Assembly (NCBI GenBank): GCA_017694765.1
Contig: JADIML010000169.1
Span: 1 to 32,913, forward strand
Length of the DNA: 32,913 nt
Direction: 5' to 3'
Source of the DNA: Candidatus Scybalomonas excrementavium
Lineage (GTDB): Bacteria > Bacillota > Clostridia > Lachnospirales > Lachnospiraceae
In this document: in pieces, positions 1 to 32,913 of the stretch
How positions within the stretch are numbered: position 1 is the first letter of the stretch
Layout of the letters: every line of letters begins with the position of its first letter
Notes under the pieces: generated by a model
The model's database searches: none
Told to the model about the DNA's origin: nothing
What the model saw: the letters and a program-made list of their open reading frames with translations, nothing else
Position numbers and translations under genes: made by a program

Positions 1-1193
1 CAAAGCGAGAACCGGTACAAAAACGAGATACGATGTATCCACACATTGCCAAGTGTGATTACTTTACGGTAGATAAAATAAATCTCGATGGAAAACTTTT
101 TGATAAAATGGAAGGTTTTGTAACAGAAGAATCTTTCTTAAGCATTTTAGTATTAGATGGAGAAGGAACCATTCAGAATCAATTTGGAAGTCTTTCTTAT
201 AAAAAAGGAGATAGTTTATTTCTACCAGCAGGAAGTGGTTCTTATCAAATAGTGGGGCGCTGTGATGCTTTAGTGACTACGGTTGGAAAAAAAGAAGATA
301 TGGTTTCCCTTGGTATTGATATTGGAGGAACTTCTGCAAAAATCGGAATTGTTGATAAAGAAAATAGAGTCATTGCCGAAACGAAAGTAGTAACAGGAGT
401 AAAAAAAGCAGAAGAGATTATTGAAAATATTGCTAAGGCGGCTCTACAATTAATGGAAGAACATAACATTTCTATGGAACAGTGTGGAAAAGTTGGTGTT
501 GGAGTTCCGGGACTTGTGGATAAAAAAGAAGGAATGGTACTGTATTCCAATAACTTACAATGGGAAAATGTGAAACTTGCAGAAGAATTTAAAAAATATC
601 TTCCACTTCCAGTAAGTATTGCAAATGATGCAGACTGTGCTGCCTTAGGAGAAGCTGTTGCAGGGGCAGGCAGAGGTGTTCAAAATCTAGTTATGCTGAC
701 ATTGGGAACTGGCGTTGGTGGTGGCGTTATTTTAAATGGTCAATTATTTACAGGAAGCATATTAGGTGGTATTGAATTAGGACATATGGTCATTCATGAG
801 AAAGGTGAGCTATGTACTTGTGGAAGAAGAGGGTGTTTAGAAGCCTACGCGTCTGCAACAGCTATGCGACGTGAAGCCAAGAAAGTATATGGCACTTCTT
901 TAGAACCATTAGAAATTTTTGAAAAAGCAAATGCAAGTGATGAAAAAGCCAAAGTGATAGTTCATAATTATATTCAAGATTTAGGAACAGGAGTGATTAA
1001 CCTTGTGAATGTATTCCGTCCAGAGAGAATTATTTTTGGGGGAGGAATTGCAGCGCAAGGAGAAGTCATCTTACAACCAATTAGAGAAAGAATGGAAAAA
1101 GAATCTTTTGGAGGAAACTATTCAGAAGTTCCAGAATTAGTCATTGCTGAAATGGAAAATCAAGCAGGGATGATAGGAGCAGCAAATTTATAA
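1..1193 (+). CDS. Fusion protein: C-terminal cupin segment of type I mannose-6-phosphate isomerase joined in frame to a ROK-family sugar kinase (5' end lies outside the window)
   Basis: The frame is open from base 3 (KREPVQKRDT precedes the listed Met at 33), so the gene starts upstream. The first ~85 aa (CDYFTVDKI...KKGDSLFLPAGSGSYQI...ALVTTV) resemble the C-terminal beta-barrel of Firmicute ManA. From about aa 91: LGIDIGGTSAKIG (kinase phosphate-1 motif), ANDADCAALGE, and the ROK zinc motif CTCGRRGCLEAYAS. No stop separates the two parts. Confidence 0.8.
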   Translation, partial: KREPVQKRDTMYPHIAKCDYFTVDKINLDGKLFDKMEGFVTEESFLSILVLDGEGTIQNQFGSLSYKKGDSLFLPAGSGSYQIVGRCDALVTTVGKKEDMVSLGIDIGGTSAKIGIVDKENRVIAETKVVTGVKKAEEIIENIAKAALQLMEEHNISMEQCGKVGVGVPGLVDKKEGMVLYSNNLQWENVKLAEEFKKYLPLPVSIANDADCAALGEAVAGAGRGVQNLVMLTLGTGVGGGVILNGQLFTGSILGGIELGHMVIHEKGELCTCGRRGCLEAYASATAMRREAKKVYGTSLEPLEIFEKANASDEKAKVIVHNYIQDLGTGVINLVNVFRPERIIFGGGIAAQGEVILQPIRERMEKESFGGNYSEVPELVIAEMENQAGMIGAANL

Positions 1194-1210
1194 AGGTTAA
1201 AAGGAATAAA

Positions 1211-1259
1211 GGGCTTGTCGCTTTTATGATTTTGAATCATGAAAGCGACAGCCCCTTTT
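1211..1259. terminator. Bidirectional intrinsic terminator between convergent genes
   Basis: Long hairpin GGGCTTGTCGCTTTTATGATT / AATCATGAAAGCGACAGCCCC (about 20 bp with wobble pairs and one bulge), with an A-run before and TTTT after. Confidence 0.8.
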
Positions 1260-1285
1260 GATTTACATAGGAAAATGTTTTGTTT

Positions 1286-2164
1286 TTAAATTTCTTTTAC
1301 AAGAGCTCCTTCTTGTTCTACTTTTAAATGATGACATGCTGCATCACTTACTTTGGAAAGCTCCTGTTCGATTTGTTTTAAATTTTTAGTCTCATTACTA
1401 ATAATGAGCATAGTGGAACCACTTCCACTAATGAGCAATGCAAGGGCATCAAAACGCCTACACAACTGTTCCAACAGAGGATATTCAGGAATTAATTGTT
1501 TGCGATAAGGCTCATGAAGTCGATCACCGAACGCAGATTTGATGAGTTGAGTGTCTCCTGTTTCTAATCCTCGTAAGAACGCTGCACAATGTCCGATGTT
1601 AAAGACAGCATCGGTATAACTTAATTGTTTTGGTAAAATTTTTCTAGCTTCTTCTGTTGAGACTGTGGTATTTGGAACAACAGCCATAAATTGTAAAGAT
1701 TTATGAATGTGATAAGGAACTAGAATAGGTGTGTTCTCTTTCATAAAGGAAAGGGTAAGCCCTCCAAAAAGAGCAGGGGCTACATTATCGGGATGTCCTT
1801 CCATTTCCGTACAAATAGCAAAGAGTTGTTCCTTAGAGAAAGGAAATCCAAGAAGAGCGTTCGCTCCAACACATCCTGCTACAATACAAGCAGCGCTGCT
1901 TCCAAGCCCTCTCTTTAGAGGAATATCACAATCAATCGTAATTTCCACTCCAAAAAGAGATTGTTTCGCAGCTTCTACTGTCTTTTTAAATGCTACATAC
2001 ACAAGATTATCTTCGTTACAATAGGCTTTCTCACAGCCCTTTATCATAAAACCATCCTCAATTTTTTTAAAAGTAAAGTTGCCACGCATGGAGAGGGCTA
2101 GACCAAGACAGTCAAACCCAGCTCCCACATTGGCACTTGTCGCAGGAACGCTGACAAGAAACAT
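1286..2164 (-). CDS. thrB: Homoserine kinase (GHMP kinase family)
   Basis: N-terminus VPATSANVGAGFDCLGLAL and the GHMP motif PLKRGLGSSAA. AGGAG RBS upstream of the ATG. Lies directly downstream of thrC. Confidence 0.92.
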   Translation of the reverse strand: MFLVSVPATSANVGAGFDCLGLALSMRGNFTFKKIEDGFMIKGCEKAYCNEDNLVYVAFKKTVEAAKQSLFGVEITIDCDIPLKRGLGSSAACIVAGCVGANALLGFPFSKEQLFAICTEMEGHPDNVAPALFGGLTLSFMKENTPILVPYHIHKSLQFMAVVPNTTVSTEEARKILPKQLSYTDAVFNIGHCAAFLRGLETGDTQLIKSAFGDRLHEPYRKQLIPEYPLLEQLCRRFDALALLISGSGSTMLIISNETKNLKQIEQELSKVSDAACHHLKVEQEGALVKEI

Positions 2165-2218
2165 AATAATCTCCTTTCCGTCTGTTCGATTTTATTTCAA
2201 AATAAAATCATAAACTTT

Positions 2219-3712
2219 TTAACGTAGTAAGTATTCTGTTTTAGAAAGTACATAATCTTTTATTTGCTCTTTTGTTACAATGTCGGTATGAAGAATGGAT
2301 TTGTTATGAAGCACTGCCAAATTTGTAGGAATCGTTGTTCCTGTCTTTTTGGAGAGCAATTCCATCAGTTCAAATTCATCATTGGAAGGAATCATACCTT
2401 CGATAGCCTCATAAACTTGTGCGCTAAATTTATAAGGGCTTGCAGTAGAAAGAAGAATACAAGGATATTCACTTTCTTCTTGTTGATATTGTTTCATAAC
2501 ATGATAGCCAACAGCCGTATGTGGATCCATAACATAACCATAAGTGTCATAGACATGTTTGATCGCTTGTTGACAGTCTTCATCTGAGCTGTAACCAGCA
2601 TAAAAAAGCTCTTTTAATTTGTTATGTAATTCTGGTGTAATTTCATAAAAACCTTCTTCATTTAAAGATTTCATGAGTTTTCCGGTATAGACATCATCTT
2701 TATCGCTCATATAGTAAAGAAGTCGTTCTAAATTACTGGAAATTAAGATGTCCATAGATGGAGATAATGTCTTGTGAAACGGTCTTCTCTTATCATAAAC
2801 TCCAGTTTTAAAAAAGTCTGTTAATATATGATTCGCATTGGAAGCAACAACTAATTTATGAACGGGAAGCCCCAATAATTTGGCATAATACCCAGCTAAA
2901 ATATCTCCAAAGTTTCCAGTTGGTACACAAAAAGATACTTTATCAGAAAGGGAAATCTTACCTTGTTTTACAAGTTGCATATAAGAGTAGAAATAATAAA
3001 CAACTTGTGGGGCTAAACGACCAATGTTAATCGAGTTGGCACTTGAGAATATAACATCGTCTGGGGAAGTGAAATCTTTCTTAGATAAGCTGTTAAAGAA
3101 AGATTTCACTTGAGATTGTGCATCATCAAAATTGCCATATAAAGCACAAACCCCAGTATTTTTTCCCTCTTGTGTTACCATTTGAAGTTCTTGTACTTTA
3201 CTTGTGCCATCTTTTGGATAAAATACGAGAATACCAGTGCGATCAACATCTTGAAAACCACAAAGAGCAGCTTTTCCAGTATCTCCACTTGTTGCAGTTA
3301 AGATCATGACTTTTTTGTTTGGTTCTTCTTTTAAGGAAAGAGACATAAGCTGTGGAAGCATTTGAAGAGCAATGTCTTTAAATGCAGAAGTTGGTCCATG
3401 GAATAACTCTAATAAGGAATCATCTCCAACAGATACAACTGGTGTCACTTCTTTGGAAGAAAATGTATCATGATAAGCATGATGTACAGCAGTCGTTAAT
3501 TCTTCTTTGGTAAACCCAGGAAGAAGATGGGAGAGGATAATAGGAGCCATTTCTTCATAAGTAAGCTCTAAAAGAGTTTGTAAATCAATCGTTGTATTTC
3601 CCAAATCCTCACATACATATAGTCCTCCATCGGGAGCAAGTCCTTGTAAAATAGCTCCTTTCACAGAAGAAGTGAGCATTTTATTTCTTGTGCTACTAAA
3701 AAAATTTTTCAT
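2219..3712 (-). CDS. thrC: Threonine synthase (PLP-dependent)
   Basis: SAFKD (PLP-lysine motif), TATSGDTGKAA, PTGNFGDILAGYYA. The start was moved from the ORF-track Met (3880) to the ATG at 3712 (MKNFFSSTRNK...), which follows GCAAGGAGAAAAGG. The upstream 56 codons read as low-complexity intergenic translation. Confidence 0.9.
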   Translation of the reverse strand: MKNFFSSTRNKMLTSSVKGAILQGLAPDGGLYVCEDLGNTTIDLQTLLELTYEEMAPIILSHLLPGFTKEELTTAVHHAYHDTFSSKEVTPVVSVGDDSLLELFHGPTSAFKDIALQMLPQLMSLSLKEEPNKKVMILTATSGDTGKAALCGFQDVDRTGILVFYPKDGTSKVQELQMVTQEGKNTGVCALYGNFDDAQSQVKSFFNSLSKKDFTSPDDVIFSSANSINIGRLAPQVVYYFYSYMQLVKQGKISLSDKVSFCVPTGNFGDILAGYYAKLLGLPVHKLVVASNANHILTDFFKTGVYDKRRPFHKTLSPSMDILISSNLERLLYYMSDKDDVYTGKLMKSLNEEGFYEITPELHNKLKELFYAGYSSDEDCQQAIKHVYDTYGYVMDPHTAVGYHVMKQYQQEESEYPCILLSTASPYKFSAQVYEAIEGMIPSNDEFELMELLSKKTGTTIPTNLAVLHNKSILHTDIVTKEQIKDYVLSKTEYLLR

Positions 3713-3970
3713 CAATATCACCTTTTCTCCTTGCATTGTCATAAATACCATGATACAATGTGCGCAATATAAAAACAAGTGTTTTTTTGAAAAAAACAAA
3801 AATTTCTTTCGTTGAGATATCATTTTAATAATGAAAAAACTAGATAGAATATTTGTTGATACAATGTGGCAGAGGGGCAATGTATTAAAATAATCATGTG
3901 GGCAAATGATAAGAGATATGTTTGCATAAAGGTATTATAATAGAAAGTAAAAAAGAAGGGAGAATGGAAG

Positions 3971-5158
3971 ATGAAAATAGCAGTTTTAGGATATGGAACA
4001 ATTGGAAGAGGAGTATATGAAATTCTTAGTAATCCAGTGACAGACTATACGAAAAAAATTCAAGTTTCCTATATTTGGATTCGAAAAGGGAAAGAGAAAG
4101 CTCTTCCAGAAATGTGTGATGATTTTAACATCATTTTACAGGATAAAGAAGTGGAAGTTGTTGTAGAATTACTTGGCGGAATAGAACCAGCACATACCAT
4201 GATTTTAGAAGCATTAAGAGCTGGAAAACATGTCGTAACAGCTAATAAAAAAGTAACAGCGCAGTATTTAAAAGAATTTTTAGAAGTGGCGAAAGAACAT
4301 CATGTGCAATTTCTATTTGAAGCTACAACAGGAGGTGGTATTCCATGGGTTCGAGCTGTGGAAAAAGTGAAACGAATTGATGAAGTTTCTGACTTTCATG
4401 GAATTTTTAATGGAACGACAAACTATATTTTAGATAGAATGTATAAAGAAGGAGCAGAATTTGATGATGTTTTAAAAGATGCACAACAATTAGGTTATGC
4501 AGAACATGATCCATCAGCAGATATTGATGGACTTGATATAGGGGATAAGTTGCAAATTACGGCATCGTTAGCATTTGATTGTATTGCACCAAATGATTTT
4601 CCTATTTTTGGGATTCGAACGATCACAAAGAATGATATTTCTTTCTTTAAGAATAGAGGACAAGTGGTCAAGTTAATTGCACAAGCGAAGCGTTCTAACA
4701 ACATTCTTAGTTGTTGCATAGAACCTGTTGTATTTTCGAAAGATTCTATGGAAGCCAGTGTGCCAAATAACTTTAATCTAGGAAGTATTACAGGCACAAC
4801 CATTGGAGAACTAAAATTTTATGGACAAGGTGCTGGTATGCTACCAACGGCGAATGCTGTGATACAAGATATAATCGATTTATTAGAAGAAAAAAATGAA
4901 ACGGCATTTGACTTTTCTAAGGAAGTGGAGTTTTGTTATGATAAAATTATGAAAGATTATATCATTCGTACATCTCTACCTGAAGAGAAGGTAAGAGAAG
5001 TTTTTGGAGAAAATGTTGGAGAGAGGGAAGAATATTTGGGCAATTACTATTATGAGATTCTTACAATTTCTACGAAAAGACTCCATGATGGGATTCAACA
5101 GTTACAAGTCTATGATAAAACCGTATTTGGTGCGAGAATCCATGTGGGTACTTTATAA
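3971..5158 (+). CDS. hom: Homoserine dehydrogenase
   Basis: N-terminal Rossmann motif MKIAVLGYGTIGRGV, then VTANK, EATTGGGIP and AEHDPSADIDGLD. Divergent from thrC-thrB. Confidence 0.9.
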   Translation: MKIAVLGYGTIGRGVYEILSNPVTDYTKKIQVSYIWIRKGKEKALPEMCDDFNIILQDKEVEVVVELLGGIEPAHTMILEALRAGKHVVTANKKVTAQYLKEFLEVAKEHHVQFLFEATTGGGIPWVRAVEKVKRIDEVSDFHGIFNGTTNYILDRMYKEGAEFDDVLKDAQQLGYAEHDPSADIDGLDIGDKLQITASLAFDCIAPNDFPIFGIRTITKNDISFFKNRGQVVKLIAQAKRSNNILSCCIEPVVFSKDSMEASVPNNFNLGSITGTTIGELKFYGQGAGMLPTANAVIQDIIDLLEEKNETAFDFSKEVEFCYDKIMKDYIIRTSLPEEKVREVFGENVGEREEYLGNYYYEILTISTKRLHDGIQQLQVYDKTVFGARIHVGTL

Positions 5159-5232
5159 TAAGAACAAGAATACTTGAGACTTTTATTATGGAATGTATCG
5201 ATATCATGTATGAATATAAAGAAGAGACATAT

Positions 5233-5244
5233 CTTGTATACAAG
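5233..5244. promoter_or_regulatory. Perfect 12-bp palindrome CTTGTATACAAG (candidate GntR-family operator), 15 nt upstream of a TTGACT(5259-5264)-16 nt-TATAAT(5281-5286) promoter-like pair
   Basis: Exact palindrome read from the sequence. The same 12-mer occurs at 11774-11785. Confidence 0.6.
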
Positions 5245-5380
5245 TTATATGGAAACTCTTGACTTTTTATTCATTGGGTGTATAATTTTTTATAGCAACC
5301 TATTTGTTATAAAAAGTAAAAATGACACTGTATGAAAATATTTCCGTTATTTTTAGTGTGTAGGAAATGGAATAACGGAA

Positions 5381-5411
5381 TTGACATACTTCTATGTATA
5401 GTAGTATACAA
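5381..5411 (+). promoter_or_regulatory. Candidate eda-proximal promoter TTGACA-18 nt-TATACA, with a 9/10 operator-like site TAGTATACAA (5402-5411) over the -10
   Basis: TTGACA at 5381-5386 and TATACA at 5405-5410. Lies about 30 nt upstream of the eda ATG. Confidence 0.45.
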
Positions 5412-5441
5412 GTAAGTGTCGATATTGGAGGTAGAGAAAGA

Positions 5442-6083
5442 ATGAATGCAGTATCTGAACAGATCGCAAAGTTAGGTGTAGTACCTGTTGTTGTTTTAAA
5501 TGATGTAAAAGATGCAAAACCTCTTGCAGATGCTTTATGTGAAGGTGGACTTCCATGTGCAGAAGTAACATTTAGAACAGAGGCAGCAGAAGAGTCCATT
5601 CGTGTTATGACACAATCCCATCCAGAAATGTTTGTTGGAGCTGGAACTGTTTTAACAATTGAACAAGTAGATCGTGCAGTAAATGCTGGAGCAAAATTTA
5701 TTGTAAGTCCAGGATTTGATCCAGAAATCGTTGATTACTGTCTTTCAAAAGAAATTCCTGTTTATCCAGGATGTATTACACCATCAGAAGTAGCACAGGC
5801 TGTAAAAAGAGGATTAGAAGTAATTAAGTTTTTCCCAGCAGAACCATTTGGTGGAGTCAATACAATTAAAGCATTAGCTGCTCCATATACAAATGTGAAA
5901 TTCATGCCTACAGGTGGAATTAGTGCTAAAAATTTAGAAGAATATTTAAGCTATAATAGAATCGTTGCTTGTGGTGGTAGCTGGATGGTAAAAGGTGAGC
6001 TTGTAGAAGAAGGCAAGTTTGATGAAATCAAAGCTATGACAGCAGAAGCTGTGAAATTAGTAGAAGACATTCGTTCTAAATAA
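5442..6083 (+). CDS. eda: 2-dehydro-3-deoxyphosphogluconate (KDPG) aldolase
   Basis: VVPVVVLNDVKDAKPLADAL..GGLPCAEVTFRT, FIVSPG, VIKFFPAE..GG, FMPTGGIS. Start placed at the ATG at 5442, preceded by GGAGGTAGAGAAAGA; the ORF-track Met at 5394 lacks an RBS. Confidence 0.88.
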   Translation: MNAVSEQIAKLGVVPVVVLNDVKDAKPLADALCEGGLPCAEVTFRTEAAEESIRVMTQSHPEMFVGAGTVLTIEQVDRAVNAGAKFIVSPGFDPEIVDYCLSKEIPVYPGCITPSEVAQAVKRGLEVIKFFPAEPFGGVNTIKALAAPYTNVKFMPTGGISAKNLEEYLSYNRIVACGGSWMVKGELVEEGKFDEIKAMTAEAVKLVEDIRSK

Positions 6084-6132
6084 TGATACTTTTACACATG
6101 TGATAATAAAAACAAAACTCCTAAGTATGAAA

Positions 6133-6164
6133 AGGGTGTCACTCGATTTAGTGACACCCTTTTT
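6133..6164. terminator. Bidirectional intrinsic terminator between eda and the AraC-family gene
   Basis: AGGGTGTCACT-CGATTT-AGTGACACCCT (11-bp stem) flanked by AAA and TTTTT. Confidence 0.85.
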
Positions 6165-6198
6165 GAATGCATAAAAATATATAAAACCATTCTATATA

Positions 6199-6999
6199 TT
6201 ATTTAGGTTCTTCTTCGTTTGGAGAACGACCAAATATCTTTTTATAATTCCGATAAAAAGTAGAATATTCCTGAAAGCCAGATTGTAAAGCAGCAGAAGT
6301 TGCTGGTATTCCGGATTGAATCAGTCCTTTTGCAATGGATAGTCTTTTATGGAGAATATAATTGGCTACCGTTGTTCCTGTCATTTTACGAAATATTTTT
6401 GTTAAATAATTTTTGCTCATAAAAAATTTCTTTGCAATTTCTTCTACATAAAGAGGTTCCGTTAGATGATTATTAATATACGTTAGAACTTCACGTGCAA
6501 TTGGATCAATTTCTTCTCCACTGATTGCAGAAGCAGAGATTGCATTTAGTTGCGCTAAAATAGATATAAGTCGTGATCGAATTGCAATGTCAAGTATCCA
6601 GCTATCTAAAATTTGGCAGTCATCAATGGCTTCCATATAGTGATCAAGGTGGAAGTTATCGGCATTACAAAACATAACATTATCTTTTGAAAATGGTAGT
6701 AAAAGAAGTTTTTCCTCTTCGTCTTTTAAGAGATCTTCGTAGAAGTGAATTTGATACCGGATATATGGGCGATCCGATAAAGTATAAAGACCATGAAATT
6801 TGTGAGGAGCTACTAAAAGTACGCTATTTTTAGGTGGGCGATATTCCATGCCCTCCATAAGAAAGACGACATCTCCATCTAAAATATAGTTAATTTCATA
6901 TTGATCGTGACAATGGAGTTCATATTGAAGACCATTTTCTGTACTATATTTCTTCTCATATTTGATATGATCGGCTAAAAATTTCTCATGTTTTTTCAA
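6199..6999 (-). CDS. AraC-family transcriptional regulator (N-terminal cupin sensor + C-terminal double HTH)
   Basis: Cupin-like HCHDQYEINYILDGD...PHKFHG. C-terminal AraC HTH: EEIAKKFFMSKNYLTKIFRK..G.T...Y....R...A..L. TTG start at 6999, 9 nt after AAGGAG. Confidence 0.85.
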   Translation of the reverse strand: MKKHEKFLADHIKYEKKYSTENGLQYELHCHDQYEINYILDGDVVFLMEGMEYRPPKNSVLLVAPHKFHGLYTLSDRPYIRYQIHFYEDLLKDEEEKLLLLPFSKDNVMFCNADNFHLDHYMEAIDDCQILDSWILDIAIRSRLISILAQLNAISASAISGEEIDPIAREVLTYINNHLTEPLYVEEIAKKFFMSKNYLTKIFRKMTGTTVANYILHKRLSIAKGLIQSGIPATSAALQSGFQEYSTFYRNYKKIFGRSPNEEEPK

Positions 7000-7513
7000 T
7001 ACAAAGCACTCCTTTCTACTTCATCATGCAAATAGAAACAATTATTTGTATATAGAATAACAAATTCGAGTGCAAAATGCAATCTTATGAAATCAAAATA
7101 CAATGTATTTTTCGATGGAATCTGATAGAATAGTGTTTGTAAACAACGAAAGACAAAAAGACAAGACATAAGAAGTTGTTTTTGATAAATAGAAATGAAA
7201 AAAAGAAAAAAAGAGAAGAAGAAAGGAAGATTATGATGGTAGAATTAAATTCAATTGAAATGCTAGGTTTTGTATTATATAGAAAAAATGTAACAGCAAA
7301 AAGATTTTTAGAAGTACTTGATGCAATTCACTAATCCCTCCATTTTAAAAGAAAAGCATGGGAATAGATGGTTGCGAAAATATCCTGAAGTTCCCATAAA
7401 ATATTTCATTTATTTGATTTGTATAAAGAAGCACAAACAAATAAGATAAATACCCATTCAAACAATGAAGCATAATAACATAACAGTATCCTATATGGAT
7501 AATAAACTCCTCC

Positions 7514-7551
7514 AAAGACTGTCATCTCCCATTTGATGACAGTCTTTTTTT
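7514..7551 (+). terminator. Orphan intrinsic terminator with no recognisable upstream gene
   Basis: AAAGACTGTCATC-8 nt loop-GATGACAGTCTTT followed by a T-run. The T tail exists only on the + strand. Confidence 0.7.
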
Positions 7552-7668
7552 GCATGATAAACTTCCTCTTAATGAGTCAGTCTATCATAAATATGTTTGA
7601 TTTCCCGTTAAATTGTACAAAATTTCAACATGAATTTTAGTGGAATTATCAGAAAATATTGTACATGA

Positions 7669-7697
7669 TTGACACTTGTATACGAGTAGGGTATAGT
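7669..7697 (+). promoter_or_regulatory. uidA promoter TTGACA-17 nt-TATAGT with operator CTTGTATACGAG (7675-7686) filling the spacer
   Basis: Same architecture and nearly the same sequence as 11768-11796. Lies 39 nt upstream of the uidA ATG. Confidence 0.7.
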
Positions 7698-7735
7698 TTT
7701 AAATAAAAGAGTGTTAGTTATTAGGAGGAAAAATT

Positions 7736-9547
7736 ATGTTATATTCAATAGCGACTCCATCTCGTTTATTGATGGATTTAAGTGGTGTATGGAAGTTTAA
7801 ACTCGATCATGGACAAGGATTTGAACAGGAGTGGTATACAAGTCCATTACAAGATGCGATGACAATGCCTGTACCTGCTTCTTATAATGATTTAAAAGAA
7901 GGGAAAGATTTTAGAGATCATTATGGATGGGTATTTTATCAGAGAAATCTTTCAGTTCCTGCCTTTGCAAGAACGCAAAGAGTTATGCTTCGTATGGATG
8001 CCGTAACACACCATGCAAAAGTTTATTTAAATGGAGAATTGATTTGTGAACATACAGGAGGTTTTCTTCCTTTTGAAATAGAAATTACAGATAAGCTAAC
8101 AGATGGAAATGATTTATTAACCATTGCAGTTAGTAATATCATTGATTATACAACACTGCCTGTTGGTGGAAAGTCTAATATGTTAGGTGGTTCTCTTGGA
8201 ATGGACGATACAAGTGATGCACCAGTAAAACCACAAAATAATCCAAACTTTGACTTCTTTAACTACTGTGGTATTACACGTCCTGTTAAAATTTATACAA
8301 CACCAAAAGAATATATTGAAGATATTACACTTGTTTCAGAAGTAAATGGAACAAATGCTGATATTATCTATTCTGTTGATACTGTTGGTGAAGGTAGATG
8401 TATCGTAGAAATGTTTGATAAAGAAGGCAATTTAGTTGCAAAGAGCGAAGGAAAAAATGGTGTATTAAAAGTAGAAAATGTTCACCTATGGCAGCCATTA
8501 AATGCCTATCTTTATGATGTAAAGGTAACATTTAAAGATGATGTTTACACTCTTCCATATGGTGTTCGAACTGTTCGTGTTGATGGACATCGTTTCTTAA
8601 TTAATGAAAAACCATTTTATTTTAAAGGATATGGAAAACATGAAGATACATTCCCACATGGACGTGGAATGAACTTACCAATGAATACAAAAGATATTTC
8701 CATTATGAAATGGCAAGGTGCAAATAGTTTCCGTACAAGCCATTATCCATATAGTGAAGAAATGATGAGACTTTGTGATGAAGAAGGTATTGTTGTAATC
8801 GATGAAACAACAGCAGTTGGTGTCAACTTAGAGTTTGGTGGTGGAGCGAATTTTAACGGCCAAAAGATTTCTACTTTCGATAAAGAACATGGAGTACAAA
8901 CACAAGAACATCATAAAGAAGTGATTCGTGATTTAATTGCAAGAGATAAAAACCATGCTTGTGTTGTTATGTGGAGTATTGCAAATGAGCCAGATTCAGC
9001 AGCAGAAGGAGCTTATGAATACTTTAAGCCACTTTATGATTTAGCAAGAGAGTTAGATCCACAAAAACGCCCTTGTACATTAGTTAGTGTTCAGCTTGCA
9101 CCACCAGAAAAAGATTGTACAAGAGAATTAAGTGATGTTATTTGTTTAAACCGTTACTTTGGATGGTATACGCAGACAGCAGATTTAGAAAGAGGAGAAG
9201 CAGCACTTCGTAAAGAGTTAGAAATCTGGAAAGCTCTTGGAAAACCAGTTGTATTTACCGAATATGGTGCAGATACAGTTATGGGACTCCATGATACAAC
9301 TTCTGTTCTTTATACAGAAGAATATCAAGTAGAGTATTATGAAATGTATCATAAAGTTTTTGATGAGTATGATATTGTTGCAGGAGAACAAGTATGGAAT
9401 TTTGCAGATTTTGCAACCAGTCAAAGTCTTCTTCGTGTACAAGGCAATAAAAAAGGATTGTTCACAAGAGATCGTAAGCCAAAGTTAGCAGCACATTACT
9501 TTAAACATAGATGGCATCAAATTCCTGATTTTGATTATAAAAAATAA
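7736..9547 (+). CDS. uidA: Beta-glucuronidase (GH2), with a long loop at the Loop-1 position
   Basis: Collinear with E. coli GusA as I recall it: DAVTHHAKVYLNG, FDFFNY, SHYPYSEEM, acid/base WSIANEP (E418), nucleophile FTEYGAD (E509), and the glucuronate-specific N-K motif GNKKGLFTRDRKPK (N571/K573). AGGAGG RBS. Confidence 0.93.
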   Translation: MLYSIATPSRLLMDLSGVWKFKLDHGQGFEQEWYTSPLQDAMTMPVPASYNDLKEGKDFRDHYGWVFYQRNLSVPAFARTQRVMLRMDAVTHHAKVYLNGELICEHTGGFLPFEIEITDKLTDGNDLLTIAVSNIIDYTTLPVGGKSNMLGGSLGMDDTSDAPVKPQNNPNFDFFNYCGITRPVKIYTTPKEYIEDITLVSEVNGTNADIIYSVDTVGEGRCIVEMFDKEGNLVAKSEGKNGVLKVENVHLWQPLNAYLYDVKVTFKDDVYTLPYGVRTVRVDGHRFLINEKPFYFKGYGKHEDTFPHGRGMNLPMNTKDISIMKWQGANSFRTSHYPYSEEMMRLCDEEGIVVIDETTAVGVNLEFGGGANFNGQKISTFDKEHGVQTQEHHKEVIRDLIARDKNHACVVMWSIANEPDSAAEGAYEYFKPLYDLARELDPQKRPCTLVSVQLAPPEKDCTRELSDVICLNRYFGWYTQTADLERGEAALRKELEIWKALGKPVVFTEYGADTVMGLHDTTSVLYTEEYQVEYYEMYHKVFDEYDIVAGEQVWNFADFATSQSLLRVQGNKKGLFTRDRKPKLAAHYFKHRWHQIPDFDYKK

Positions 9548-9622
9548 TTTATATTTCCAGATAGTATATATGATAAAAGGGAAAAGAGTCATAACGATGC
9601 AGGAATTTTAGGAGGAGAAAAG

Positions 9623-10567
9623 ATGGCATCAGAAGTTATTTTGTTTGGAGAGCCAATGGCTTTATTTGTTGCAAGAGAGGAAGGAAGTCTATCAGAAGCG
9701 ACACAATTTACAAGAATGTTAGCAGGAGCAGAAGTAAATGTGGCGATTGGTCTTACAAGACTTGGGTATGATGTAACATATGCGACACGTTTGGGTATGG
9801 ATCCATTTGGAGATTATATTGAGCGAAAGTTAGAATTAGAAGGAATCCATACGGAAATTATTCGAGATAAAGAACGTCCTACTGGCTTTCAGTGGAAGAA
9901 TCACGTGAGAAAGGGAGATCCTGCAACCTATTATTTAAGAAAAAATAGTGCAGCTTCTTGTATCACAGAAGAAGATGTTGATTCGATTGACTTTACAGGG
10001 GCAAGACTTTTGCATATTACAGGGATTTTGCCAGCTCTTTCATTAAATAGTAGAAATGCTGTATATCGCATTATTGAAAAAGCACGAAAAGAAGGGATGA
10101 TAATCTCTTTTGATCCAAACTTAAGAGAATGTCTTTGGGAAAGTAGAAGTGCTATGATTCGTACCATTAATGATTTAGCATCCAAGGCAGATATTGTTTT
10201 GCCGGGAATTCAAGAAGGTAATATTTTAATGGGAAGTAAAGACCCAGAAGAAATTGCGAAATTTTATCAAGAGTTAGGAGCTAAAATCGTTGTTGTAAAA
10301 CTTGGCGATAAAGGTGCTTATGCAAGAAGTGAGACAGAAGAAGGATATTTTGAAGGCTATCCAATTAAAGAAGTAATCGATACCGTTGGTGCTGGTGATG
10401 GGTTTGCAGTTGGCGTTTTAAGTGGAGTACTAGAAGGAGTTTCTCTAAAGGAAATGGCAAATCGTGGGAATGCAATTGGTGCGATGCAAGTTATGGTAAG
10501 CAGCGATAACGAAGATCTTCCAACAAGAGAAGAATTAGAGCGTTTTCAGAAGGAAGGGCATCGTTAA
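9623..10567 (+). CDS. kdgK: 2-dehydro-3-deoxygluconokinase (PfkB family)
   Basis: PfkB signatures GGAEVNVAIGLTRLG and DTVGAGDGFAVG. AGGAGG RBS. No terminator between it and uidA. Confidence 0.85.
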   Translation: MASEVILFGEPMALFVAREEGSLSEATQFTRMLAGAEVNVAIGLTRLGYDVTYATRLGMDPFGDYIERKLELEGIHTEIIRDKERPTGFQWKNHVRKGDPATYYLRKNSAASCITEEDVDSIDFTGARLLHITGILPALSLNSRNAVYRIIEKARKEGMIISFDPNLRECLWESRSAMIRTINDLASKADIVLPGIQEGNILMGSKDPEEIAKFYQELGAKIVVVKLGDKGAYARSETEEGYFEGYPIKEVIDTVGAGDGFAVGVLSGVLEGVSLKEMANRGNAIGAMQVMVSSDNEDLPTREELERFQKEGHR

Positions 10568-10612
10568 ACGACATACAAATTATCCCTTTTTTCTACAATT
10601 TTCTTAGAAATA

Positions 10613-10621
10613 TGATATAAT
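10613..10621 (+). promoter_or_regulatory. Extended -10 element TGATATAAT, candidate promoter of the GntR-family gene
   Basis: TGnTATAAT read directly from the sequence, about 85 nt upstream of the ATG at 10705. No good -35. Confidence 0.45.
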
Positions 10622-10704
10622 GAAGTGACAAAGAAATTCATGAATTTATATTTATATAGAATGATTTGATTTTGGAAAAAGAGAGTAGGAATAGGGAGTA
10701 CAAT

Positions 10705-11460
10705 ATGACAAGTCTAAAAGAGAGTAAAAGTTTAAAGAAAATGAAGCAGGAGGGGCTTCATTTGAAGAGAAAGACATCAGAAATTGTATATCAATCGTTA
10801 AGAAGAGATATTCTTAACCTGACTTTACCACCGGGAAGTGCCATTAGTGAAATTGAAACAGCAACGAAATATAATGTTTCAAGAACTCCTGTAAGAGATG
10901 CGTTTCGAGCGCTGGAAAGTGAAGGATTACTAGAAGTAAGACCACATATTGGAACGTTTGTATCGCAAATTGATCTAAATAAAGTTTCTGATATGATTTT
11001 TATGAGAGAATCATTAGAACAGACGGTAGTAAAACTTCTAGCCAATTCATGTACCCAATCACAACTTTTAAAAATTCGTCTTTTGTTAAAAGAACAGGAA
11101 AATCTTTTGGCAAATAGTGATTCGCTTTCGCCAGAAGAATATGCACTTCTTGGAAATGAGTTTTTAGAAATGGATAATGAATTTCATTCTACACTGTTTA
11201 AGCTAGCAGGTAAAAGCAGTGTATGGAAGTTTATGACACTTTATAGTGTACATTATGATAGATTCCGGATTTTAATTAACTGGAGTGAGAATCAGATGCT
11301 TCCAACCTTATATCAACAACATTGTGAACTTGTGGAATTGATTGCTTCAAAAGATGTGGAACGATTAGAATCGTTAATTTCTGTACATTTAAATAGTGGC
11401 TTTGCAAGTAATGCAGAAGTTCTTTTGAATAATGCTAGTTACTTCACAGAAGAAGAATAG
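10705..11460 (+). CDS. GntR-family transcriptional regulator, FadR/FCD subfamily (UxuR/ExuR-like candidate)
   Basis: Winged HTH: EIVYQSLRRDILNLTLPPGSAISEIETATKYNVSRTPVRDAFRALESEGLLEVRPHIGTFV. This is followed by a helical C-terminal domain of FCD type. Start chosen at ATG 10705 after GGGAG; the ORF-track start at 10666 is a TTG without an RBS, and 10741 is an alternative. Confidence 0.82.
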   Translation: MTSLKESKSLKKMKQEGLHLKRKTSEIVYQSLRRDILNLTLPPGSAISEIETATKYNVSRTPVRDAFRALESEGLLEVRPHIGTFVSQIDLNKVSDMIFMRESLEQTVVKLLANSCTQSQLLKIRLLLKEQENLLANSDSLSPEEYALLGNEFLEMDNEFHSTLFKLAGKSSVWKFMTLYSVHYDRFRILINWSENQMLPTLYQQHCELVELIASKDVERLESLISVHLNSGFASNAEVLLNNASYFTEEE

Positions 11461-11465
11461 AAAAT

Positions 11466-11475
11466 CTGTATACAA
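11466..11475. promoter_or_regulatory. Operator-like site CTGTATACAA (9/10) immediately after the GntR-gene stop codon
   Basis: Read directly from the sequence. Abuts the terminator stem. Confidence 0.4.
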
Positions 11476-11476
11476 G

Positions 11477-11524
11477 GGGAACTAATTTTCGAAATAGTAA
11501 GTTAGAAAATTAGTTCCCTTTTAT
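11477..11524 (+). terminator. Intrinsic terminator of the GntR-family gene
   Basis: GGGAACTAATTTT-16 nt-AAAATTAGTTCCC (13-bp stem) followed by TTTTATTGTTTT. Confidence 0.85.
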
Positions 11525-11580
11525 TGTTTTTGGTATTGTAGATGTTTCTTGAAGCATACATACCATATATAATATCTAAA

Positions 11581-11590
11581 TTGTATACAA
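11581..11590. promoter_or_regulatory. Perfect 10-bp palindrome TTGTATACAA (distal operator candidate, about 190 nt upstream of the transporter promoter)
   Basis: Exact match, intergenic. Confidence 0.5.
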
Positions 11591-11767
11591 GTTTTTGATG
11601 AGAAAACTAGAATGTGTATGGATATAAGACGATTTTTGTAGAAAAATAGAGAAAGATAGGGGATATTTTCTTGTATTCCATTCAGAAAAAATAAAAAAGA
11701 AAATTGTTAAAATGCACAAAAAATTCATTGAAAAACTATGAAAAAATAACGAAAAAAATGTCTGGTA

Positions 11768-11796
11768 TTGACACTTGTATACAAGTGGTATATAGT
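11768..11796 (+). promoter_or_regulatory. Transporter/uxu operon promoter TTGACA-17 nt-TATAGT with the perfect operator CTTGTATACAAG (11774-11785) in the spacer
   Basis: Consensus -35, 17-nt spacer, near-consensus -10. An A-rich tract lies upstream. Confidence 0.75.
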
Positions 11797-11879
11797 TAAA
11801 ACATCAAAGGAAAAGCAATTCTGTTTTTCTTTTAATAGTGCTTCATAATCACAAAAAGAAATGGAGGAGAAAAGGAATT

Positions 11880-13280
11880 ATGAGTACAAAAACAAGTACA
11901 AAACCTTTCGGTATCAAAGATAAGTTCGGATACATGATGGGGGACATTGCAAATGACTTTATGTTTATGTTTGCAAGTGGATATTTAATGGTATTTTATA
12001 CTAAAGTATTAGGTGTAAGTGCCGCCCTTGTTGGAACATTATTTTTAGTTTCAAGAATTGTGGATGCTTTCACTGATATCGGAATGGGTGTTATCGTTGA
12101 TAGCGTCAAACCAGCAAAAGATGGTCGTTTCCGTTCTTGGATTCGCCGTATGTGTATACCAGTAACATTAGCAAGTTTCTTAATGTATCAAACAAGTCTT
12201 GCCGATGCATCTTTAACAGTGAAGACAGTCTATATGTTCGTGACATATATTCTTTGGGGATCTATTTGCTATACAGCGATTAATATTCCTTATGGTTCTA
12301 TGGCAGCTGCTATTTCAGCAGATCCAAAAGATAGAGCATCTTTATCTACATGGCGTTCAGTAGGAGCTCAGATTGCATCTACTGTAATCAATGCAGCAGT
12401 GCCAATGCTTATCTATCATGCAAATGCAGATGGAAATCAGGTCGTTAATAAAGGAATGTTCCCAAAAATTGCAGGTGTTTTTGCAATTTGTGCAGTTATC
12501 TGCTATATCATCTGTTATAAATTTACAACAGAGCGTGTTCAAGTTGCACCAAAAGAAAAAGCAGCAACAAAGAGCAATACAAATATCGTAGCAACTCTTT
12601 TCTCAAGTCGTGCGCTTATTGCTTTAATTTTAGCAGCAATTTTCTTAGTATTTGGAACAATTTTAGCAAGTAGCTTAAATGCTTACTTATATGCAGATTA
12701 TTTTAAAAATCCAGGTGCATTATCTACTTATAACTCATTAATGTTAATTGTAACACTTGGTCTTTCCCCATTTGTTGTAGTACTTTCTATGAAATTTGGT
12801 AAGAAAGAAACAGCAGTTGTAGGAACATTATTTACAGGTCTTGTTTATGTGTTATTATGTGTGTTACGTGTACAAAATCCATGGGTATACGTTGGAATTA
12901 GCTTTGTAGGTGCATTTGGTTATATGTACTTCCAGATGGCTGTATGGGCATTCTTAACAGACGTGCTTGATGATAGTGAAGTTCGTACACACAAACGTGA
13001 TGATGGTACTATCTATGGAGTATATTCTTTCGCAAGAAAACTTGGACAGGCATTAGCTGGTGGTCTAGGTGGATTTGCTTTAACAGCAATCGGATATGCA
13101 GAAAAAGCAGAAGTGCAGACAGAAGCAGTTAAAAATAGCCTATATACAGTAACAACATTAGGACAAGGTTCTGCTTATATTATTGTAGCACTTATCTTAT
13201 TATTCATTTATCCATTAAGCAAAAAGAAAATTAATGATAATACAAGAATTTTACAAGAGCGTCGTGAAAGCGCTAACTAA
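11880..13280 (+). CDS. Glycoside-pentoside-hexuronide (GPH) family cation symporter, candidate glucuronide importer
   Basis: About 12 hydrophobic segments. GPH-type N-terminus: KFGYMMGDIANDFMFMFASGYLMVFYTKVLG...LFLVSRIVDAFTDIGMG. Start at ATG 11880 after GGAGGAGAAAAGG; the ORF-track start at 11838 is a GTG. Confidence 0.82.
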   Translation: MSTKTSTKPFGIKDKFGYMMGDIANDFMFMFASGYLMVFYTKVLGVSAALVGTLFLVSRIVDAFTDIGMGVIVDSVKPAKDGRFRSWIRRMCIPVTLASFLMYQTSLADASLTVKTVYMFVTYILWGSICYTAINIPYGSMAAAISADPKDRASLSTWRSVGAQIASTVINAAVPMLIYHANADGNQVVNKGMFPKIAGVFAICAVICYIICYKFTTERVQVAPKEKAATKSNTNIVATLFSSRALIALILAAIFLVFGTILASSLNAYLYADYFKNPGALSTYNSLMLIVTLGLSPFVVVLSMKFGKKETAVVGTLFTGLVYVLLCVLRVQNPWVYVGISFVGAFGYMYFQMAVWAFLTDVLDDSEVRTHKRDDGTIYGVYSFARKLGQALAGGLGGFALTAIGYAEKAEVQTEAVKNSLYTVTTLGQGSAYIIVALILLFIYPLSKKKINDNTRILQERRESAN

Positions 13281-13579
13281 TCAAATAGACAGAAATTAAA
13301 TGAATGACATTGCTGCCCTTTTAGAATGGAACATGATAGTTTACTGGAAAAAGGGTGGCAGTGTTCACGTTATATAAAGGGATAGAAACTACTGTTCGTT
13401 TGAGTTAAAATAAGAATAAAGGAGACATACGCAGATAAGAGATGAGATTCAAGAGATATATTTGAACTTGGATTTGATTTGTTATCTGTGAAAAAGAATA
13501 GAAGTATTCTTTGTAATCGTCAGATAAAAGATTCATTAATGGTGTTAATATTTTATTTATAAGGAAAAAGGAGAATCAT

Positions 13580-14647
13580 ATGAGCGAAATGAAATTATCT
13601 TTCCGTTGGTACGGAGAAGACGACAAAGTTACATTAGAAAATATTAGACAGATTCCAGGAATGCACTCCATCGTAACAGCAGTATACGATGTACCAGTTG
13701 GAGAAGTTTGGCCAGAAGAATCTATCGCTAAATTAAAAAATTTAGTAGAGTCAAACGGACTTCACTTTGATGTAATTGAAAGTATTCCAGTACATGAAGA
13801 TATCAAACTTGGAAAACCTTCAAGAGATCGTTACATTGAAAACTACTGTGAAAACATTAGAAGAGTAGCAAAAGCTGGTGTAAAATGTATTTGCTATAAC
13901 TTCATGCCAGTATTTGACTGGACAAGAACACAGCTTGATCACAAATTAGAAGATGGTTCTACAACACTTGTATACTATCAGGAACAAGTAGATGTAGTAA
14001 ATCCTTTACAAAGTGATAGTGATTTAACACTTCCAGGATGGGATTCAAGCTACACAAGAGAAGAATTAAAAGATATCGTAGCAGAATATCATAACTTAAC
14101 AGAAGATGATTTATGGAACAACTTACAGTACTTCCTTGAAAAAATCATTCCTGTTGCAGCAGAATGTGATGTAAACATGGCAATTCATGAAGACGATCCA
14201 TGTTGGAGCATCTTTGGACTTCCAAGAATCATCACTTGTGAAGAAAACTTAGATCGTTTCTTAAAATTAGTAGATGACAAACATAACGGAATTACACTTT
14301 GTGCAGGTTCTCTTGGATGTTCTAACCAAAATGACGTAGCAGAAATGGCAGCAAAATATGCAGCTATGGGAAGAATTCACTTCGTACACATGAGAAACGT
14401 TAAAATTTTAGAAAACGGTTTCGAAGAAAGTGCACACCTTTCTAAATGTGGAAGCCTTGACATGTATGAAATTACAAAAGCATTACATGACAATGGATTT
14501 ACTGGATATATTCGTCCAGACCACGGAAGAATGATCTGGGGTGAAACAGGACGTGCTGGATATGGTCTTTATGACCGTGCTCTTGGAGCAACTTATATCA
14601 ACGGACTTTGGGAAGCAGTTGAAAAGAGTGCAAAAGACAGAAAATAA
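13580..14647 (+). CDS. uxuA: Mannonate dehydratase
   Basis: Canonical N-terminus [23 protein letters not shown], then [11 protein letters not shown] and IRPDHGR. AAGGAG RBS. Confidence 0.92.
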
Positions 14648-14700
14648 TTTTATAATAAAGTTAGCAAATTATTTGTAAAAAATTAAGGAGGAATTTAGAG

Positions 14701-15549
14701 ATGAAATTACCAATTCAAACAGATTTAAACGGAAAAGTAGCAGTTGTAACAGGTGCAGGTGGAGTTCTTTGCTCTATGATGGCTCACGCATTAGCAACAG
14801 CAGGAGCTAAAGTTGCTCTTCTTGATTTAAATGAAGAAGCTGCTCAAGCTTATGCAGATGAAATCGTAAAAGAAGGATATGTTGCAAAAGGATATAAAGC
14901 AAACGTATTAGATAAAGAAAGTTTAAAAGAAGCACATGATAAAATTCTTGCTGATTTTGGAACATGTGATATCTTAATCAATGGTGCAGGTGGAAATAAC
15001 CCAAGAGCAACAACAGATAAAGAATACTTTGAAGCTGGGGATATCGATGCTGATACAAAATCTTTCTTTGATTTAGAACAAAGTGGTGTTGAATTTGTAT
15101 TTAACTTAAACTTCATCGGAACACTTCTTCCAACACAAGAATTTGCAAAAGACATGGTAGAAAAAGAAGGATGTAACATTATTAACATTTCTTCTATGAA
15201 CGCTTACACACCACTTACAAAAATTCCTGCTTACAGTGGAGCAAAAGCTGCTATTAGCAACTTCACACAGTGGTTAGCAGTTCACTTTGCAGGAACAGGA
15301 ATTCGCGTAAATGCAATTGCACCAGGATTCTTCGTAACAAAGCAGAACGAAAAATTATTATATAATGAAGATGGAACACCAACAGCTAGAACAGGAAAAA
15401 TCTTAGCAGCTACACCAATGAAACGTTTTGGTGCTGCAGAAGAACTTCTTGGAAGTTTATTATTCTTAGTAAACAACGATGCAGCTGGATTTATTACAGG
15501 TGTTGTAATTCCAATCGATGGTGGATTCTCTGCTTACTCAGGAGTTTAA
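14701..15549 (+). CDS. uxuB: Short-chain dehydrogenase/reductase, candidate D-mannonate (fructuronate) oxidoreductase
   Basis: SDR motifs VVTGAGGVLC, NGAG, and the catalytic YSGAK. Adjacent to uxuA, as with the SDR-type UxuB of Bacilli. Substrate is inferred from context only. Confidence 0.72.
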   Translation: MKLPIQTDLNGKVAVVTGAGGVLCSMMAHALATAGAKVALLDLNEEAAQAYADEIVKEGYVAKGYKANVLDKESLKEAHDKILADFGTCDILINGAGGNNPRATTDKEYFEAGDIDADTKSFFDLEQSGVEFVFNLNFIGTLLPTQEFAKDMVEKEGCNIINISSMNAYTPLTKIPAYSGAKAAISNFTQWLAVHFAGTGIRVNAIAPGFFVTKQNEKLLYNEDGTPTARTGKILAATPMKRFGAAEELLGSLLFLVNNDAAGFITGVVIPIDGGFSAYSGV

Positions 15550-15572
15550 TGAATCAATAATTTATGTTAGAA

Positions 15573-15631
15573 CCATACGAACACTTCTATTATCCTTGTA
15601 GAAAAGGATGAAAGTGAAGTGTTTCGTATGG
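15573..15631 (+). terminator. Long hairpin after uxuB (weak terminator or processing/attenuation site)
   Basis: CCATACGAACACTTC ... GAAGTGTTTCGTATGG with an inner ATCCTT/AAGGAT stem. Only a short T-containing tail follows (GATCTTTC). Confidence 0.4.
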
Positions 15632-15743
15632 ATCTTTCATATCAAAAGAGCATAGGATAAAGTATCTCACGATAGAAAATGGGCGTGAAATTAAAAAAGA
15701 AAATTGTGAGAAGATAATGTTATGATTAGAAAGGATTGTTAAA

Positions 15744-17516
15744 ATGGCAAGAGTAGATTTAAAAGCAAAACCATATTACTTAGATGATGAAGCAATTAAA
15801 TGGGTAAAAGATACGATTGATTCTATGACAATTGAAGAAAAGATCGGACAGCTTTTCGTAAACATGGGTTCTTCAAGAACAGAAGAATATTTAACAGATG
15901 TTGTAACAAAATATAAATTTGGTGCTGTTCGTTATAATCCGGGTACAGCAAAAGAAGTATATGATCAGAACCGTATTTTACAAAAAGTATCTAAAATCCC
16001 AATGCTTATTGCAGCAAATACAGAAGCTGGTGGAAATGGTGCTTGTACAGATGGTACAGAAATTGGTTTAGAAGTAAAAGTTGGTGCTACAAATGATGTG
16101 AAATACGCGTATGAAATGGGACGTGTTTCTGGGATTGAAGCAGCAGCAGTTGGATGTAACTGGTCTTTTGCACCAATCGTAGATATTAACCGTAACTGGA
16201 GAAATCCAATTATCTCTAACCGTACATTCGGTGATGATCCTGATCGTGTTTTAGAATTTTCTAAAGCATATATGAAAGGTTTCATGGAAAGCAACATGGT
16301 TTGTGCAATGAAACATTTCCCAGGAGATGGAATTGATGAAAGAGATCAACATTTAAGCAATTCGGTAAACACATACTCTTGTGAAGAATGGGATGAAACA
16401 TTTGGTAAAGTATACAAAGGTATGATCGATGCAGGTGTTCATACAGTTATGGCAGGTCATATTATGATGCCAGCTTACCAAAAATTCTTCAATCCTTCTA
16501 TGAAAGATGAAGAAACAATGCCAGCAACTCTTTGTAAAGAGTTAATTACTGACTTATTAAGAGGAAAATTAGGTTTCAACGGTATGGTTGTAACAGATGC
16601 TTCTCACATGGTTGGTTTAACAGCAATGATGAAGAGAAGTGATATTCTTCCTCATGCGATTGCAGCAGGATGTGATATGTTCTTATTCTTCAACGATCCA
16701 GATGAAGATTTCGAATATATGATGAACGGATACAAAAATGGTGTCATCACAGAAGAACGTCTTCAAGATGCATTAGAAAGAATCTTAGGTGTAAAAGCAT
16801 ACTTAGGACTTCACAAAAAAACACCAGAACAAATTACACCAGCAGAAGAAGGATTAAGTGTAATCGGTTCAGAAGAATTTAAAGAGATCGCAAAAGAAGT
16901 ATCTGATAAAGCGATCACATTAGTAAAAAATATCGGAGATTCTCCACTTCCACTTTCTACAGAAAAACACAAACGTGTTTTATTAGTTTCACAGGAAAAA
17001 GAAAGTGCATTTGCACTTATGGCTGGTGGAGCTGGAAAAAAAGAAAGTCATATTGATTATTTAAAGAAAAAGTTAGAAGCAGAAGGATTCGAGGTTACAA
17101 TTTACGAATCTGCAATCGATAAGATAGCAAAACTTCCAAAAGAAGAAGTTGGACAGGCTATGAAAAATATGTATGCTGGAAAAGCGCCTATTACTAACAT
17201 TACAGATAACTATGATTTAATTATCCAAGTTGCTTATGTAGATAGCTTATGTGCAACGGTACAGAGAATTGAGTGGAAATTAAGCAAAGGGACACCAGAT
17301 ATGCCTTGGTATGTGCATGAAATTCCAACAATCTTCATTTCTCTTTGCTGTCCATTCCACTTAGCAGATGTACCTCAAGTAAAAACTTATATCAATGCTT
17401 ATGATAAAAATGAACATACATTAGATGCACTTGTGGAAAAATTAGTGGGACGTTCTGAATTTAAAGGAATTGATCCTGTTGATTCCTTCTGTGGATTACC
17501 TGATACACGTTGGTAA
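15744..17516 (+). CDS. Glycoside hydrolase family 3 protein, no signal peptide (cytoplasmic)
   Basis: GH3 N-terminal domain motifs EEKIGQLF, KHFPGDG..ERDQH, and GFNGMVVTDA (nucleophile Asp region). The N-terminus is hydrophilic. Confidence 0.82.
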   Translation: MARVDLKAKPYYLDDEAIKWVKDTIDSMTIEEKIGQLFVNMGSSRTEEYLTDVVTKYKFGAVRYNPGTAKEVYDQNRILQKVSKIPMLIAANTEAGGNGACTDGTEIGLEVKVGATNDVKYAYEMGRVSGIEAAAVGCNWSFAPIVDINRNWRNPIISNRTFGDDPDRVLEFSKAYMKGFMESNMVCAMKHFPGDGIDERDQHLSNSVNTYSCEEWDETFGKVYKGMIDAGVHTVMAGHIMMPAYQKFFNPSMKDEETMPATLCKELITDLLRGKLGFNGMVVTDASHMVGLTAMMKRSDILPHAIAAGCDMFLFFNDPDEDFEYMMNGYKNGVITEERLQDALERILGVKAYLGLHKKTPEQITPAEEGLSVIGSEEFKEIAKEVSDKAITLVKNIGDSPLPLSTEKHKRVLLVSQEKESAFALMAGGAGKKESHIDYLKKKLEAEGFEVTIYESAIDKIAKLPKEEVGQAMKNMYAGKAPITNITDNYDLIIQVAYVDSLCATVQRIEWKLSKGTPDMPWYVHEIPTIFISLCCPFHLADVPQVKTYINAYDKNEHTLDALVEKLVGRSEFKGIDPVDSFCGLPDTRW

Positions 17517-17573
17517 TTTTTACTATAGTGTATCCTATTATTTGATAATAGAAGAGATTAGGAGATGAAAAAG

Positions 17574-18410
17574 ATGGGATACTTTGATTTTAAGAAAGAA
17601 AAAGATTTCCTTGTTTGTATCGACAGCGATGGTTGTGCGATGGATACAATGAATGTAAAACATTTTAAATGTTTTGGACCAGAATGGATTAAACAATATG
17701 GTTTAGAAGAAGTAGAAGAAGAAGGACTTGCTTACTGGAATGAAGTAAACCTTTTCACAAAAACAAGAGGAATTAACCGTTTCAAAGGATTAGCATTAGG
17801 TCTTCTTTGGGCAAGAGAAAAAGGATATGAAATCGAAGGGCTTGATGAGTTTGTAACATGGACCAAAGAAGCAAATGAGCTTTCTAATCCAGCTCTTATG
17901 GCGTACTGCCAAAAAACAAACAACCCATGTATGGAAAATGCACTTCTTTGGAGTATTCATGTAAATCGTTCTATTACAGAGCTTCCAAAAGATGATAAAC
18001 CATTTGAACATGTAAAAGATACAATGGATTTTATGTGCCAACAAGCAGATTTAACAGCCGTATCTTCTGCTAATGGAGAAGCTGTTGAAACAGAGTGGAC
18101 AAAACATGGATTAAAAGAAGATTGCCGTGTGCTTTTAAGCCAAGAAGCTGGTTCTAAAGCATATTGTATCGGAGAACTATTAAAACTTGGATATGACAAG
18201 AAGAACACATTAATGGTTGGAGATGCACCTGGAGATAGAGATAGTGCCTTCAAAAATGGCGTTTGGTTCTTCCCAATCATCGTAAATAAAGAAGGCGAAA
18301 GCTGGGAACGTTTAAAAAATGAGGCTTTCCCTAAATTAGTAGAAGGTACATTTGATGAAGCGTACCAAAAAGAATTACTTGATATGTTTGAAAAAGCACT
18401 AGATGCTTAA
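17574..18410 (+). CDS. HAD-superfamily hydrolase (phosphatase-like)
   Basis: HAD motif I CIDSDGCAMDT, motif II AVSSA, and motif IV MVGDAPGDRDSA. Start taken at the second ATG (17574), 9 nt after AGGAG; the first ATG (17565) abuts the RBS. Confidence 0.72.
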   Translation: MGYFDFKKEKDFLVCIDSDGCAMDTMNVKHFKCFGPEWIKQYGLEEVEEEGLAYWNEVNLFTKTRGINRFKGLALGLLWAREKGYEIEGLDEFVTWTKEANELSNPALMAYCQKTNNPCMENALLWSIHVNRSITELPKDDKPFEHVKDTMDFMCQQADLTAVSSANGEAVETEWTKHGLKEDCRVLLSQEAGSKAYCIGELLKLGYDKKNTLMVGDAPGDRDSAFKNGVWFFPIIVNKEGESWERLKNEAFPKLVEGTFDEAYQKELLDMFEKALDA

Positions 18411-18483
18411 TGTATGTGAAGGGCAAGTAACTTGCCATGTAATCGGTTTTGAAATAATAAAGTAAAATATTGTATAAAAGAGG

Positions 18484-18540
18484 AGGTGTTATGACAATTT
18501 AAGAGAGCAAATTTCTTAAGTTGTTTTAACACCTTTTTTG
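18484..18540 (+). terminator. Strong intrinsic terminator only 36 nt upstream of the uxaC start codon
   Basis: AGGTGTTA...TAACACCT outer stem, extended by ACAA/TTGT and an inner TTAAGA/TCTTAA stem, followed by TTTTTT. The 5' arm contains AGGAGG plus a 3-codon ORF, ATG ACA ATT TAA. Confidence 0.7.
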
Positions 18541-18575
18541 GAATTAGAAGAAATAATAGATGGAGGAACTGTAAA

Positions 18576-19991
18576 ATGAAAAAATTTATGGATCAAGATT
18601 TTTTACTTTCTACAGAAACTGCAAAAATTCTTTATCATGAATATGCAGAAAAAACACCAATTTTAGATTACCACTGTCATATCAATCCACAAGAGATTGC
18701 AGAAGACAGACATTTTGATAATATTACACAAGTTTGGCTTGGTGGCGATCACTATAAATGGCGTCAGATGCGCAGCAATGGTGTAGAAGAACGCTATATT
18801 ACAGGAGATGCTTCTGATAGAGAAAAATTCCAAAAATGGGCAGAAACATTAGAAAAAGCAATTGGAAACCCTCTTTATCATTGGAGCCATTTAGAGTTAA
18901 AAAATTACTTCGGATATGAAGGTGCTTTAAATGGTGATACAGCAGAAGAAGTTTGGAACATTTGTAATGAAAAACTTGCCAAGCCTGAAATGAGTGCAAG
19001 AGGAATTATGAAGGCTTCTGGTGTAACATTGATTTGTACAACAGATGATCCAATTGATGACTTAAGATGGCATAAGATAATTAAAGAAGATGAAACATTT
19101 GATATTCAAGTTCTTCCAGCTTGGAGACCAGATAGAGCAGTTTCTATTGAAAAACCAGATTTTGTTGATTATACAAAACAACTCGCTGAAGTTGCAGGAG
19201 TAGAAATCAAAACATTTGCTGATTGGAAATGTGCCATGACAAAGAGAATGGAATTCTTCAATGAAATGGGATGTAAAGCAAGTGATCATGGTTTATTATA
19301 CATTCCATATGTAGAAGCAACAGAGGCAGAAGTAGATGCCATTTTAGCAAAACGTTTTGCTGGTGAAGGATTATCGGAAGACGAAGAAATGAAATTTAAA
19401 ACAGCTTGCATGCTTTACTTAGGAAAAGAATATAAGAGACTTGATTGGGGTATGCAATTACACTTTGGTGTAACAAGAAATAACAATACAAAGATGTTTA
19501 AGAAAATTGGAGCAGATACAGGATTTGATGGCATTTACAATCGTGTACCAATTACAGAATTAGCTTCTTATCTCGATGCTCTTTGTATGGAAGATCAGCT
19601 TCCAAAAACAGTTCTTTATAGTTTAAATCCAACGGATAATGCTTCTATTGGAACACTTCTTGGATGTTTCCAAGAATCAGATGCAGTTGGAAAAATTCAA
19701 CAAGGTTCCGCATGGTGGTTCAACGATCATAAGACAGGAATGACAGAACAAATGTTATCTCTTGCAAACTTAGGACTTCTTGGAAACTTTATTGGAATGT
19801 TGACAGATTCAAGAAGTTTCTTATCTTATACAAGACATGAATATTTCAGAAGAATTCTTTGTGAACTTGTAGGAAACCTTGTAGAAAATGGAGAGTATCC
19901 ATGGGATCAAGAGCGTGTGGGAGCTATGATCAAAAATATTTCTTACAATAACTCTGTACGTTACTTTGGATTCTCTTTAGAAACTGTATAA
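18576..19991 (+). CDS. uxaC: Glucuronate isomerase
   Basis: Canonical N-terminus FMDQDFLLSTETAKILYHEYAEKTPILDYHCHINPQEIAED, then GDHYKWR and WWFND. GGAGG RBS. Confidence 0.95.
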   Translation: MKKFMDQDFLLSTETAKILYHEYAEKTPILDYHCHINPQEIAEDRHFDNITQVWLGGDHYKWRQMRSNGVEERYITGDASDREKFQKWAETLEKAIGNPLYHWSHLELKNYFGYEGALNGDTAEEVWNICNEKLAKPEMSARGIMKASGVTLICTTDDPIDDLRWHKIIKEDETFDIQVLPAWRPDRAVSIEKPDFVDYTKQLAEVAGVEIKTFADWKCAMTKRMEFFNEMGCKASDHGLLYIPYVEATEAEVDAILAKRFAGEGLSEDEEMKFKTACMLYLGKEYKRLDWGMQLHFGVTRNNNTKMFKKIGADTGFDGIYNRVPITELASYLDALCMEDQLPKTVLYSLNPTDNASIGTLLGCFQESDAVGKIQQGSAWWFNDHKTGMTEQMLSLANLGLLGNFIGMLTDSRSFLSYTRHEYFRRILCELVGNLVENGEYPWDQERVGAMIKNISYNNSVRYFGFSLETV

Positions 19992-20004
19992 GAGAAATGA
20001 GTGG

Positions 20005-20066
20005 CAAGCACAGAAATAGACTCTTCTTTCTAATAAGTATCAGTCATTCTGTGCTTGTTCTTTTTT
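20005..20066 (+). terminator. Intrinsic terminator of uxaC
   Basis: CAAGCACAGAA-31 nt-TTCTGTGCTTG (11-bp stem) followed by TTCTTTTTT. Confidence 0.65.
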
Positions 20067-20116
20067 ATGTTATAGGAAATTCATCGGAAAGCGAGTTATC
20101 CTATAACATAAAAAAG
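20060..20116. repeat. 18-bp perfect inverted repeat CTTTTTTATGTTATAGGA / TCCTATAACATAAAAAAG with a 21-nt spacer
   Basis: Arms at 20060-20077 and 20099-20116 are exact reverse complements. No U-tail follows on either strand. Confidence 0.85.
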
Positions 20117-20192
20117 CACTATGTGCGAACGATGCGCAGCTCGCAAAGAAGATAATTTTGCTTCACAAATTGCTCGCGCGCGGCAAAGCGTG

Positions 20193-20241
20193 CATTGCTA
20201 GAAGTAACTTAAAGTCGCGAAGAGTGTGCAATGCACACTTT
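20193..20241 (+). repeat. 49-nt intergenic repeat, copy A (matches 28682-28730 at 42/49 positions)
   Basis: CATTGCTAGAAGTAACTTAAAGTCGCGAAGAGTGTGCAATGCACACTTT. Contains the palindrome AGTGTGCA-A-TGCACACT. Confidence 0.8.
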
Positions 20242-20290
20242 GGTCTAAATGAGCTTGTCAAGGGAATCTATGAAAAAAAAGAAAATATAA

Positions 20291-20319
20291 TTGACAGAGA
20301 TTGACAAGTGTGATAACAT
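20291..20319 (+). promoter_or_regulatory. Candidate rpoB promoter TTGACA-17 nt-TAACAT with a TG extension; a second TTGACA lies 10 nt downstream
   Basis: TTGACA at 20291-20296, TGATAACAT at 20311-20319, about 100 nt upstream of the rpoB ATG. Confidence 0.4.
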
Positions 20320-20415
20320 ATCATAATGCGATATTATGGGATCATACGCCCATGGGATCGATAAAGTAGAAACAATGTTAATTTTTTATAAAATATTCAA
20401 GGGGTGAAAACATCA

Positions 20416-23400
20416 ATGGAAAAGAACAGAATACATCCGGTCAAAGCTGGCAAAAGTGTCAGAGTTAGCTATGCAAGACAAAAAGAAATTTTAGAGATGC
20501 CAAACCTGATCGAAGTTCAGAAAAATTCTTATCAGTGGTTCTTAGATGAAGGACTCAAAGAAGTTTTTAATGATATCTCACCTATCACAGATTATAGCGG
20601 ACAGTTAAGTCTTGAATTTGTGGACTTCACATTATGTGAAGATGACGTCAAGTACACAATTGAAGAGTGTAAGGAAAGAGATGCCACTTATGCTGCTCCT
20701 CTGAAAGTAAAGGTAAGACTTTATAACAGAGAAACAGATGAATTTAGTCAGCATGATATCTTTATGGGTGACCTGCCTTTAATGACAAAGACAGGTACAT
20801 TTGTGATCAATGGTGCAGAACGTGTTATCGTTAGCCAGTTAGTTCGTTCACCAGGTATTTATTATGCGATTGGTCATGATAAAATCGGAAAAGAATTATA
20901 TTCAAGTACCGTTATTCCAAACCGTGGTGCATGGTTAGAATATGAAACAGATTCAAACGACGTATTTTATGTTCGTGTTGATAGAACAAGAAAAGTTCCA
21001 ATTACTGTCTTAATCCGTGCTTTAGGAATTGGAACAAATGCAGAAATTAAAGAATTGTTCGGTGAAGAACCAAAGATTTTGGCTAGTTTTGAAAAGGATC
21101 CATCTGATAATTATCAAGATGGTTTATTAGAGTTATACAAAAAAATCCGTCCAGGTGAGCCTTTATCAGTAGATAGTGCAGAAAGCCTGATCAATAGTAT
21201 GTTTTTCGACCCTAGAAGATATGACCTTGCAAAGGTTGGACGTTACAAATTTAATAAAAAATTAGCTCTTAAAAATAGAATTAGTGGACATAAATTAGCA
21301 GAAGATGTTGTAGATATGTCTACAGGAGAAATCATTGCAGAAGCAGGAACTGTTGTAACAAGAGAATTAGCCGATCAGATTCAAAATGCAGCAGTACCAT
21401 TTGTTATGATGGAAGCAGAAGAAAGAGTTGTAAAAGTTCTTTCTAATATGATGGTAGATCTTAGAGCTTATGTGGATGTAGATCCAGAAGAATTTGGTAT
21501 CACAGAAGCTGTGTATTATCCAGTATTAGCTGGAATTTTAGCAGAATATGATGATATGGAAGAGATCAAAGAAGCAATTCGTAAAAATGTGGTAGATTTA
21601 GTACCAAAACACATTACAAAAGAAGATATTTTAGCTTCTATTAACTATAATTTACATTTAGAGTATGGATTTGGAACTTCTGATGATATTGACCACTTAG
21701 GAAATCGTCGTATTCGTGCAGTTGGAGAATTATTACAAAATCAATATCGTATTGGTTTATCAAGATTAGAACGTGTTGTTCGTGAAAGAATGACAACACA
21801 GGATTTAGAAACAGTTTCTCCACAATCTTTAATTAATATTAAACCAGTTACTGCAGCAGTGAAAGAATTCTTTGGAAGCTCTCAGTTATCTCAGTTTATG
21901 GATCAGAACAATCCATTATCAGAGCTTACTCACAAAAGACGTCTTTCTGCATTAGGACCAGGTGGTCTTTCAAGAGATCGTGCAGGTTTCGAAGTTCGTG
22001 ACGTTCACTATACACATTATGGTAGAATGTGTCCAATCGAAACACCGGAAGGTCCAAACATCGGTCTTATTAACTCATTAGCGACTTATGCGAGAATTAA
22101 TCAATATGGATTTATTGAAGCTCCATATTTAGTTCTTGATAAATCCGATCCACAAAATCCAAGAGTTACCGATGAATTTGTATATTTGACAGCAGACGAA
22201 GAAGATAATTATACAGTTGCACAGGCGAATGAACCAATTGATGAAAATGGATATTTCCTTCATGATAACGTATCTGGTCGTTACCGTGAAGAAACATCTC
22301 AGTTCCCAAAAGCTCGTATGGACTTAATGGACGTATCACCTAAGATGGTATTCTCTGTAGCGACATCTATGATTCCTTTCCTTGAAAACGATGATGCGAA
22401 CCGTGCGTTAATGGGATCTAACATGCAGCGTCAGGCAGTACCTCTTCTTAGAACAGAAGCACCTGTTGTAGGAACTGGAATGGAATCAAAAGCTGCGGTT
22501 GACTCAGGAGCTTGTGTTGTTGCAGAACATGATGGTGTTGTAGAAAAAGCGACATCCAAAGAAATCATCGTAAGAAGAGAAGATGGCACAAGAGATGTAT
22601 ATCATACAGTGAAATTTGCAAGAAGCAACCAATCAAACTGTATGAATCAGAGAACAATCGTAAACAAAGGTGACCATGTAAAAGCAGGAGAAGTATTAGC
22701 AGATGGTGCTTCTACAAGCAATGGTGAATTAGCACTTGGTAAAAACCCATTAATCGGATTTATGACTTGGGAAGGTTATAACTACGAGGATGCGGTTCTT
22801 TTAAGTGAACGTTTAGTTCAAGATGATGTCTATACATCCGTTCATATCGAAGAATATGAAGCAGAAGCAAGAGATACAAAACTTGGACAGGAAGAAATTA
22901 CAAGAGATTTAGCAGGTCTTAATGAAGATGTGTTAAAAGATCTTGATGAAAATGGTATTATTCGAATCGGTGCAGAAGTTCGTGCAGGAGATATCTTAGT
23001 TGGTAAAGTAACACCAAAGGGTGAAACAGAATTAACAGCAGAAGAACGTCTTTTAAGAGCAATCTTCGGTGAAAAAGCTCGTGAAGTTAGAGATACTTCT
23101 TTAAGAGTTCCACATGGTTCTTATGGTATCGTATTAGATGCAAAAGTATTCACAAGAGAAAATGGAGATGAGCTTCCACCAGGAGTAAATAAATCTGTAC
23201 GTGTTTATATCGCACAGAAGAGAAAAATCTCTGTTGGTGATAAGATGGCTGGTCGCCATGGTAATAAAGGGGTTATCTCAAGAATTCTTCCAGTGGAAGA
23301 TATGCCATTCCTTCCAAACGGAAGACCGCTTGATATCGTATTAAATCCTCTTGGGGTGCCTTCTCGTATGAATATCGGACAGGTATTAGAAATCCACTTA

Positions 23401-24240
23401 AGTCTTGCATCTAAAGTATTAGGCTTTAATGTATCGACACCAGTCTTTAATGGTGCTGATGAAAATGACATTATGGATACACTTGAGATGGCAAACGATT
23501 ACGCAAACTGGGGATGGCCTGATTTCGAAGAAAAATGGGGTCCAAAAGTAAGCGATGATGTGATGAAATACCTCTATGATAATCGTGCACATCGTGCAGA
23601 ATGGAGAGGTGTTCCATTAAATCGTACAGGTAAAGTTCAGCTCCGTGACGGACGTACAGGAGAAGAATTTGATAGTCCTGTAACAATCGGATTCATGCAC
23701 TACTTAAAACTCCACCACTTAGTAGACGATAAGATCCATGCTCGTTCTACTGGTCCTTACTCCTTGGTAACACAACAGCCACTTGGTGGTAAAGCGCAGT
23801 TTGGTGGACAGCGTTTTGGTGAGATGGAAGTTTGGGCTCTTGAAGCGTATGGTGCATCTTACACATTACAGGAAATCCTTACAGTGAAATCTGATGATGT
23901 TGTTGGTCGTGTTAAGACATATGAAGCCATCATTAAAGGAGAAAATATTCCGGAACCAGGTATTCCAGAATCTTTCAAAGTATTATTAAAAGAATTCCAG
24001 TCACTTGCATTAGATGTACGTGTCTTAAAAGAAGATGCAACAGAAATCGAAATTCAAGAGAGAGTCGATTATGGAAATGAAGATTTAACACCAATGATCG
24101 AAGGGGATTCTAACTTTGGCTTAGAACAAGAAGAATCTTTTGGAGATATGGGATTTAAAGAAGGCTCCTATGAAGATGGGGAAGATCCATTAGATGATTT
24201 TGATGCTGTACCAATAGGAGCAGATGATTCTGATTTCTAA
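20416..24240 (+). CDS. rpoB: DNA-directed RNA polymerase subunit beta
   Basis: Unmistakable: [54 protein letters not shown]. Start placed at ATG 20416 ([10 protein letters not shown]...), 9 nt after AAGGGGTG; the ORF-track start at 20404 is a GTG inside the RBS. Confidence 0.98.
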
Positions 24241-24267
24241 AGAAGAGCAATAATATATAGAACTAAG

Positions 24268-24305
24268 TAGGAGTGCTTGCACTCCTATTTGGTGCTTTTG
24301 GTTTT
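24268..24305 (+). terminator. Hairpin plus U-rich tract in the rpoB-rpoC spacer (candidate attenuator)
   Basis: TAGGAGTG-CTTG-CACTCCTA (8-bp stem) followed by TTTGGTGCTTTTGGTTTT. Confidence 0.45.
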
Positions 24306-24452
24306 CATCATTGTGAAAAAGATAAGCAATAGATGTATTTATAAATTCGTGAAACTTGGCAAAAATTTTGCTATAAAAATAAGAGATTACTCGAGCAAGA
24401 AACACCAATTTTGGTGTGGATATGTTCATTAGCACGGGAAGGAGTAACCAGA

Positions 24453-28061
<3,609 letters not shown>

Positions 28062-28070
28062 TTGCTATAG

Positions 28071-28104
28071 AAAGGGAAGAAACGAAATGGTTTCTTCCCT
28101 TTTT
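28071..28104 (+). terminator. Intrinsic terminator of rpoC
   Basis: AAAGGGAAGAAAC-GAAATG-GTTTCTTCCCTTT followed by a T-run. Confidence 0.9.
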
Positions 28105-28241
28105 ACTTTATAGAAAATTTTTCTTAGTAAGTCACACTTTATTCAGACTCTATAAGATGGGTATGATGATAAAAGTGAATCAAATTAAGGAATATAGCCG
28201 AAATTTACTTTTAAAAAAATGAAAAAATTTACAAAAAAGTA

Positions 28242-28270
28242 TTGACAAAATATGGATATGCGAGTAATAT
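28242..28270 (+). promoter_or_regulatory. SigmaA-type promoter TTGACA-17 nt-TAATAT driving the riboswitch leader
   Basis: Consensus -35, exact 17-nt spacer, and an A-rich upstream tract. Lies about 20 nt before riboswitch unit 1. Confidence 0.7.
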
Positions 28271-28287
28271 ATGTGCATACAATAAAT

Positions 28288-28392
28288 AGTAAAAAGGCAA
28301 AATTACTGAAAAGTAATGACGCAAAGTTAAGTATCTAAGGCAATAAAGCTATGATCGACTGACTGCACTGTTAATTTAACAGTGCTTTTTTT
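28288..28392 (+). promoter_or_regulatory. c-di-GMP-I (GEMM-I)-like riboswitch unit 1: aptamer plus intrinsic terminator
   Basis: AAAAAGGCAAA, then the AUUACU-GAAA-AGUAAU hairpin, then GACGCAAAG, then UCUAAGG...CUAUGA (tetraloop-receptor-like). The terminator is GCACTGTT-AATTT-AACAGTGC plus T7. Confidence 0.8.
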
Positions 28393-28552
28393 ATTTCATA
28401 AAAAGAGTTTGTCCATTCTTTTAGAAGAGAATTGGTTTTCTATGAAAGAAGAAAGCGTGAGAAAATGTAACTCAGAACAATAAAGTATAAAGGATGTAAA
28501 CTTTATGATAAATGAGGTTACGAATTGTTAGGAAAACCAAAGAGATAGAAGA

Positions 28553-28658
28553 AGTAAAAGGGCAAAATTACTGAAAAGTAATGACGCAAAGTTAAGTGTC
28601 TAAGGCAAATAAAGCTATGATTGACTAACTGCACTGTTAATTTAACAGTGCTTTTTTT
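28553..28658 (+). promoter_or_regulatory. c-di-GMP-I (GEMM-I)-like riboswitch unit 2: aptamer plus intrinsic terminator
   Basis: Direct repeat of unit 1, differing by 4 substitutions and a 1-nt indel, with the same conserved strands and an identical terminator. Confidence 0.8.
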
Positions 28659-28681
28659 ATTTCATAGGAAATACCTTGTTA

Positions 28682-28730
28682 CATTGTTAGAAGTAACTGA
28701 AAGTTACGAAGAGTGTACAAGGGACACTTT
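28682..28730 (+). repeat. 49-nt intergenic repeat, copy B (matches 20193-20241 at 42/49 positions)
   Basis: CATTGTTAGAAGTAACTGAAAGTTACGAAGAGTGTACAAGGGACACTTT. Contains the hairpin GTAACT-GAA-AGTTAC. Lies between riboswitch unit 2 and the first ORF. Confidence 0.8.
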
Positions 28731-28764
28731 ATTATGAGCCAAATAAAAGAGAGGGGAGACTTCT

Positions 28765-29139
28765 ATGACAGATAAAGAATTAAAAAAGTTAGGGCGTGTA
28801 GCACTCTTAGAAATGTTAGTTGATATGGGTAAAAGAAATGAAGAGTTAGAACATGAAAATGAAGTATTAAAAAAACTTCAAGAAGAGAAGGAGATTCGAA
28901 TTCAAAATGCAGGTTCTATAGCAAATGCAGCGTTGGAGTTAAATAAAGTATTTGAAAATGCTCAAGCAGCAGCTGATCAATATTTATCAAATATAAAGCA
29001 GTTACAAAAAAAGGAAGAAGAACAAGCAAACACGATATTAGAGGAAGCAAACTTGAAAGCACAATGGATATTAGAACAAGCCAAAAAGGAAGCAGATCAA
29101 ATCCTATCAAATGCGAAATTAAAAGCAGAGGCTACGTAG
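28765..29139 (+). CDS. Small coiled-coil protein of unknown function (124 aa, no signal peptide)
   Basis: GAGGGGAG RBS 7 nt before the ATG. Heptad-like charged sequence (EELEHENEVLKKLQEEKE...EEANLKAQWILEQAKKEADQILSNAKLKAE) with a central AGSIANAALELNKVFENAQAAADQYL segment. I recognise no family. Confidence 0.6.
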   Translation: MTDKELKKLGRVALLEMLVDMGKRNEELEHENEVLKKLQEEKEIRIQNAGSIANAALELNKVFENAQAAADQYLSNIKQLQKKEEEQANTILEEANLKAQWILEQAKKEADQILSNAKLKAEAT

Positions 29140-29231
29140 GAAAGAAAATAGTTCTGATAGAAATAAAAAACTAAGAAAGGGTAGAGTTCATTCGCTAGTA
29201 TCAAGAAAGATAGCGAGAAAAGAGGTAGTAT

Positions 29232-29813
29232 ATGAAAGCAGATACAAAAGAAATTGCAACGGTAGAGCAGCTAGAAAAAGAGCTCAAACGTGTTCGGCAT
29301 ACAAAAGAATATGGAAGAACATTAAGAGGCACAATATACATTTTACTTGTTGTTGCAGCAGTAGCTTTTTTAATTGCTACATTGTTTTTACCAGTTCTTA
29401 GAGTATACGGAACGAGCATGGAACCAACATTAAAGAATAAAGAAATTGTAGTAGCCTTAAAAGGAAGTGAATTCAAACGAGGCGATATCGTAGCTTTTTA
29501 TTACAATAATAAAATTCTCTTAAAACGGGTGATTGGAGTAGCTGGTGACCAAATTGTAATCGAGAAAGATGGAACCGTTTTTGTAAATGGAGAAAAGTTA
29601 GAAGAGCCTTATATTTCAGGAAAAAGTCTTGGTGAATGTGATTTATCATTTCCATATCAAGTTCCTGATAATCGGATCTTTGTTATGGGAGACCATCGAG
29701 ATGTATCCATAGATAGTCGATCCTCAACGATTGGATGTATTGCAGATGAATCCATCGTAGGAAAAGTAGCCATTCGGGTTTGGCCACTGAATGAAATAGG
29801 ACTTATCAATTAG
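29232..29813 (+). CDS. lepB: Signal peptidase I (S26A), catalytic Ser/Lys present
   Basis: N-terminal TM anchor IYILLVVAAVAFLIATLFL, Ser box YGTSMEPTL, Lys box LLKRVIGVAGD, and box E VMGDHRDVSIDSR. Confidence 0.9.
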   Translation: MKADTKEIATVEQLEKELKRVRHTKEYGRTLRGTIYILLVVAAVAFLIATLFLPVLRVYGTSMEPTLKNKEIVVALKGSEFKRGDIVAFYYNNKILLKRVIGVAGDQIVIEKDGTVFVNGEKLEEPYISGKSLGECDLSFPYQVPDNRIFVMGDHRDVSIDSRSSTIGCIADESIVGKVAIRVWPLNEIGLIN

Positions 29814-29832
29814 AGAGAGGAGGGAAGCCGTT

Positions 29833-32800
29833 ATGCAAAAAGAACTTCAAACCAAAATAAGTCAATACTTAAAAAATAGTATGAAAATGAGACATCATTA
29901 TCAAATTCTTACGGTTATTGCCATAGCTGTTATATTTCTTGTATATAGTGTTTTAACAAAACCAGCTATTAGTATGGCATACGATAATATTAGCGTAGAA
30001 GCTATGAGGGAAAATACAGCATTTGGACAAGTAGTTCCAGTAAGAATTACAGCACAAGCATTGCAAGGAACAGAACCAACTACGTTCGTTATTTATACAA
30101 AAGGTGTTGGTGGTGGATTATCTTTCGAATATCAATTCAATGAAGAAAATATTTGTGAAGTAATGACAGAAGACGGAACTACAATTCAGTTACATAAAGA
30201 AGAAATACTGGATGAAGAAAACAGGAATGTTATAAAACATAACTATTGGTTTACGTTACAACCAGAAGAAAAGACAGCATTTGTTTTAAATTATACATCG
30301 GATGTAGAGGTTATTACGAATGAAAGTAATGTTAGTACAGGTGGAGGAAGCCAAGTACAACCAGAACAAACATCAGAGAATATAGAAAGTTCAAAAGAGG
30401 ACACAGGAAGTACTGATGTGACAGAAGAAGAAAAGACAGAAGCGACAACAGAAAAAGCAACGGAAGAAGAAGCAGAAGCGACAACAGAAAAAATACCAGA
30501 AGAAGAAAAGGCAGAAGCCACGACAGAAAAAGTACCAGAAGAAGAACAAGTAGAAGCCACAACAGAAAAAATACCAGAAGAAGAACAAGTAGAAGCCACA
30601 ACAGAAAAAGTGCCAGAGGAAGAAAAGACAGAAGTGGCAACAGAAAAAGTAATAGAAGAAGAACAAGTAGAAGACACAACAGATAAGTCAGAAAATGTGA
30701 AGCAAGAAGTCACAGCAGAGAAGAAAGATGTGACAATAGTTGATCCAACGACATTTAATAAAATTGCGATGACCGAAGCAGCATATATCATGGCAGAAAA
30801 TGATATAGAACATACAGAGAGTGAAGTGACAGAACAAGTATCCACAGAAAGTCAAGAAGTAACAACAGAAGAAAACAGTCATACAACACCAGAAGAGATA
30901 CCAAAAGCGGATCAAAATCTTACAGGACCAGAAGTATTACCTGAAGAGACTACAGAGGTAACAGTTCCTATTCACGATGAAGAAGAGATACAACAAGAAA
31001 TGCCAAAAATGGATCAATATTTAGAGATTTATGTGGCAGCATCAGCAGATGGTGGATATGGAGAAATTGCACAGCAATTACAAGGAGAAGTGGAAGGCTG
31101 GAAAGGTAATGTTCCAGTGGAACGCATTGAAAATAAGAAAGTTGCAAATCTTTCTTGGACAGCAGAAGAAAATGTTAGTGACATTATAGTAAAGGCAAGA
31201 ACAAAAGAAGATACACTGGTTACAATATCAGGAAGTAAAAGCAATTTTAATGAAACAGATTTAAAAGATATTCGTATAAAAGCAGAGGAATCTTCTAATA
31301 TGGATATGGAAACTCTAAAATCCATGTTAGAGAGTGACGAGCTTAGTATTTTAGAACAAAAAGGATTCCAAATTGTATTTCTAACGAATGGGCAAGAAGT
31401 ACAACCAACAGGAGACTTTAATATTACCTTTGAAGAATTCGAGTATGATAAAGATACAAAAACAGTAGAAGTATATCAGACGAATGAAGAAGGTGCATGG
31501 AAAAAAATAGATTCTAACTTTAGTGAGGATGGCAGTTTACGAATTTTAGTAAATGGTACTTCTTATAAGCAAAATGAAATTGTATTTTTAGGAAATAAAA
31601 CGCCTACTAAAATAAGTAAAAATGGATTAACTGCAATTCATATTACAAAAGAATGGAAAGATGAAAAAGAGCCAGAAGATATCACAGAAATTGGAATTCA
31701 CATTTACAATGATGAAGGAAAAGAAGTTGCAACGACAACATTGACGAAACAAGCTAGTTGGAAAGCAACAGTAAAAGATCTTCCTTTATATAATGCAAAT
31801 GGAGAACGGATTCAATATTCTGTTGTAGAAGATGAAATTCAAGGATATCCATCTGGAATGGCACAATATAGTGGACAAGAAAAAGTATGGGTTCCAGTAA
31901 AAGAAGAGGAAATTACAGAGGATTCCGAATACTTAACAATTATCAAAGAAAATGATAAACAATATGTTTATAGTAGCAAAGATCCTTCTAATAAAGTGGA
32001 AGTAACAAAAGAACAGCTTGGAGAACAAGTTGTAAAAGATATTAATGGCATAGAAACAAGTTGTTTTATTATTCAAGAAGAAGAAATTGCAAAACGGCTT
32101 GGAATAGAAACAGGAATAGAAGAAGATCTGGAAGTTACTATTGAAGATGTAGATGAAATAGAGGCAGCTATTAAGGAGGAAGAAGAATTAACAATTTCTA
32201 CATATAAGCCACTTTCTTTAAAAACTTCCATAGAAGAAGAGGAAACAAATATAAACACTTATGTAGGAAGTTATAAAGAAGAGTATACAGATTCTGTTGT
32301 AGTGCTTACGAGTGGAAATAGTGATAATGGTAGTACAACGGTTACAGTAACAAAAGAATGGCTTGATGGAGAAGAACATCCAGATTCTGTAACGGTACAG
32401 TTATATAGAAGATACAAAGGAGAAAATAGCTGGAAAGAAGAACATAAAGTATCTGGTTACACTTTAGTCTTGAGTGAGGCCAATCATTGGACTAGTCAAT
32501 GGGATAACCTTCCAAGTCGAGATAGAACAAAACAATATGAATATACAGCACGTGAAGTAGAAATTCCAGATGGATATGAGGCAATTACAGCAACGAACCA
32601 AGAATATAATTGGGAGGCTGTTACTACATTAGAAAATAATCAGACATATTTGATTTTATCTAGTAACGGATATACGTTTAATAGTAGCTTAGATGTAGTT
32701 AATATCAATTCTACAGGTAGTGAGAAAGCCAATAATATCCAAAATCAGTGGATAGTAGAAACAAGTAATGATGGTATATATTTAAAGAATGTATATAATG

Positions 32801-32913
32801 ACAAATATATAGCCTGGACAAGCAATGATAATGATAGTTGGAAATTAGTAGAAAACAGATCGAATGCAGAAAAATTTCAATATTATAATAATAAATTATA
32901 TATAAAAGGATAT
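29833..32913 (+). CDS. Large secreted surface protein/adhesin with acidic tandem repeats and at least two Cna-B-type domains (3' end outside the window)
   Basis: Not in the supplied ORF track because it has no stop: 1027 in-frame codons from ATG 29833 (after AGGAGGG) to the window end, by my own translation. Signal/anchor HHYQILTVIAIAVIFLVYSVLTKPAISMA. Cna-B-like segments are AIHITKEWKDEKEPEDITEIGIHIY...RIQYSVVEDEIQGY and VTVTKEWLDGEEHPDSVTVQLYR...YEYTAREVEIPDGYEA. Several listed minus-strand ORFs between 30291 and 32258 are its antisense shadows. Confidence 0.8.
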   Translation, partial: MQKELQTKISQYLKNSMKMRHHYQILTVIAIAVIFLVYSVLTKPAISMAYDNISVEAMRENTAFGQVVPVRITAQALQGTEPTTFVIYTKGVGGGLSFEYQFNEENICEVMTEDGTTIQLHKEEILDEENRNVIKHNYWFTLQPEEKTAFVLNYTSDVEVITNESNVSTGGGSQVQPEQTSENIESSKEDTGSTDVTEEEKTEATTEKATEEEAEATTEKIPEEEKAEATTEKVPEEEQVEATTEKIPEEEQVEATTEKVPEEEKTEVATEKVIEEEQVEDTTDKSENVKQEVTAEKKDVTIVDPTTFNKIAMTEAAYIMAENDIEHTESEVTEQVSTESQEVTTEENSHTTPEEIPKADQNLTGPEVLPEETTEVTVPIHDEEEIQQEMPKMDQYLEIYVAASADGGYGEIAQQLQGEVEGWKGNVPVERIENKKVANLSWTAEENVSDIIVKARTKEDTLVTISGSKSNFNETDLKDIRIKAEESSNMDMETLKSMLESDELSILEQKGFQIVFLTNGQEVQPTGDFNITFEEFEYDKDTKTVEVYQTNEEGAWKKIDSNFSEDGSLRILVNGTSYKQNEIVFLGNKTPTKISKNGLTAIHITKEWKDEKEPEDITEIGIHIYNDEGKEVATTTLTKQASWKATVKDLPLYNANGERIQYSVVEDEIQGYPSGMAQYSGQEKVWVPVKEEEITEDSEYLTIIKENDKQYVYSSKDPSNKVEVTKEQLGEQVVKDINGIETSCFIIQEEEIAKRLGIETGIEEDLEVTIEDVDEIEAAIKEEEELTISTYKPLSLKTSIEEEETNINTYVGSYKEEYTDSVVVLTSGNSDNGSTTVTVTKEWLDGEEHPDSVTVQLYRRYKGENSWKEEHKVSGYTLVLSEANHWTSQWDNLPSRDRTKQYEYTAREVEIPDGYEAITATNQEYNWEAVTTLENNQTYLILSSNGYTFNSSLDVVNINSTGSEKANNIQNQWIVETSNDGIYLKNVYNDKYIAWTSNDNDSWKLVENRSNAEKFQYYNNKLYIKGY
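30424..30693 (+). repeat. Seven in-frame tandem repeats of 39 nt (one of 36 nt) encoding EEE(K/Q)xEATTEKxP
   Basis: Unit boundaries at 30424, 30463, 30499, 30538, 30577, 30616 and 30655. Units at 30538 and 30577 differ at only 3 nt. Confidence 0.9.

Follow-up and report, generated by a model that had tools for sequence, protein, structure and literature searches.

The analysed window (the whole stretch of DNA, 32,913 nucleotides long) contains a tandem of complete c-di-GMP-I riboswitches, two units that have separate terminators and lie behind one promoter. This was also the central reading of a first-pass annotation of the same DNA, and it is fully supported by covariance-model scans (cmscan), consensus scans and folding. 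Very probably the two units are independent ON switches that lie in a single 5' UTR and jointly gate a sortase-dependent pilus operon. All features of the region described below, from the rpoC terminator to the pilus genes, lie on the + strand.

A repeat search confirms the pair of direct copies that had been noticed at 28288-28400 and 28553-28666, with 96-97% identity and an offset of 265/266. Pairwise alignment likewise returns the four substitutions (28295 A/G, 28333 A/G, 28356 C/T and 28361 G/A) and the single indel (1 nt, after 28341) that had been counted between them. Each unit is compact and AU-rich and takes up 113 nt including its terminator; G+C content is 34.8%, in a low-GC lineage of the Clostridia. 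A plasmid megablast of the region gives no match, and a scan of JGI metagenomes with a 24-nt pattern from the unit core finds two loci only, both single-copy.

The proposed assignment to GEMM-I also holds when the whole 32.9-kb window is scanned with the Rfam models. With cmscan, RF01051 (c-di-GMP-I) matches unit 1 at 28286-28370 with 69.5 bits (E 7.7e-12) and unit 2 at 28551-28636 with 68.9 bits (E 1.1e-11), where the gathering score is 35 bits, and both matches span model positions 1-87 of 87. Beyond these two, nothing in the window reaches an Rfam gathering threshold. In a permissive Rfam scan (E<=10) RF01051 beats the variant models of its own clan, and no third or degenerate unit is found in the window or in single-copy relatives. 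The control model for c-di-GMP-II (RF01786) finds no match in the Rfam scans, either at the gathering threshold or at E<=10.

Near-identical copies can raise the question of an assembly artefact or of a recent duplication devoid of function, and short-read contigs do often break at this repeat (L108-L110 and L117-L120 start approximately 20-110 nt from the gene). We nonetheless give this explanation practically no credence. The two-unit structure recurs in over 12 independent metagenome assemblies, for which different assemblers were used, the copies differ at five sites, and the two-unit loci, including those of sister species, have differing spacers of approximately 66, 90 and 152 nt.

The anatomy of the aptamers is canonical in both copies. 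In the cmscan alignment a 6-bp P2 helix with a GAAA cap lies between the invariant strands GGCAAA and GACGCAAAG, so that the two hallmark strands which had been seen to flank a GNRA-capped hairpin are indeed present in each unit. P1 of unit 1 has 6 bp, formed by 28285-28290 (AAUAGU) and 28367-28372 (ACUGUU). Its P2 hairpin occupies 28302-28317 with the GAAA loop at 28308-28311, and P3 extends over 28325-28364 with the receptor strands CUAAGG (28335-28340) and UAUGAU (28350-28355). Unit 2 has the same two receptor strands and its GAAA loop at 28573-28576; its P1 is weaker than that of unit 1 and consists of an AGU/ACU core only, plus mismatches. The first-pass annotation had read UCUAAG/UAUGA as a tetraloop receptor that deviates by one swapped pair. 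The receptor itself stands; the deviation does not, as the motif equals the Rfam consensus (uCUAAg...uAuGa). Two of the substitutions between the copies fall in P3 and keep pairing, in line with the earlier fold: at 28333 an A-U pair becomes G.U and at 28361 a U.G pair becomes U-A.

Key residues of the binding site are G20 (28296), C44 (28320), A47 (28323), G83 (28357) and C92 (28366) in unit 1, and G20 (28561), C44 (28585), A47 (28588), G83 (28623) and C92 (28632) in unit 2. This Vc2-based numbering rests in part on what we take to be the Vc2 sequence. The spacings from G20 to C44 (24) and from G20 to A47 (27) agree with the Vc1/Vc2 numbering in PMC4744006. Contacts to the ligand are made by G20, A47 and C92 plus an interhelical C-G pair (PMC4744006, PMC5888326), and both copies keep these three residues together with the C44-G83 pair. 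This points to c-di-GMP, not cGAMP, as the predicted ligand of both units.

If one or both aptamers sensed 3'3'-cGAMP (GEMM-Ib type), the pair would form a logic gate with two inputs. Such a reading was suggested by 28295, just 5' of GGCAAA, which is A in one copy and G in the other and was first taken as a possible specificity position. The differing position is 19, however, and not the contact position at which G versus A separates c-di-GMP from c-AMP-GMP binders (PMC9481103). At position 20 both units carry G (28296 and 28561) and not the A of GEMM-Ib, and C92 is present in both. Considering also that all variant models of the clan are outscored by RF01051, sensing of cGAMP appears extremely improbable.

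Direction of switching can be predicted from the expression platforms. The consensus scan finds the same terminator in both units, GCACTGTTAATTTAACAGTGC + T7, that is GCACUGUUA-AUU-UAACAGUGC followed by U7. The platform of unit 1 (28365-28392) consists of a 9-bp hairpin at 28365-28385 and U7 at 28386-28392, and that of unit 2 (28631-28658) has an identical hairpin at 28631-28651 and U7 at 28652-28658. On its own the hairpin folds with -10.4 kcal/mol (z = -4.8). Scan and folding together thus bear out that each copy has a terminator of its own, as had been claimed.

In both units the 5' arm of the terminator begins at G91/C92 and includes the 3' strand of P1. When unit 1 is cut before the 3' arm of the terminator, the minimum free energy (MFE) structure is the three-way junction of P1, P2 and P3; when the 3' arm is included, P2 and P3 are retained and the terminator replaces P1. 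Folding with and without the terminator, as the first-pass annotation had proposed, shows in this way that P1 and terminator of unit 1 are mutually exclusive. For the full unit 1 the terminator state amounts to -24.2 kcal/mol against -14.4 kcal/mol for the state with aptamer and P1, and folding predicts no antiterminator able to compete in the ligand-free RNA. Since the terminator shares C92 and the P1 3' strand with the aptamer, the ligand-bound fold and the terminator would exclude each other; since the terminator state is the MFE, the ligand-free default would be termination. Given that P1 and terminator exclude each other, these models indicate that both units are most likely ON switches. 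The predicted logic would be the same as that published for Bc4 of the Bc3-5 array, which is experimentally ON and whose terminator takes in the binding-site C, P1 and part of P3 (PMC4759541). For unit 2 the unconstrained MFE favours an alternative GACGC/GUGUC hairpin. Because of this hairpin and its weak P1, the switching of unit 2 may be less clean or follow different kinetics.

The reverse arrangement, in which c-di-GMP promotes termination and a high level of the messenger shuts the pilus operon, is very unlikely. It has to be considered, as c-di-GMP-I OFF switches exist elsewhere and direction is beyond proof from sequence alone. Against it stand the start of the terminator inside the aptamer (G91/C92) with use of the P1 3' strand, the terminator as default MFE and the lack of a predicted competing antiterminator. 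Moreover, repression of an adhesin at high c-di-GMP would be contrary to the usual biology (PMC6366702, PMC7423583).

That both ON units would act on the same RNA follows from the layout of the region. In the ORF list rpoB spans 20404-24240 and rpoC 24411-28061, and rpoC has its own intrinsic terminator at 28068-28105 (16-nt arms and then a T run; the inverted repeat is 94% complementary). The stretch with riboswitches and pilus genes is therefore a separate transcription unit. A consensus scan recovers the promoter that had been claimed upstream of the pair, a sigma-70-type TTGACA-17-TAATAT at 28242-28270, as the best promoter match of the region (10/12). Judged from its position, transcription would start near 28277. 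Sister loci L091, L094/L095, L097 and L011 have a TTGAC(A/T/C)-17-TA..AT promoter at the equivalent site. The spacer between the units (28401-28552, 152 nt) has no promoter match on the + strand in the consensus scan, and its only ORFs are spurious ones with no ribosome-binding site; both units would therefore work one after the other on a single RNA. Downstream of unit 2 follows a 3' leader (28659-28764) in which the ribosome-binding site AGAGGGGAGA can be read at 28750-28759, 5 nt before the ATG.

Two aptamers of the same class thus lie on one strand and, given the predicted start, share a 5' UTR; neither a promoter nor a gene separates them, and each has an expression platform. The glycine-type arrangement with a shared platform is different: here the aptamers lie at a distance of 265 nt, and a separate terminator comes after each of them. 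Sherlock et al. 2022 class arrays such as the present one as 'pseudo-cooperative, multiple expression platforms' (PMC9481103).

Such a layout would work as a two-step gate. RNA synthesis would begin at the promoter (28242-28270), and the P2 and P3 hairpins of each unit would form with or without ligand. c-di-GMP, bound at the three-helix junction (G20, A47, C92), would hold C92 and the P1 3' strand (ACUGUU). As the nucleotides held by the ligand are those of the terminator 5' arm, the terminator would be blocked and the polymerase would read through. Without ligand the 9-bp hairpin and U7 would form, and transcription would stop at approximately 28392 (unit 1) or 28658 (unit 2). Because both checkpoints must be passed, read-through would be the product of two binding curves, one for the occupancy of each unit. 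One would expect little leak, and a steeper, more switch-like activation of the pilus and adhesin genes with increasing c-di-GMP. That the ligand binds, that the direction is ON and that the dose-response is sharper we infer; the sharper response, already proposed in the first-pass annotation, agrees with published experiments on Bc3-5, where tandem units gave a more stringent and more digital control (PMC4759541). The 32.9-kb window itself holds no GGDEF or EAL gene.

The first gene behind the predicted gate (28765-29139) encodes a 124-aa coiled-coil protein of a conserved, uncharacterised family with the motif NAGSIAxAALELNxVFExAQAAADQY. It is followed by a gene for signal peptidase I (S26; 29232-29813; PF10502 1.8e-35, TIGR02227 3.5e-38), in which both the SMEPT serine motif and the KRVIG lysine motif are present, so that the enzyme is predicted to be catalytically intact. 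From 29833 to the end of the window at 32913 runs the 5' part of the gene for a pilus tip adhesin, a large Cna_B protein that continues beyond the window. We completed the operon from ten longer contigs of the same species (L001-L010), all of them metagenome assemblies. In these full-length loci the tip adhesin has approximately 1700 aa with Cna_B, VWA, SpaA and DUF7604 domains, and next come a backbone pilin of 586 aa (GramPos_pilinBB, SpaA, LPXTG), a sortase, a minor pilin and a second sortase. The operon is a classical sortase-dependent pilus cluster, located directly downstream of rpoBC. That high c-di-GMP should induce an adhesive pilus would agree with what this messenger does in general and with the adhesins already known to be under riboswitch control (PMC7423583, PMC6200980). 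As regards the origin of the material, a gut label is attached to the sister locus L098 only, and the lineage is probably of gut origin.

The 124-aa protein family is found more widely than the riboswitch. Its best GTDB matches are 57-58% identical and come from uncultured Clostridiales (UMGS680 and ERR1430482-bin.12). In a regex screen of 80 homologous loci a GEMM-I element upstream is confined to the genus-level clade of the window plus Blautia (35.6 bits, n=1), and it is therefore not a general feature of this gene family.

Comparison with sister taxa shows that both units are retained in a region that otherwise changes rapidly. The rpoC DNA of these taxa is 91-96% identical to that of the window, and rpoBC, the intergenic region, the small protein, the signal peptidase and the pilins are syntenic. 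The riboswitch units reach 83-95% identity to the unit of the window, the gene for the small protein 75-79% and that for the signal peptidase 82-87%. The inter-unit spacer, in contrast, shows no blastn similarity to L091, L095, L097, L101 or L011, and the 3' leader has no detectable similarity in the sister taxa. In an intergenic region that diverges rapidly, the units thus stand out as conserved islands, and this speaks for purifying selection on both of them. Over an alignment of ten distinct units, 96.5% of the cells of the P1/P2/P3 structure are paired; controls with shifted pairing partners reach 12-50%. Compensatory changes are seen in two pairs of P2, the ten units being too closely related for stronger covariation.

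The number of units is either one or two and varies even within one species. Two units, 203 nt apart, are found in L091/L093 (the species encoding P0003). In the species encoding P0005, L095 carries a pair at a distance of 180 nt and L094 one unit, and the lineage of L097-L101/L011 has a single unit. In L094 the 5' part of unit 1 of L095 is joined to the 3' flank of unit 2, apparently through a recombinational deletion within a 48-nt stretch common to both copies; a collapse during assembly is unlikely since the assembly k of 141 exceeds the identical stretch.

Variation among strains of the window's own species is found in unit 1 only, while unit 2 is invariant in approximately 13 strains. 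The variants are G21A at 28297 (L007 and L010; 62.5 bits), C44U at 28320 (L106 and L107; 65.7 bits) and C>T at 28359 (L004). In the single-unit lineage a stretch resembling an upstream P2, AAATTACGAAAGATAATGTACGCA, lies between promoter and riboswitch. Its alignment score was reached by 1 of 1000 shuffles; the stretch has no covariance-model match at E<=10 and is identified by local alignment. Small as the numbers are, these hints suggest that the upstream unit may be the more expendable one.

Taken further, the same observations could mean that only the downstream unit works. The upstream unit would then be a duplicate in decay, or would attenuate constitutively and leak, and the tandem arrangement would be a passing stage of evolution. 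All strain variants fall in unit 1, two of them at core positions (G21A and C44U), one sister species has both a two-unit (L095) and a one-unit allele (L094), and L097, L101 and L011 possibly keep a relic of an upstream P2. We consider this unlikely nonetheless. Unit 1 of the window is intact and has both the top score (69.5 bits) and the best P1 (6 bp). In three sister taxa the upstream units are conserved at the level of rpoC even though the adjacent spacer is randomised. The difference of 3 against 0 variable sites is statistically non-significant, and the relic is not recognised by a covariance model at E<=10.

A further reading is that the units are non-redundant (A19 and a 6-bp P1 in unit 1; G19, a 3-bp P1 and the GACGC/GUGUC hairpin in unit 2) and that their number and integrity form a fast-evolving rheostat for the pilus of a gut commensal. 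We put this forward tentatively, as an idea that is on balance doubtful. If it were true, unit 1 and unit 2 would differ in thresholds or kinetics, and adhesion would be tuned or silenced by recombinational loss of a unit, as in L094 versus L095. G21A and C44U would cripple unit 1 and, in an ON design, lock the first terminator shut. In the lineage of L097/L101, unit 1 would have decayed entirely and left the relic.

With respect to known systems, two statements of the first-pass annotation have to be revised. It had called natural tandem c-di-GMP riboswitches rare. This is contradicted by Sherlock et al. 2022, whose census lists c-di-GMP-I with 347 doublets and 12 triplets, ahead of every other riboswitch class (PMC9481103), and by a 2025 survey in which only three riboswitch families, c-di-GMP among them, show a significant enrichment in contiguous (tandem) arrangements (PMC12452182). 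The present pair is a clean new example of this well-known and fairly common arrangement. It shares with the doublets and triplets of Sherlock et al. the architecture class, the ligand (here predicted), independent units and multiple expression platforms (PMC9481103). Secondly, the tandem precedent that it named upstream of a collagen-adhesion gene conflates the single Bc2 (cap/cbpA) with the tandem Bc3-5 (cspABCDE). Like the present units as predicted, Bc2 of the B. cereus group (PMC4933901, PMC7423583) is a c-di-GMP-I ON switch, and it serves a Cna_B-repeat, sortase-anchored adhesin; unlike here, it is a single riboswitch on one collagen-binding LPXTG adhesin gene (cap/cbpA) and not on a pilus operon.

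Related biology is known from other Clostridia. In Clostridioides difficile, riboswitches of the class c-di-GMP-II precede the sortase substrate CD2831 and the type IV pilin gene pilA1, and in Paraclostridium tandem c-di-GMP-II riboswitches lie upstream of COG4932 surface-anchor genes (PMC6200980, PMC9481103). Positive control of adhesins or pili by c-di-GMP through riboswitches, sometimes in tandem, is common to these systems and, as predicted, to the present one. Their aptamers, however, belong to the non-homologous class RF01786, which has no match here. A full-text literature search returned no explicit pairing of c-di-GMP riboswitches with sortase-dependent pili, its one match being a review on type IV pili of archaea, which is unrelated. 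At the present locus a pilus operon of the classical sortase-assembled type is linked to control by a c-di-GMP riboswitch, in an uncultured lineage of the Clostridia that is probably from the human gut; the locus would add a well-resolved natural two-step c-di-GMP gate. The variation between strains (one versus two units, core mutations in unit 1 only) provides a natural allelic series for threshold and leak. The understanding of riboswitch mechanism is unchanged by these results, and neither the link to a pilus nor the polymorphism will surprise specialists.

Most closely comparable is Bc3-5 of Bacillus thuringiensis CT-43 (Zhou et al. 2016, PMC4759541), a triple tandem upstream of cspABCDE, against two units here. 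Both systems have near-identical, complete c-di-GMP-I units in series with intrinsic terminators of their own. The C92-equivalent and the P1 3' strand overlap with the terminator in each system, hence the ON logic (here predicted), and each lies upstream of an operon for cell-wall-anchored surface proteins. The 113-nt AU-rich units could become parts for c-di-GMP biosensors, as Bc3-5 has. Unlike Bc3-5, the present pair occurs in an uncultured low-GC lineage of the Clostridia, probably from the gut, and not in the B. cereus group, and its predicted target is a canonical sortase-pilus cluster next to rpoBC.

Between strains, sequence variation within the riboswitch pair is confined to one of its two units. 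Among about 13 strains of the window's species, all SNPs within the units are found in unit 1 (loci L007, L010, L106, L107 and L004), and unit 2 is free of any variant. Two of these SNPs change core positions: G21A at window position 28297 (L007, L010) leads to loss of the G21-C46 pair, and C44U at 28320 (L106, L107) alters the conserved interhelical C44-G83 pair. If the units are ON switches, both variants could shut off the pilus or give it a higher threshold.

Sister taxa also differ in the number of units. Within a single species, locus L094 (7580-8000) carries one unit against two for L095 (7401-8000), and the first gene of 131 aa is identical in both. The one-unit allele, with the 5' part of unit 1 fused to the sequence that flanks unit 2 on its 3' side, has the appearance of a recombinational deletion between the copies. 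The single-unit lineage has a P2-hairpin-like stretch, AAATTACGAAAGATAATGTACGCA, between promoter and riboswitch (L101:2640-2680; also in L097, L011 and L112). It looks like a P2 hairpin left over from an upstream unit that has decayed; its local alignment score was matched by 1 of 1000 shuffles, and the stretch gave no covariance-model match in this lineage.

Around the terminators we observe an extended imperfect inverted repeat (window 28349-28400 and 28615-28667), in which CUAUGA of the tetraloop receptor is able to pair with UCAUAG directly past the U-tract, thereby enclosing the terminator. Since this repeat is conserved only in the window's species and in the two-unit sister taxon L091, it may be a mere marker of the duplication boundary.

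Nucleotide identity to the sister taxa (L091, L095 and L097) shows a steep fall where rpoC ends at its 3' side (28061/28765 boundary): rpoC is 91-96% identical, the pilus-operon genes are 75-87% identical and the intergenic DNA between them cannot be aligned. Next to a core gene, the pilus locus forms an island of rapid evolution. A 34-nt element in the 3' leader, AAGTTACGAAGAGTGTACAAGGGACACTTTATT (window 28701-28734), has a significant match at L091:7354-7388, with a score reached by none of 1000 shuffles. In the window this element follows the riboswitches whereas in L091 it precedes the promoter, and the intergenic region has therefore been rearranged. A second, partial copy is present at window 28129-28143. 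Further downstream, the tip adhesin gene contains an acidic tandem-repeat region with TEKxPEEEx motifs (30291-30845, forward strand). The length of the adhesin differs among strains (1684-1733 aa), and in 2 of 10 strains the gene is called as a 74-aa fragment and a 1623-aa ORF (L004 and L006, 11069-11399), which could reflect a frameshift, phase variation or an assembly error.

Another intergenic stretch, between uxaC and rpoB (window 20058-20118), scored approximately 29 bits with a microRNA model, equally on both strands and far under the gathering score. Most likely the stretch is a near-perfect palindrome unrelated to any miRNA, and possibly a terminator acting in both directions.

Tandem riboswitches break assemblies. 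Many short-read contigs (L108-L110 and L117-L120) start no more than about 20-110 nt ahead of the first gene, at positions that coincide with the repeated unit or fall just past it. MAG-based surveys probably count too few tandem riboswitches.

The first gene of the operon (28765-29139) encodes a 124-aa coiled-coil protein with the motif NAGSIAxAALELNxVFExAQAAADQY, belonging to a widespread family for which no function is named. In Clostridia and Coriobacteriia our GTDB scan yielded 301 loci confirmed by tblastn. In those loci that were inspected, the gene stands ahead of genes for a signal peptidase and for pilins or adhesins, for example in L113, where the riboswitch is absent; the protein may be an uncharacterised pilus-operon component. 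In Blautia difficilis a borderline c-di-GMP-I match (L048:5772-5855; 35.6 bits, with the gathering score at 35) is positioned upstream of the homologous gene, which hints that the association between this riboswitch class and the 124-aa family recurs beyond the window's clade.

Follow-up and report, generated by a model that had tools for sequence, protein, structure and literature searches.

Which surface structure lies behind two consecutive c-di-GMP riboswitches near the end of a contig, and what do the two genes in front of it contribute? We examined this question in a 32,913-nt stretch of Candidatus Scybalomonas excrementavium DNA (the window). The host of the operon is an uncultured gut Clostridia species. 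A sequence-only reading had described tandem riboswitches and three co-oriented, closely spaced genes resembling one transcription unit, interpreted as a secretion or maturation system for one adhesin. The arrangement was borne out, including intergenic gaps of 92 and 19 nt (Table 1), and the claim that no terminator separates the three genes agrees with a consensus scan that found no plus-strand terminator-like site between 28659 and 32913. The window probably carries the regulatory leader of a sortase-dependent (SpaA-type) pilus operon with seven genes, together with the first three of them. A pilus built by sortases and governed by two c-di-GMP riboswitches is an already known kind of system; the literature describes adhesins controlled by c-di-GMP, c-di-GMP-I switches in tandem, and signal peptidases linked to pili. 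The coiled-coil and peptidase genes, as a pair, seem not to have been described so far, and their pairing is conserved at the front of pilus operons across many gut Clostridia.

Table 1. Features of the pilus locus in the window
Feature	Position	Strand	Basis and details
Hairpin and T-run after the rpoC stop, GGGAAGAAAC-loop-GTTTCTTCCC-TTTTT	28074..28104	+	Read directly from the sequence; absent from the consensus-scan list
Sigma-70-like promoter, TTGACA-17-TAATAT	28242..28270	+	Best promoter-like site of the region; 10/12 matches, consensus match only
c-di-GMP-I aptamer 1	28286..28370	+	Rfam RF01051, 69.5 bits, E 7.7e-12
Intrinsic terminator 1	28365..28392	+	Terminator scan and folding; 9-bp stem, -10.4 kcal/mol, T7
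c-di-GMP-I aptamer 2, duplicate of aptamer 1	28551..28636	+	Rfam RF01051, 68.9 bits, E 1.1e-11
Intrinsic terminator 2, identical to terminator 1	28631..28658	+	Terminator scan
Coiled-coil gene, 124 aa	28765..29139	+	ORF; large uncharacterised family
Type I signal peptidase, 193 aa	29232..29813	+	Peptidase_S26 1.8e-35; TIGR02227 3.5e-38
Tip-pilin gene, 5' 59%	29833..32913	+	ATG at 29833; 1027 codons without a stop up to the window end
Atypical tip-pilin leader	29833..29979	+	Long basic n-region, hydrophobic segment, ...VYSVLTKPAISMA/YD (slash, inferred cleavage site)
Acidic 13-aa repeat stalk	30422..30683	+	Repeat search; 39 nt x 6.8 copies
Cna_B domain 1, aa 602-676	31636..31860	+	Profile match
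Second Cna_B stretch	about 32336-32595 (approximate)	+	Position read off the sequence/translation

A seven-gene pilus operon

The tip-pilin ORF runs off the window end and is missing from the supplied ORF track, because lists that require a stop codon omit such frames. Its visible part holds what had been described, namely a surface protein of more than 1027 aa with an N-terminal leader, an acidic repeat stalk, and Cna-B domains (two Cna_B stretches, 1.7e-20). The earlier proposal to extend the contig in search of the C-terminus and a nearby sortase was pursued through same-species contigs that share 98.8-99.5% identity with the window, encode identical coiled-coil and peptidase proteins, and carry the full operon with LPETG and two sortases. 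The gene order is coiled-coil protein, peptidase, 1733-aa tip pilin, 586-aa backbone pilin, class C sortase, 413-aa pilin, and, as the last gene, a 197-aa sortase. The full tip pilin (near-identical contig L001) combines Cna_B, VWA, DUF7604, and SpaA domains with LPETG; its stalk differs in copy number between strains, and the L002 and L003 alleles are 49 aa shorter. The backbone pilin is of the SpaH/EbpB type with LPSTG (NF033902, 103.5 bits, cut-off 95; also TIGR04226), and a simple pattern search did not find the canonical YPKN pilin motif in it. The first sortase belongs to class C (NF033745, 277.9 bits, cut-off 160), and the 413-aa pilin carries Cna_B and LPQTG. During assembly, the class C sortase would polymerise the LPSTG backbone pilin beneath the LPETG tip adhesin with its VWA and Cna_B domains, and the LPQTG Cna_B pilin and small second sortase would complete the fibre and anchor it.

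The window itself shows a single surface protein, adjoining the peptidase, which fits the original idea of a c-di-GMP-gated secretion and maturation system for a single stand-alone adhesin. That idea is contradicted by the backbone pilin, class C sortase, basal LPQTG pilin, and second sortase of the same-species operon, and by the same downstream pilus architecture at most related loci, making it very improbable. Coiled-coil and peptidase genes without an adjacent surface protein were also looked for, and the opposite was seen, with the conserved pair heading pilus operons across many genomes.

The tandem riboswitch leader

The hairpin after rpoC divides rpoBC from the pilus leader. Transcription would start about 490 nt upstream of the coiled-coil gene, and the transcript would have to traverse two complete c-di-GMP-I riboswitches in series. 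Both aptamers exceed the RF01051 (c-di-GMP-I) gathering score of 35. The two aptamer-terminator units form a direct duplication, 96-97% identical at a spacing of 265-266 nt, with the hairpin GCACTGTTAATTTAACAGTGC and T7 after each aptamer; compared by eye, the differences between aptamers 1 and 2 preserve P3 pairs (A-U to G.U and U.G to U-A). In aptamer 1, a candidate P1 pairs AAUAGU (28285-28290) with ACUGUU (28367-28372) and forms in the MFE structure predicted for the nascent transcript, and the 5' arm of terminator 1 overlaps its 3' strand. In a single-copy orthologue (L017), a comparable P1 is longer (GAUAAAAUAGU/ACUGUUUAUUU), and at another locus (L098) the aptamer likewise shares its 3' side with the terminator. 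P1 shows no covariation, the paired bases being identical in the orthologue.

Because the terminator 5' arm overlaps P1, c-di-GMP likely switches the pilus operon ON. Each terminator 5' arm (GCACUGUUAA) would include the 3' strand of the aptamer P1; bound c-di-GMP would stabilise P1 and block the terminator, permitting read-through, and two ON switches in tandem would yield a steep, near-digital c-di-GMP response. A close counterpart is the validated ON switch of Bacillus thuringiensis Bc3-5, in which near-identical copies also follow one another, every copy being a full class I aptamer with its terminator, and in which the terminator likewise overlaps the binding-site C and P1 (PMC4759541). 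This triple-tandem switch becomes more digital with more copies and precedes cspABCDE, an operon for five proteins predicted to lie at the cell surface, four of them carrying a wall-anchoring motif, matching the wall-anchored surface proteins downstream here (PMC4759541). The window differs in having two copies instead of three, and its operon can be identified by sequence as a pilus cluster that includes sortases and a peptidase.

The reverse polarity, in which c-di-GMP would repress the pilus (e.g., a planktonic- or colonisation-phase pilus), has a precedent in Clostridioides difficile, whose functional class I riboswitches are OFF, one of them controlling a putative adhesin (PMC6200980). 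It is also compatible with the full-length MFE fold, which lets the aptamer hairpins P2 and P3 coexist with the terminator, and with the second riboswitch copy, in which P1 is not clear in constrained folds. We nevertheless consider OFF switches unlikely, as the terminator 5' arm starts right at the aptamer 3' end and takes in the P1 3' strand, a separate antiterminator segment is not evident in the leader, and the same layout is experimentally ON in Bc3-5. Among related loci, the riboswitch is seen in few lineages only and lies outside the conserved coiled-coil/peptidase module.

The signal peptidase and the tip-pilin leader

The Ser/Lys dyad reported for the peptidase was confirmed by alignment with Staphylococcus aureus SpsB, Ser62 (GTSMEPT) and Lys98 (LKRVIG) of the window peptidase falling in the SpsB catalytic boxes; both residues and a GDxRxxSxDSR box are kept here and across the peptidase clade. 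The N-terminus comprises a conserved charged cytoplasmic tail (residues about 8-34; consensus P-[TS]-x-E-Q-[LIV]-E-x-E-[LR]-x-R-x-R-Y-[RK]-x-R-[YF]..TL[RK]ST; net charge about +5.8) followed by a single transmembrane segment. The adjacent tip-pilin leader is a variant (subtype VY[GS]xLxxPA[IV]SM) of a conserved ...YALILPAIT leader, and LAxVVVFCTTYALILPAIT occurs in 29 of 53 tip-like proteins encoded after the peptidase, despite their unrelated adhesive domains.

Judging from these sequences, the peptidase is probably active on the tip-pilin leader. The operon-encoded S26 enzyme would be catalytically competent and dedicated to the pilus, most likely removing the tip-pilin leader and perhaps other pilin leaders; the pattern for removal would be a long basic n-region and ...Y-x-L-x-x-P-A-I-[ST]/M, with cleavage predicted at the slash. 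A SipA-like role, in which the protein would be a non-proteolytic, peptide-binding assembly factor for pilin polymerisation and housekeeping peptidases would remove the leaders, draws on the precedent of Streptococcus pyogenes SipA, which is essential for polymerisation without peptidase activity (PMC4049620). The pilus-island location and matches to the SipA/LepA structure sequences (4n31, 4k8w, about 1e-9) are shared features, and an intact dyad is compatible with a non-catalytic chaperone function. Such a role is improbable in light of the greater similarity to active SpsB (5.8e-18), the clade-wide conservation of Ser62, Lys98, and the GDxRxxSxDSR box, and the conserved atypical leader of the neighbouring pilin, which suggests a specific substrate.

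The coiled-coil protein

Profile searches assigned the coiled-coil protein to no Pfam or NCBIfam family, in agreement with its earlier description as unassigned. Its family is conserved over about 75 N-terminal aa (MTDKELRKLSR..ELLE..., followed by AGSIAxAALELNxVFExAQAAADQYL), with a short helix-turn-long helix at the N-terminus, and region 13-80 has a net charge of about -4.3. Across 80 genome loci, the peptidase directly follows the coiled-coil gene in 67 of 79 assessable cases (85%), most commonly with a 4-nt overlap, and this adjacency spans several families. The reverse search, starting from the peptidase, found the coiled-coil gene directly upstream of 4/4 homologues. Among Ruminococcus second-copy peptidases, which represent very few independent lineages, those with the tail have a short coiled-coil gene upstream and those without it have none.

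We tentatively favor the coiled-coil protein as a physical partner of the peptidase, at somewhat below even confidence. This conserved cytoplasmic partner would bind, through its acidic coiled coil, the basic cytoplasmic tail of the peptidase, the basic n-region of the tip-pilin leader, or both, and such binding would tie export and processing to the site where the pilus is assembled. Twelve of the 79 coiled-coil genes do not adjoin a peptidase but occur by themselves in unrelated contexts, scattered among the linked members instead of forming a separate clade, so the family may have a more general role. These members, a locus where a tip-like protein follows the coiled-coil gene directly and no peptidase is present (L074), a weak similarity to DivIVA/Wag31 (4.4e-5, far below cut-off), and the N-terminal helices, which we take to resemble small nucleic-acid-binding helix-extension-helix motifs, could point to an operon regulator or general DivIVA-like scaffold. 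We view this as rather unlikely given the prevalent peptidase adjacency with frequent overlaps in several families, the covariation of coiled-coil presence with the peptidase tail, and the absence of any DNA-binding domain or known regulator family from the profile searches.

Relation to known systems

The comparison drawn earlier with the pilus-island peptidases SipA/LepA proved apt. SpaA/RrgB-type pilus islands of S. pyogenes FCT (SipA/LepA), Streptococcus suis srtF, and Clostridium perfringens VR-10B also encode a signal-peptidase homologue, and share with the window one operon for tip adhesin, backbone pilin, minor pilin, pilus-specific sortase, and S26-family protein, as well as a tip pilin with VWA, Cna_B/SpaA domains, and an LPXTG signal. 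In contrast to those islands, the window peptidase has a conserved basic cytoplasmic tail and keeps the Ser/Lys dyad, where S. pyogenes SipA has Asp/Gly at the same positions; the tip-pilin leader is atypical and conserved; and a small second sortase is encoded. A coiled-coil gene also precedes the peptidase, often with overlapping stop and start codons, and the publications consulted on those islands mention no such gene. Bacillus subtilis tapA-sipW-tasA likewise encodes a dedicated signal peptidase beside fibre-forming substrates, but SipW belongs to the ER/archaeal type of peptidases, TasA fibres lack sortase-made links, and the window peptidase scores 15.9 bits on the SipW model (cut-off 190). 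Within Clostridia, C. difficile also places sortase-dependent surface proteins and pili under c-di-GMP riboswitches (CD630_28310/32460 adhesins, pilA1 type IV pili), although class II riboswitches serve the adhesins and type IV pili that are under positive control there, its class I copies being OFF, whereas the window pilus is sortase-assembled (PMC6200980).

Gene content, domain identities, gene-order conservation, aptamer matches, and the terminator/P1 overlap are directly established. Building on these, we propose that the coiled-coil protein and the peptidase would together constitute an export and processing module for the tip pilin.

Pilus operon identity

The three co-oriented genes at the right end of the window are predicted to form the 5′ end of a SpaA-type pilus operon. 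As the sequence-only reading had described, they follow tandem riboswitches, with intergenic gaps of 92 and 19 nt; a purine-rich ribosome-binding site precedes each gene, and a terminator scan of the window found no plus-strand terminator-like site between them. The third reading frame was absent from the ORF track because no stop codon lies inside the window, and the large surface protein of more than 1027 aa noticed at the outset is borne out by 1027 open codons, two Cna_B stretches, and an acidic repeat array (39 nt × 6.8).

Many metagenome contigs encode coiled-coil and peptidase proteins identical to those of the window. Eight of them are 98.8–99.5% identical to window positions 28062–32913 and are thus of the same species; contig L001, 99.3% identical across the shared 4.9 kb, carries a class C sortase beyond the window end. 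Behind rpoBC, the same-species contigs encode a seven-gene cluster, whose pilins and sortases mark the giant Cna-B surface protein as the probable tip pilin of a sortase-assembled pilus. The 586-aa LPSTG protein also matches TIGR04226, GramPos_pilinBB, and SpaA, and carries an RrgB-type isopeptide domain. The simple pattern [YW]PK[NDH], representing the YPKN-like pilin motif that is degenerate in many pilins, found no match in the backbone pilin, whose signal peptide looks ordinary. A C-terminal anchor and a nearby sortase, which the sequence-only reading had advised looking for, were both located on the same-species contigs (LPETG; a class C and a second sortase). Its suggestion of a system serving one adhesin did not survive, as these contigs encode a backbone pilin, an LPQTG pilin, and two sortases.

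Features of the pilus locus and its surroundings
Feature	Position	Strand	Remarks
Hexuronate cluster	window 7736–19991		GH2, PfkB kinase, GntR regulator, MFS_2 transporter, UxuA, an SDR, GH3, UxaC
Hairpin and T-run after rpoC stop	28074–28104	+	separates rpoBC from the leader; read from sequence
Sigma-70-like promoter	28242–28270	+	good consensus match
c-di-GMP-I aptamer 1	28286–28370	+	Rfam RF01051 (GEMM-I), 69.5 bits
c-di-GMP-I aptamer 2	28551–28636	+	Rfam RF01051 (GEMM-I), 68.9 bits
Coiled-coil gene	28765–29139	+	124-aa ORF
Signal peptidase gene	29232–29813	+	193-aa ORF
Tip-pilin gene (predicted), 5′ part	starts 29833	+	open for 1027 codons up to window end
Cluster genes 1 and 2	same-species contigs		coiled-coil protein, 124 aa; peptidase, 193 aa
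Cluster gene 3	same-species contigs		1684–1733 aa; Cna_B, VWA, DUF7604, SpaA domain, LPETG anchor
Cluster gene 4	same-species contigs		586 aa, LPSTG; SpaH/EbpB major pilin NF033902, 103.5 bits (cut-off 95)
Cluster gene 5	same-species contigs		class C sortase, NF033745, 277.9 bits (cut-off 160); TLVTC motif
Cluster gene 6	same-species contigs		413 aa, Cna_B, LPQTG
Cluster gene 7	same-species contigs		second sortase, 197 aa
c-di-GMP-I aptamer, Eubacteriales genome L098	8943–9018		49.8 bits; upstream of an Rrf2-family gene, then coiled-coil gene, peptidase, and pilus genes

The tip-pilin gene varies among strains. Contigs L004 and L006 (99.4–99.5% identical, same species) share a CAA-to-TAA nonsense mutation at codon 75 (window ~30055; ~10824 in both contigs), providing natural null alleles of the adhesin with the rest of the operon largely intact. 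The acidic 13-aa repeat stalk (window 30422–30683; 39 nt × 6.8) differs in copy number between strains, with alleles 49 aa shorter in L002 and L003, and tip proteins span 1684–1733 aa. Past the second Cna_B stretch (window ~32600–32913; residues ~925–1027), repeated QxW-like motifs (NQW, DSW) suggest a ricin-type beta-trefoil lectin module, for which Pfam gave no hit. Upstream of rpoBC lies a glucuronide/hexuronate utilization cluster that appears unrelated to the pilus operon. Separately, a Clostridiales-1 RNA (RF01699, 124 bits) lies antisense to a Bariatricus pilus operon, between the backbone pilin and sortase genes (L079, 16822–16973, minus strand).

Riboswitch architecture and distribution

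Both aptamers exceed the RF01051 gathering threshold of 35 bits, cover model positions 1–87 of 87, and display in the Rfam alignment the class I hallmarks: the GAAA tetraloop, GGCAAA, GACGCAAAG, and CUGC / 3′ C. Selectivity for c-di-GMP versus c-AMP-GMP follows G versus A at the first G of GGC (PMC9481103), and the G found there in both copies fits c-di-GMP over c-AMP-GMP. An expression platform is present in each, with an intrinsic terminator that begins at the aptamer 3′ end: directly after each aptamer come the hairpin GCACTGTTAATTTAACAGTGC and seven consecutive T, the same in both copies. The two aptamer-plus-terminator units are a duplication, 96–97% identical and 265–266 nt apart, and their few aptamer differences, read by eye, preserve the P3 pairs.

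In the nascent-transcript fold, helix P1 pairs AAUAGU (28285–28290) with ACUGUU (28367–28372), closing the three-way junction. The ACUGUU strand is also part of the terminator 5′ arm, which begins at the aptamer's final nucleotides. In the related species L017, where the rpoC synteny is retained and the coiled-coil protein shares 57% identity with that of the window, the single riboswitch has a longer P1 (GAUAAAAUAGU/ACUGUUUAUUU) that likewise overlaps its own terminator. The same P1/terminator layout occurs in the triple-tandem Bc3-5 switch of Bacillus thuringiensis, in which c-di-GMP turns transcription ON, more digitally with more copies (PMC4759541). Because the layout matches an experimentally ON switch, the P1/terminator overlap is predicted to make this a tandem ON/ON c-di-GMP switch, a direction we consider probable. 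Some caution is warranted, as the functional class I switches of Clostridioides difficile are OFF (PMC6200980), constrained folding gave no clear P1 for the second copy, and P1 lacks covariation support. Among tandem riboswitch arrangements, class I doublets are the most frequent (347 doublets; PMC9481103), and the regulatory part of this locus is therefore ordinary, as is the pilus.

A pattern scan of all loci, together with Rfam on 14 loci, placed class I aptamers ahead of the coiled-coil/peptidase genes only in the window species (a doublet), L017 (a single copy), Blautia L053 and L055 (35.6 bits), and the Eubacteriales genome L098. The L098 terminator also overlaps the 3′ side of its aptamer. 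We rejected the riboswitch as part of the conserved module given its presence in few lineages by these searches. Clostridium sp. D33t1 (L100) instead encodes a PAS-GGDEF protein (1104 aa, 5847–9161) immediately upstream of the coiled-coil/peptidase/pilus operon. These few scattered riboswitch lineages and the PAS-GGDEF neighbor indicate that c-di-GMP control is a recurrent, lineage-specific add-on to the module. In D33t1, a T2SSE/T2SSF cluster (566–5450; Tad or type IV pilus-like) precedes the PAS-GGDEF gene, and in the window species a convergent T2SSE gene lies just after the pilus operon (L002, 20549 onward).

A coiled-coil family linked to signal peptidases

The first gene had been described as encoding a coiled-coil protein of no assignable family, and scans of Pfam and NCBIfam returned no family for it. 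Pfam gave sub-threshold noise only (SrfA, DUF4848), NCBIfam gave sub-threshold coiled-coil matches (Wag31, FliH, ATP synthase b/E), and a profile search of PDB sequences yielded designed helical bundles and ATP synthase b only. DivIVA membership was rejected, with no Pfam DivIVA match and NF050102 scoring 23.5 bits versus 260 across the coiled-coil part only. The AlphaFold model (pLDDT 90.8) has a short helix joined by a turn to a single long helix. The protein has 105 homologue clusters at 90% identity, and a profile search of the wider family found 3,776 representatives at E ≤ 1e-10 (~3,800 clusters at 50% identity). The best 150 of 4,894 representatives are all 124–262 aa long; their domain lies at the N-terminal end or close to it (from residue 1 in ~140), and none has a domain fusion hinting at function. 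The only named NCBI copies among those looked up are “hypothetical protein”. Conservation is concentrated in the first ~75 residues, which read MTDKELRKLSRxELLE..., then AGSIAEAALELNxVFEAAQAAADQYL.

A scan of one genome per GTDB species confirmed 373 coiled-coil loci, of which the best 80 were examined. The sequence-only reading had proposed co-occurrence of the coiled-coil gene with the peptidase and surface protein as a check. This linkage held for most of the best 80 of 373 loci: an S26 peptidase directly follows the coiled-coil gene in 67 of 79 assessable cases, most commonly with a 4-nt overlap, and most linked loci continue with a large variable protein, a backbone pilin, a class C sortase, a Cna_B pilin, and a small sortase. 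Approached from the peptidase side, all four homologues (named isolates and MAGs: Clostridium transplantifaecale, Ligaoa, Clostridium sp. D33t1, and a Eubacteriales genome) are immediately preceded by a coiled-coil family gene (E 1e-36 to 7e-42) and followed by the same set of pilus genes.

The linkage failed for the remaining 12 of 79, which do not adjoin a peptidase. One group of these adjoins a gene whose product, judged by its N-terminal sequence, looks like an Mrp-type ATPase; others have unrelated neighbors. A separate paralogue clade of stand-alone genes was rejected, as they are interspersed with linked ones save for one tight group beside the Mrp-like ATPase. On this basis, the function of the family may be wider, or its stand-alone members may work in trans. 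These interspersed genes away from any peptidase also speak for the coiled-coil protein being a regulator or general scaffold, a reading that we regard as unlikely.

The peptidase, its cytoplasmic tail, and the tip-pilin leader

The linked enzyme is a bacterial type I signal peptidase (Peptidase_S26, 1.8e-35; TIGR02227, 3.5e-38, 131 bits versus a cut-off of 47). Its Ser62 and Lys98 align with the catalytic boxes of Staphylococcus aureus SpsB, upholding the intact Ser/Lys dyad read from the sequence. It sits in a pilus operon and matches the chain sequences of 4n31 (SipA) and 4k8w (LepA) at ~1e-9. In the inactive Streptococcus pyogenes SipA, Asp/Gly replace Ser/Lys, whereas the window peptidase keeps both residues and so does not share the lost dyad of that type; it resembles the SipA-type homologues of S. 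suis and S. agalactiae, which retain the dyad (PMC4049620). A SipW-type (ER/archaeal-type) peptidase was rejected (NF046067, 15.9 bits versus 190; TIGR02228, 29.4 versus 51.85).

Ahead of the transmembrane segment, the linked peptidases have in common a cytoplasmic tail at the N-terminus, P-[TS]-x-E-Q-[LIV]-E-x-E-[LR]-x-R-x-R-Y-[RK]-x-R-[YF]-x-x-T-L-[RK]-S-T, which to our knowledge is absent from housekeeping Gram-positive peptidases. Its membrane-proximal 20 residues are strongly basic (~+5.8), and residues 13–80 of the coiled-coil protein are acidic (~−4.3). Ruminococcus L034, L075, and L077 contain a second, divergent operon on the minus strand, just upstream of a divergent peptidase, comprising a mini coiled-coil gene, peptidase, class C sortase, Cna_B pilin, and sortase. 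The mini protein (60–65 aa) retains only the N-terminal 40 residues of the family, marking these as its probable minimal conserved unit. In the second Ruminococcus operons, across few lineages, tailed peptidases are preceded by a mini coiled-coil gene and tail-less ones have no such gene, a co-occurrence that is suggestive of linkage between tail and coiled-coil protein.

The gene after the peptidase usually encodes an LPXTG protein of 0.8–2.9 kaa, whose adhesive domains are entirely different from one genome to the next (VWA; LRR_5 with CHAP; fibro-slime; ricin-type lectin; DUF7601). The leader is conserved: after a long basic n-region, 29 of 53 cases carry LAxVVVFCTTYALILPAIT(M/A/L) and the rest carry related variants. 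The window subtype, ...VYSVLTKPAISMA↓YD (arrow, predicted cleavage), recurs as VY[GS]xLxxPA[IV]SM in four other genomes. Because signal peptides ordinarily show no sequence conservation, finding it in a leader beside a dyad-retaining, dedicated peptidase points to a specific enzyme–substrate pair. After the leader, within the first 60–120 aa, many tip proteins (L026, L034, L039, L041, L051, L075, L087, L092, L096, and others) carry a repeated Cys/His-rich element, CGxEEHxHxxxC[YF], which is absent from the window tip pilin and gave no Pfam or NCBIfam hit in three proteins scanned.

Discussion

By family membership, the locus carries a c-di-GMP-I riboswitch and a SpaA-type pilus cluster, and no S. 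pyogenes-type lost dyad, SipW, or DivIVA. The closest systems are the SipA/LepA pilus islands, the B. thuringiensis Bc3-5 tandem switch, and the C. difficile c-di-GMP regulon, and by analogy from its genes the locus would work as they do; a peptidase is likewise encoded in the pilus operon of Clostridium perfringens VR-10B (PMC8088525). We found no description in the searchable literature of a module joining a coiled-coil protein, a tailed peptidase, and a conserved leader, although absence there is not proof. Tentatively, and as a possibility we would still bet against, the coiled-coil protein, the tailed active peptidase, and the atypical tip leader may constitute an unrecognized three-part export and processing module, licensing tip pilins for sortase pili in many gut Clostridia (Oscillospiraceae, Lachnospiraceae, Ruminococcus, Blautia), with the coiled coil recruiting or gating the peptidase through its basic tail.

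Beyond the observed gene content, domains, gene order, sequence conservation, and RNA architecture, we infer which way the switch acts, that the peptidase acts on the leader, and, above all, that the coiled-coil protein and the peptidase interact. In the proposed sequence of events, c-di-GMP bound to both aptamers would allow read-through into the operon, and the tip pilin would be exported via its special leader and cleaved near PAI[ST]↓M by the operon’s own peptidase. The cytoplasmic coiled-coil protein would bind the basic tail of the peptidase and/or the basic n-region of the leader, which would organize export and processing where the pilus is assembled. The class C sortase would then polymerize the backbone pilin beneath the tip adhesin, and the LPQTG pilin and second sortase would complete and anchor the fiber.

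Sortase pili are major colonization organelles that have received little study in the dominant gut Clostridia. This locus indicates that they can be wired directly to c-di-GMP via tandem class I riboswitches, with a riboswitch link in at least four lineages. Its conserved, unannotated two-gene head pairs a coiled-coil protein, whose family merits a family model and a name, with a predicted active signal peptidase bearing a conserved cytoplasmic tail, and the conserved leader on otherwise extremely variable tip adhesins points to a dedicated processing step. With catalytic residues, a candidate substrate motif, and a candidate cytoplasmic partner, this clade makes the SipA/LepA role directly testable. 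If true, the three-part module would offer a mechanistic entry point to the long-standing question of why SipA-type peptidases are encoded in pilus islands.
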